Shown here: one piece after another, positions 1 to 32,000 of the stretch
How positions within the stretch are numbered: the first letter of the stretch is position 1
Layout: every line of letters begins with the position of its first letter
Origin: Candidatus Heimdallarchaeota archaeon
Lineage (GTDB): Archaea > Asgardarchaeota > Heimdallarchaeia > JABLTI01
DNA length: 32,000 nucleotides
Assembly: GCA_030614005.1 (NCBI GenBank)
Contig: JAUWKS010000011.1
Coordinates: 1 to 32,000 of the forward strand
Direction: 5' to 3'
Translations under genes and position numbers: made by a program
The notes under the pieces: model-generated
What the model was told of the DNA's origin: nothing
Database searches by the model: none
What the model saw: only the letters and a program-made list of their open reading frames with translations

Positions 1-638
1 TTCAGTTTTACTCGAGGACAAGGAATGCGGTTCGGCATTCACGCTCATTTCCATAATCATGGAATAAACAAAGGGTTGATTTTAGGTATCTTCCAAACAG
101 CTGGTATTATCTCTTTTGGATTAGGTGTTGTTTCAGACAAGAGAATTGTTACTGCTGGAACAGGAATTTTTGATTCAATGAATATTAATGTCCATCCATT
201 CTGCGTAGCTATTGCAAAGGAAGTTTAAAGCTATTCTGCTGTATCAAAAACATCAATATCGCTTACACAAGGTGGTAAGAATACAACCTATACAATTTCT
301 GTTGAAACTACTAATTTAAACGAAACATTTAGTGGTAATACATCTATGGTTATCTTCAAAGTTAGTGCTTATGTTTACTTAGAAGGTTCAGATTTAGAAC
401 CTGATTATGTTCTTCTAACTAATCTAAGTCAAGATAATATCTATACTGGAAATTTTACTGGCACAGAAAAAGGCAATTATTACATTGACTTCGAAGTTCT
501 GGGTATGGTTTGGAAGTAATTAGAAATGTTGTGGATTTCAGAGTCAAGGCACTTCCCGGATTTAATATCTGGCTTGTACCCATTGGATTATCCGTTGTTG
601 TAATTGTAATAAAAATTACAAGAAGGAAGAAAAAATGA
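1..638 (+). pseudogene. Interrupted surface (Ig-like) protein ending in a PGF-CTERM-like sorting signal; 5' part outside the window
   Basis: Frame 1 is open 1-225, has a TAA at 226-228, then is open again 229-516 with Ser/Thr/Asn-rich beta-strand sequence (SKTSISLTQGGKNTTYTISVETTNLNETF...GNYYIDFEV). Near 497-503 the reading continues in frame 3: GYGLEVIRNVVDFRVKA-LPGF-NIWLVPIGLSVVVIVIKIT-RRKKK*, stop at 636-638. The true frame upstream of 229 is uncertain. The ORF track misses this feature. Confidence 0.7.
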
Positions 639-707
639 TTCTTCCTTATCAGTTATTTTTATTGTGCTATCTAATGCCTTAGTTATCCTTATCAACCAGA
701 GCTTTTT

Positions 708-1820
708 CTAGAAGAACTGCTTCACAGATTTGGCAATATCTTCTGGAGCAGCTTCAGCAATTGGTTCATTGTGAAGTAACTCCATAAATCCAACGTCAGC
801 GGTATAATTAGGAACCAATATCGGTCTAGTTACAATCTTAATATTAATTCTAAAGTGGTTTGAAAGATTTTCTCCAATTGGTCCTAAGAAAACAGCCATG
901 TTAACAGACCTGGCATTTCTTCCGTTAAATAATGCGGCTAATGCTTTTGCAATTTCCAATCCGAAGAGTTCTGTTTCTTTTTCAGTGAATTCTGTTAAGT
1001 CTGTTTTATCCAATTTCACTATTCCTGTTAATTCATTTTTGCCAAATGGAGAATATGTTGCAACCCAGCTCATAAAATCATTATCAGAAATGAAACGATC
1101 TTTTAACGTTCTTTCAGAATTAATTAGATCCAACCAATAATTGCTACCATTTTCTTTGAAATATTGCTCAGATTTTAGTACTAAGTCTTCAGTTATTTTG
1201 GTTGGTTTTATGTCTTGTATTATTTGAATATGGGGATGTAGAATTGATGATGCAGATGGTGGTAGGAAGTTAAAATTGAACGATGGATATTTTACTTGTT
1301 TGTCTGAATTGTAGACTGCTTTAAAATATTTGATAGAACCTTGAACAGCATTTTTCCAAGTTTTCGCAGAGATTTTATTCATTGGTGTAAAATGTTGACC
1401 ACCTAATGTTCCAACAGCATGAAATTCAGAAAATACAAATAGATTTGGGAATAAAGTGAAATCATCAACAATAATGCGTTCTCCCAATCCTAATTTATCT
1501 GGGAATTTTGGTGTGGACTTTAGAACTTTTTCGGGGCAAAAAAAGCACTTTTGACCAGATTTATTGACTAAATCATCTAAATTTGTTTGAAAACTCTCAT
1601 TAGGACTTGCTGCTTGTTTAACACGTTCAGCTCTAAGAGTATTAACTCTTGACCAATGGTTGAGTAGTGGATCTTTTCTGAATTCTATTTTTTGTTCTAC
1701 TGTTTCGAAATTCTCTAGAGGACTTTTGATAGAGGCGAAACGAATTTTCTTTTCAAATTGAATCCCACCGCTTCCTTTAGTTATTATAATCTGATCTTTT
1801 GAATCTTTTATTGGAGTCAT
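708..1820 (-). CDS. galT: Galactose-1-phosphate uridylyltransferase (GalT)-family nucleotidyltransferase, archaeal type
   Basis: Catalytic H-P-H-x-Q motif (NFNFLPPSASSILHPHIQ), N-terminal EFRKDPL...W...N..RAER segment, CFFCP zinc motif and FPNLF. Exact substrate not determinable. Confidence 0.8.
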   Translation of the reverse strand: MTPIKDSKDQIIITKGSGGIQFEKKIRFASIKSPLENFETVEQKIEFRKDPLLNHWSRVNTLRAERVKQAASPNESFQTNLDDLVNKSGQKCFFCPEKVLKSTPKFPDKLGLGERIIVDDFTLFPNLFVFSEFHAVGTLGGQHFTPMNKISAKTWKNAVQGSIKYFKAVYNSDKQVKYPSFNFNFLPPSASSILHPHIQIIQDIKPTKITEDLVLKSEQYFKENGSNYWLDLINSERTLKDRFISDNDFMSWVATYSPFGKNELTGIVKLDKTDLTEFTEKETELFGLEIAKALAALFNGRNARSVNMAVFLGPIGENLSNHFRINIKIVTRPILVPNYTADVGFMELLHNEPIAEAAPEDIAKSVKQFF

Positions 1821-1983
1821 TTTTCATCACAAAAGCATTTTTAAAATAATTACCTCATCTCTAAGAAATTCCTTAAAAAGTATACTATTAGAACCAACTT
1901 CTTTTTAAACATTGAACCCAATGATGAATTTGAGACCTTGTGTGATACTTACCACAAACAGTTATTTTTGAGGTTGAAGTAAC

Positions 1984-2286
1984 TTGTCAAAAGAAAAGAT
2001 TGATCGTTCCGAAGCAATTCTTCGTAAAAAAAGAAATACTAAAAAAGGACTTCAAATGCGAAATAAAATTCTCATGTATTTATACGACATTTCAGATATG
2101 CGTGTTCCAACAGCTCAAATAGCAGATAATACTGGTCTAAGTTATCAAACTGTGAATTATCATCTTAAAAGCATGTTTGACGAAGAAGTAGTCGAAAAAT
2201 TCATTATTGCAAGAAAATCCTTCTGGAAAATAACTGGTTATGGTCAACAAACAATCAAAAAATGGTTAGAAAAAAATAATCAATAA
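1984..2286 (+). CDS. Winged helix-turn-helix (ArsR-like) transcriptional regulator
   Basis: RNKILMYL...TAQIADNTGLSYQTVNYHLKSM..EEVV..W..TG is a typical wHTH pattern. TTG start; divergent from galT. Confidence 0.75.
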   Translation: MSKEKIDRSEAILRKKRNTKKGLQMRNKILMYLYDISDMRVPTAQIADNTGLSYQTVNYHLKSMFDEEVVEKFIIARKSFWKITGYGQQTIKKWLEKNNQ

Positions 2287-2501
2287 ACTGCTAACCTAGC
2301 AATTTTAATCTATTATTAAATATATTCTCATTCACTATCTTATTCTGAACCTCAGTTAATTATTATTAACAATTTTTTGAAAATTCGAAATGAATGACAT
2401 AAATACCAAATATTAATGTTCATGCGGACAGATTGCCTAAGAAAATTAAAGCAAATATTTTTGAATCACTATTGTAAACCTAAAGATGGTTGAATATATA
2501 G

Positions 2502-4031
2502 ATGTCACAAGTATCATGGTATCCCTCTAACCCAAGAAGCAGGATGAACTTTTTCCTGAGAAGTTTTCCAATCTTTATTGCACTAGTAGCCTTTCTATAT
2601 TTCGGACTTGATTGGCTTGGAGCCTTTGAATTCCTTGAATTATTGGTTAGAGAAAATTCAGCATGGCTAATGAATGTTATATTTGGGATGAGCTATGATG
2701 AGTTTACTAGAGGATATTTTGAAAGAATAGATGACGACATCTTAAATAATGGTATAGTCCGATTCGGCGAAGATTTTCCCGGAATGATTTTGAAAGGATA
2801 TCCAATTACTCTTCTAATTATACGAGCTTGTACAGGTATGGAAGCAGGAGCACTTCTTATGGCTCTGATTTTAGTTACACCAGCAAAGTGGCATAAAAAA
2901 GCAATAGCTCAAGTAGTTAATTTACTAATGATGCACATTGGTAATACTTTCAGAGTTGCATTTCACTTCTGGTTTACAAATTACCTCTTCAAGGGAGGTA
3001 TGGATGCTCATACTGCATTCTTCTGGGCACACGATATGCTAAGCAAGGTGTTCGGTTTTGTTGGCATAGTAATATTTACTTTGGTAATTGAACGAACGGG
3101 TGTTAAAATTGTTTCAACCTTTGGTGCATGGATGGACGCAATAGGTGAGGGAGTAAAACGTTTATCATGGAAAATCGAAGGACGATCATTTTATTCGAGA
3201 TTGAAAACCATTGATACTTCTAATTCTGAAAAGCTTATTGTTGTCGATGAGATAGAACAAAGTGAAGTGCCCAAATCAAATATTGAAAAAATATTTTTCT
3301 ATCCTACCAAGGAAATAAACAAGAATAAATGGAAATTTGTTGGTAAAACCTTTGGTATTTTTGCTATTGTATCTGGTGCTATATTGATGCTTGGTTTTAT
3401 TCCAGGATTTAGTAAACTTATTGCTGGTTCTTCTGATACGGTTGCTATCAATTGGTTTGGTGCATCAAGAGAATCCTTTGAACAAGTAAACTATTGGTGG
3501 ATTTCAGTTTTCACAAATGCCCGTAACGCAAATTTCAAAGTTGGATTATTTGGTACTGGCTTAGGTCTTGTTGCTTTTATGATTGGTTTAATAGTTGCTA
3601 CACCCGGAGAATGGATAAAGAAATTATGGGCAACACTCATAACTTTCATTACAATTTTCCCATTACATATCTTTACTCTTGGTTTGCAGAAATATTGGGT
3701 GTATTCTTTAGCCTCTAATGATGCATTTAGAACTAATCATCCGTTACTTTATGTTAATTTTGCAGATATTCTTGTTTCCAATTTACCAGCTGTAATCTGG
3801 TTGCTAGGTTTTACTTTATTAATGGTAATTTATCACGCTCTCGATATCAAAGCATTTTATCTAATCTTTGCTTGGCTTCATAAATTATATTTTGTTTTCC
3901 TTCAACTTGTTGGTATTCGTAAAAGTCATGATAAGGATGAAATCTTTAGTGATGCAATTGAAGGAGAAAAAGAATCTAGTGAAGTGAAAGACAAACAAGA
4001 GAAAGAAGGAAACGAACTAATTTTCTCTTGA
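2502..4031 (+). CDS. Archaeosortase/exosortase-family intramembrane transpeptidase with a second, degenerate sortase domain
   Basis: Multi-pass membrane protein with IIRA-C110-TG, G-N148-TF-R151-V and WA-H177-D family motifs. Residues ~351-398 align without gaps to ~110-157 but lack the Cys and Arg. Confidence 0.85.
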   Translation: MSQVSWYPSNPRSRMNFFLRSFPIFIALVAFLYFGLDWLGAFEFLELLVRENSAWLMNVIFGMSYDEFTRGYFERIDDDILNNGIVRFGEDFPGMILKGYPITLLIIRACTGMEAGALLMALILVTPAKWHKKAIAQVVNLLMMHIGNTFRVAFHFWFTNYLFKGGMDAHTAFFWAHDMLSKVFGFVGIVIFTLVIERTGVKIVSTFGAWMDAIGEGVKRLSWKIEGRSFYSRLKTIDTSNSEKLIVVDEIEQSEVPKSNIEKIFFYPTKEINKNKWKFVGKTFGIFAIVSGAILMLGFIPGFSKLIAGSSDTVAINWFGASRESFEQVNYWWISVFTNARNANFKVGLFGTGLGLVAFMIGLIVATPGEWIKKLWATLITFITIFPLHIFTLGLQKYWVYSLASNDAFRTNHPLLYVNFADILVSNLPAVIWLLGFTLLMVIYHALDIKAFYLIFAWLHKLYFVFLQLVGIRKSHDKDEIFSDAIEGEKESSEVKDKQEKEGNELIFS

Positions 4032-4043
4032 ATCTCTAATAAT

Positions 4044-4049
4044 AGGTGA
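4044..4049 (+). promoter_or_regulatory. Archaeal Shine-Dalgarno site AGGTGA
   Basis: AGGTGA lies 5 nt before the ATG at 4055. The same hexamer precedes the ATG at 5298 (5286-5291) and, on the minus strand, the ATG at 18829 (18838-18843). Confidence 0.7.
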
Positions 4050-4054
4050 TGATT

Positions 4055-4765
4055 ATGTCAACTAAAGATGAGAAAAGAAAGCAAAAATTCAAAGAACGTC
4101 AAGAAAGGGAGAAAGATAAACAAGCTATCGAAGAAAAAATAAAAGCTGTTTTGGAGAAGCGGAAACCATTTGATGTAAGATCTTTAGTTGAATCTCTTGG
4201 AACTGATTCTGATTTAACGCAAGAGAAAATTCTTCCTGTTATTCGTGAAATGGAGCAAAAGAAGGAATTAGTATTACAGGAACCAATTTTTGAACCAATA
4301 GATCCACCCAAGAAATTGAAAGACTATTTTTTTGCTAAAAATTATTTCTCCTATGAAACTTGGATAACTTTAACAACAATAATGTTAGTTTTAACTTTAG
4401 TATTAGTTGACGTTCGCTCTGGATTCTTCTTCTATGTCAGATATATTGTTGTCTGTTTCTTTATGTTAATTCTCTCTGGTTGGGCATTAACATCTGCGAT
4501 GTTTCCTGAATTAGATGATAATCTTCGTTTTCTGGAGAGAGTGGCTACTGCAATTGGATTAAGTATTGTGGTTTTAGTATTAGATGGTTTATTTTTGAAT
4601 TACACGTTTAGATTTACTACGAAATCAATAGCGTTGAGCTTGTCAATTTTTATACTAGTCTGCTCGGCGATCTCAATTGGTTTACGAATTAAACTCGGTC
4701 GAGATGGTTATATTTTCAAGAAAAAAGAAGATAAAACATTGATTTTTGAGGTTGCTGAAAAATGA
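4055..4765 (+). CDS. DUF1616-family membrane protein (N-terminal TM half) with a charged, wHTH-like N-terminus
   Basis: Four TM helices including GWALTSAMFP...LRFLERVATAIGLSIVVLVLDGLFLNYT, which matches the DUF1616 N-terminal signature. Start moved from the track's GTG at 4046 to the ATG at 4055 on SD spacing. Confidence 0.7.
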   Translation: MSTKDEKRKQKFKERQEREKDKQAIEEKIKAVLEKRKPFDVRSLVESLGTDSDLTQEKILPVIREMEQKKELVLQEPIFEPIDPPKKLKDYFFAKNYFSYETWITLTTIMLVLTLVLVDVRSGFFFYVRYIVVCFFMLILSGWALTSAMFPELDDNLRFLERVATAIGLSIVVLVLDGLFLNYTFRFTTKSIALSLSIFILVCSAISIGLRIKLGRDGYIFKKKEDKTLIFEVAEK

Positions 4766-5295
4766 AACGATTAGATAGTAAAACTGGAAATACTTTCCAA
4801 ACAAGAAAATTATTGTTTAGTTTTATAATTTTACTTGTGATTATTCAATCAGCAAATTTATCGGATTTCAATACAATTTCACAAGTTACTGCTGCAACTG
4901 AAGAAGAAGCCTTCGATTCAATAATAAGCGCTTTTGAGAAAATAGAGCAAGCTACTTTGGAAGGGATTACTGTTCAAAGTTATATTGATGATCTAAATAT
5001 TGCTTTGGAGAAATATCATAATGGGTTGTTTGATGAAGCATATTCTATTGCTGAAACTGTTAAGGAAGAAGTTACTGAGATAATTAATAGTGCTAGGTGG
5101 GGTAAAATATTTCCTTATGTAATTGTACCTGTAAATATCGTTTTAATTGCTGCGATTGTAGTCTTTTTTGGTAGAAATATTTTAGGTTGGTTTAGAAGAA
5201 GGCGTGATGAAGAATACCTAGACTTAGAAATAGTCTATGAAACAGCTACTCCTGAAGAAGGAATTGACCAATCAGCTGCTGAAGAAGGTGAATAA
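4762..5295 (+). CDS. Hypothetical membrane protein (N-terminal TM/signal, helical domain, C-terminal TM, RRRR and acidic tail)
   Basis: ATGA overlap with the upstream gene; two hydrophobic segments; the second is followed by WFRRRRDEEY. Confidence 0.7.
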   Translation: MKRLDSKTGNTFQTRKLLFSFIILLVIIQSANLSDFNTISQVTAATEEEAFDSIISAFEKIEQATLEGITVQSYIDDLNIALEKYHNGLFDEAYSIAETVKEEVTEIINSARWGKIFPYVIVPVNIVLIAAIVVFFGRNILGWFRRRRDEEYLDLEIVYETATPEEGIDQSAAEEGE

Positions 5296-5297
5296 TT

Positions 5298-5906
5298 ATG
5301 ACTAAGAAAAAAAGTAATACTCGAGCAAAACGAGAAGTCGACTTTGAGTTAGCAGCAAAAATTGTTTTAGTTTTAACTGTAATTGGTATTCTTGTTTCCA
5401 CAGTTCTGATCTTTACTCCTCCGATAAGTGGAGAAGAATATGCTGAATTAGGATTACTAACCTATAATGCCTCAGAAGATAAATATGAAGCAGAAAATTA
5501 CCCCACAAATTTATTGTACGATAATACAGAAGGTGTATCTGAAAATATCTCTTTGTATATTCTCTTAGGTAACCATTATGAACGAGCAAAATTCTTCGAA
5601 GTAAGATTAAAAATCGGTCTCCAATCCGTGCTAATAAATCAAGATGTCTATGGAACAAATGATACAACCTATTTCCATGAAGCTCATTGGAAGCAAAAAG
5701 TACTTGCTGTAGGAGAACAATGGACTCCTTCATCAGAAACTGAATTTAAATTTCAATTTACTTCGGCTATTTTGGATAAGCTCGGAACTAGCTCTACAGG
5801 ATACAAAATAATTTTTGAACTATGGGAATGGAATAACCAATTAGATGATTTCAGTTACTCTGGCGTTCATGTCTATGTTACTTCAGTTAAACTGGTCTTT
5901 GTATAA
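5298..5906 (+). CDS. DUF1616 C-terminal (extracytoplasmic) domain protein with one N-terminal TM helix
   Basis: TM helix followed by GEEYAELGLL...AENYPTN...LYILLGNHY...FEVRLK, resembling the DUF1616 C-terminal domain. SD at 5286-5291; 2-bp gap from the upstream gene. Confidence 0.65.
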   Translation: MTKKKSNTRAKREVDFELAAKIVLVLTVIGILVSTVLIFTPPISGEEYAELGLLTYNASEDKYEAENYPTNLLYDNTEGVSENISLYILLGNHYERAKFFEVRLKIGLQSVLINQDVYGTNDTTYFHEAHWKQKVLAVGEQWTPSSETEFKFQFTSAILDKLGTSSTGYKIIFELWEWNNQLDDFSYSGVHVYVTSVKLVFV

Positions 5907-5925
5907 AGAAAAACCGCGATTTCAT

Positions 5926-6138
5926 TTACTCATCATTCAGTAATTTGGCAATAATTTCTTTTGATTGTTGCCTAGTTTCTGGAATGACGGTATTCAATAA
6001 AATTAATGAGAAATCTTCACATTCACGAATTTTATAGGCATTTTTGGTAAGAATATATTTTCCTTTTACCAAACAAAAATTATCAATTCTTAAATGCTCA
6101 CAATTTTGGCAACAAGGACGTTCTATATTGAGATACAT
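5926..6138 (-). CDS. Small Cys-rich hypothetical protein
   Basis: 70 aa with CCQNCEH...FC...ECEDF; fills the gap between flanking genes without overlap. Confidence 0.5.
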   Translation of the reverse strand: MYLNIERPCCQNCEHLRIDNFCLVKGKYILTKNAYKIRECEDFSLILLNTVIPETRQQSKEIIAKLLNDE

Positions 6139-6201
6139 ATCAATATGTTTGAAACGAACTATTAAAATACCAATTTTTTTATGCTGTAATTATCCATTTT
6201 T

Positions 6202-7038
6202 TCAAGAACTTTTTATGACATTCAAATTTACCATTGCAATTTTACAGTGACTATTGAACGCTTTTTGCCAATAATAATCCATAATAGATGTTATCAAGGT
6301 TAGAACAATGATTGAAGCAAAAATTGACCAAAACAGTCCTGGAAAAGAAGCTCGAATGTCTATTGTTGATGTAAAATAAATAATTGATGGGACTACTGCT
6401 AAAATATGAGAAAGTACCAAAGGAATCATGTAATATGTCGGATGGAGTAGTTTTATTGGTGCTGTATCTATTTTCTGCTCTCTGATATGATTCGCTAGAC
6501 TTGCATATTTAAGATAATACATATACCACAAAATGGGTATGAAAAGAAAACAGATTGAAATAAAGAAAAGTATCAGAAGTGAAGAAGTGTTTACTTTGAT
6601 AGGCTTTGCCTTTAATTCAAGAGGATAATGTGAATGTTTCTCTAAATCCTCGAAATTGAGATAAAGGTAAATTAGAAAACAAACACCAACTGTAGCAATG
6701 CCTAAAAGAAACCAAATAAGATAATTTCGTTCTGGCACCTGTGATAAGGAAACTGGTATATTTTGATTTTGGAATTCTTCCATTTCTATTTCTTCAATAT
6801 CGGGGGAATGAAAAATTAGTTCCTCACTACTTACTGAATCTCCTTCAGGTTGCGGAGATGCCTTTTGTTTTTCAATTATTAAATTTGGTGAATCAGAATC
6901 ATCCAATTTAATAGTGTAATCTGAGGATAGCTCTTTGTTGTCATCTTGCTTATTTTCTTGCTCTATTGTCATCTCACAAAAAGGGCAAACAAATACATCG
7001 TCATCAATAGCGGAATTACAATTTGGGCAAATAGGCAT
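6202..7038 (-). CDS. Zinc-ribbon plus DUF4234-like membrane protein
   Basis: N-terminal CPNC-x10-CPFC, an acidic linker, then RNYLIWFLLGIATVGVCFLIYLY (DUF4234-like) and further TM helices. Confidence 0.7.
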   Translation of the reverse strand: MPICPNCNSAIDDDVFVCPFCEMTIEQENKQDDNKELSSDYTIKLDDSDSPNLIIEKQKASPQPEGDSVSSEELIFHSPDIEEIEMEEFQNQNIPVSLSQVPERNYLIWFLLGIATVGVCFLIYLYLNFEDLEKHSHYPLELKAKPIKVNTSSLLILFFISICFLFIPILWYMYYLKYASLANHIREQKIDTAPIKLLHPTYYMIPLVLSHILAVVPSIIYFTSTIDIRASFPGLFWSIFASIIVLTLITSIMDYYWQKAFNSHCKIAMVNLNVIKSS

Positions 7039-7129
7039 AGATAATCAACACTTAATTGTTCAAGGAAAGATTTCCATTCTTAAATTTTTACAAAAAAACC
7101 AATTCTTTTTGCATCCAAAAATTACAAAA

Positions 7130-8749
7130 TTAATCTTGTTCTGTTCTTTTTTTTCTTTTCAGTTTTGAAATGATTTTATGATAAATTTTCACTATTGCAG
7201 AAGTTTCTTCATTGCTTGTATTTTTGACAAAGAAATTAATTATTACAAAAAGGAATATTAGTAGAAAAGCGAATATGATGCTAAAGTTAAACAAAATTCT
7301 TCTATTGGTAGAATTGCTAAATCTATCTAAAGGATCAGTATTATGTAGAAATTCTTGCCCATCGGAAAAACCATCTTGATCAGAATCAAATAAAGTAGGA
7401 TCTGTTCCTATTTCATTTTCCCAATAAGTGCTCAGGTTATCGTCATCTTCATCAATGGTAAAACCGATAAAGAGTCTTTGGAAAATATAATCATATCTCC
7501 CTTCTGCAAATCCAGTAGTAACAATAAATCCTAGATCATTAATTGCTAAACTATTTATTCTACTTTGAAGATATTTTTCGTTTTTTCCAGACCAAATAAC
7601 TTTTCCGGCAGAATCAAACTTTGTCATAAAAGCAACATTTTGGTTAAAGAAATCAGAAGTTGAATATCCTGCAATAATAAAATTTCCAGATTCAACAATT
7701 GCCACGGTCAAACCAACTTCATCAAGTTCATTTGTACCAAAGGTAATCCGCTTTTTCTCAGTTCCAGTTAAATCGTAAAAAATAATTATAGTATCTTTAA
7801 AATTGCTAATTTCTGAATTTGTAAATTCCCCTACGATAACTAAAGAATTATTTGATATTTCAATAAAAAAATCATTGAGTATTATATTATCAGCTAAAAG
7901 TGAATTAATCTCCCAGATTATATTTCCTTCCAAGGTTAGTTTCTGAACGGAATATTGGTTGGTATCTGTTGAAGTTTGACTATTTTTGCTATTGAAAACA
8001 AAATACATTTCTTCATTGGCGGTATCCAAAATTAATTTGGGTGCATATTCATAAATTTCGCTTGGAAATTTTTTCACCCAGATATCTAGTCCTGTAAAAG
8101 AATCAAAACAAGCTAAAATTATATTGGGATTTGTGTCAATATCAATAAATTCTGTTTCAATACCCGCAATGAATAATTTGTTTTCAAAAATTTCAATTGA
8201 ATAACCAACTTCGGAATAATCCTCAATTCCAAAGGTGTTATTCCAAATTTCAATTCCAGAAGTTGCATCATAACAACCAATTAAAAAATCTGTATAGGTT
8301 ATTCGAGAGATGTTTGCTGTAGAACCAACAATATAAATTAGATCTGTAGCTTCATTAAAACAAAGATCATAGGCTACATCTGTAGAATTATAGTCGTAAA
8401 TAGCTATCCATACAAGTGATCCCGTTGAATTTAGTTTTCCTACGATAATATCTGATTCACCAAAAAAGTTAGTTAAAATAGTTCCAGTAAAGTAGCTGTT
8501 CCCTTGCTCATCAAAAACAATCGAACGTCCTTCAATTTCAAAGGATTCGCGAAAAGTGGTTGTTTTCCCAAAAAGATAATGAATATCAGCAAAACCTGGA
8601 TTTTGTAATATTTCATCAAAACCTATTGTTTGGTTACTAATATTTGCTAATGAAAATCCATTTTTATTTTCTGGCACAAATATGTTGCAGATTACTATGA
8701 ATGTAATAACAACCAATATTTTTCTAGTGATTATCATTCGCAATTTCAA
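7130..8749 (-). CDS. Membrane-anchored beta-propeller protein with TSP3-like Ca-binding repeats
   Basis: N-terminal hydrophobic signal; propeller-type repeats (DIIVGKLNSTGSLVW, GYSIEIFENKLFIAG, GLTVAIVESGNFIIAG); DEDDDNLSTYWENEIGTDPTLFDSDQDGFSDGQEFLHNTDPLD; C-terminal TM helix and basic tail. True start may be the ATG four codons in. Confidence 0.75.
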   Translation of the reverse strand: MKLRMIITRKILVVITFIVICNIFVPENKNGFSLANISNQTIGFDEILQNPGFADIHYLFGKTTTFRESFEIEGRSIVFDEQGNSYFTGTILTNFFGESDIIVGKLNSTGSLVWIAIYDYNSTDVAYDLCFNEATDLIYIVGSTANISRITYTDFLIGCYDATSGIEIWNNTFGIEDYSEVGYSIEIFENKLFIAGIETEFIDIDTNPNIILACFDSFTGLDIWVKKFPSEIYEYAPKLILDTANEEMYFVFNSKNSQTSTDTNQYSVQKLTLEGNIIWEINSLLADNIILNDFFIEISNNSLVIVGEFTNSEISNFKDTIIIFYDLTGTEKKRITFGTNELDEVGLTVAIVESGNFIIAGYSTSDFFNQNVAFMTKFDSAGKVIWSGKNEKYLQSRINSLAINDLGFIVTTGFAEGRYDYIFQRLFIGFTIDEDDDNLSTYWENEIGTDPTLFDSDQDGFSDGQEFLHNTDPLDRFSNSTNRRILFNFSIIFAFLLIFLFVIINFFVKNTSNEETSAIVKIYHKIISKLKRKKRTEQD

Positions 8750-9046
8750 GGGAGATGCACCAAATATGATTTATAGTTGTAGATAGTCTCTAGTTTTGAT
8801 AATTGAATTTGCTTAAACTAATACGTAAGATATCTATGCCAAAACATATAAACCATTACTATCGTTCGTCAACCGTATCAAGAAACGCGTATAAATCCCT
8901 TTAAAATAGGTTTTAAGAATATCTACCTAGCATTTAGATAAACAATTAGACTTATTAGGGGGTTTTTGTCTTTATTTACATCGTTCGATTAAATGAAGCA
9001 TTTAAAACGAACAATAATTCTGATTAAAGCTAAAGGATTTGCAAGA

Positions 9047-9526
9047 ATGAGCGGACCAGATAAGAAAAAGCTAGATAAAATGATCTGGCAGCTTCGAGAA
9101 GGTTGGGGAGAAAGTACCCGTGTTGAAGCAGCTCGAGATTTAGGTTGGATTGGTACAGATGTTGCTGAAGAAGCTGTCCCTGAACTAATTAAGGCTCTCC
9201 TAATTGATAAAAGTGAGAACGTTAGAGTAGAAGCAGCTATTTCCTTACAATGGATTGGTGCAAAAGCATCACAGGCAGCGCCATCTTTATGTAAAGCATT
9301 GAGAGAAGATCAGAGCGAAAAAGTAAGAGAACGAGCAGCTATTGTACTCCAATCAATGAGTGATTCTGCCAGCGAAGTAGTTATCGTACTTGAGAAAGCA
9401 AGAGTTGAAGATAAAAGTATGCAAGTCCGACAAGCTGCAACAACTGCTCTTGAGAAATTATCAGAAAAGTTTGGTTGTAGCGATACTGCAGAACTTATTA
9501 AACTATTCAAGATAAAGAAAAAATAG
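9047..9526 (+). CDS. HEAT-repeat (PBS lyase/E-Z type) protein
   Basis: Four ~35-aa repeats: STRVEAARDLGWIG, NVRVEAAISLQWIG, KVRERAAIVLQSMS, QVRQAATTALEKLS. The ATG at 9047 is preferred over the track start at 8993. Confidence 0.8.
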   Translation: MSGPDKKKLDKMIWQLREGWGESTRVEAARDLGWIGTDVAEEAVPELIKALLIDKSENVRVEAAISLQWIGAKASQAAPSLCKALREDQSEKVRERAAIVLQSMSDSASEVVIVLEKARVEDKSMQVRQAATTALEKLSEKFGCSDTAELIKLFKIKKK

Positions 9527-9617
9527 TTTGCTCAACTATTTATTCTGAACCCTTGTTTTTATTTTCTAACTTTCATATATCACAACTAAAATAAACAAGA
9601 GAATTCAAGTCATAATT

Positions 9618-11789
9618 ATGACGATACAAGATAGTGGAACAAAAAAGAATTTTATTTCTGTAGAAGATCTCTATCAGTTAAAACAAATATCTAATCCAAC
9701 TTTTCGACCCAATACAAACGAAGTTTATTATTCGATAAATCAAGCCAATAAAGACGATAATGGGTACAGAAATGCTATTTGGAAAATAGCTGATACACCA
9801 CAACAATTTACTCAAGGATTACCAAGCGATAGTAACATTAAATGGTCACCCGATGGAAAATTGCTTGCATTTATCTCTGTACGAGGAGTTCAGAGTAGCA
9901 AACCAAGTGCGGAAAGCGAACCACCAAAACCGCAGATTTACTTGATTCCTTTTGATGGAGGAGAAGCTATCCAGTTAACAAAATTACCAAATGGTGTGAG
10001 TAATTTTGAGTGGAGTTTAGATGGTACAAAAATCGTTTTCATTTCCAAATTTAATAAGGATGAGCTAGAAGCACCTTCTGATGAAGAACAAAAGGAAATG
10101 CTCCCAGAGGAAATCGCTCTGATGAAAATGAGTAAGAAGAAGCTAGAGGAAAAGAAAACAGAGCCAAGGGTAATAACTAGAACTGAATATCGTTCTGGAA
10201 CTTCGTATAAAGATGATAGAAAAGGGCAAATTCACATCATTGATCTTGAAAGTAAAAAAGTAAAGAGATGGACAAATACTATTGAAGATGACTATTATTT
10301 TGCCTATCTTTTACCTGATAATTCTAACGTTGTAACTGCCCGTCAAAAACCCGGAGAAGGTGATGAAACACGAAATTGGGAATTAGTGAAGATTTCTCCA
10401 AAAGGAAAGGTTACAGTACTAGTCAAAGATCACTACGGGTGGGGGTTGTATTTTGAGTTATCTTCAGACGGTTCAAAAGCAGTATCCTCTATCAGCGATG
10501 AAAACCTTGGAACATTAGCTCAAGATAAATTATGTGTGTATGACCTTTCAGACGGAACGAGAACACTCTTAGCTGAAGAAATCGATAATCACAAAAATAA
10601 TGCTATTTGGTCTGAAGATGATCAATACATCTATTTCACAGTTCCAGAAAAAGGACTGGCTGCAATTTGGAGAGTAAATGTTACTACAGATGAAACAGAG
10701 AAAATAGTTGGGGGAAAAAAAGTCATTGCAGGTTTTGATATATCAAAAGATGAAGAGTGGTTAACTTATCATGCTTTTCATGTAAATGATCCATCAAAGC
10801 TCTATCGATATCACCTACCAACAAATAAAGAAGAATTACTTGATGCTCCAAATCAAAAATTCCTCAAGAAAAAGGCACTCGGAAAAACAGAAGAGGTGTG
10901 GTATTATGGAAATAATGCCGACTACAAAATCCAAGGCTGGATCTTAACTCCACCCGAATTTGATTCAAATAAGAAACATCCACTAGCTTTGAATATGCAT
11001 GGCGGACCTCACGTTATGTGGTCAAATCACCAAGCTATCCCAATGTTCCATGAATTTCAATTATTAGCTGCTGCAGGATATGTCGTCTTTTATTGCAATC
11101 CTCGTGGAAGTGATGGCTACGGTCAAGAATTTTATCAGGCAATTGAGAAAGCTTGGGGAGATGATGATTCACAAGATATCCTCAATGGTGTAGATCTTGT
11201 TGTTAAAAAAGGTTACATCGATGAAAAACGAATGGGTATTACCGGTGGCTCCTATGCTGGATTTATGACCGCTTGGATAGTAGGTCATGATAATCGTTTT
11301 GCGGCAGCAGTTAGCCAAAGAGGTGTATACTTCTTATCAAGTTTCTGGGCAACCACAGATAATGCTCGAGTGCTCATTGATGATGAATTTGGAGTATCTC
11401 CGCTTGAAGACAATCCATTTCTGTGGGAACGATCACCAGCTGCTTTTGCAGAAAATATCACAACACCAATAAGAATAATTCATGGTGAACAAGACTATCG
11501 TGCACCTATTCCCGATGCTGAAATGCTGTACCAAGGGATAAAACGCTCTCATCCTGAATTAGATGTTGAGTTAATTAGGTACCCCAGTGAAGGACATGAA
11601 CTATCCCGTTCAGGGCAACCAACTAGACGCCTTGATAGATTGGAGAAAATTATTGAATGGTTTGATAAATATTGTCAACCAGAAAAATACAAATCAATAG
11701 AAGAGCAGAAGAAAGCAACTGAAAAATTAAAGAAAGAAGCTTTTGAACAGCTCAATGAGAAAATAAAAGAACTTAAGAAAGAAAAGTAA
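9618..11789 (+). CDS. S9-family serine peptidase (acylaminoacyl/dipeptidyl aminopeptidase-like)
   Basis: N-terminal propeller (IKWSPDGKLLAF, FEWSLDGTKIVF), HGGPH, nucleophile GGSYAG, HGEQDYR acid and EGHEL histidine; K/E-rich C-terminal helix. Confidence 0.92.
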   Translation: MTIQDSGTKKNFISVEDLYQLKQISNPTFRPNTNEVYYSINQANKDDNGYRNAIWKIADTPQQFTQGLPSDSNIKWSPDGKLLAFISVRGVQSSKPSAESEPPKPQIYLIPFDGGEAIQLTKLPNGVSNFEWSLDGTKIVFISKFNKDELEAPSDEEQKEMLPEEIALMKMSKKKLEEKKTEPRVITRTEYRSGTSYKDDRKGQIHIIDLESKKVKRWTNTIEDDYYFAYLLPDNSNVVTARQKPGEGDETRNWELVKISPKGKVTVLVKDHYGWGLYFELSSDGSKAVSSISDENLGTLAQDKLCVYDLSDGTRTLLAEEIDNHKNNAIWSEDDQYIYFTVPEKGLAAIWRVNVTTDETEKIVGGKKVIAGFDISKDEEWLTYHAFHVNDPSKLYRYHLPTNKEELLDAPNQKFLKKKALGKTEEVWYYGNNADYKIQGWILTPPEFDSNKKHPLALNMHGGPHVMWSNHQAIPMFHEFQLLAAAGYVVFYCNPRGSDGYGQEFYQAIEKAWGDDDSQDILNGVDLVVKKGYIDEKRMGITGGSYAGFMTAWIVGHDNRFAAAVSQRGVYFLSSFWATTDNARVLIDDEFGVSPLEDNPFLWERSPAAFAENITTPIRIIHGEQDYRAPIPDAEMLYQGIKRSHPELDVELIRYPSEGHELSRSGQPTRRLDRLEKIIEWFDKYCQPEKYKSIEEQKKATEKLKKEAFEQLNEKIKELKKEK

Positions 11790-11840
11790 TTTTTCTTTCC
11801 TTTCTATTCTTTTTTTGATACTGAAGAATTCTTCAGATTT
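11790..11840. terminator. Putative bidirectional terminator between convergent genes
   Basis: T-tracts after the peptidase stop, plus a perfect 16-bp palindrome CTGAAGAATTCTTCAG at 11821-11836. Confidence 0.55.
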
Positions 11841-12977
11841 TTATTCCTGACTGTTTGGTTCTAATTTCTTATAACCATGTTGCTCTCTGATGAAATCCCA
11901 ATATTTGTTAACTCGAGTAATGATATCATCAGATATAGTGTGCTTATTTGGTTTGAATGATGCTTGCGATTCAACGTATTTGATGAACCTGTCTTTTGAA
12001 TCTTCAAATCCATCAATTCGTAAATCTTTGTAAACTTTCTCTATGAAGTACATTGGTTTTTTAAGAAATTCTTCATATTGAATTTCTACGAGATTCTCTT
12101 TAGGAATTAATTTTCGATCTACATTGAATTTTTCATACATCTCTTTGTAATTTTCCAAAATTCCTTCTTGTAAATCTTCATCTTTCCAAGTCTGTAAAGC
12201 ATAGATAGCAAACACTTCTCTGAAAAATCTTAGTGTTGAGGAATACATTTCGTAAGGATCACGATAGATATGAATGAATTTTGCATTTGGATACATATCC
12301 AAAATTGTTTTCAATCTGTAAGTGTTTGCAGGATTTTTAAGGAAAAGCATTTTTCCATCGTACTTCAAGGTCATCTTTTTAACAAAATAATCATATCTTT
12401 TTCTCCAATTCACCAAATCCTTTGAGGGACATTTGTCAAAGGAATTATATTGAGAATACAGTTTGAAGTTCTTTGGAAAGATGAATCCATTATAAAATCC
12501 AAATTTATCTGTAGCGCCAATGGCGTATTCTTCTTCTGTTGGTTCATCGCTACCCATGATTACATCATCCATAGGTCTGCTTTCTGGTAATGAGTAATCC
12601 AAAAGTCCTTTAGTAAATTTCTCAAATGCTAAGAAATAATGAGGGGCATAAGCTTCCAAGTTGGAAACGTAACCTTTGCTCTTGTCATGAGCGAGAGTAG
12701 TGATAAGAAAGGTTGTGCCAGTACGATAGTGACCAATAATAAATAATGGATCTGTTTTAACAACCGTTTTTTTGATTTTCCGGTTAAAACGTATTTTCTC
12801 AATCCATCCTAAAGGAGCTGTTAACCAAGCCAAAGTTATTGCATACCAAAATCTGGGCCAATATTTAATATGTATTCTAAATTTGTTTTGCCATAAAACA
12901 CGGAAAATATTGGACAATGTAAAACCTGCGAGAGGTTCCTCTTTAACTACTAAGTGTATGTATTTATTTTCATTCAT
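11841..12977 (-). CDS. PAPS-dependent sulfotransferase (Sulfotransfer_3 / Stf3-like), paralog A
   Basis: 5'-phosphosulfate-binding loop PLFIIGHYRTGTTFL, SRPMDDV..GSDEPTEEE, KNPAN and 3'-phosphate-binding IHIYRDPYEMYSS. Confidence 0.88.
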   Translation of the reverse strand: MNENKYIHLVVKEEPLAGFTLSNIFRVLWQNKFRIHIKYWPRFWYAITLAWLTAPLGWIEKIRFNRKIKKTVVKTDPLFIIGHYRTGTTFLITTLAHDKSKGYVSNLEAYAPHYFLAFEKFTKGLLDYSLPESRPMDDVIMGSDEPTEEEYAIGATDKFGFYNGFIFPKNFKLYSQYNSFDKCPSKDLVNWRKRYDYFVKKMTLKYDGKMLFLKNPANTYRLKTILDMYPNAKFIHIYRDPYEMYSSTLRFFREVFAIYALQTWKDEDLQEGILENYKEMYEKFNVDRKLIPKENLVEIQYEEFLKKPMYFIEKVYKDLRIDGFEDSKDRFIKYVESQASFKPNKHTISDDIITRVNKYWDFIREQHGYKKLEPNSQE

Positions 12978-13096
12978 TGTGACAAATCCACCTGTTTCTA
13001 TCCGTAATGGTTAATAGGTTGCCAAACCTAGGAGAATGAAAACGTTTGCAAATATTAATTTTATGTCTTACTACTGTAATAAGAGAGAAAAAAGAA

Positions 13097-14233
13097 TCAA
13101 GCTGAGCTTTTAGGCTCAAGCTTTTCATAACCGAATCTGTCAAAAATAAAACTACATTCTTTATTCACTTTGGCAATTAATTCATCTGAAAAATTATACT
13201 TTCTAGGTTTGTAATCCTTATCTGTTTCGAGATATTTTTGCATGCCTTCTTTTGCTTCTAAAAATCCTTTAATTTTCAAATCAGAATACACTTTTTCCAT
13301 AGTTTCGAGAGGTTTGATAATAAAGTCCTCGTAGCGAATATACAAAATATTTTCTTTAGATATATCTTTTACATCATCATCTATTTTTTCAAAAAGTTCT
13401 TTGTAAATACCCAGAATATTGTTTTTGTATTCTTCTTCATTCCATGTTTGAAGTGAAAAAATACGTGAAGTATCTAAATGGAATTTTATTGAAGAAGCAA
13501 AGACTTCATACGGATTACGATATAAATGAATATACTTTGCTTTTGGATACATTTTATTCAAATGTTCCATCCGATAGGAATTAGCAGGGTTTTTTAAAAC
13601 CATTCTTTTATTATTATTCCTTAAAGCAACTTTTTTGATAAAGAATTCATAACGCTTTTTCCAGCGTTTCAAATCTTTGGGCTTAGCATCATCAAAAGAT
13701 TTGTAACTTGCATATGTTTTGAAATTTCTTGGAAAAATCATGCTATGAAAGTATCCGTATTTATCATACGCACCCAAAGAATGTTCTTCTTCTCCAGGTA
13801 AATCAGCATTGATTTTTATCTCATCCATCGGTCTTGTTTCCGGAAGAGAAGCAATAATCAATTTTCGAGTAAAATTTGGAAATGCCAAAAAGAACTGAGG
13901 AGCATACACTTCAATGTTTGATACTAATCCTTTGCTTTTATCTTGAGTAAAAAGATAATGCATAAGTGTTGTGCCACTTCTCCAATGTCCTACAATAAAA
14001 ATAGGATCTTCGGCTAATTTGTAATTGTTAACTTTGCGATTAAATCTTACTCTTTCAACAAAACGCAGAGGAGCTGTAATTAGAGTCAATGTAAATGCAT
14101 ACCAAAGTCTAGGCCAATATTTTATATGAACCCTAAATTTATTTGTCCAAAGTAAACGTAAAAGGTTACTTGTCGACCCACCGCCTAGTGGGCATCTGTT
14201 AATTATCCAATGATCTTTCAAAAATGAGTCCAC
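13097..14233 (-). CDS. PAPS-dependent sulfotransferase (Sulfotransfer_3 / Stf3-like), paralog B
   Basis: PIFIVGHWRSGTTLM, TRPMDEI...DLPGEEE, KNPAN, IHLYRNPYEVFAS. GTG start; same length (378 aa) as paralog A. Confidence 0.88.
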   Translation of the reverse strand: MDSFLKDHWIINRCPLGGGSTSNLLRLLWTNKFRVHIKYWPRLWYAFTLTLITAPLRFVERVRFNRKVNNYKLAEDPIFIVGHWRSGTTLMHYLFTQDKSKGLVSNIEVYAPQFFLAFPNFTRKLIIASLPETRPMDEIKINADLPGEEEHSLGAYDKYGYFHSMIFPRNFKTYASYKSFDDAKPKDLKRWKKRYEFFIKKVALRNNNKRMVLKNPANSYRMEHLNKMYPKAKYIHLYRNPYEVFASSIKFHLDTSRIFSLQTWNEEEYKNNILGIYKELFEKIDDDVKDISKENILYIRYEDFIIKPLETMEKVYSDLKIKGFLEAKEGMQKYLETDKDYKPRKYNFSDELIAKVNKECSFIFDRFGYEKLEPKSSA

Positions 14234-14723
14234 CTTAATTTCTAAAATAGATTGAATGCCAATTCATCCCTAGTAACTTTAGAATGAATATAATTGTTTT
14301 GCTAAAAAAAGTCCGTTCTCTACAATATTTCTGTTTTTTTTAAAAATATTGAAAGAAATAATTTTAAAATTGAAAAGATGGAAACTATTATTGAAATTAT
14401 TGGTTGATTAGGGGAAGAAACTAGCATTGAAAAAGATTATTTGCTTGAAATAGATTTTTGATATCAAGTTTTTCAAATTGAAACTGTTTTGTGATAACTC
14501 ATTATGATTTTAATGCATCAAATATTCTGATAAATCTAACAATTGAGTAATTTATCGAGTATAATAGATTTTGAGGAATGCATAACAAAAGATACACAGC
14601 TTTTGATTTACTTTTTATAACAAAGGATTTGAATTTATAAAAAAATATTTTTAGAAAGACATTAAATTTTTTTCCAAAATTGAAGTGCCATTTAGAAAAA
14701 GAAGAAAGAAATAATTCCTACTC

Positions 14724-15275
14724 TTAGCTTGAGTTGGGAATCAATTTTTCTTTTTCGAGATAAGCAATGATTATCTTAATGCTTTCTTCTACTGTTTCAT
14801 CTTCAGTATTACAGATGATTTGAGGATTAGGTGGAGCTTCGTAAGGATGGCTTACACCTGTGAAATCCTTTATTATGCCAGCAAAAGCTTTTTCGTACAA
14901 TCCTTTAACATCTCTTCGAGCACATTCTTCTACAGAAGCATTTACGAAAACTTCAATGAAGGGAGCATTTTCTCCATTTGCTTCTTTACGAGCAGTTTCT
15001 CTTGCAGCAATAAATGGAGAAATGAAAGATACTAGAGTTGCTACTCCATGTTTTGCTAACAATGTCGTAACAAAGGTTATTCTTTCAATATTCAAATTTC
15101 GATCATCTACTGAAAAGCCGAGATCTCTTGTAAAGGTCTTTCTAACGATATCTCCATCAAGCCTTTGCACTCGCAAATCTCTTTCAAGGAGCACTTTTTC
15201 TAATTCAACAGCAATTGTTGTTTTGCCCGAACCGGATAGGCCGGTAAACCATAATACAAAACCTGGGTCGTTCAT
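14724..15275 (-). CDS. cysC: Adenylyl-sulfate (APS) kinase
   Basis: VLWFTGLSGSGKTT P-loop, LDGDIVR, DRNLNIERI, FISPF...RE, RDVKGLY...FTGV..PYEAP. Confidence 0.95.
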   Translation of the reverse strand: MNDPGFVLWFTGLSGSGKTTIAVELEKVLLERDLRVQRLDGDIVRKTFTRDLGFSVDDRNLNIERITFVTTLLAKHGVATLVSFISPFIAARETARKEANGENAPFIEVFVNASVEECARRDVKGLYEKAFAGIIKDFTGVSHPYEAPPNPQIICNTEDETVEESIKIIIAYLEKEKLIPNSS

Positions 15276-15309
15276 TAATTTTCACTCTCAATAATTTTTT
15301 AATTTCATT

Positions 15310-16464
15310 TTACTTTACAAATAACTCCTTTTGTTTTAAGAGGTATTCAGCAACTTCAGGACGCATATATTCAGTTAACCCGTCAAGTTGTTTATCGACA
15401 ATCATTTTTCTGATTTTTTTACCGCTAATCATTTTTTGATATTCAGTGCCATCATGTGGACAAGTGTAATCATTCACTACTCCACCACATTTATCACATT
15501 TGAAGAATGAACGGAAGCAAATTGGTTTAATTTCCAAATCAGGGAATTTATCAAAAATAGCGTGTGCATCAAATGGACCATAATAGCTACCAACACCTGC
15601 ATGGTCTCTTCCGACGATGAAATGACTGCAACCAAAATTCTTTCTCATAATAGAGTGGAAAATTGCTTCTTTTGGTCCACCGTATCTCATTCTCGTTCTG
15701 AGAATACCCATCATTGTTCTATCTTTGCGATAATAGTTGTCCATAAGAACATTGTAGGCACCTAAAATAACTGGATCAGTGAAATCATTTGTTTTCTTTT
15801 TACCAATGATTGGGTTAACAAATAATCCATCTACCATTGTTAGTGCGGCTTTCTGTACGTATTCATGCCCTAAATGAGGAACATTTCTAGTTTGAAAACC
15901 TACAACAGTCTTCCAACCCTTTTTCTCAAACAGAGCCCTTGTTTGTTGTGGATAGAAAGTGTATTCTTTAAAATCAGTGATAAAAGTGTTTACAAGATCA
16001 ATTTTACCTGCAAATAAATTATCATTGGAATTAAGTACTTTTTCTACACCAGGATGAGCTGCATCGAGGGTTTGAAAAGAACTTTCTGCGATAGCTTTCT
16101 TCTCGTGCTTATAGATTTGTTCTAGATGTAAAACAGCAATAATTTTTCCTTCACTATTCGTTAAGGCAATATCATCACCTTCTGAATAGTTTTTTGCAGT
16201 AACATCATTGACATCGAATGTAATAGGAATGGTCCATGCTAAATCATTAACAAGTCTGTCATTTTTGATGATGGATTGAACATCCTCTTCCACCATAAAA
16301 CCTTCGAGAGGACTAAAAACACCGTGTGCGATGTTATAAAGATCCTCAATGACTTCATTGTTTACCTCTAGTTTTGGCATAGATTGAAATTCCGATTCAA
16401 TTCGAGCTTTATCTTTTTCTGGTAAGACTTTATCAGTTAGCTTATTACCGTGTGGGTTAATCAT
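15310..16464 (-). CDS. sat: Sulfate adenylyltransferase (ATP sulfurylase, homo-oligomeric Sat type)
   Basis: MINPHG start with a GGAGA SD upstream, FSPLEGFM, FQTRNVPHLGHEY, MRYGGPKEAIFHSIMRKNFGCSHFIVGRDHAGVG and C-x2-C...CPH zinc site. The 94-aa N-terminal extension in the ORF track is not supported. Confidence 0.95.
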   Translation of the reverse strand: MINPHGNKLTDKVLPEKDKARIESEFQSMPKLEVNNEVIEDLYNIAHGVFSPLEGFMVEEDVQSIIKNDRLVNDLAWTIPITFDVNDVTAKNYSEGDDIALTNSEGKIIAVLHLEQIYKHEKKAIAESSFQTLDAAHPGVEKVLNSNDNLFAGKIDLVNTFITDFKEYTFYPQQTRALFEKKGWKTVVGFQTRNVPHLGHEYVQKAALTMVDGLFVNPIIGKKKTNDFTDPVILGAYNVLMDNYYRKDRTMMGILRTRMRYGGPKEAIFHSIMRKNFGCSHFIVGRDHAGVGSYYGPFDAHAIFDKFPDLEIKPICFRSFFKCDKCGGVVNDYTCPHDGTEYQKMISGKKIRKMIVDKQLDGLTEYMRPEVAEYLLKQKELFVK

Positions 16465-16663
16465 TATTGACAATCTCCAGTAATTTAATTGAAATATAGA
16501 TTTAATTTCAATAACTAGTAATAGATGAAATATCCAAGGTGCTTTTTCAAGCTTGGACAATTTGAATGCCTGTGTCCGAATAAAGAAATTTAACCTCAAA
16601 TTAATAAGTGTATTGAAGAATATTTCAAATTGAGTAAACATCTCACCAAAGAAAAAAGCTCCT

Positions 16664-18829
16664 TTAGGATTTAGAGAAATTTTTACTGATAGATTTAATT
16701 TTCTGTAAATAATCACTCTCGAGATGGTTTGAAGATTTTTTAACAATCTCTTTTTTATATTGAGATTCTTTAATGCGTTGCTTCTTATGGTGTAAAATTA
16801 GCTGAGCCCATAATAACCCTAAAGCTGCTTTTTCTTCAATTTGTTGATTGTTACTATACTCTTTACTGAAAAGAACTAATTCATCAGCGAATTTTATAAC
16901 TGATTTCCAATCATCTGAATTAGTGGTTAGAATTAGAAAAGAATAGCCTTCTGCTAATTTTACTTGTATATTTTCATCAAAGGAATATCTATTTGCTATG
17001 CTTTTCAAAATTTCTAGTAGTTCTAACTTTCTCATTTCGACTGTTGAAGTAAATGCAAGAATCCCTTCATTTATTGCTCGAGCAATTTTCAAAGGAATTT
17101 TTTCGTCTCTGAGGCTTAATCTATTTGCTGTTTCAATTTCAATCTTTAATTGTTCAAGAAGAATTGTTTCCCCTCGTCTGGCTAAGAAGCTAATAAGACG
17201 TGTAATATTACTTACAAAATTAAACTGTTTATAATATTTAGAGAGAAATTTCAATCCCATCTTATTGATGATTTCTAAAAAGAATACTGTTCCAACTCCA
17301 TCCAATCTTGCTGCTCTAAGTGTTGTTGCTCGAATAAGTGGGTTTACTAATTCCACAATGAGTTTTTTCTCAGACATATTTGAGACGTGATCAAATATTT
17401 CTTCTTGAGAAATGTTCAATTTAGCACTATTGTAACCATGCATGCCTACAGAAAAAATGAGTGCTTTTGTATGCAATAATTGATTAATAAGAAATCTATT
17501 ATCATTAAGCTCAAGTTGCTTTAAAAATTCCAATTGCTCTAAAATTCTTTCTTCTTTTGTAGCGGCTAAAGTTAAATCGTCATCTCTAGACGTTTCATCT
17601 TGAATTTCATCAATAGTTTTTCTGTCAGCAGGTATTTGTCCTGTTTCCCGCAAATGTTCTTTAATATCATTATTATAATCAATTACTGCATCAATTTCCT
17701 CAACGATGCTGAATGGTTTGTTCTTTTCTAATTTTGTGTGTAGTTCCTTGGTTAATTTTTCAATATCCTCAATATCATTAATATCATAAGAAAGCTTAAG
17801 CCCTCTTCGACCTATTTTCAGAGCATCATATTCCTCTATTCGCATCATTTTTTGAATTGCAAGCAGCTTTCCTTCAGCAATTTTATATTGCTGATTCTTG
17901 TCTCGTTCTACACGTAAATCGATTACAATAGGAAGATCAGCTAATGTCTCCCAAAGATTATATTTATCCAATGTAATGCTTAATCGATATACATCCCTGT
18001 AAAATTCACTCTTATCTTTTCTCAATAATTTCTCCGAGTCTTGAAGTATCTCTCTGATTCCGGCAATACAATCCTCACAAGGTTTCTCTGTTTGATTATT
18101 TATACGCGCCATATTTAGAACTGCGTTGATGACTCCCTCTTGAAAAATGTCATCTATATCTTCTCCTAAAATTAAACGTAGTCCATTACTATTTTGATTT
18201 TCTGTGCTTTCACATTTGTGGCCACTAATTGAGAAGCCTATAAACTTCTGATAAAGATTTTTTATTGTTGAGCAATCCTGCTCATCAAGATAGAATAGTG
18301 CATTCAAGTATACTTTCGCATTTAGCAATTGAATGGCATCAATTAGAGGATGGAGAGCCCATTTCTCTTTTATCATAGAGATAATTTCTAGTATTTCATC
18401 ATCTTTTCCCCAACGAATAAGTTCTATGGATGCTCGAGATATCGCATCGTAAATGGTTTTATTTTCGGGTATTTTAACGATAATATCAATAAAGTCAGTA
18501 AAAAGATCAATTCGTCTTGTATCACGAATGTTGTAGCTATCAATTAGAAGCTTGTAAATTGCTCGAGAGAGAATATTTACTAACTCACTAAATTCTTTGG
18601 ACCACCAGGCAATTTCAACCAACTGATTCAAAATAACTCGTTCAGAGGTAACATCACCCTGTTCACTAAATGATTCCATTATTTCAAAGAGAATATTAGC
18701 AAATTCCTCTGTTTTCTTAGTGTCTTCTTTCAAGTCAATTTTACTTCTGCATTGTAGAATATATGCAAAGATATCTTCTTTAGACATCAGTAGATAGCTT
18801 TTTTTCAGCTGTTTAAGTTCCTTTGACAT
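16664..18829 (-). CDS. Large all-alpha-helical (solenoid-like) hypothetical protein
   Basis: About 720 aa of amphipathic helices with no TM segment and no nucleotide-binding motif. ATG at 18829 chosen because AGGTGA lies 8 nt upstream. Confidence 0.7.
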   Translation of the reverse strand: MSKELKQLKKSYLLMSKEDIFAYILQCRSKIDLKEDTKKTEEFANILFEIMESFSEQGDVTSERVILNQLVEIAWWSKEFSELVNILSRAIYKLLIDSYNIRDTRRIDLFTDFIDIIVKIPENKTIYDAISRASIELIRWGKDDEILEIISMIKEKWALHPLIDAIQLLNAKVYLNALFYLDEQDCSTIKNLYQKFIGFSISGHKCESTENQNSNGLRLILGEDIDDIFQEGVINAVLNMARINNQTEKPCEDCIAGIREILQDSEKLLRKDKSEFYRDVYRLSITLDKYNLWETLADLPIVIDLRVERDKNQQYKIAEGKLLAIQKMMRIEEYDALKIGRRGLKLSYDINDIEDIEKLTKELHTKLEKNKPFSIVEEIDAVIDYNNDIKEHLRETGQIPADRKTIDEIQDETSRDDDLTLAATKEERILEQLEFLKQLELNDNRFLINQLLHTKALIFSVGMHGYNSAKLNISQEEIFDHVSNMSEKKLIVELVNPLIRATTLRAARLDGVGTVFFLEIINKMGLKFLSKYYKQFNFVSNITRLISFLARRGETILLEQLKIEIETANRLSLRDEKIPLKIARAINEGILAFTSTVEMRKLELLEILKSIANRYSFDENIQVKLAEGYSFLILTTNSDDWKSVIKFADELVLFSKEYSNNQQIEEKAALGLLWAQLILHHKKQRIKESQYKKEIVKKSSNHLESDYLQKIKSISKNFSKS

Positions 18830-18927
18830 TGAGGTATTCACCTAATATAAAACACAGAGGATTATGAATCCCATTTTGCTTATCAACTTATCAGTAAACA
18901 TCAATAAATCTCTTTTTCTTAGTGCAT

Positions 18928-18980
18928 AAAAAAATTGAATAATAAAAAAGTAAGAGAGAATAGTGTCGCTATTATTCAAA
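18928..18980 (-). terminator. Putative terminator downstream of the lipid kinase gene
   Basis: 10-bp inverted arms TTGAATAATA (18935-18944) / TATTATTCAA (18970-18979), followed on the minus strand by a T7 tract. Confidence 0.5.
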
Positions 18981-19889
18981 TTAGCGCCATTTTATTTTCT
19001 CTGTAATGTGGTCCGGCATTTTTAATGTGGATAGAACTTTGTGTTTACAAACAAATTTGTAGGGGTAGTCGCCAAACATCTCACCCATAAAATGGTTGGG
19101 AACTCTATTGCTTGACAAGTTTTCTACGACAACTTTCTTTCCAAGAAGTTGTTCAACTTTCTTATGCTTGACATGTTTTCCTGTGTCCAAATTTCCTAGA
19201 ATATACAATTTTTGGATAAAATTAACATCACCGATGAGTGTAATGTCAAGTAAACCATCATCAATCACTGCCCCAGGACAGAGAATCTTTTTGTTTCCTG
19301 CACAAACACCATTTCCAATTGCAATATCTAAAAAGTTCATTTCACGAACTATTTTGCCATCGTCAATATCAACTTTCATATGATTTGTTTTGAACTTGAA
19401 AATATTTGCGAGAAGATTTTTTGTATAGGTAAAAGAGGTTTTAGCACCAATTGCACCTTCTGCCACAGCACCACTGATTCCAATTCCGACTAAAGAAAAG
19501 ACATATCGCTCTCCATCATTTACCTCTGTGCAATCAACTTTTCTAACTTCCTTCTTAACAAGCATCTCAACCATATCTTCCATTTCTAAGGTGAGATGTA
19601 AAGCATAAGCACTATCATTCCCTCTTCCAACAGGTAATATTGCCATAGTATTTTCGAATCCTGTTTGACCAATACCAGTAACAACTTCGTTAACAGTGCC
19701 ATCGCCACCGTAGACACCAATTATTTTATGATCCTTAACTGACTCTTTGGTTATTCTAATAGCATCATTAACGCCTTTGGTCCATTCTACTTCAAAATCA
19801 AGACCTGCTTCTTTGAAGGCTTTGATATATTTCGGCCATTTCTTACGAGCTTTCCCTGCATACGTATTTGGGTTACAAATGATTTTCAA
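18981..19889 (-). CDS. Diacylglycerol-kinase-family (YegS/DgkB-like) soluble lipid kinase
   Basis: IICNP..YAG, GGDGTVNEVVTG, ILPVGRGND, AIGNG...G, P.A.IDDGLLD. TTG start with a GGAG SD. Confidence 0.9.
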   Translation of the reverse strand: MKIICNPNTYAGKARKKWPKYIKAFKEAGLDFEVEWTKGVNDAIRITKESVKDHKIIGVYGGDGTVNEVVTGIGQTGFENTMAILPVGRGNDSAYALHLTLEMEDMVEMLVKKEVRKVDCTEVNDGERYVFSLVGIGISGAVAEGAIGAKTSFTYTKNLLANIFKFKTNHMKVDIDDGKIVREMNFLDIAIGNGVCAGNKKILCPGAVIDDGLLDITLIGDVNFIQKLYILGNLDTGKHVKHKKVEQLLGKKVVVENLSSNRVPNHFMGEMFGDYPYKFVCKHKVLSTLKMPDHITEKIKWR

Positions 19890-20085
19890 TTAACTTATCT
19901 CCGCAATGATTTGATACTGTTTTGATATTATCAGTTTTAAATTTAACCGAAAAAAACTCCAAAATGCGTTAATTTGTCGAAAACTAATCAATTAAATAGT
20001 AGTAATAAAATGTTAATTTAGTTTAAGGATCTAAGGAGAGGGATATAATAATCATTTTTAATTGAAGAACAAGGGAAGTAACTAA

Positions 20086-23000
20086 ATGAGCTCAAAATCT
20101 AAAAATAAATTGAAAGTAATATTAAAATCAAAAGAATCATTTCTAATAATTTGTTTGATACTTATCCCATTAGTACTAAATAATCAATATTCGAACAATT
20201 ATACTTCAGCCCATTCACCTGTATCGAGTCCAATGGAAATATTCTCCTTATGGAATGATACTATTCCCTTGATTGATGGTTTTGTTGATTTCAATTCTAC
20301 AAGCTCAGCTAGTGAATGGACAACAGCAGCAATTTATGATTTATTTAATACTGATCAAGATCCATCCTCAAAATTGCTTTTAAAAAATGATGACACTAAT
20401 CTCTATGTTGGAATAGATTGTATAAGCTATACAACAGAATCGCCTGCAAGTACATGGGGAATGGGCGTATACCTGGATCGTGATCATAACGGACTGCTAA
20501 GTCAAAATGACCGAGCAATATATTTTAAATCAAATGCAACAGATGAGCTAGTAATAATCTATCAATATAGCGCTCAGAACAATTTTTGGAAAGAAATAGA
20601 AACTGGTTATCTTGAGGACAACCTCACATCCTCGCACGTTGTAATAGATACTGATTTCAAGGACTCAGTTTTCGAAGAGCAACCTCATAGACAATATGAA
20701 ATAGTTATCCCATTATCATTAATGCAAGTAGCCCCCGGGCAAATAACTGGCATTGCTTTCGAGGTTTTTGAAAATTTATTTGGTGATGACGAGGAAAATA
20801 CTTGGCCATTTATTGAAACAACACCAAGAGATATAAGATTAAATGCTGGTCTTTGGGGCGATTTATTCATTGGGAAAAATTCTGGTGATTATTACACTAA
20901 ATATTCTATCGAAGACAATTTTAACATTAAAGATTCTGCAATCGGTCCAAATAATGGTACCTTTATGACTACTGCTGATATTAATGGAGATGGAGATTTA
21001 GAGCTGATTATTAGTTCAAACCGAACTGTTTCTTCTGATAATAATTTATTAGCGATTTATGATACAATCGATGGAGAATTAGTTAAAATATGGTCTTCGT
21101 GGTTTTCTGTTCATCAGAATAAGATGTTTTTAGTGAAGCAAATTGTTGCTTACGATTTCGATGAAAACGGACAAGATGAATTATATCTTGCAGGTGAAGA
21201 TAGTAGAATTCTAAGGTTAACAGAATGGGATGAAGAGATAAATGATTTTGATAAATCAGATTATGCTGTTACTCATACTTCAAGTTTAACAGGATATCTT
21301 GCAATTGGAGAGGCAACAAATATGGGTGTAATGAATTTAGTATTTGGAGATCAAAATGGAAAAGTCAATGTCTTGGAATATATTAATGCAACAGGTCTTT
21401 TTGAAAAAGATAAAAAATCACCTATTACTCCAATTGTTTCTGGTTATACTGTTGAAAAAATTCATGCAGTAGAAATTGCCGATGTAGATGCTGACGGTAG
21501 ATATGAAATATTAATGAATTTACAAATAACTTCAGACGATTCAATTTCAACAACTCGGTTACAGATCTATGAGAGAACTATAGCGAAATACCTGGAAAAC
21601 ATAGAAGATGATTTGCCATCAGCTTCATCTATTTTAACTGAAGATAATTTTGGTCATACAATCATTGTTGCTGATGTTGATAATGACTTGGAATCAGAAA
21701 TAGTTTTAGTAGGACAAAATTATTTGAGAATATTGAGTGCAAATTCTTTCCTAGATGCTGAACCACATTTAGAATTTAAAATTAATGATGAAGTAAATTC
21801 TCCATTCATGGGTGGTGGTGCATTAGTCTATGATGTGGATGATGACTCATATAATGAATTGGTTTTTAGTTGTAATAACGGCACTTTATTTGTAATCAAT
21901 ATTACAGATTCAGGAAGCAACTCATTATCTTACAATATAAAGTGGTCAAGTGATATTGGCTCTTCCTCAGGGAAAAGAAAGTCAATACTCGCTTATGATT
22001 TGGATGAGGATACAGAAACAGAAATAATATTCGGTGATAACTTTGGTCAAATAATGACTTTAGGTAAATCAGCTATTCCGGAAATAAGAATTCTCTCACC
22101 ATCATCAGGTTCAACTGTTTCAACATCATCTGTTCTAATTACTTGGGAAGGATTAGATGATTTTGCTATTCACCATTATGATATTTTTGTTGAAGGCAGT
22201 ATCCAAGGTAGAGTAAATGGCAGTCAAACTGCTTTTATTGTTTCTTTGCCATCATCAAGTAATACAATTGAAATTATTTGCTACGATGTTAACGGTAAGA
22301 GTGCTTCTGATTCAATTATTGTTAGTCAATCTACAACTGCACCACAAATTTACATTACAAGCCCTGAAAATTATTACCAAACAGCTTCTAATGACATTAG
22401 AATAGAATTCGATTATTCTGATCCAAATGATGATTTTGATCATTATGAAGTATGGATTGATGAAGCTCAATTTGGTGGAGATTATGCTCCATCTACTACT
22501 TTCGTAGATTTAACTTTGAATACCGATGGTGAACATAACATAACTGTAGTTGGTATTGATTCTAAGTTAAATAGAGGAAAAAGCTCAATATTTGTTACAG
22601 TTGATACAACTGCACCCTTATTGACAATTACTAATCCAATAAGCGGTTCAGCAATGAAACTGACAACAATTGAGCTGCAATGGACTGCATCGGATGCTCT
22701 AAGTGGATTATCACATTTTGTTGTGAAAAAAGATGGTTTTGTTTATGCAACCACATCAGCACTTTCACAATTAGTGTCATTGGATTCAGATAAAATTTAT
22801 GATCTACAAGTTACTGCTTACGATCAATTAGGAAATTCAAGAATAGATTCTATCACAATAGTGAAGGATACAGCAAAACCAACCGTTTTAATCACCGATC
22901 CAATTGATGGTTATACAACCTCTTCAGATCAATTAACAATAAATTGGGAATCAGAAGATAATATCGGTGGCACGGGTATTCATCATACTGAAGTAATTGT

Positions 23001-25614
23001 CAATCAGCAAACAAAATATTCCAGTACAGGTGCAACAACAGCTACCTTTTCAGTTGAGGATGAAGGTGTAAAAGATATCATCGTTACAACATATGATAAA
23101 GCGGGAAATATTGATACAGATCACATCATTGTTTATGTGGATAGTACTGTTCCTTATCTCGAAATTCTTTCACCAGAAACCGGCTTCATAACTGGTTTGG
23201 ATTATTTTATCGCTAATTGGTACAGCAATGATACTGGTTCAGGAATAGCTGAATACAATATCTATGTTGACAATGTATTAATAGAAACGATAAGTGATCC
23301 ATTAGTAACTACTACAATAGTACCATTGACCCTTGATCACACTTCCTCGATAATAATTAGTGTAGTTGATGTTTACGGTTATGTATTTAATGATACTATT
23401 TCTGTTACTCAAGATTCCACTCTCCCCTCAATTGCACTTATTACACCGCAAGCGAATTTCTCTTACATCTCTGACTCATTAATTTCCATTGAATGGGATG
23501 TAGCAAATATTCAAGATTTCATTTCATACTTCATATATGTTAATGAGACGCTTAATCAAACTATTAGCGATATTTCAACAAAGAATACTATTATTGATTT
23601 GGGAGCTATTCCGATAAATGAATATCCACTCTTTAATCTAACTATTGTTGTTCAGACCCTAAGTAACAATATTTCAGATACAAAATGGATCATTGTTGAT
23701 CAATCTATACCTTCAGTTACAATAATCACTCCGGCAAATTATACTACTTATTATCAAGATATAATCTATATTCAGTGGACAGCCAACGATCAGGGATCAG
23801 GTGTGTATAATTATAAAATTCTAGTAAATGGTCAATACCTTGAATTCTGCTCTTACGATAAAAATTATTATTATCTAATATTCAATGAAGAGGATGGAGA
23901 GCAATTAATAACCATTGAAGTATTCGATTTTGCTTCCAATAGAGCTACAAGCAACATTACACTTCTTTTGAATATCTTACTGCCTGAATATCAAGCAAAT
24001 ATTCCTACCATTTATTATACACAAGATGGTGACTTCCAATTTGATTTTACGGTGACAGACACGCAATCTGGTGTAAAGGGTTTAATTATGTTGTTAGATG
24101 ATGATGAAATAGTGAATGAGAACTATGAATTAGCAATTAGAAATGAATCATTTACTCTTTCATATGACTTTAATGAATCATCATTTACTGCATTAGATGA
24201 TAGTCATGAACTTGAAGTCGCAATACTTGACTTTTATAATCGTGAATTGATTCAATTATATATTATTAATATTGATACACAAAACCCAACAATTCTTCCA
24301 ACAATAACAGTTGATTCTGAATTACTAACTGCAGATGGATTAGAATTAGTAAATGGTAGCAAAGAGAGTCTCTTGTTCTTGGTAACTGTTACAGACAATT
24401 TTGGTATAGATAGAGTCACTTTAACTGTTGTAAGTGAAGATTCGACTGCAACATACGATATGATTGCTGAAACAGAAGAAGGACTTCAAGTTGTACATTA
24501 CTCTCTAAATTTAAGCATAGCTGATTTTGAAATAGGTGAATATACAATTATTTTCACTACATTTGATCTTGCAGGTAATAATCAAAGTTTATCATATAAT
24601 TTGGCTATTATTCCTATAGTAGAAATCCCGTGGTTCCAACAAGGAAATAATGCTATCTACCTATCCATAGGGATTGGTGGATTACTACTTATATCAACAA
24701 TGTTAGCTATAGGCGCTACAAAAGGACCCATTGCAAATAAAGATTGGAAAGAAGAAATTATTGCTGTTCTTTTTGTTAAGAAGACAGGATTAACTTGTGT
24801 TAGTGTTAATTATGTTCAGCAATTAATTCAGGAAGAACAATTAATTGGTGGAGCAATGATAGCAATCCAAAGTATGCTTACTGAAATTTCAGGAAGTAAA
24901 TTGAAAGGAACGATTGAAACTATGGAACTAGGTGATAGAACCATGTTTCTTTTCTTAGGTGAATATGGGATCAGTGTTTTAATGGTTAATCAAGTTAAAC
25001 CAATTCATAAGAAATTGCTAAAGAAATTCAATGACAAATTTGTTAAGAAATATTCTGTAGCATTAGAAAATCTATTCTTTGTAGATAGCACTTCTTTTCT
25101 TGGTAGTGAAAAACTTGTTGAAAAAATCTTTGGTCCAGTGAAGGAGATTACTCCAGAATCTGGAATTGCAAATCAATTGCAAACTATAATCGATGATATT
25201 AAACCAGAAGTAATCAGTATAATTGAAAAAGATAAGAAAGAATCAGATTTAATTCATGAAAGCGATTCTCCTATAGATCATTTAGTAAAACAATTATCTC
25301 GAGAATCAAATAGAAGTCTTACAAAAATAATAACTACTACTCCTGCAATAATAATTGCATTAGCTGAACAGAATTTTGATGAAGCAGAGACTCATTTACA
25401 ATCTGTAATTATGGATATTGAACTATTACGTCAACTAGAAAGAACGAATTTTGAGTTGCAGCTATTCATCGAAAATATGAGAACAATAACCAATGAAATA
25501 AGGGTAGCTATTGATGCTGGTCGGCAAAATGATACAACTAGACTAAGACAAGCAATCGAAAATTCAACTAGAATTTGGTTTGATGACATAGCTGAAAAAT
25601 GGTCTGATATCTAA
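20086..25614 (+). CDS. Giant single-pass surface receptor A: DOMON/CBM9-like domain, FG-GAP propeller, 9 Ig-like domains, TM, longin-like domain, helical tail
   Basis: N-terminal hydrophobic signal; IPLIDG...EW...KNDDTNLYVG...HRQYEIVIPL (DOMON/CBM9-like); seven DxDxDG-type repeats; nine ~90-100-aa repeats of the form P.i.I.sP...W...D..SGi..y.i.vng...i...D..GN; TM at ~24652-24717; cytoplasmic region with longin-type secondary-structure order. Confidence 0.85.
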   Translation: MSSKSKNKLKVILKSKESFLIICLILIPLVLNNQYSNNYTSAHSPVSSPMEIFSLWNDTIPLIDGFVDFNSTSSASEWTTAAIYDLFNTDQDPSSKLLLKNDDTNLYVGIDCISYTTESPASTWGMGVYLDRDHNGLLSQNDRAIYFKSNATDELVIIYQYSAQNNFWKEIETGYLEDNLTSSHVVIDTDFKDSVFEEQPHRQYEIVIPLSLMQVAPGQITGIAFEVFENLFGDDEENTWPFIETTPRDIRLNAGLWGDLFIGKNSGDYYTKYSIEDNFNIKDSAIGPNNGTFMTTADINGDGDLELIISSNRTVSSDNNLLAIYDTIDGELVKIWSSWFSVHQNKMFLVKQIVAYDFDENGQDELYLAGEDSRILRLTEWDEEINDFDKSDYAVTHTSSLTGYLAIGEATNMGVMNLVFGDQNGKVNVLEYINATGLFEKDKKSPITPIVSGYTVEKIHAVEIADVDADGRYEILMNLQITSDDSISTTRLQIYERTIAKYLENIEDDLPSASSILTEDNFGHTIIVADVDNDLESEIVLVGQNYLRILSANSFLDAEPHLEFKINDEVNSPFMGGGALVYDVDDDSYNELVFSCNNGTLFVINITDSGSNSLSYNIKWSSDIGSSSGKRKSILAYDLDEDTETEIIFGDNFGQIMTLGKSAIPEIRILSPSSGSTVSTSSVLITWEGLDDFAIHHYDIFVEGSIQGRVNGSQTAFIVSLPSSSNTIEIICYDVNGKSASDSIIVSQSTTAPQIYITSPENYYQTASNDIRIEFDYSDPNDDFDHYEVWIDEAQFGGDYAPSTTFVDLTLNTDGEHNITVVGIDSKLNRGKSSIFVTVDTTAPLLTITNPISGSAMKLTTIELQWTASDALSGLSHFVVKKDGFVYATTSALSQLVSLDSDKIYDLQVTAYDQLGNSRIDSITIVKDTAKPTVLITDPIDGYTTSSDQLTINWESEDNIGGTGIHHTEVIVNQQTKYSSTGATTATFSVEDEGVKDIIVTTYDKAGNIDTDHIIVYVDSTVPYLEILSPETGFITGLDYFIANWYSNDTGSGIAEYNIYVDNVLIETISDPLVTTTIVPLTLDHTSSIIISVVDVYGYVFNDTISVTQDSTLPSIALITPQANFSYISDSLISIEWDVANIQDFISYFIYVNETLNQTISDISTKNTIIDLGAIPINEYPLFNLTIVVQTLSNNISDTKWIIVDQSIPSVTIITPANYTTYYQDIIYIQWTANDQGSGVYNYKILVNGQYLEFCSYDKNYYYLIFNEEDGEQLITIEVFDFASNRATSNITLLLNILLPEYQANIPTIYYTQDGDFQFDFTVTDTQSGVKGLIMLLDDDEIVNENYELAIRNESFTLSYDFNESSFTALDDSHELEVAILDFYNRELIQLYIINIDTQNPTILPTITVDSELLTADGLELVNGSKESLLFLVTVTDNFGIDRVTLTVVSEDSTATYDMIAETEEGLQVVHYSLNLSIADFEIGEYTIIFTTFDLAGNNQSLSYNLAIIPIVEIPWFQQGNNAIYLSIGIGGLLLISTMLAIGATKGPIANKDWKEEIIAVLFVKKTGLTCVSVNYVQQLIQEEQLIGGAMIAIQSMLTEISGSKLKGTIETMELGDRTMFLFLGEYGISVLMVNQVKPIHKKLLKKFNDKFVKKYSVALENLFFVDSTSFLGSEKLVEKIFGPVKEITPESGIANQLQTIIDDIKPEVISIIEKDKKESDLIHESDSPIDHLVKQLSRESNRSLTKIITTTPAIIIALAEQNFDEAETHLQSVIMDIELLRQLERTNFELQLFIENMRTITNEIRVAIDAGRQNDTTRLRQAIENSTRIWFDDIAEKWSDI

Positions 25615-25636
25615 TTTTTCTCAAAAAAGAAATAAA

Positions 25637-25668
25637 GTAAAATGAAATATGTTTTATATTTCATTTAC
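25637..25668. terminator. Hairpin between the convergent receptor genes (putative bidirectional terminator)
   Basis: Perfect 11-bp stem AAATGAAATAT (25640-25650) / ATATTTCATTT (25656-25666) with a 5-nt loop, extendable to 13 bp with one bulge; T-tract after the stop at 25614. Confidence 0.6.
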
Positions 25669-28600
25669 TCTTCACTATTATCAATGCTATCATTGAGTGA
25701 ATCATAGTCGTTTTCATAGGATTCAACATGTTCTACTTCTTCTGTAGGAATAGTTTCAGCTAAGGTTTCAGTTGGATGCTCAGCGTTAGTTGATAATTCT
25801 TCAGAGTGTTCTCTGACTGGTTCCTCTGTAAAGGTAAAATCATTAGCATTTTGATCAGCCGATTCCTCTGTAGAGGGAGTTTCTCGACTATTTCTAAAAT
25901 CTTCACTTCTCGCACCAAAGTAACTTTCAACCATTAGGGGAGCAGCATCATAATCATTCAGATTAAGCATATCTTGTGCTAGAGTATGCTTATAGGTCAA
26001 TTCAAATTCAAGAATGAAATTTTTAAGCAAATCTTTCAAAATAGGCTTCGCTTCACTTACCAATAGGATAGCATTTCCAAAAATTCCAGAACAAACAAGA
26101 AGGCGTTTTCCTCCATATTCTATTGTTTGAACTTTCATTGTAACTTCTTCTTCACCTGTTATCTCTCCGAGAATGCCTACAATACCTGTTAAGGCACCTC
26201 CAAATAACTGCTCATCGGCGTATAAATCTTCAGCGTATTGAATATATGCAACAGTTAATCCTGTTTTGGTAACATAAGCAACAGCTTTAATAACATCACG
26301 CCAACCGCGATTTCCTCCTCTCTTACGGGCAACAACTGTTATGATTGTCGCTAATATGAGCATTAGTAGTAATCCCGCTGCACTTGGAATAACAATAGTA
26401 AAGAGATTATCCATTAACCATTGACTAGATCCACCTGGTGTAGTTGGAGGTGGTGTTGTGATAATTTGCTGTTGTTCAATAGAAACTACTAGCGAAAAAG
26501 ATTGTGACAAAGTATTGCCTGCATTATCTGTAATCAAAAATTGTATACTGTAAATTCCTGCAGAATAGTCATCAAAATTAACAGAGATGTCAAACACAAA
26601 GACAGTAGAAGTTGAATGCTCAGCATTGAATGCCATTTGATAGGAGAAAGTGTGATTTTCATTAGAAATGAGTAAATTGACTTGCTGGATTCCACTATTA
26701 TCAGTTGTTGACACAGTAAAATTATGTACATCAGTTCTATTTTCTGAAATTTCAATATTATATCCTGATGGACCTAATAGAGTGCTATCAATTATTGGAT
26801 TGAACAGATATGGATTTTCCTTATCTATAATAATATCAACTGTTGTAGTAGCACTTCGACCACCGCGGTCGTATATTGTTATCGTTAAATTGTGTTCATT
26901 TGAAGGCGCAACAAAGTCCACTTCTTCTACATTGACTATAACATCAAAAGGATCAACTCGATAACTTTCATTATAATTGATATAATAAACTATTTCTGAA
27001 TTATCAGCTAAAACAAATACTTCTTGTATCCCGGAACTAGGATTAGTAATTGATATTGTAACCGGGAAATTTGGATCATTAGTTATCACTGAAGCAGAAA
27101 TATCAAGAGTAAATTCAGGCTCAGAAGGGAAAAGATTGATGTAAATGGTAGAATTTATTGCATTACCAGCGAAATCTCGTCCTTCTAATATTATCATATA
27201 TACTCCATCTGTATAGCTTTCAACATCAATCTCTCTCACAGTAATCGTTTTATCCCAGCTGTCAATTAACGTATCGTTGACCCATAGTGTATAGCTACTA
27301 ATGTCTGAACCAATATCGCTTCCTGACCAAGTTATCACAACCGAATCATCAGAAATTGTTGCAAAATTTAAAGGAGAAATAATGGCTACTACTGGGTTCT
27401 TTAAATCAACAATAACATATTTTGTATCAAAAAATTGGTATTGTCCTCCAATAACTGCGACAACGGTAATATTCGCTATTGGATAGGTGTTTTCATCAAT
27501 TAAACCAAATACGTCTTCTAAATTGATAATAGTATCAAAAGTAGTATTTGTATATGGATAATCAGTTCCATTAATGAAAACGATGAACGAATCTGGATTG
27601 ATATTTATTGTTTCCCAAGTCACTTCTACAAATGTTGAGTTGATATAGCTAGATTCAGCTAATGGATTGGTTATAATTAATATTGGTGAAATAGGATCAT
27701 GCTCAACATTGATAGTGTCTTCTGCAAAATTATCTAGAAAATCAGTAACTCGAATAGTTATTGTATAAATTTTTGTTTCGGAAATATCGACAAAATATGA
27801 GTTAATTGTTGGATCTGTAAATGTTGCTACAGTAAAACTATCAACAATAACAACAATTTCTTTTATTCCTGAACCTATATCTGATGCATCCCAGAAAACA
27901 GTGACATTTTCTGCACTAGTTAAATAATTGTTCTCTGGAGAAGTAATAGTTACTTGAGGGTTAGATACATCATAAGCAATAATGAAATAATCACTGGCAA
28001 AGTTTCCAGCCATATCATAAGCAACTATTTTAACGTTATTTCCTCCTTCTTCAGTTAGAGTAATCGTATCATCTACTTCAGTAGAAGTATAGTTACTAAA
28101 TTGTTCACCATTTATTAAAACTTCAAAATAGTCTATACCACTTCCACTTGCAGTATCATTGCCATTCCATTCAATGAATACATCTGCTAAATCAGTAACA
28201 AACCAACCATCATCATTCACTGGATAACTTAAAGACTCTAATGAAACTGAAGGGTCAATAGTATCTCGAGTAACCTGAATTGAATCTGAACCTGTTTTGC
28301 CTAAAATATCATAGGCTAAAACTACCAAGGTATATTCTTTTTCAAAGGGAAGATCAACATCATAATATTTGGTTGTAGTATTTCCTTGCAGTTCTCCATC
28401 ACGATAGATTTCATAATAATCAATAGAGCTATGTTCATCGTATGCTGACCATTTGAGTTGGATCAAACTGCTACTTACAAAAGAATTATCTGCTGGAGAA
28501 GTAATAGCAATGACTGGACCTGTATTATCATATGTAACATAAATCATATCTTTTACTCTATCACTTCCATCTGTAGCAATTACAGTAATGTTCCAAGTAC

Positions 28601-31085
28601 CTTCTGAATCAAAACTAAAAGTATGTTGCAGTAGTGAAGTTGTTCCTTTATCTGTACCGTTAGCATATACTTCAAAAGTAAGATCATCTGATTGAGGGTC
28701 GTATGCATCCCAATAGATTGTAATAGATGATAGATCTGTCAAAAAACCATTTTCAGGACTTGTTATATCTATTGTTGGTGCACCGGCATTGTATATCACT
28801 GATCGACTGTCTGAATCAGTTTCACCTCGAATGTCTGTACAAACAATATTAACAACATTACTTCCTGATTCTAAAGGAATCACCGCGCCAGTTTGTGCTC
28901 CACCAACTCTTAAAGAAAGTTTGGCATTAATGTAAATATCATAGAAAACTATAGGCAAAGAGTCATTTGAGGTTTCCCACTCAAATAAAATGGTATTTTG
29001 ACCGGTAGTATAACCTTCAATTGGAGAAGTAATTGAAAAGGAGGGTAATTCACCCAAACCAAGAACAATTATTTGACCAAATTGGTCACCAATAAACGCC
29101 TCTTCTGCTCCATCTCCATCAATATCCAAGCCAATGATTGAACCTCTTTTACCAGGCATGGTACCTAAATCACCTTTCCATTCAGTGATAACAAATAAAT
29201 CTTCAATAGCATCATCAGGATTTAAATCAACGATTTGATATACAAAGGTAGTTCCATTATTACAACCAACAATTAATTCATTATACGAATCGCCATCAAT
29301 ATCAAAAACTCCTGCACCTCCACCCATAGATGGATATGTTTCATCATTGATATCAAGCACTAATGGAATTGTTGTATCATTAAATGTGTCATGACCGAAA
29401 ATTTTCAAGTAGTCTTTTCCGACAATAATTGTTTCATGTATTCCATCATTGTCAACATCAGCAACAATAATCGTATGACCAAAACTATCAAAGGTATTTG
29501 AATGTGAACTTATTGGTAAATCATCTTCATATCCATATGTTGGGTCTGCAGTTGGATTATCATAAATTGATGTGCCTGTAAGTTCAAAAATCTGTAAACC
29601 AGTTGATGAGACTGAATCATCAGCTGAAAACTGGGATAACAGTAGAATTTCATTTACGTTCCAGCTATCATGATCCGACTCAGCAATTTCTACTGCATGA
29701 ATTTTTGTAATTGATGAGCTATTGATATCTGGTGCAATATACCAAGCATCATTCCATTGCGTAAATGGTTTGAATTCTTTATCATATTCAAGAATAGTAA
29801 AAGTTGTATCGCTATCGCCAATGAGAATATTAGCATTACCATCATTGGTAGCATCACCTATAGCAATATACCCCATTGTATTGTAAACATTATCAAATGC
29901 TAAATCTAGTGTGTCGAAGTCTCCGGAAACATCATTCCAATCTTTTAATCTCAATATTCGAGAATCTTCTGTGCTTGCCATATATATTTCATCTTCTCCA
30001 TCACCTGTGAAGTCATAACAAGCAATGCCTTGTGTTAGAAAGAGGCTATCCTTATGGGTTGAAGTCCATGAGTTCCAAATTTGAGTTATTTCTCCATCGA
30101 CAGTATCATAAATAGCAATTAAATTAGTGTCCACTGAAACAGTTCGATTTGAGCTGACAATTAATTCTAAATCACCATCTCCGTTAATATCACCTGATGA
30201 TAGAAAGGTACCGTTATTGGTGCCAATGGCTCCATCTTTTATGTTAAAATTATCTTCAATAACATATTTGGTGTAAACACCGTTTTCACCAAGATAAATA
30301 TCTCCCCAGCAATTCGCTGTTGTCCTAAAAATAGTTGAAGAATCATCAGTATAGGGCCAAGTAATACTCCCCGTACCAGAAGAATATATATTCGTAGCAG
30401 CAAAACCAATTCCGAAAAGATCACCTGGATTTTTATTCAGGGTGTCAAGATCAATTTTGAATTCATATTGTCTGTGAGAGTTTGTTGAGTCAAAAAATGA
30501 TTTTGAATAATCCATGTCTACAGTGACATTGTAAGTTGGAATTTCCACACCAGTTGTATCTGTAGCTAACAAATCCCATTGCCCATTACTTAATCCTCTA
30601 TAAATATCAACATGTAAAGTATCATTTACCTCATTCATGACAGAAACATATCTATCACTTGTGTCTAAAATACCATTATGATTTAAGTCAAAGACTATTC
30701 CTGCTCCCCAAGCAGTAGCTGGATCTTCAACTTCATAGTCAATCATATCGAATCCAATATAGAGATATGAATCATCATTTTGTAGGAAAACTTTACCTCT
30801 AGGACTTTCCAAATTATCATACATATCATAAACAGCTGCTGAAGCCCATTCAATTGAAGCATCTGTACCATTGAATTCTATTTTGCCATCTAGGTTCGGT
30901 AGAATCGTACTATTATAGAGCGAATAGATTTCTTTTGGATATGCAAGAGGTGAATGTCCTCTAATTGGTGTATAATTGAAATTATAGATTGCGATAAATA
31001 ATGAAGCAGTTAATAGTACTATCAAGAATAATTTAATACTACCCTTCTTAAATTTACTAATATGAAAATGGGGATTTATAGGCAT
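25665..31085 (-). CDS. Giant single-pass surface receptor B, paralog of A, with an acidic disordered C-terminal tail
   Basis: Same domain order as receptor A; a PPPTTPGG linker before the TM helix (~26331-26408); ARKR stop-transfer; longin-like domain at ~25914-26297; E/S/T-rich tail. Confidence 0.85.
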   Translation of the reverse strand: MPINPHFHISKFKKGSIKLFLIVLLTASLFIAIYNFNYTPIRGHSPLAYPKEIYSLYNSTILPNLDGKIEFNGTDASIEWASAAVYDMYDNLESPRGKVFLQNDDSYLYIGFDMIDYEVEDPATAWGAGIVFDLNHNGILDTSDRYVSVMNEVNDTLHVDIYRGLSNGQWDLLATDTTGVEIPTYNVTVDMDYSKSFFDSTNSHRQYEFKIDLDTLNKNPGDLFGIGFAATNIYSSGTGSITWPYTDDSSTIFRTTANCWGDIYLGENGVYTKYVIEDNFNIKDGAIGTNNGTFLSSGDINGDGDLELIVSSNRTVSVDTNLIAIYDTVDGEITQIWNSWTSTHKDSLFLTQGIACYDFTGDGEDEIYMASTEDSRILRLKDWNDVSGDFDTLDLAFDNVYNTMGYIAIGDATNDGNANILIGDSDTTFTILEYDKEFKPFTQWNDAWYIAPDINSSSITKIHAVEIAESDHDSWNVNEILLLSQFSADDSVSSTGLQIFELTGTSIYDNPTADPTYGYEDDLPISSHSNTFDSFGHTIIVADVDNDGIHETIIVGKDYLKIFGHDTFNDTTIPLVLDINDETYPSMGGGAGVFDIDGDSYNELIVGCNNGTTFVYQIVDLNPDDAIEDLFVITEWKGDLGTMPGKRGSIIGLDIDGDGAEEAFIGDQFGQIIVLGLGELPSFSITSPIEGYTTGQNTILFEWETSNDSLPIVFYDIYINAKLSLRVGGAQTGAVIPLESGSNVVNIVCTDIRGETDSDSRSVIYNAGAPTIDITSPENGFLTDLSSITIYWDAYDPQSDDLTFEVYANGTDKGTTSLLQHTFSFDSEGTWNITVIATDGSDRVKDMIYVTYDNTGPVIAITSPADNSFVSSSLIQLKWSAYDEHSSIDYYEIYRDGELQGNTTTKYYDVDLPFEKEYTLVVLAYDILGKTGSDSIQVTRDTIDPSVSLESLSYPVNDDGWFVTDLADVFIEWNGNDTASGSGIDYFEVLINGEQFSNYTSTEVDDTITLTEEGGNNVKIVAYDMAGNFASDYFIIAYDVSNPQVTITSPENNYLTSAENVTVFWDASDIGSGIKEIVVIVDSFTVATFTDPTINSYFVDISETKIYTITIRVTDFLDNFAEDTINVEHDPISPILIITNPLAESSYINSTFVEVTWETININPDSFIVFINGTDYPYTNTTFDTIINLEDVFGLIDENTYPIANITVVAVIGGQYQFFDTKYVIVDLKNPVVAIISPLNFATISDDSVVITWSGSDIGSDISSYTLWVNDTLIDSWDKTITVREIDVESYTDGVYMIILEGRDFAGNAINSTIYINLFPSEPEFTLDISASVITNDPNFPVTISITNPSSGIQEVFVLADNSEIVYYINYNESYRVDPFDVIVNVEEVDFVAPSNEHNLTITIYDRGGRSATTTVDIIIDKENPYLFNPIIDSTLLGPSGYNIEISENRTDVHNFTVSTTDNSGIQQVNLLISNENHTFSYQMAFNAEHSTSTVFVFDISVNFDDYSAGIYSIQFLITDNAGNTLSQSFSLVVSIEQQQIITTPPPTTPGGSSQWLMDNLFTIVIPSAAGLLLMLILATIITVVARKRGGNRGWRDVIKAVAYVTKTGLTVAYIQYAEDLYADEQLFGGALTGIVGILGEITGEEEVTMKVQTIEYGGKRLLVCSGIFGNAILLVSEAKPILKDLLKNFILEFELTYKHTLAQDMLNLNDYDAAPLMVESYFGARSEDFRNSRETPSTEESADQNANDFTFTEEPVREHSEELSTNAEHPTETLAETIPTEEVEHVESYENDYDSLNDSIDNSEE

Positions 31086-31101
31086 TGGGGGGTTGTCCTT
31101 T

Positions 31102-31133
31102 AAGTTTAAACTTTAATAAAATACTTTAAAGTA
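31102..31133 (-). promoter_or_regulatory. Two TTTAAA-centred 12-bp palindromes upstream of receptor B (TATA box and/or operator)
   Basis: AAGTTTAAACTT (31102-31113) and TACTTTAAAGTA (31122-31133) are both perfect palindromes; centres are 20 bp apart; they lie 17-48 nt upstream of the ATG. Confidence 0.45.
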
Positions 31134-31234
31134 ATTATATCGACAATATCTAACTCTATAAAACAATTAAAAAGACTTTAGATTTAGGAATATTAGATAA
31201 AAAAAGAGATGAAAGGGAAAATCCCTTCAAAAAA

Positions 31235-32000
31235 TTACTTTTTCCTGAGAGCCATTCTCACTTCTTCCATTTTCTCTCGAGGTTGATTTATCATTATTGC
31301 CATTTCTGTTGTGGTTTTTGCGTTTGGTTCAACGTAAGTATAGTTGATTATCCAATTTAATAGCATCATCACAAGATCAACAGAGATAGCCGATCCTGGG
31401 TATCCATCTGGAATAATTATTGCTAGTGATTGTTTTCCTTTTGTTACTCGACAATAAGGTTCATCAAAAGAGCTGTTTGCAACAAATTGATTTTTAACTG
31501 GATTACGTGTCCACAAACCACTGCCACTAGTAGCTTCAATTACATTATTTTCTCTGGAACCATCTAAGCCTATGTCAACCATTAACCCTGAACCACAAGG
31601 CATTTTTCTTGCTGTTTTGTTGTCCAGAGTGATTATCGCTCTAATGATGGAACTTCCTGGTAGGGTTAAATAAGTCATTTCAACATTTAATCCTTTAAGG
31701 TATTCTTTGTCATTGGTGATAATCCAAGATGATTTAATTCCCTTCCATAATCCTTCATCAACTATTTCAGTTGTTGTATCTTCTGGTTTGTAAAATGGAT
31801 TGTTTGCTCCGAAATGGATAACTGCAGGTTGCATACCACCAATATTATGAGTGAAGAAGAATCTAGGTTGCAATTCAGGGAAATTATCAATGAGGAATGT
31901 TTTCCCTTTTGAATCCTTTAGTTTGAGTAAATTTCCACCGATATCTTTAGGAACAACAAATGAAAGCGAACCGTTTGAGATTTCGTAGATCTTTCTTTCT
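31235..32000 (-). CDS. C-terminal part of a large hypothetical protein (beta-sandwich, possibly galactose-mutarotase-like); 5' end outside the window
   Basis: The frame stays open past the track's TTG at 31873 to the window edge (ERKIYEISNGSLSFVVPKDIGGNLLKLKDSKGKTFLIDNFPELQPRFF...). The I.NG.L...V.P..GG.L..L pattern resembles the first strands of mutarotase-like folds. Confidence 0.65.
   Translation of the reverse strand, partial: ERKIYEISNGSLSFVVPKDIGGNLLKLKDSKGKTFLIDNFPELQPRFFFTHNIGGMQPAVIHFGANNPFYKPEDTTTEIVDEGLWKGIKSSWIITNDKEYLKGLNVEMTYLTLPGSSIIRAIITLDNKTARKMPCGSGLMVDIGLDGSRENNVIEATSGSGLWTRNPVKNQFVANSSFDEPYCRVTKGKQSLAIIIPDGYPGSAISVDLVMMLLNWIINYTYVEPNAKTTTEMAIMINQPREKMEEVRMALRKK

Follow-up and report, generated by a model that had tools for sequence, protein, structure and literature searches.

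A single gene in the window (the whole 32,000-nucleotide stretch of DNA analysed here) encodes a heimdallarchaeosortase in which the whole membrane domain of ~220 aa occurs twice, the second copy lacking the catalytic Cys and the conserved His while being held under purifying selection. We consider it moderately probable, taking the parts together, that the domain was duplicated within the gene, that copy 1 is the catalytic half and that copy 2 serves as a non-catalytic partner packed against it. The gene is laid out as follows.

2502..4031, + strand: two-domain heimdallarchaeosortase gene, 509 aa plus stop
2502..3185, + strand: domain 1 (aa 1-228), an intact archaeosortase domain, with the NF045528 match at aa 17-214 (nt 2550-3143)
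2829..2831, + strand: codon of Cys110, the predicted nucleophile of domain 1
2943..2954, + strand: Asn148-Thr-Phe-Arg151 motif of domain 1
3030..3032, + strand: codon of His177 (A-H-D motif) of domain 1
3186..3284, + strand: variable linker (aa 229-261), predicted to be cytoplasmic and disordered
3285..3935, + strand: domain 2 (aa 262-478), the second copy of the archaeosortase fold, lacking Cys and His
3552..3554, + strand: codon of Gly351, at the domain-2 position of the catalytic Cys
3666..3677, + strand: His389-Ile-Phe-Thr392, at the domain-2 position of N-x-x-R
3762..3764, + strand: codon of Ala421, at the domain-2 position of His177
3936..4028, + strand: charged, variable C-terminal tail (aa 479-509)

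The open reading frame, coordinates and residue numbers of the original prediction agree with the ORF list and translation, and the gene is the sole exosortase/archaeosortase homologue of a 3.6-Mb, 90% complete genome. The 31 full-length orthologues (470-584 aa) can be aligned over their whole length and contain no internal stops; because they share the same continuous frame in independent assemblies, an assembly or read-through artefact was rejected. The whole protein scores 245 bits against the NCBIfam heimdallarchaeosortase equivalog model NF045528 (cut-off 130), of which aa 1-230 alone account for 237 bits. Domain 1 also carries the superfamily signature TIGR04178 (42.1 bits over aa 105-196, and 46.8 bits in the genome search; cut-off 23), while the ArtA model TIGR04125 gives 40 bits on the 509-aa protein, under its cut-off of 75. 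Two matches to the Pfam model PF09721 (Exosortase_EpsH) had been expected; neither the whole protein nor either half produced one at E up to 10. This model is too remote from the heimdallarchaeosortase clade, and NCBIfam models were used in its place for family assignment. NF045528 itself spans 199 positions, and its typical members are single-domain proteins of 233-301 aa scoring up to 280 bits. Domain 1 is thus a full-length, above-cut-off member with Cys, N-x-x-R and His intact, whereas the protein as a whole departs from the single-domain architecture (about 240-300 aa) in its 509 aa and its second, degenerate copy. Public records name the orthologues 'heimdallarchaeosortase' or 'hypothetical protein', names in which the duplication goes unmentioned, and literature searches for 'heimdallarchaeosortase', for archaeosortase with Heimdallarchaeota and for exosortase with pseudoenzyme found no paper.

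The internal repeat was first proposed from a gapless 48-aa pairing of aa 110-157 with aa 351-398, which was reproduced: 12 of the 48 positions are identical and the BLOSUM62 score is 53. Across 20,000 shuffles the highest score was 30, no other register within the protein exceeds 4, and pairwise BLASTP recovers the same pairing at E 5e-4. The homology extends well past these 48 residues: comparison by hhalign of N-half and C-half profiles from the 31 orthologues covered ~195-203 columns (probability 97.7-98.6%, E 2.5e-12 to 4e-15), with a score of 86 for the real pair versus 18.7 or less for reversed or column-shuffled controls. Profile-profile comparison with controls thereby bears out the proposal that domain 2 is a true homologue of domain 1. 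In the full-length model the order of secondary-structure elements runs parallel in both halves, and the residues pair as Cys110-Gly351, Asn148-His389, Arg151-Thr392 and His177-Ala421. Family models reach the second half unevenly: of the C-halves searched by themselves, 17/31 match NF045528 and 11/31 the XrtX model, with TIGR04178 matching four (E 0.01 or better), ArtA three, and XrtY or XrtH a few. Domain 2 of the window protein scores 20.5 bits against NF045528 (cut-off 130) and does not qualify as a functional family member by signature or family HMM cut-off.

Domain 1 retains what defines an active member of the superfamily, namely Cys, Arg (in N-x-x-R) and His in three successive TM helices. 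Its mean column identity across orthologues is 72%, and C110, N148, R151 and H177 are each invariant (31/31). The Cys110 column is kept in single-domain and distant relatives, the N-x-x-R motif in distant relatives, and the His177 column in nearly all relatives. In ArtA, Cys173 and Arg214 are both critical for activity (PMC9263693). The spacing between Cys110 and Arg151 is 41 residues, the same as between Cys173 and Arg214, suggesting, by this equal spacing rather than by an alignment with ArtA, that the two pairs correspond. Copy 1 is most plausibly the catalytic half.

Domain 2 presents a different picture at each of these positions. As originally proposed, it is devoid of the catalytic Cys, with 0/31 orthologues carrying Cys in the Gly351 column (Ser 21, Thr 4, Gly 3, Ala 2, Asn 1), and of any equivalent of H177, the Ala421 column holding Ala 26, Gln 2, Ser 1, Val 1 and Thr 1 and no His in 31 sequences; the adjoining Asp422 is kept in 26/31. 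The proposed loss of Arg stands for the window protein, which has Thr392, but not for the family, as Arg is present in 20/31 orthologues; the loss is specific to the sublineage of the window protein. Asn is likewise kept in 20/31, and both residues are missing in the window protein and its nearest relatives. Without nucleophile and His, copy 2 cannot be a cysteine transpeptidase. The Ser found at the Cys position in 21/31 orthologues, the retained Asn and Arg, and purifying selection on copy 2 would all suit a copy 2 that is still an enzyme of altered chemistry (Ser plus Asn-x-x-Arg), performing an additional step, for example hydrolysis or lipid transfer, and making the protein a machine with two active sites. 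We regard this as clearly unlikely: the conserved His is missing from copy 2 in 31/31, a Cys173-to-Ser change is reported in the primary ArtA paper to inactivate ArtA, and copy 2 stays intact in the window protein and the orthologues closest to it although these sites read Gly/Thr, His and Thr/Ser there, so that the property under selection does not need those residues. Residual or altered activity may nevertheless exist in copy 2 of the Ser/Asn-x-x-Arg orthologues, to judge from their residues.

The degeneration of the catalytic site has not been accompanied by loss of the domain. Mean column identity is 55% in domain 2 versus 72% in domain 1, and dN/dS is 0.20-0.34 in domain 2 versus 0.04-0.12 in domain 1 and about 0.2-1.3 in the linker. 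Such figures, a copy 2 evolving ~3 times faster than copy 1 and losing its catalytic residues stepwise, could be read as slow decay of functionless ballast, tolerated since its removal would disturb topology or folding. This we hold to be very unlikely, because dN/dS in copy 2 is well below 1 next to a near-neutral linker, and because 34 columns are invariant or nearly so (15 and 19, respectively) though orthologues are just 34-45% identical in half 2. The 31 orthologues from independent assemblies are moreover free of frameshifts, stops and truncations. Copy 2 retains several scaffold motifs, namely a Y-P close to the N-terminus, the T-P-x-x-W-x-x-K of the cytoplasmic turn and an invariant Trp late in the domain, and it also carries conserved motifs that are absent from copy 1 (I300-P301, D312, G320 and P414-x-x-Y417-x-N419).

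Structure prediction agrees with the proposal that the C-terminal half takes the archaeosortase fold. Half 2 modelled alone by AF2 reached a pLDDT of 87, and 22 of its 30 top Foldseek matches among AFDB clusters are named exosortase or archaeosortase, the rest being without a telling name (best E 1.4e-5, TM up to 0.62). Against Swiss-Prot, only ArtE, ArtA (D4GUZ4, Q3IS61) and ArtD were matched at E 0.03 or better. No solved exosortase or archaeosortase structure was found by sequence or by fold search, and the fold comparisons are accordingly all of prediction against prediction. The ~80-aa soluble linker of the original prediction is accurate as the distance between the flanking TM helices (aa 197-283), but about half of this stretch consists of conserved domain segments, namely the amphipathic helix of domain 1 (aa 203-228) and the N-terminal FYP motif of domain 2 (aa 262-283). 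The variable linker proper (aa 229-261; pLDDT 30-48 over aa 235-260) is rich in Lys/Arg and differs in length and sequence between orthologues, and the C-terminal tail is poorly conserved (pLDDT <50 over aa 476-509). A basic segment precedes the first TM helix in both halves, and both are predicted to share the same membrane orientation; should the last helices (aa 203-228 and 449-472) cross the membrane, as they may, the halves would be antiparallel. Co-folding of the two halves gave a score of 0.41, with 0.00 for the best of 3 controls, contacts agreeing in at least 83% between runs and a partner pLDDT of at least 77; the mark that this score passes was reached by 58/80 solved complexes and 2/110 mismatched pairs, with scores of 0.60 or lower coming from just 7 of the 80 solved complexes and from both mismatches that passed. 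These models hint that the two halves may pack together.

The two-domain architecture is common to all 31 orthologues but is not general to heimdallarchaeosortases, being confined to one GTDB family of Heimdallarchaeia (f1, 12 genomes). The ~68 other Heimdallarchaeia genomes (families f2-f7) encode single-domain enzymes of 233-301 aa, together with one extra paralogue frame of 394 aa. Since these genomes of the same class live with a single-domain enzyme, the basic reaction does not depend on copy 2. The tree is compatible with more than one origin for the two copies in one gene: the stem of the C-half clade is very long, at 3.5 changes per site, and the N- and C-halves are sisters with weak support (51/43), alternatives not being rejected by the AU test (p-AU 0.44 and 0.31). 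Long stem and weak sister support would fit a fusion, in place of duplication within the gene, of two paralogues once encoded apart, one an active sortase and the other a partner that had already lost its activity, and some genomes of another family do carry two separate heimosortase paralogues. We nonetheless think such a fusion unlikely. No stand-alone C-half-like gene was found in 70 genomes of the class's other families, where the C-half profile only weakly re-found the single sortase, and 0/31 C-halves match NF041730 (Exosortase H-associated membrane protein) at E 0.01 or better. In profile comparison the C-half is closest to its own N-half, with a full-length match of 73 over 195 columns, where other heimosortases and outgroups reach 57 over 116-125 columns. 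Both halves share the motifs W/F-Y-P, W-[LF]-G-A and K-W-x-x-K, which are missing from single-domain relatives.

The genome also contains candidate substrates. Two proteins exceed the cut-off of the Heimdall-CTERM model NF045529 and seven match at E 0.01 or better, whereas 0/14 control genomes have a match over cut-off; xG[FY]-TM-K/R C-terminal ends occur in 27 ORFs of the window genome. The sortase therefore co-occurs with cognate tripartite C-terminal sorting signals, and curated models also match individual candidates; an M6-like protease is among the proteins with a Heimdall-CTERM end. PGF-CTERM (TIGR04126) was considered as the signal of this genome and yielded nothing over cut-off, Heimdall-CTERM and Loki-CTERM describing the signal better. 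Around the sortase gene lie four further genes of interest.

1984..2286, + strand: small winged-helix protein, a candidate regulator, with HTH_24, FaeA and HTH_5 matches
4046..4765, + strand: first downstream gene, 14 nt after the sortase gene, matching the N-part of DUF1616 (PF07760)
4762..5295, + strand: second downstream gene (gap -4 nt)
5298..5906, + strand: third downstream gene (gap 2 nt), matching the C-part of DUF1616

The sortase and the three tightly spaced genes downstream (4046..5906) probably form an operon. Their order is kept in loci L013-L016 and L023, and the winged-helix gene is kept upstream of the sortase gene in loci L013-L015 and L022. Synteny within the genus spans the whole region and by itself is no proof of a functional link for the DUF1616 genes, which were not found beside single-domain heimosortases of other families.

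On the reading that we favour, the ancestor from which a single family-level group of Heimdallarchaeia descends would have duplicated the entire polytopic heimdallarchaeosortase domain of ~220 residues in tandem within its gene. By analogy with Haloferax ArtA, copy 1 would cut the Heimdall-CTERM tail ([P/S/I]-G-[F/Y], TM helix and Lys/Arg cluster) off secreted surface proteins and then transfer the cleaved proteins to a membrane lipid. Copy 2 would lie against copy 1 within the membrane as a permanently attached partner without catalysis of its own, making a covalent pseudo-heterodimer, and would stabilise the enzyme or offer a surface on which the substrate TM tail or the lipid acceptor docks.

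ArtA of Haloferax volcanii (D4GUZ4) is one of the closest known systems, and its function has been shown by experiment; it belongs to the same superfamily, has the same predicted fold and is matched by both halves, and the PGF-CTERM signal of its substrates resembles that of the window genome ([P/S/I]-G-[F/Y], TM and basic tail). It differs in having one catalytic domain, about 300 aa long, where the window protein has two copies, and the heimdallarchaeosortase of the window is known from sequence and models. The pairing of NF045528 with Heimdall-CTERM NF045529 holds here as well, as the window genome likewise encodes Heimdall-CTERM proteins. Membrane proteases and transamidases with pseudoenzyme partners offer a further parallel, among them the iRhoms and derlins of the rhomboids and the non-catalytic subunits of GPI transamidase, in which a dead homologue or subunit binds clients or presents them to a protease that swaps a C-terminal signal for a lipid anchor. 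With copy 2 these share a general analogy, not a relationship of sequence or fold.

For annotation, the result corrects database records that cover the first 200 residues of proteins of ~500 aa or call them hypothetical. It also provides a case of stepwise decay of an active site on a conserved fold, with Cys and His gone everywhere and Asn and Arg in part of the lineage. Heimdallarchaeia are among the closest known archaeal relatives of eukaryotes, and to our knowledge little is known of their cell-surface biogenesis; nor do we know of an established oligomeric state or lipid-attachment mechanism for any exosortase or archaeosortase. The fused active and inactive pair raises the possibility that exosortases and archaeosortases work in pairs, and it offers a ready asymmetric construct, with one active site and one pseudo-site, for cryo-EM and mutagenesis. 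More speculatively, and with the odds well against it, archaeosortases and exosortases might generally act as dimers in which one protomer cleaves and the other holds the TM tail or lipid acceptor, the Heimdall lineage having fused both. If that division of labour were true, the dead half would mark the acceptor- or substrate-binding site and would for the first time open the second step of the archaeosortase reaction, lipid transfer, to structural study.

2502–4031, + strand: ORF of P0001, a polytopic membrane protein of 509 aa

P0001 matches the NCBIfam model for heimdallarchaeosortase (NF045528) over residues 17–214, with 245 bits against a cut-off of 130, and carries the TIGR04178 exosortase/archaeosortase signature (42 bits; cut-off 23). 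Pfam recognised nothing in it, including PF09721, of which the original prediction had expected two hits. It is the sole homologue of the superfamily in its genome (3.6 Mb, 126 contigs, 90 % complete). Domain 1 (half 1, aa 1–228) is an ordinary member of the curated NF045528 family; the unusual part of P0001 is a tandem, degenerate second copy of the domain (half 2, aa 262–478).

The proposed gapless pairing of 48 residues between aa 110–157 and 351–398 proved correct: 12 of the 48 positions are identical, and its BLOSUM62 score, 53, was attained by 0/20,000 shuffles (next-best register, 4). Profiles of the two halves were then compared using 31 full-length orthologues (44–80 % identity, 470–584 aa). 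hhalign aligned them over ~195–203 columns (probability 97.7–98.6 %, E 2.5e-12 to 4e-15), with a score of 86 for the real halves versus ≤18.7 for reversed or column-shuffled controls. The alignment extends from a W/F-Y-P motif near the N-terminus, by way of a T-P-x-x-W-x-x-K turn, to an invariant Trp late in the domain; the duplicated unit is the whole domain and not a motif alone. Scanned alone, the 31 C-halves matched NF045528 (17), XrtX (11), TIGR04178 (4), ArtA (3), XrtY (2) and XrtH (2), and none matched NF041730. Public record names of the two-domain orthologues do not mention the duplication, and no description of the two-domain form was found in the literature that could be searched. 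One such orthologue, P0032 (584 aa), bears an extra C-terminal TM2/NINE domain (PF05154) beyond domain 2.

Searches by sequence and by fold found no solved structure for the exosortase/archaeosortase family. In the full-length AlphaFold model of P0001 (pLDDT 79, pTM 0.66), both halves display the same helix order and a beta-hairpin, separated by a disordered stretch (235–260). A separate model of aa 262–478 (pLDDT 87, pTM 0.77) was searched against AlphaFold DB clusters, where 22 of the top 30 were named exosortase/archaeosortase and the remainder had no telling name, and against Swiss-Prot, where it retrieved only archaeosortases E, A (H. volcanii D4GUZ4, N. pharaonis) and D before a steep fall in score. 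Because both searches return mainly exosortases and archaeosortases, the sortase fold proposed for domain 2 is upheld.

Single-domain and distant relatives retain the Cys, the N-x-x-R motif and the His. Cys173 and Arg214 of ArtA, 41 residues apart, are reported to be critical for activity (PMC9263693), and Cys110 and Arg151 of domain 1 have the same spacing.

Residues at the catalytic positions in the 31 orthologues and in domain 2 of P0001
Cys position: domain 1, C110 (31/31); domain 2, Ser 21, Thr 4, Gly 3, Ala 2, Asn 1; P0001, Gly351
Asn position: domain 1, N148 (31/31); domain 2, Asn 20/31; P0001, His389
Arg position: domain 1, R151 (31/31); domain 2, Arg 20/31; P0001, Thr392
His position: domain 1, H177 (31/31); domain 2, Ala 26, never His; P0001, Ala421

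The original prediction had both Cys and Arg lost from domain 2. Loss of Cys, together with His, is indeed universal (0/31 each), whereas Arg persists in 20/31, which counts partly against the prediction, and the description is corrected accordingly; P0001 and its nearest relatives have the most degenerate domain 2. Although Ser prevails at the Cys position, His is never present, and residual Ser-based activity of half 2 in most orthologues seems distinctly unlikely.

Among close orthologue pairs, dN/dS was 0.04–0.12 for half 1, 0.20–0.34 for half 2 and ~0.2–1.3 for the linker. In half 2, 15 columns are invariant and 19 nearly so, among them motifs peculiar to this half (I300-P301, D312, G320 and P414-x-x-Y417-x-N419). 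The low dN/dS and these columns therefore indicate that half 2 is kept by selection and is not decaying; that it is neutral ballast is very improbable, although its ratios lie above those of half 1.

In a tree, all C-halves group together (100/100), joined by a stem of 3.5 changes per site, and the group falls among the heimdallarchaeosortases (94/88 against most of the distant relatives). Its grouping with the N-halves has weak support (51/43), and neither alternative is rejected by AU tests. Branching within the N-half and C-half clades is broadly congruent, which fits one ancient event. For the C-half profile, its own N-half is the best match and a full-length one (73 over 195 columns vs 57 over 116–125 columns for others). 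Since the motifs common to both halves (Y-P, W-[LF]-G-A and K-W-x-x-K) are missing from single-domain relatives, a within-gene duplication in the ancestor of the window's GTDB family (f1) is favoured; a fusion of separate paralogues is an unlikely origin for the two-domain gene.

When 399 genomes of the phylum were searched in six frames, NF045528 scored above cut-off in 80, of which 79 belong to the window's class and one lies outside. Frames of 488–509 aa are limited to the window's genus (its own genome and 9/10 congeners), the gene of the tenth congener, G085, being broken across two contigs. G090, from a second f1 genus, gives a C-half match in a gene cut by two contig ends, with the same flanking neighbours. 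Other families have single-domain frames of 233–301 aa, with NF045528 scores even above that of P0001, and one extra paralogue frame outside f1 measures 394 aa. Strong C-half profile matches (232–336 bits) were confined to f1, and the same search found no stand-alone C-half gene outside it. Across 1.84 billion representatives, an exhaustive search returned first the two-domain form, as two full-length clusters (P0021, P0012) and a fragment (P0034), and then single-domain relatives. Because two-domain frames and strong C-half matches are restricted to f1, the duplication is a lineage-specific innovation, universal in that family and absent from the remaining heimdallarchaeosortases.

Several genomes of another Heimdallarchaeia family (f6/g16) have two separate single-domain paralogues each, both above the family cut-off (C1:1324371-1324979 and C1:459393-459983 in G066; likewise G059, G067, G071 and G074–G076). 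In the representative library, 12 separate stretches of the 757-aa P0054 match the N-half profile (E 4.7e-12); its one NCBIfam match is a peptide-maturation ACP-related model (37 bits, cut-off 70), and the similarity is probably repetitive or compositional.

The curated model of the cognate sorting signal, Heimdall-CTERM (NF045529), has two matches above its cut-off in the genome of P0001 and seven with E ≤0.01; in 14 control genomes it has none above cut-off. A pattern search of the genome ([P/S/I/T]-G-[F/Y], TM segment, K/R C-terminus) yielded 27 ORFs, most with a hydrophobic, signal-peptide-like N-terminus; candidate substrates among the ORFs scanned include M6-like metalloproteases, a solute-binding protein and a choice-of-anchor S protein. 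A small winged-helix gene lies 5' of the sortase gene, and three membrane-protein genes lie 3' (gaps 14, -4 and 2 nt):

4046–4765: N-part of DUF1616 (PF07760), profile positions 5–120
4762–5295: unrelated single-pass ORF of 177 aa, between the DUF1616 parts
5298–5906: C-part of DUF1616 (PF07760), profile positions 148–271

Neighbour gene order is conserved within f1 and is not found beside single-domain enzymes. The split DUF1616 arrangement (4046–5906) is kept at three compared loci (L013, L015 and L023), which rules out an assembly error.

Elsewhere in the window, frame 3 at the contig start (~555–641) encodes L-P-G-F, a hydrophobic helix, RRKKK and a stop, a Heimdall/PGF-type sorting tail, and the coding signal before it is in frame 1 (stop at 226–228, end near 520); positions 1–641 resemble the terminal (3') part of a substrate gene that is frameshifted or broken and lies 1.9 kb ahead of the sortase gene. 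A convergent pair of giant paralogous ORFs (20086–25614, +, 1842 aa; 25665–31085, -, 1806 aa) has signal-anchor-like N-terminal segments and acidic C-termini without a sorting tail; both probably encode large surface or receptor proteins. A 539-aa ORF (7130–8749, -) contains a bacterial TSP3 repeat and a C-terminal TM helix with a long basic tail behind it. Its product is a predicted TM-anchored surface protein that lacks the xG[FY] motif; it shows 35 % identity at orthologous loci vs 45–75 % for its neighbours.

Hydropathy and charge suggest that the two halves thread the membrane alike: each would begin with a basic N-terminus in the cytoplasm, pass outward in TM1, form an extracytoplasmic helix and hairpin, and continue into three TM helices whose Cys, Arg and His positions lie towards the outer side. 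The halves would therefore be parallel. Co-folded as separate chains, they scored 0.41 (best of three controls, 0.00), which lends weak support to contact between the modelled halves. The co-folding mark was reached by 58/80 solved complexes and 2/110 mismatched pairs; only 7 of the 80 solved complexes scored ≤0.60, as did both passing mismatches. The runs had ≥83 % of contacts in common, with partner pLDDT ≥77. Half 1 would act as the transpeptidase, and half 2 as a fixed non-catalytic partner that may either stabilise half 1 or dock the substrate tail or lipid acceptor.

Follow-up and report, generated by a model that had tools for sequence, protein, structure and literature searches.

In eukaryotes the longin fold docks small GTPases and vesicle coats. 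Some longin domains act without GTPases, for example in the sorting of SNAREs, and those of VAMP7 and Sec22 are recognized by AP-3, Hrb and Sec23/24. The fold belongs to a wider profilin/PAS/GAF-like group. Small GTPases number in the dozens in Asgard archaea, which also encode longin and roadblock proteins. In TRAPP, Mon1-Ccz1, Ragulator and MglAB, small GTPases dock on dimers of longin and roadblock domains (PMC10933270). In the accounts consulted, Asgard longins are soluble or form fusions with GTPases, with TRAPPC3 or with two-component domains (PMC10933270; 10.1101/2020.10.19.343400). No description of a protein joining an ectodomain, a transmembrane (TM) helix and a longin domain was found in the literature on Asgard longin, Roadblock-Longin and integrin-like proteins. 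One Asgard family already called 'integrin-like' (PMC9258230) is a different protein, integrin-beta4-like and located beside FtsZ/tubulin. The two genes described here, A and B, encode this ectodomain-TM-longin chain, through which the surface of an Asgard cell may be physically joined to its eukaryote-like internal machinery, a link open to testing.

Organization of the locus

The window, that is the whole 32,000-nt stretch of DNA analyzed, gave no match in Rfam and tRNA scans. ORF A is located on the forward strand at positions 20086-25614 and encodes a type-I giant surface protein of 1842 amino acid residues (clade A). ORF B is located on the reverse strand at positions 25665-31085 and encodes a type-I giant surface protein of 1806 residues (clade B). 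The two proteins are 36% identical across ~1729 aligned residues and their domains are collinear, as the first-pass annotation had proposed with exact coordinates. All features of A given below lie on the forward strand and all those of B on the reverse strand.

A starts with a basic N-terminus followed by a hydrophobic segment, which is a signal peptide or an N-terminal anchor (residues 1-43, positions 20086-20214); the corresponding signal or anchor of B also covers residues 1-43 (positions 30957-31085). A single TM helix is present near the C-terminal end of each protein, at residues 1523-1545 of A (positions 24652-24720) and residues 1561-1586 of B (positions 26328-26405). The N-terminal signal or anchor, the one TM helix and the full chain of ectodomain, TM helix and longin domain that had been read from the sequence are real in both proteins. 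The fixed architecture of N-terminal domain, propeller, nine Ig-like repeats, TM helix and longin domain, together with the four clades and an extra helical tail, sets this giant family apart.

N-terminal domain, propeller and comparison with integrins

Pfam searches with A and B returned FG-GAP, FG-GAP_3, Big_7 and Glucodextran_B. FG-GAP scored 30.8 bits in B (cut-off 22.1) and FG-GAP_3 scored 38 bits in A (cut-off 26.9). These matches fall to a 7-bladed beta-propeller of the FG-GAP/VCBS type with DxDxDG-like loops at residues 267-663 of A (positions 20884-22074) and to the FG-GAP propeller at residues 269-679 of B (positions 29049-30281), as far as the propeller families are concerned. AF2 modelled residues 36-672 of A with a pLDDT of 87 and a pTM of 0.82, and 27-28 strands were counted between model residues ~230 and 630, which fits seven blades. 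Seven Ca-binding repeats had been claimed; the 7-bladed propeller stands, but a regular expression found only 4-7 DxDxDG-like loops per paralog, the others being degenerate.

The N-terminal domain (residues 44-266 of A, positions 20215-20883; residues 44-268 of B, positions 30282-30956) is all-beta in the AF2 head model of A, at model residues ~16-226. The domain called DOMON/CBM9-like in the first reading is present, while the label itself is a weak lead: CBM9_1 matched 3 of 36 family members with a best E of 5.5e-4, and a Pfam search with the isolated domain gave no significant match, neither CBM9_1 nor DOMON reaching the curated threshold on A or B. The profile of the domain found nothing relevant among PDB sequences. 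Language-model leads were a cluster with 11% CBM9_1 carriers (score 0.92) and Glucodextran_C (score 0.91). The two-domain head model of A (637 aa) matched only propellers in fold searches, which were thus uninformative on this domain.

Integrin alpha and other FG-GAP surface proteins (ITFG2, bacterial VCBS/FG-GAP proteins, LINKIN/ITFG1) share with A and B a propeller with Ca-site-like loops, and integrin alpha likewise carries Ig-like domains above one TM helix. The integrin-alpha layout noted earlier is accordingly found, with its 7-bladed FG-GAP propeller, Ig-like legs and one TM helix, but it is generic. The head model of A matched prokaryotic FG-GAP/VCBS propellers, and in the PDB it matched 7-bladed propellers at Z 25-30. 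The propellers of integrins alpha6, alphaM and alphaL aligned at Z about 26-27, 7cec_A (Z 26.8, 338 residues aligned) being tied with many non-integrin propellers. LGI1 (Z 30.1), BBS2 (29.8) and ITFG2 (28.3) scored higher, and overall the integrins were tied with or below LGI1, BBS2/9, ITFG2 and WD40 propellers. In structure, the head of A is at least as near to other 7-bladed propellers as to those of integrins.

Could A and B be direct homologs or ancestors of integrin alpha, forming an alpha/beta-like heterodimer? The FG-GAP repeats above the Pfam cut-off, the shared layout and the alignments at Z 26-27 speak for such a relation, which is nevertheless largely refuted and to which we attach hardly any likelihood. 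Besides the better-scoring propellers, bacterial FG-GAP/VCBS proteins come closest among predicted structures, in agreement with the earlier caution that the resemblance need not imply integrin ancestry. Integrin alpha has thigh, calf-1 and calf-2 legs whereas A and B have nine Big_7 repeats, and Integrin_alpha2 was absent among their Pfam matches (E up to 1). The short GFFKR-type tail of integrin alpha is replaced by a folded longin domain, and in A also by a helical domain; A and B have no alpha-I domain. Furthermore, A and B are both alpha-like, and the giants are confined to one archaeal family. In the source genome, which is 90% complete, nothing matched PF00362 (beta subunit, beta-I); the control genomes were silent too, which makes this negative uninformative.

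Stalk, topology and glycosylation

The stalk covers residues 664-1512 of A (positions 22075-24621) and residues 680-1541 of B (positions 26463-29048). Nine Ig-like repeats of ~92 aa, of the Big_7 type, were found by an iterated HMM in each of the four paralogs (A-D) of the source genome, the number first reported; Pfam labels them Big_7 or Glucodextran_B. The positive-inside rule was satisfied in 33 of 33 family members, with a mean K+R count of 3.4 after the TM helix and 0.45 before it. The ectodomains contain 25-37 sequons, 1.4-2.1 times the expectation, and this enrichment is confined to the ectodomain. The longin domain is thus placed in the cytoplasm, as had been claimed, and A-D are single-pass, probably N-glycosylated surface proteins.

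Such proteins could be what appears in cryo-ET as long surface densities and coat; nine Ig repeats plus the head would extend, by our estimate, for roughly 40 nm. It is conceivable, though unlikely in our estimate, that the giants are mainly blocks of the amorphous protein coat of Asgard cells or of adhesion, whose longin domains only self-associate to cluster or anchor them laterally under the membrane and engage no switch protein. Archaeal surface glycoproteins typically have such a long Ig stalk, many sequons and few cysteines, and a cultured member of the Heimdallarchaeia has an amorphous protein coat and no S-layer (10.1101/2025.11.06.686947). The conservation of the longin domain and the gene neighborhood, given below, also bear on this alternative.

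The cytoplasmic domain

The cytoplasmic part of A and B is 221-297 aa long. The longin domain follows directly after the TM helix, with a juxtamembrane W-(K/R)-(E/D) motif, at residues 1588-1725 of B (positions 25911-26324) and residues 1548-1684 of A (positions 24727-25137). The B domain was the one modelled, and the fold of the A domain is taken from this paralog. AF2 predicted B residues 1588-1725 with a pLDDT of 85.3 and a pTM of 0.82 in the topology b-b-a-b-b-b-a-a (E12-19, E24-29, H38-56, E65-70, E73-79, E83-89, H94-110, then more helices). This order of secondary structure fits the longin order b1-b2-a1-b3-b4-b5-a2(-a3), in which the C-terminal helices pack against the sheet.

The best matches of the B tail model by VIA-align were the VAMP7 longin (4afi_B; Z 13.1, rmsd 2.8, 117 aligned), a lokiarchaeal longin (8yqg_B; Z 12.2, 128 aligned) and Sec22 (3egd_C; Z 11.9), and the top longin alignments cover the whole domain, model residues ~5-138. 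Longins of GTPase platforms followed: CPLANE (7q3d_C) at Z 11.8, Mon1-Ccz1 at 10.8 and TRAPP at 10.3-10.4. Taken together, the known longins (VAMP7, Sec22, TRAPPC1/C4 = Bet5/Trs23, Mon1-Ccz1, CPLANE Fuz/Intu and 8yqg) have the same order of strands and helices as the A/B tail and align with it at Z 10-13 and rmsd 2.7-3.8 over 112-128 residues, the entire ~135-aa domain. Foldseek matches were coatomer zeta/delta, TRAPPC1/4, Sec22 and LAMTOR2. The predicted structure therefore confirms a longin fold for the cytoplasmic ~135-aa domain, which the first-pass annotation had called longin-like.

Signals from sequence were weak and pointed to Bet5, Sybindin and Fuz_longin. The sequence profile of the tail matched Bet5 best in the PDB (E 0.018). 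Pfam searches with the A and B tails (E up to 10) gave only noise, with no longin family (Longin, Sybindin, Sedlin_N, Fuz_longin_1, SRX, Clat_adaptor_s) at the curated threshold, and among 43 tail members the matches were Sybindin in two (best E 0.014), Fuz_longin_1 in two (0.025) and Robl_LC7 in two (1e-4). Since all longin families of Pfam stayed below threshold, membership rests on fold and not on sequence.

A roadblock/LC7 (MglB-like) identity of the tail was also considered. Roadblocks (MglB-MglA, LAMTOR/Ragulator-Rag, and Asgard 9jue, 7f8m and 7yh1) have the core sheet and the central helix in common with the A/B tail, and align with the B model at Z 10-11.7, within 1-2 Z units of the longins, with rmsd 2.3-2.8 and a Foldseek E of about 1e-4. 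Their alignments, however, end at residues 105-117 whereas those of longins extend to ~138. The conserved C-terminal helices 94-136 of the B tail (pLDDT 90-96) are placed as in longins, and roadblocks have no such helix pair. Before b1 the B model has only a 4-residue helix (residues 8-11), in contrast to the full N-terminal helix of a roadblock. The short N-terminal helix and the long C-terminal helices speak against this identity.

The position of the domain differs from that in known longins, lying after the TM helix and C-terminal to an ectodomain of ~1500 aa. Longin SNAREs (VAMP7/Sec22/Ykt6) have a longin domain, a SNARE motif and a C-terminal TM helix, while A and B have the opposite order of ectodomain, TM helix and longin domain. 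Ragulator is also a membrane-tethered GTPase platform, but it is held by the lipidated LAMTOR1 and not, as would be the case for A and B, by the TM helix of the receptor itself.

The rank of the matches bears on what the domain may do. The two cargo-sorting longins in the top group, VAMP7 (Z 13.1, bound to a delta-adaptin fragment) and Sec22 (Z 11.9, with Sec23/24), suggest that the tail could be a sorting tag read by coat- or adaptor-like proteins, which would govern the entry of its carriers into vesicles or protrusions or their exit from them. Internal vesicles lined by the same coat as the surface occur in the cultured Heimdallarchaeia member (10.1101/2025.11.06.686947), and the tail is common to many unrelated membrane proteins. 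The fold, however, does not discriminate, because the GTPase-platform longins lie within about 1-3 Z units of the sorting longins. A Pfam scan of the A/B cytoplasmic parts (E up to 10) found no Synaptobrevin/SNARE motif. We regard this sorting role as decidedly unlikely.

Far less probable is a cytoplasmic metabolite sensor, reporting the state of the cell inside-out to the ectodomain. PAS_GdpP matched the A tail region at E 0.068 and 2 of 43 members with a best E of 0.0017, and Asgard NPRL2-like longins are reported by Liu et al. (10.1101/2020.10.19.343400) to occur in one chain with domains of two-component signalling. These PAS_GdpP matches are far below the Pfam thresholds, and the top structural matches were all longin or roadblock, none of them PAS or GAF.

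Paralogs and distribution

The giants form four old paralog clades, A-D, all with SH-like support values of at least 98. The midpoint root of the tree separates A from B, which are not sisters. A recent duplication or gene conversion as the origin of the A/B pair was rejected because A and B belong to different deep clades. All 11 genomes from the Heimdall-group family to which the source archaeon belongs contain giants; the rest of the Asgard sample yielded none. The convergent pair had been described as retained. This is true for four other genomes of the genus; in the relative G007, however, B is present and A is not beside it, and the pair is half of a four-paralog family. The locus was found in marine-sediment and cold-seep metagenomes (DNA), and no RNA dataset carrying it was listed.

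Within clades, the propeller (52-57% identity) and the longin domain (51-71%) are best kept and the stalk Ig1-Ig9 (33-58%) least. Between clades the longin domains are 39% identical, which indicates that each paralog keeps its own version. Longin conservation that matches or exceeds that of the head would be needless for a mere anchor, and four paralogs kept distinct across the family also argue against coat blocks held by their tails.

A single-sequence search with the tail among 1.8 billion representatives gave only 50 matches. The reading as a rare domain that this count suggests was overturned by the tail profile, which matched in 298 of 300 Asgard genomes. The carriers include MFS-like multi-pass proteins, a multi-TM protein of 378 aa, an FG-GAP/TSP3 single-pass protein and a NosD-domain protein. 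The longin domain of the giants is thus shown to be one member of a phylum-wide tail module on many kinds of membrane protein. Its presence on MFS-like and multi-TM proteins, which are not coat proteins, again counts against a role in the coat only.

Predicted partners and gene neighborhood

A complex of the A and B longin domains was predicted with a score of 0.36 (best control 0.01), which argues weakly for pairing and cannot separate a heterodimer from a homodimer. Agreement among the runs covered at least 57% of contacts, and the partner pLDDT was at least 73. Of 78 solved complexes, 51 attained the score mark, as did 2 of 108 mismatched pairs; scores of 0.60 or under were those of only 5 of the 78 solved complexes and of all 4 passing mismatches. 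Because solved dimers of longin and of roadblock domains exist, the A-B pass may reflect likeness only. The prediction lends weak support to the possible A+B heterodimer of the first reading.

The own genome contains about 44 Ras/Arf-like loci. No GTPase, roadblock or other longin gene was found adjoining A, B, C or D, so genomic context yields no partner, and a coupling to GTPases is inferred. Genes conserved in the neighborhood of A-D code for a GH38 mannosidase, a protein with a GNAT domain and a DAGK-like kinase. A sulfation cluster is also among the glycan-related neighbors. For coat blocks, the glycan-related neighbors (GH38 and the sulfation cluster), the absence of signalling genes nearby and the self-association of longin domains (title of 8yqg) are favorable.

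We consider it an even chance that A and B carry ligand-binding heads and paired longin domains that dock a GTPase or a regulator, so that the surface is coupled to cytoplasmic switches. The head would bind an external ligand, e.g. a glycan or the surface of another cell. The longin domain, about ten residues inside the membrane, would pair with a second longin, of its own kind or of another paralog. Such a pair could form a docking platform for a small GTPase or regulator on the inner membrane face, a proposal drawn from the longin/roadblock pairs that act so in TRAPP, Mon1-Ccz1, Ragulator and MglB. Events at the surface would then be linked with the switches in the cytoplasm, whichever way the signal runs. 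The ~135-aa tails are clonable baits for the first membrane-proximal partners of the Asgard GTPase/trafficking machinery. If it is true that they bind GTPases or adaptors, membrane-anchored longin platforms would be older than eukaryotes.

A bolder version of the docking proposal, tentative and on the doubtful side, takes the four giants as outside-in or inside-out receptors, in which a ligand held by the propeller alters longin pairing, so that one particular GTPase of the Rab/Arf/Rag-like kind, or else a coat-like adaptor, is recruited or regulated. The TM-longin tail, present across the phylum, might then be a general Asgard wiring of membrane proteins to eukaryote-type switch and trafficking machinery, a precursor logic for platforms of the Ragulator, TRAPP and longin-SNARE types.

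C-terminal tails

Beyond the longin domain, A has a conserved helical tail domain at residues ~1730-1842 (positions 25273-25611) that ends IWF..IAEKW. This tail with its motif was overlooked in the first reading. The helical domain is present in clades A, C and D and absent from B, which instead has an acidic low-complexity tail (residues 1726-1806, positions 25668-25910) of variable length within clade B. The helical tail of A matched only designed helical bundles in the PDB and had no usable match in the Atlas. In A, C and D it could serve as a second docking element, which B would lack. One example under the bolder reading would be an asymmetric A-B pair in which A alone supplies the helical tail.

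Intergenic region

The stop codons of A and B are separated by 50 nt, and the convergent genes are not co-transcribed. An AT-rich hairpin lies between them at positions 25637-25669, on neither strand in particular. Its core is an inverted repeat at positions 25640-25666 with 11-bp AT-rich arms (25640-25650 and 25656-25666) and a 5-nt loop. The 50-bp gap with a shared hairpin was thus recovered as first described, the folding z-score being only modest (-2.4 / -2.7). A scan of the gap for bacterial-type terminators gave 0 sites. The hairpin is likely part of a two-way termination region.

Organization of the two giant genes

The two convergent giant paralogs described in the first-pass annotation were recovered as ORF A (1842 amino acids, 20086-25614, plus strand) and ORF B (1806 amino acids, 25665-31085, minus strand). 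The proteins aligned end to end with 36% identity over ~1729 residues. Pfam searches detected FG-GAP and FG-GAP_3 repeats at about residues 290-660 of both, together with four or five Big_7 Ig-like domains and Glucodextran_B, and gave no match in the first ~270 residues or the cytoplasmic part. An HMM seeded with one Ig-like repeat and then iterated recovered nine repeats of ~92 amino acids in A, in B and in C and D, two further giants of the same genome; nine is also the number given in the first-pass annotation. By hydropathy, each of A and B has an N-terminal hydrophobic segment and, as annotated, a single C-terminal transmembrane (TM) helix (residues 1523-1545 of A and 1561-1586 of B).

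The hairpin noted between the genes corresponds to an 11-bp AT-rich inverted repeat (25640-25666) inside the 50-nt gap, with a modest folding z-score (-2.4 / -2.7). In genome G009, the hairpin of the orthologous gap differs in sequence (z -4.9 / -3.5) and has T-runs after it. We read the gap as an ordinary two-way termination region.

The extracellular head

Residues 36-672 of A were modelled by AlphaFold2 with 42 homologs (pLDDT 87, pTM 0.82). An all-beta domain occupies model residues ~16-226, and the 27-28 strands at ~230-630 fit the seven four-stranded blades of the annotated propeller. Most blades have a DxDxDG-like loop; the blades in which it is degenerate differ from paralog to paralog. 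The N-terminal ~70 residues of the propeller (A 20893-21102, plus strand; B 30066-30275, minus strand) are the best-conserved A/B stretch, with 77% identity vs 52% for the whole propeller, and family-wide their conservation also exceeds the average of the region.

Structure searches placed the propeller next to prokaryotic FG-GAP/VCBS/PQQ-type propellers, and against solved structures it fell into the broad seven-bladed class (LGI1 EPTP, Z 30.1; BBS2, 29.8; ITFG2, 28.3; BBS9, 28.2). The proposed likeness to integrin alpha is therefore real as far as the FG-GAP repeat family goes but is not specific, because the integrin alpha6, alphaM and alphaL propellers scored below these proteins (Z 26.0-26.8). 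The label DOMON/CBM9-like for the N-terminal domain is likewise weak and its placement poor. The domain is all-beta, CBM9_1 matched it in 3 of 36 family members (best E 5.5e-4) and a language-model search led to clusters bearing CBM9_1 and Glucodextran_C, but a profile search of the PDB gave no match.

Topology and fold of the cytoplasmic domain

In 33/33 full-length family members examined, the 15-residue stretch following the TM helix has more Lys and Arg than the one preceding it (means 3.4 vs 0.45), and a basic stretch precedes the N-terminal hydrophobic segment in family members. The ectodomain has 25-37 N-glycosylation sequons, which is 1.4-2.1 times expectation, and the cytoplasmic part 0-3. 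The charge asymmetry and the sequon distribution thus place the C-terminal domain inside the cell, in agreement with the annotation, starting about ten residues from the membrane.

Residues 1588-1725 of B were modelled by AlphaFold2 (pLDDT 85.3, pTM 0.82), giving a short helix followed by the order b-b-a-b-b-b-a-a. When this tail model was compared exhaustively with 48,161 PDB representatives, the top-ranked matches were longin domains: VAMP7 (4afi_B, Z 13.1, rmsd 2.8, 117 aligned), the longin domain of a lokiarchaeal Roadblock-Longin protein (8yqg_B, Z 12.2, 128 aligned), Sec22 (3egd_C, Z 11.9) and CPLANE (7q3d_C, Z 11.8). These four span the entire model, whereas alignments with roadblock proteins (Z 10-11.7) stop at residues 105-117 and miss most of the helices past residue 94, which are modelled at pLDDT 90-96. 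Foldseek returned MglB, LAMTOR, coatomer zeta/delta, TRAPPC1/4 and Sec22, all of the same superfamily. The sequence signal was weak and pointed in the same direction, with Bet5 as the best PDB hit (E 0.018) and a few copies weakly matching Robl_LC7, Sybindin and Fuz_longin_1. As modelled, the cytoplasmic domain has the annotated longin fold, and its membership is by fold and not by a curated sequence model.

Each part of the giants is of a known kind: the FG-GAP propeller, the Big_7 repeats and the Asgard longin domain. In the papers covered, Asgard longins are either soluble proteins or fusions with GTPases, TRAPPC3 or two-component domains (PMC10933270, 10.1101/2020.10.19.343400), and longin regulators of Rag GTPases are, according to a review, themselves not membrane-associated. 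A receptor joining ectodomain, TM helix and longin domain was not found described in the literature searched, the coverage of which was incomplete. The giants' tails would serve as small soluble baits, with which the question of what Asgard longin/GTPase systems connect to becomes directly testable.

The family and conservation of the pair

The genome (3.6 Mb, 126 contigs, 90% complete) encodes four giants with a longin tail: A, B, C (1847 amino acids, contig 103) and D (1863 amino acids, contig 75). Database homologs of ~1720-1890 amino acids belong to MAGs that carry the label Candidatus Heimdallarchaeota or 'Asgard group'; their annotations go no further than hypothetical, VCBS-repeat or Ig-like protein. 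A midpoint-rooted tree of 47 full-length proteins resolved four large clades, A (15 members), D (11), C (11) and B (7), plus a small fifth; SH-like support was at least 98 for each. The tree grouped B with C and A with D, so each of A and B is closer to another paralog than to its convergent neighbour, and the pair is old.

The convergent arrangement is kept in G005, G008 and G009 (gaps of ~46-65 nt) and in G010 (~420 nt), and one more MAG has adjacent locus tags. The pair is absent from G007, where an unrelated gene comes after B; in other genomes the contigs are too short for the pairing to be judged. The A ortholog of G008 is immediately preceded, in tandem, by a third giant with the same tail, which is truncated where the contig ends (L044:3-2264, contig C11), giving a locus of three family members. 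The B ortholog of G010 (L022:8668-12624, contig C7) has 1318 amino acids (open frame 1350) vs ~1780-1810 elsewhere. It lacks the N-terminal domain and most of the propeller, its gap to A is ~420 nt vs ~50, and it could reflect truncation, frameshift or misassembly.

Identity within clades is highest in the propeller (52-57%) and the longin domain (51-71%) and lowest in the stalk (33-58% across Ig1-Ig9); between clades, longin-domain identity falls to 39%. Judged from these identities, the pattern is that of a conserved binding head with a conserved, paralog-specific inner module and not that of a hypervariable adhesin. That the giants have a structural role, as coat or adhesin, in which the tail serves to cluster them, is an alternative we regard as unlikely.

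A and B were annotated as collinear domain for domain, which is correct for the main parts but overlooked a domain of A that is missing in B. Clades A, C and D carry an extra conserved helical domain of ~115 amino acids at the extreme C-terminus, beyond the longin domain (A 25273-25611, plus strand; L020:11860-12324; L021:5617-6156), with a near-invariant terminal motif like AIE.AS.IW(F/L)..I.EKW. In clade B the C-terminus is short or acidic and variable. Within this genome the domain is confined to A, C and D, and structure and sequence searches with it gave no informative match.

The longin tail in other Asgard proteins

A single-sequence search with the tail gave 50 hits among 1.8 billion representatives. 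That it is a rare domain was rejected, because a profile from 43 aligned copies of ~135 amino acids had hits at E 1e-5 or better in 298 of the 300 genomes sampled across the phylum, usually with many copies per genome. Giants of more than 1700 amino acids were found in 11/11 genomes of the window's own family and in none outside it in this sample. Outside the family, the tail forms the end of proteins of 350-800 amino acids, among them a NosD-domain protein. A juxtamembrane Trp and a GG(A/F)..(G/A)I...L.EI helix are shared.

Three more carriers, each with a distant tail copy, were found in the genome of A and B: a multi-TM protein of 378 amino acids (L005:712-1848, contig 81), a soluble protein of 250 amino acids (L007:1495-2247, contig 59) and a large single-pass protein with a 909-amino-acid open frame, the last 709 residues of which lie in the locus (L006:1-2130, contig 64). 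The last has FG-GAP and TSP3-like repeats, a single TM helix, a helical tail and an acidic linker. Pairs of MFS-like multi-pass proteins of ~555 amino acids stand in tandem in another Asgard family, and both members end in the same longin-like tail (L019:1003-4519, contig C13 of G219), and comparable pairs occur in G203, G193, G280 and G084. Paired carriers may be a recurring theme.

Possible coupling across the membrane

Layout, topology, fold, conservation and distribution are shown above; how the giants work is a proposal. In the mechanism we propose, the head would bind an external ligand and the membrane-tethered longin domains would pair, forming a platform on which a small GTPase, a regulator of it or a coat-like adaptor could dock. 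Complex prediction of the A and B tails returned the verdict 'weak support', with a score of 0.36 against 0.01 for the best control. The mark was met by 51/78 solved complexes and 2/108 mismatched pairs, and scores of 0.60 or less comprise 5 of the 78 solved complexes and all 4 passing mismatches. At least 57% of contacts agreed between runs, with partner pLDDT of at least 73. Since solved longin and roadblock dimers exist, the score may reflect mere likeness to them. It does not separate the suggested A/B heterodimer from a homodimer.

None of the ~44 Ras/Arf-like loci of the genome adjoins A, B, C or D, and the suggested coupling to a GTPase thus finds no support in gene context. The tail might instead be a sorting tag, as are the longin domains of VAMP7 and Sec22. 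This is attractive because, in a cultured member of the Heimdallarchaeia, internal vesicles are lined with surface coat (10.1101/2025.11.06.686947); we nevertheless consider it unlikely, and prefer the docking platform.

Neighbouring genes

Upstream of B and on its strand are genes for a 1085-amino-acid protein, which has a GNAT domain at its N-terminus as well as Ig-like parts, and for a 938-amino-acid GH38 alpha-mannosidase (window 31235-31999, minus strand; L024:235-6588, that is, 31235-37588 of contig C68). Both are kept, in unchanged order, in G009 and G010, and they may form a conserved glycan-processing neighbourhood or operon with B.

A sulfate-activation and transfer cluster occupies 11841-16746 on the minus strand, with an ATP sulfurylase carrying a PUA_2 domain (15310-16746), an APS kinase (14724-15275) and two sulfotransferases of 378 amino acids (11841-12977 and 13097-14233). 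No reductase was found within the window, and the cluster could sulfate surface glycans or lipids. ORFs at 708-1820, 2502-4031, 6202-7038 and 16664-18841 had no Pfam match. Two plus-strand ORFs of 239 and 202 amino acids (4046-5906) match DUF1616 in its first and its second half, respectively, with a 177-amino-acid ORF without Pfam match between them, and a minus-strand ORF (7130-8749) encodes a 539-amino-acid protein with a bacterial TSP3 repeat.

Follow-up and report, generated by a model that had tools for sequence, protein, structure and literature searches.

The convergent pair of giant genes in the 32,000-nt window (the whole stretch of DNA analysed) raises the question of what kind of domain their products carry beneath the membrane, and what such a domain could do there. 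Gene A (20086-25614, + strand) is a stop-free ORF of 1842 aa and gene B (25665-31085, - strand) an ORF of 1806 aa; B is a collinear paralogue of A, and 50 bp separate the two stop codons. The domain order of A runs from an N-terminal signal or anchor through a predicted FG-GAP-type propeller region and many Ig-like domains to a TM helix, a longin domain and a helical tail. Residues 1-1550 of A gave Pfam matches to FG-GAP_3, Big_7 and Glucodextran_B, and B matched FG-GAP, FG-GAP_3, Big_7, Glucodextran_B and HYR, with matches to FG-GAP_3 (E 7e-10) and FG-GAP (E 1e-7) at residues ~290-370 of the two proteins. Judged by domain order, A and B are predicted to be giant integrin-like surface proteins of this Heimdall (Asgard) archaeon. 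Databases name such proteins 'hypothetical' or 'VCBS repeat-containing'. Orthologues of A in Heimdallarchaeota/Asgard MAGs are 1831-1858 aa long, and in another genome a B-type orthologue of 1764 aa is convergent to an A-type gene. The cytoplasmic part comprises ~300 residues in A and ~220 in B, each with a longin domain.

The initial annotation had placed these longin-like domains in the cytoplasm just under the TM helix, at 24751-25137 (+) and 25914-26297 (-). The first stretch is stop-free and encodes residues 1556-1684 of A (1842 aa), the second residues 1597-1724 of B (1806 aa). In A the TM helix is a hydrophobic 21-mer, I1524-A1544 (24655-24717, +), for which a Kyte-Doolittle scan gives 1524-1542; in B it spans approximately F1562-A1586 (26328-26402, -) in the translation and 1564-1582 in the hydropathy scan, and is followed by RKRGGNRG. 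Because Lys and Arg residues trail the hydrophobic helix, the positive-inside rule assigns the longin domains of both proteins to the cytoplasm, the location that had been proposed. A conserved Trp follows the helix end after 10 residues in A and 9 in B. Counted from this Trp, the A domain extends from W1554 to residue 1684 (24745-25137, +; AlphaFold2 model), which lengthens the flagged stretch by two codons upstream, and the B domain from W1595 to residue 1724 (25914-26303, -; alignment to A and family profile). The ~10-residue linker with the conserved Trp keeps the longin domain at the membrane's inner face, and the juxtamembrane W..I.AV motif is invariant between A and B.

An AlphaFold2 model of the A domain built with 118 homologues (pLDDT 91.3, pTM 0.87; model residue 1 is A residue 1548) reproduced the β-β-α-β-β-β-α-α order read earlier from the translation. 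DSSP assigned strands to model residues 11-18, 23-28, 62-68, 71-77 and 81-87, and helices to 37-55, 92-108 and 127-135, with short ones at 110-114 and 121-124. The result is a five-stranded antiparallel sheet in the order β1-β2-α1-β3-β4-β5-α2-α3. Single-sequence AlphaFold2 of the longin part gave a pLDDT <50, and the fold is read solely from the alignment-built model.

Structural alignment of this model with VIA-align gave Z 12.6 for the VAMP7 longin (118 residues aligned, model 5-138), Z 12.0 for Fuzzy (123 aa, model 10-138), Z 11.8 for Sec22 (model 10-137) and Z 10.9 for the lokiarchaeal longin 8yqg (130 aa, model 2-140). Bet5 reached Z 10.4, with the TRAPP longins spanning Z 10.0-10.4, Mon1/Ccz1 Z 10.2-10.3 and BLOC-3 Z 8.9. 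The SRX domain of SR-alpha scored Z ~10, LAMTOR subunits Z 9.4-9.9, the longins of AP sigma/mu, COPI zeta/delta and SNAREs Z 9-12.6, and profilin Z 8.3. The top Foldseek TM-scores, 0.58-0.64, belonged to TRAPP Bet5/TRAPPC1. The best full-length structural matches are thus solved longins, including those of TRAPP (Bet5/TRAPPC1/synbindin) and Mon1-Ccz1, which bears out the longin fold proposed for the domain. Ranked by Foldseek E-value, the roadblock protein MglB came first, with alignments ending near model residue 110-115; the expectation that a longin would be the best match held for the full-length matches and failed for this ranking.

What separates the two folds is the reach of the alignments: those to longins take in the C-terminal helices, whereas those to roadblock proteins stop at model residue 106-115. 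A roadblock/LC7 domain (PF03259, MglB-like) was rejected on the model's own topology. Only a four-residue turn (model 7-10) and no N-terminal helix precedes β1, and after β5 come two long helices, separated by two short ones, where a roadblock domain has at most one. A longin SNARE (VAMP7, Sec22, Ykt6) was rejected as well: such proteins begin with the longin and continue with a SNARE motif and a C-terminal membrane anchor, whereas in A and B the TM helix precedes the longin, which is the reversed order, and no SNARE family match was found in the tails. On the model, the A domain is assigned to the longin fold within the roadblock/longin superfamily, and each giant surface protein ends cytoplasmically in a single longin-type domain.

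The structure model was built for the A domain only; B was assigned by alignment and profile score. The tails of A and B share 34% identity over 158 residues including the hydrophobic helix (BLASTP E 2e-23), their alignment across the longin domain contains only two gaps of one residue each, and B scores E 1.1e-40 against the family profile. The motifs KTGL, EQL.GGA..I..L.EI.G and KPI.K.LLK.F...F...Y, quoted in the initial annotation as shared, are invariant between A and B.

Searched alone against Pfam and PDB sequences, neither the A nor the B tail gave a match, and the longin domain is unnamed in Pfam and in the depositors' annotation. The family profile searched against PDB sequences found Bet5 as best match (E 0.0028). 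Weak Pfam matches among the 118 members were to Sybindin (14 members), Fuz_longin_1 (12) and Intu_longin_1 (9), with a best E of 3.3e-5 across these three models, and to Robl_LC7 (5, neither A nor B among them) and Clat_adaptor_s (3). These sequence-level hints are weak and would favour the TRAPP sybindin/Bet5 and Mon1/Fuzzy longins.

Searching 1.84 billion representatives with a profile of A and B found 320 proteins at E≤1e-3, of which 28 scored E≤1e-30, and this speaks against a chance observation. Of the 300 Asgard genomes searched, 299 contain a protein matching at E≤1e-5, and 35 proteins of the present genome match the family profile. The carriers include adhesin-like single-pass giants, MFS-like proteins with 9-12 TM helices and ~360-aa proteins with 6-7. 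In most of ~148 representative matches, 8-15 residues separate the end of a hydrophobic helix from the Trp, which is 91% conserved among 118 family members; membrane tethering is a family trait. Conserved positions in the family alignment are mostly core hydrophobics and glycines; helix α1 further shows a conserved stripe of small residues (G42xxxG46, numbered as in the model), and two acidic residues of surface type, E53 (86%) and E106 (84%), are conserved as well. The A/B domain therefore belongs to a large unannotated Asgard-wide family of juxtamembrane longin tails on very different membrane proteins. Expansion of longin and roadblock domains and their shuffling in Asgard archaea are established (Klinger 2016, as cited in later work; 10.1101/2020.10.19.343400; PMC10933270, Tran et al. 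2024). Juxtamembrane longin tails, or FG-GAP/Ig giants with one, are undescribed in the literature searched, with a prior mention in Klinger et al. 2016 possible.

Beyond the longin domain the paralogues diverge. Residues ~1729-1839 of A (25270-25602, +) are predicted to form an up-down helical bundle of ~110 residues; in single-sequence AlphaFold2, pLDDT values of 68-92 are confined to this part. Its structural matches were only generic four-helix bundles with Z≤12.3, too low to mean anything. Talin rod and alpha-catenin bundles were among them, and the A-type bundle is assigned to no family, as Z values of this size mean little for helical bundles. B has no counterpart of this bundle, its C-terminal tail (25668-25913, -) consisting of ~80 acidic, low-complexity residues. 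The A, C103 and C75 paralogue groups retain tails of 120-195 residues, and B-clade members have short tails of 1-76 residues.

At least seven genomes share the convergent arrangement of the giant pair. In the tree, B falls into a separate clade with support 97/99; this well-supported clade of its own implies that the duplication is old. Tandem pairs of ~550-aa, 10-11-TM members (50-53% identical) and of ~360-aa, 7-TM members occur too, so that three architectures of the longin-tail family show such pairs of neighbouring paralogues. Adjacent paralogues can stem from duplication alone. Prediction of an A-B longin complex, with a 118-row alignment for each partner, gave a score of 0.19-0.20, short of the 0.32 mark, a value that counts neither for nor against binding. 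An A-B heterodimer might act as a GEF-like platform, as the initial annotation had suggested, and the recurring paralogue pairs support this idea indirectly.

Longin and roadblock dimers of known structure bind GTPases, and Asgard genomes fuse longins to GTPases (PMC10933270); one such fusion is also found in this genome (contig C49), which has about 50 matches to small GTPases (Ras/Arf/Rag-like) and 13 roadblock genes. At the loci examined, no GTPase or roadblock gene adjoins A, B or their orthologues. Proteins of this genome that match the family profile lie no closer to GTPase genes than random ORFs do: 4 of the 35 are ≤5 kb from one, compared with a background of 13% (permutation p ~0.67). 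At six other family loci, an Arf-like gene was 3 kb away in one case and a roadblock gene 4 kb away in another, and eight family loci from other genomes had no consistent neighbour of any kind. Elsewhere in this genome, contig C110 carries two roadblock genes clustered with a Rag/Arf-like GTPase and one longin protein, the latter with an N-terminal longin followed by four TM helices, an architecture different from that of A and B and without direct bearing on them.

The longin GAPs FLCN, NPRL2 and SMCR8 carry an Arg finger and a GP motif in the loop between β1 and β2 (PMC12290439). This loop reads KKTGL in A and TKTGL in B, and columns 18-22 of the family alignment contain neither a conserved Arg nor a GP motif; they show K (48%) at column 19, S/T at 20, G (97%) at 21 and L/I at 22. 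Since Arg and GP are missing, the known signature of a GAP-type longin mechanism is absent. The FLCN/NPRL2-type mechanism was rejected as a candidate on this ground and appears unlikely for the longin tails.

The reading we put forward, at somewhat less than an even chance and by analogy with characterised longin systems, is that paired longin tails dock or regulate a small GTPase and relay binding by the ectodomain. The longin tail would serve as a docking platform, and two tails, either A with B or two of the same kind, could pair via G42xxxG46 of α1 and the sheet edge in the manner of solved longin and roadblock dimers. The paired platform would then recruit or regulate one of the ~50 small Ras/Arf/Rag-like GTPases of the genome, whether as exchange factor, GAP or plain tether. 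When the FG-GAP/Ig ectodomain binds a ligand or surface, the event may in this way be relayed to a plasma-membrane GTPase switch.

Several of the same observations would also fit a module for dimerisation or clustering only, with tails that hold membrane proteins together and involve no GTPase. The adjacent paralogue pairs in three architectures, the conserved G42xxxG46 stripe of α1, the lack of GTPase gene enrichment near the 35 family members and the dimeric state of solved Asgard longin/roadblock domains (8yqg, 9jue, 9jq8; PMC10933270) are consistent with it. However, it leaves E53, E106 and the conserved Trp unexplained, and nearly all characterised longin/roadblock dimers are platforms for a further partner (PMC10933270); we consider it unlikely. 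The presence of one tail on transporters, 7-TM proteins and adhesins suits a general-purpose handle as well as a GTPase platform, and such an adaptor could bind a non-GTPase partner, namely the actin cytoskeleton, ESCRT/coat-like machinery or a sorting or turnover system. That unrelated membrane proteins carry the tail points in this direction, as do the structural matches to AP sigma/mu, COPI zeta/delta and SNARE longins and profilin, the precedent of AP sigma/mu and SNARE longins that bind peptides and coats, and the A-type helical bundle, which could offer a second binding site. Yet Pfam hints of TRAPP and Mon1 type outnumber those of adaptor longins (14 and 12 members versus 3), and no conserved neighbour of any kind was found at the loci examined, so that an adaptor handle has in our estimate a low probability.

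A cytoplasmic sensor, in which the α/β fold would bind a small molecule or lipid in PAS/GAF-like fashion and regulate its carrier from inside, seems very improbable. The longin/roadblock α/β core is common to the PAS/GAF superfamily (as cited in PMC4917890), weak PAS_GdpP matches occur in four members (best E 0.002; A itself E 0.12), and on transporters a regulatory plug would be well placed right under the membrane. No PAS/GAF structure, however, stands among the 50 top structural matches, and no conserved pocket-type residues are evident in the family alignment.

In eukaryotes, longin and roadblock domains form the membrane platforms for the control of Rab, Rag and Arf GTPases. For Asgard GTPases, most of which have no lipid anchor and whose regulators are difficult to assign, membrane attachment is an open question in the field (PMC4917890, PMC10933270). 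A longin fused to a TM helix, near-universal in the Asgard genomes searched and found on many carriers, provides a concrete membrane anchor point. Extending GTPase docking to a phylum-wide device is a bolder and rather doubtful step: tail pairs under adhesin-like receptors, MFS-type transporters and 7-TM proteins might recruit or switch small GTPases at the plasma membrane, as a prokaryotic forerunner of Ragulator, TRAPP and Mon1-Ccz1, and A and B would then add an integrin-like outside-in signalling route. Were the tail only a dimerisation handle, a large unnamed family would still gain a useful annotation.

A and B can be set beside several known systems. They share with integrin alpha, at the level of Pfam, a predicted FG-GAP-type propeller region, the Ig-like stalk and the single TM helix, but the cytoplasmic tail of integrin alpha is short whereas A and B carry a folded longin domain of ~130 residues; furthermore, integrin alpha partners with a beta subunit, and B, the neighbour of A, is a second alpha-like paralogue and not beta-like. 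Asgard longin/roadblock proteins of known structure (PDB 8yqg, 9jue, 7yh1) come from the same phylum and superfamily, but are soluble or GTPase-fused, unlike the juxtamembrane tails of A and B. Tri-longin GEFs are peripheral heterodimers of paralogous longin proteins with three longins per subunit. First-longin Pfam models of this group (Mon1-Ccz1, Fuzzy-Inturned/CPLANE, HPS1-HPS4/BLOC-3) weakly match 12 and 9 of the 118 members; A and B were rejected as such subunits, since each has a single longin, with a helical bundle after it in A and an acidic tail in B. Ragulator (LAMTOR1-5)-Rag and SR-alpha SRX-SR-beta serve as working analogies, as membrane-held roadblock/longin modules that dock small GTPases, although Ragulator is lipid-anchored via LAMTOR1 and built of roadblock domains, and the SRP receptor has its membrane anchor on the GTPase, not on the longin. 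TRAPP binds its Rab on a surface made by a pair of different longins. Its subunits Bet5/TRAPPC1 and Trs23/TRAPPC4 synbindin (Sybindin, PF04099) are, like the A/B domain, single longins of ~140 residues, and Bet5 leads both the sequence-profile matches and the Foldseek TM-scores, yet with sequence likeness below curated thresholds. The longins of TRAPP are soluble and flanked by Bet3-family subunits, whereas those of A and B are fused C-terminal to the TM helix of a giant surface protein.

The two convergent giant ORFs of the window, gene A (20086-25614, + strand, 1842 aa) and gene B (25665-31085, - strand, 1806 aa), both have a hydrophobic N-terminus, a Pfam FG-GAP/FG-GAP_3 match near residues 290-370 and, over the next ~1200 residues, several Ig-like families (Big_7, Glucodextran_B and HYR). 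Each protein has one hydrophobic helix (I1524-A1544 in A, about F1562-A1586 in B), followed by basic residues and then by a juxtamembrane Trp (W1554 in A, W1595 in B). The longin-like domain was placed by the initial annotation at 24751-25137 in A and 25914-26297 in B; these stretches translate free of stops to residues 1556-1684 and 1597-1724, respectively, and all motifs listed there as shared are invariant between A and B, whose tails share 34% identity over 158 residues (E 2e-23). Since one hydrophobic helix and basic residues precede this domain, the ectodomain is predicted to be extracellular and the domain itself cytoplasmic, separated from the membrane by about ten residues. At their C-termini, A-type giants have an up-down helical bundle of ~110 residues (25270-25602, + strand) that is predicted with confidence and for which the structural matches were generic four-helix bundles only. 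B is devoid of this bundle and has an acidic, low-complexity tail.

Simple sequence searches of Pfam and PDB with the A and B domains gave no match. An exhaustive HMM search with a combined A and B profile retrieved 320 representative proteins at E<=1e-3, from which 118 domain segments were aligned and used for AlphaFold2 modelling of the A domain (pLDDT 91.3, pTM 0.87). The model has, in this order, two strands, a long helix, three further strands, a second long helix, two short helices and a final helix, reproducing almost element by element the hand-predicted longin order. Independently of Foldseek, comparison of the model with 48,161 solved chains gave the longin of VAMP7 (Z 12.6, 118 aligned residues, rmsd 3.0), Fuzzy of CPLANE (Z 12.0), Sec22 (Z 11.8), the longin domain of a Lokiarchaeal Roadblock-Longin protein (8yqg, Z 10.9, 130 aligned residues), TRAPP Bet5 (Z 10.4), Mon1/Ccz1 (Z 10.2-10.3), and Synbindin and the SR-alpha SRX domain (Z ~10.0). 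Roadblock proteins (Prometheoarchaeum Roadblock3 and MglB, Z 10-11) aligned only up to model residue ~106-115, leaving the last helix uncovered. In Foldseek, MglB was the top hit by E-value (9.7e-5), and the highest TM-scores were those of TRAPP Bet5/TRAPPC1 (0.58-0.64, full-length alignments). Sequence comparisons agreed faintly: the best PDB match of the family profile was Bet5 (E 0.0028), and among the 118 members, scanned singly against Pfam, 14 matched Sybindin (best E 3.3e-5), 12 Fuz_longin_1, nine Intu_longin_1, five Robl_LC7 and three Clat_adaptor_s. We conclude that the A/B domain belongs to the roadblock/longin superfamily and is of the longin type; its closest kinds are the TRAPP and Mon1/Fuzzy longins, and it is too divergent to be placed in any curated family.

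In the family alignment (residue 1 is A residue 1548), the conserved positions include the juxtamembrane W7 (91% of aligned members), G21 in the beta1-beta2 turn (97%), G42 and G/A46, which are spaced by one turn of helix alpha-1 (small residues in 90% and 88%), and E53 (86%); L39, F101, F105, Y109, L113, F124 and F135 are conserved as well. E106, one of the few conserved polar residues, is Glu in 84% of the family and in B (residue 1694); A departs from the consensus here with Val at residue 1653 (25060-25062).

Giants are not the sole carriers of this domain. In most of ~148 representative matches, 8-15 residues separate the end of a preceding hydrophobic helix from the Trp position. The carriers range from single-pass proteins of 750-1900 aa, whose ectodomains are of beta-helix or Ig-like type, through 6-7-TM proteins of ~360 aa and 9-12-TM proteins of 520-630 aa, of which some match MFS_1 weakly or below threshold, to short proteins with one TM helix. 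Of 300 genomes sampled from the window's phylum, 299 had matches at E<=1e-5, generally more than 12 per genome. The closest giants come, by source name, from Heimdallarchaeota/Asgard MAGs and are annotated as 'hypothetical protein' or 'VCBS repeat-containing protein'. In the ESM Atlas, most neighbours by fold were Promethearchaeota and Thorarchaeota proteins, with look-alike tails also on Thermoplasmatota surface proteins and bacterial OmpA-family proteins. The window's own genome encodes 35 proteins matching the profile at E<=1e-3, including four giants, two in the window and one on each of contigs C103 and C75. In the tree of the giants' longin domains, three clades are well supported: the B type (97/99), whose tails are short (1-76 residues), and the types of C103 and C75. 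A-type sequences form an unresolved grade; all giant types except B have a tail of 120-195 residues.

Two other assemblies retain the convergent A/B arrangement together with the same upstream genes, and paired coordinates place it in at least four more genomes of the same genus. In one of the two assemblies, GCA_018238155 (L011:15567-19901), the B-type partner has only 1318 aa and a 114-aa short-chain-dehydrogenase fragment lies between both genes, so this pair may be rearranged or truncated. Members of ~550 aa, in which 9-11 predicted TM helices precede a juxtamembrane longin at the C-terminus, form tandem pairs with 50-53% identity within the pair (L017:1503-5019, L018:1712-5210), more of which were found in the 300-genome sample, and ~360-aa 7-TM members are also paired in tandem. 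As a rule, longin and roadblock modules act as dimers of paralogues. The recurrent pairs fit this rule but fall short of proving it, because related genomes do not count as independent cases and genes are often duplicated in tandem.

Upstream of A (11841-19889), two sulfotransferases, an APS kinase, an ATP sulfurylase and a ~720-aa protein without Pfam match are encoded, and this set is kept beside the giant pair in two other Heimdall-type assemblies (L011:2060-9799, L012:2896-9780); two of these three loci also have a YegS/DAGK-type lipid kinase. The retention of a sulfate-activation cluster beside giant surface proteins suggests that the giants or their glycans are sulfated. Elsewhere in the window (4046-5906, + strand), Pfam DUF1616 is found in two pieces, profile positions 5-120 in ORF 4046-4765 and 148-271 in ORF 5298-5906, separated by a 177-aa ORF without match; the gene is either split or interrupted.

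We tentatively propose that the longin tails pair as a platform fixed at the membrane, which might dock or regulate a small GTPase and thereby couple the ectodomain, or the transporter in other family members, to the switch. This idea rests on the fold, the nearest families and the pairing and not on gene context, because GTPase genes are not close by: none of the about 50 small-GTPase matches and 13 roadblock genes of the genome lies on the contigs of the giants, and the distance to GTPase genes is no shorter for its 35 genes that match the profile than for random ORFs. Eight loci of other genomes had one Arf-like gene 3 kb off and one roadblock gene 4 kb off. Such sparse neighbours agree with the remark that Asgard GTPase genes are generally outside operons of roadblock or longin genes (PMC10933270). 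We consider it unlikely that the tail is purely a dimerisation or clustering handle, and grant equally low odds to an adaptor handle that binds a partner other than a GTPase, for instance cytoskeleton or coat-like machinery; a small-molecule sensor appears highly improbable.

Contig C110 of the same genome (L013:3245-8900) encodes a 362-aa protein that has a longin-like domain at its N-terminus and four TM helices after it. The gene of a 427-aa Rag/Arf-like GTPase (Gtr1_RagA, E 1.8e-10) is divergent to it at a distance of 238 bp, and within 3 kb there are two roadblock genes, one LAMTOR5-like and one MP1/LAMTOR3-like. At another locus (L020:175-7229), the gene for a 791-aa protein without Pfam match lies 2.3 kb downstream of a single-pass family member of 785 aa, and the next gene encodes a Vps4-like AAA ATPase.

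Expansion and shuffling of roadblock/longin modules in Asgard archaea are well documented (10.1101/2020.10.19.343400; PMC10933270; PMC4917890). The searchable literature, a scope outside which Klinger 2016 falls, held no description of a juxtamembrane longin tail or of FG-GAP/Ig giants with one. The beta1-beta2 region of the family alignment has no conserved Arg and no GP motif, and in this the juxtamembrane longins differ from the GAP longins FLCN, NPRL2 and SMCR8, of which Arg and GP are the signature, and from the Asgard longins that share this signature and have been likened to them (PMC12290439).
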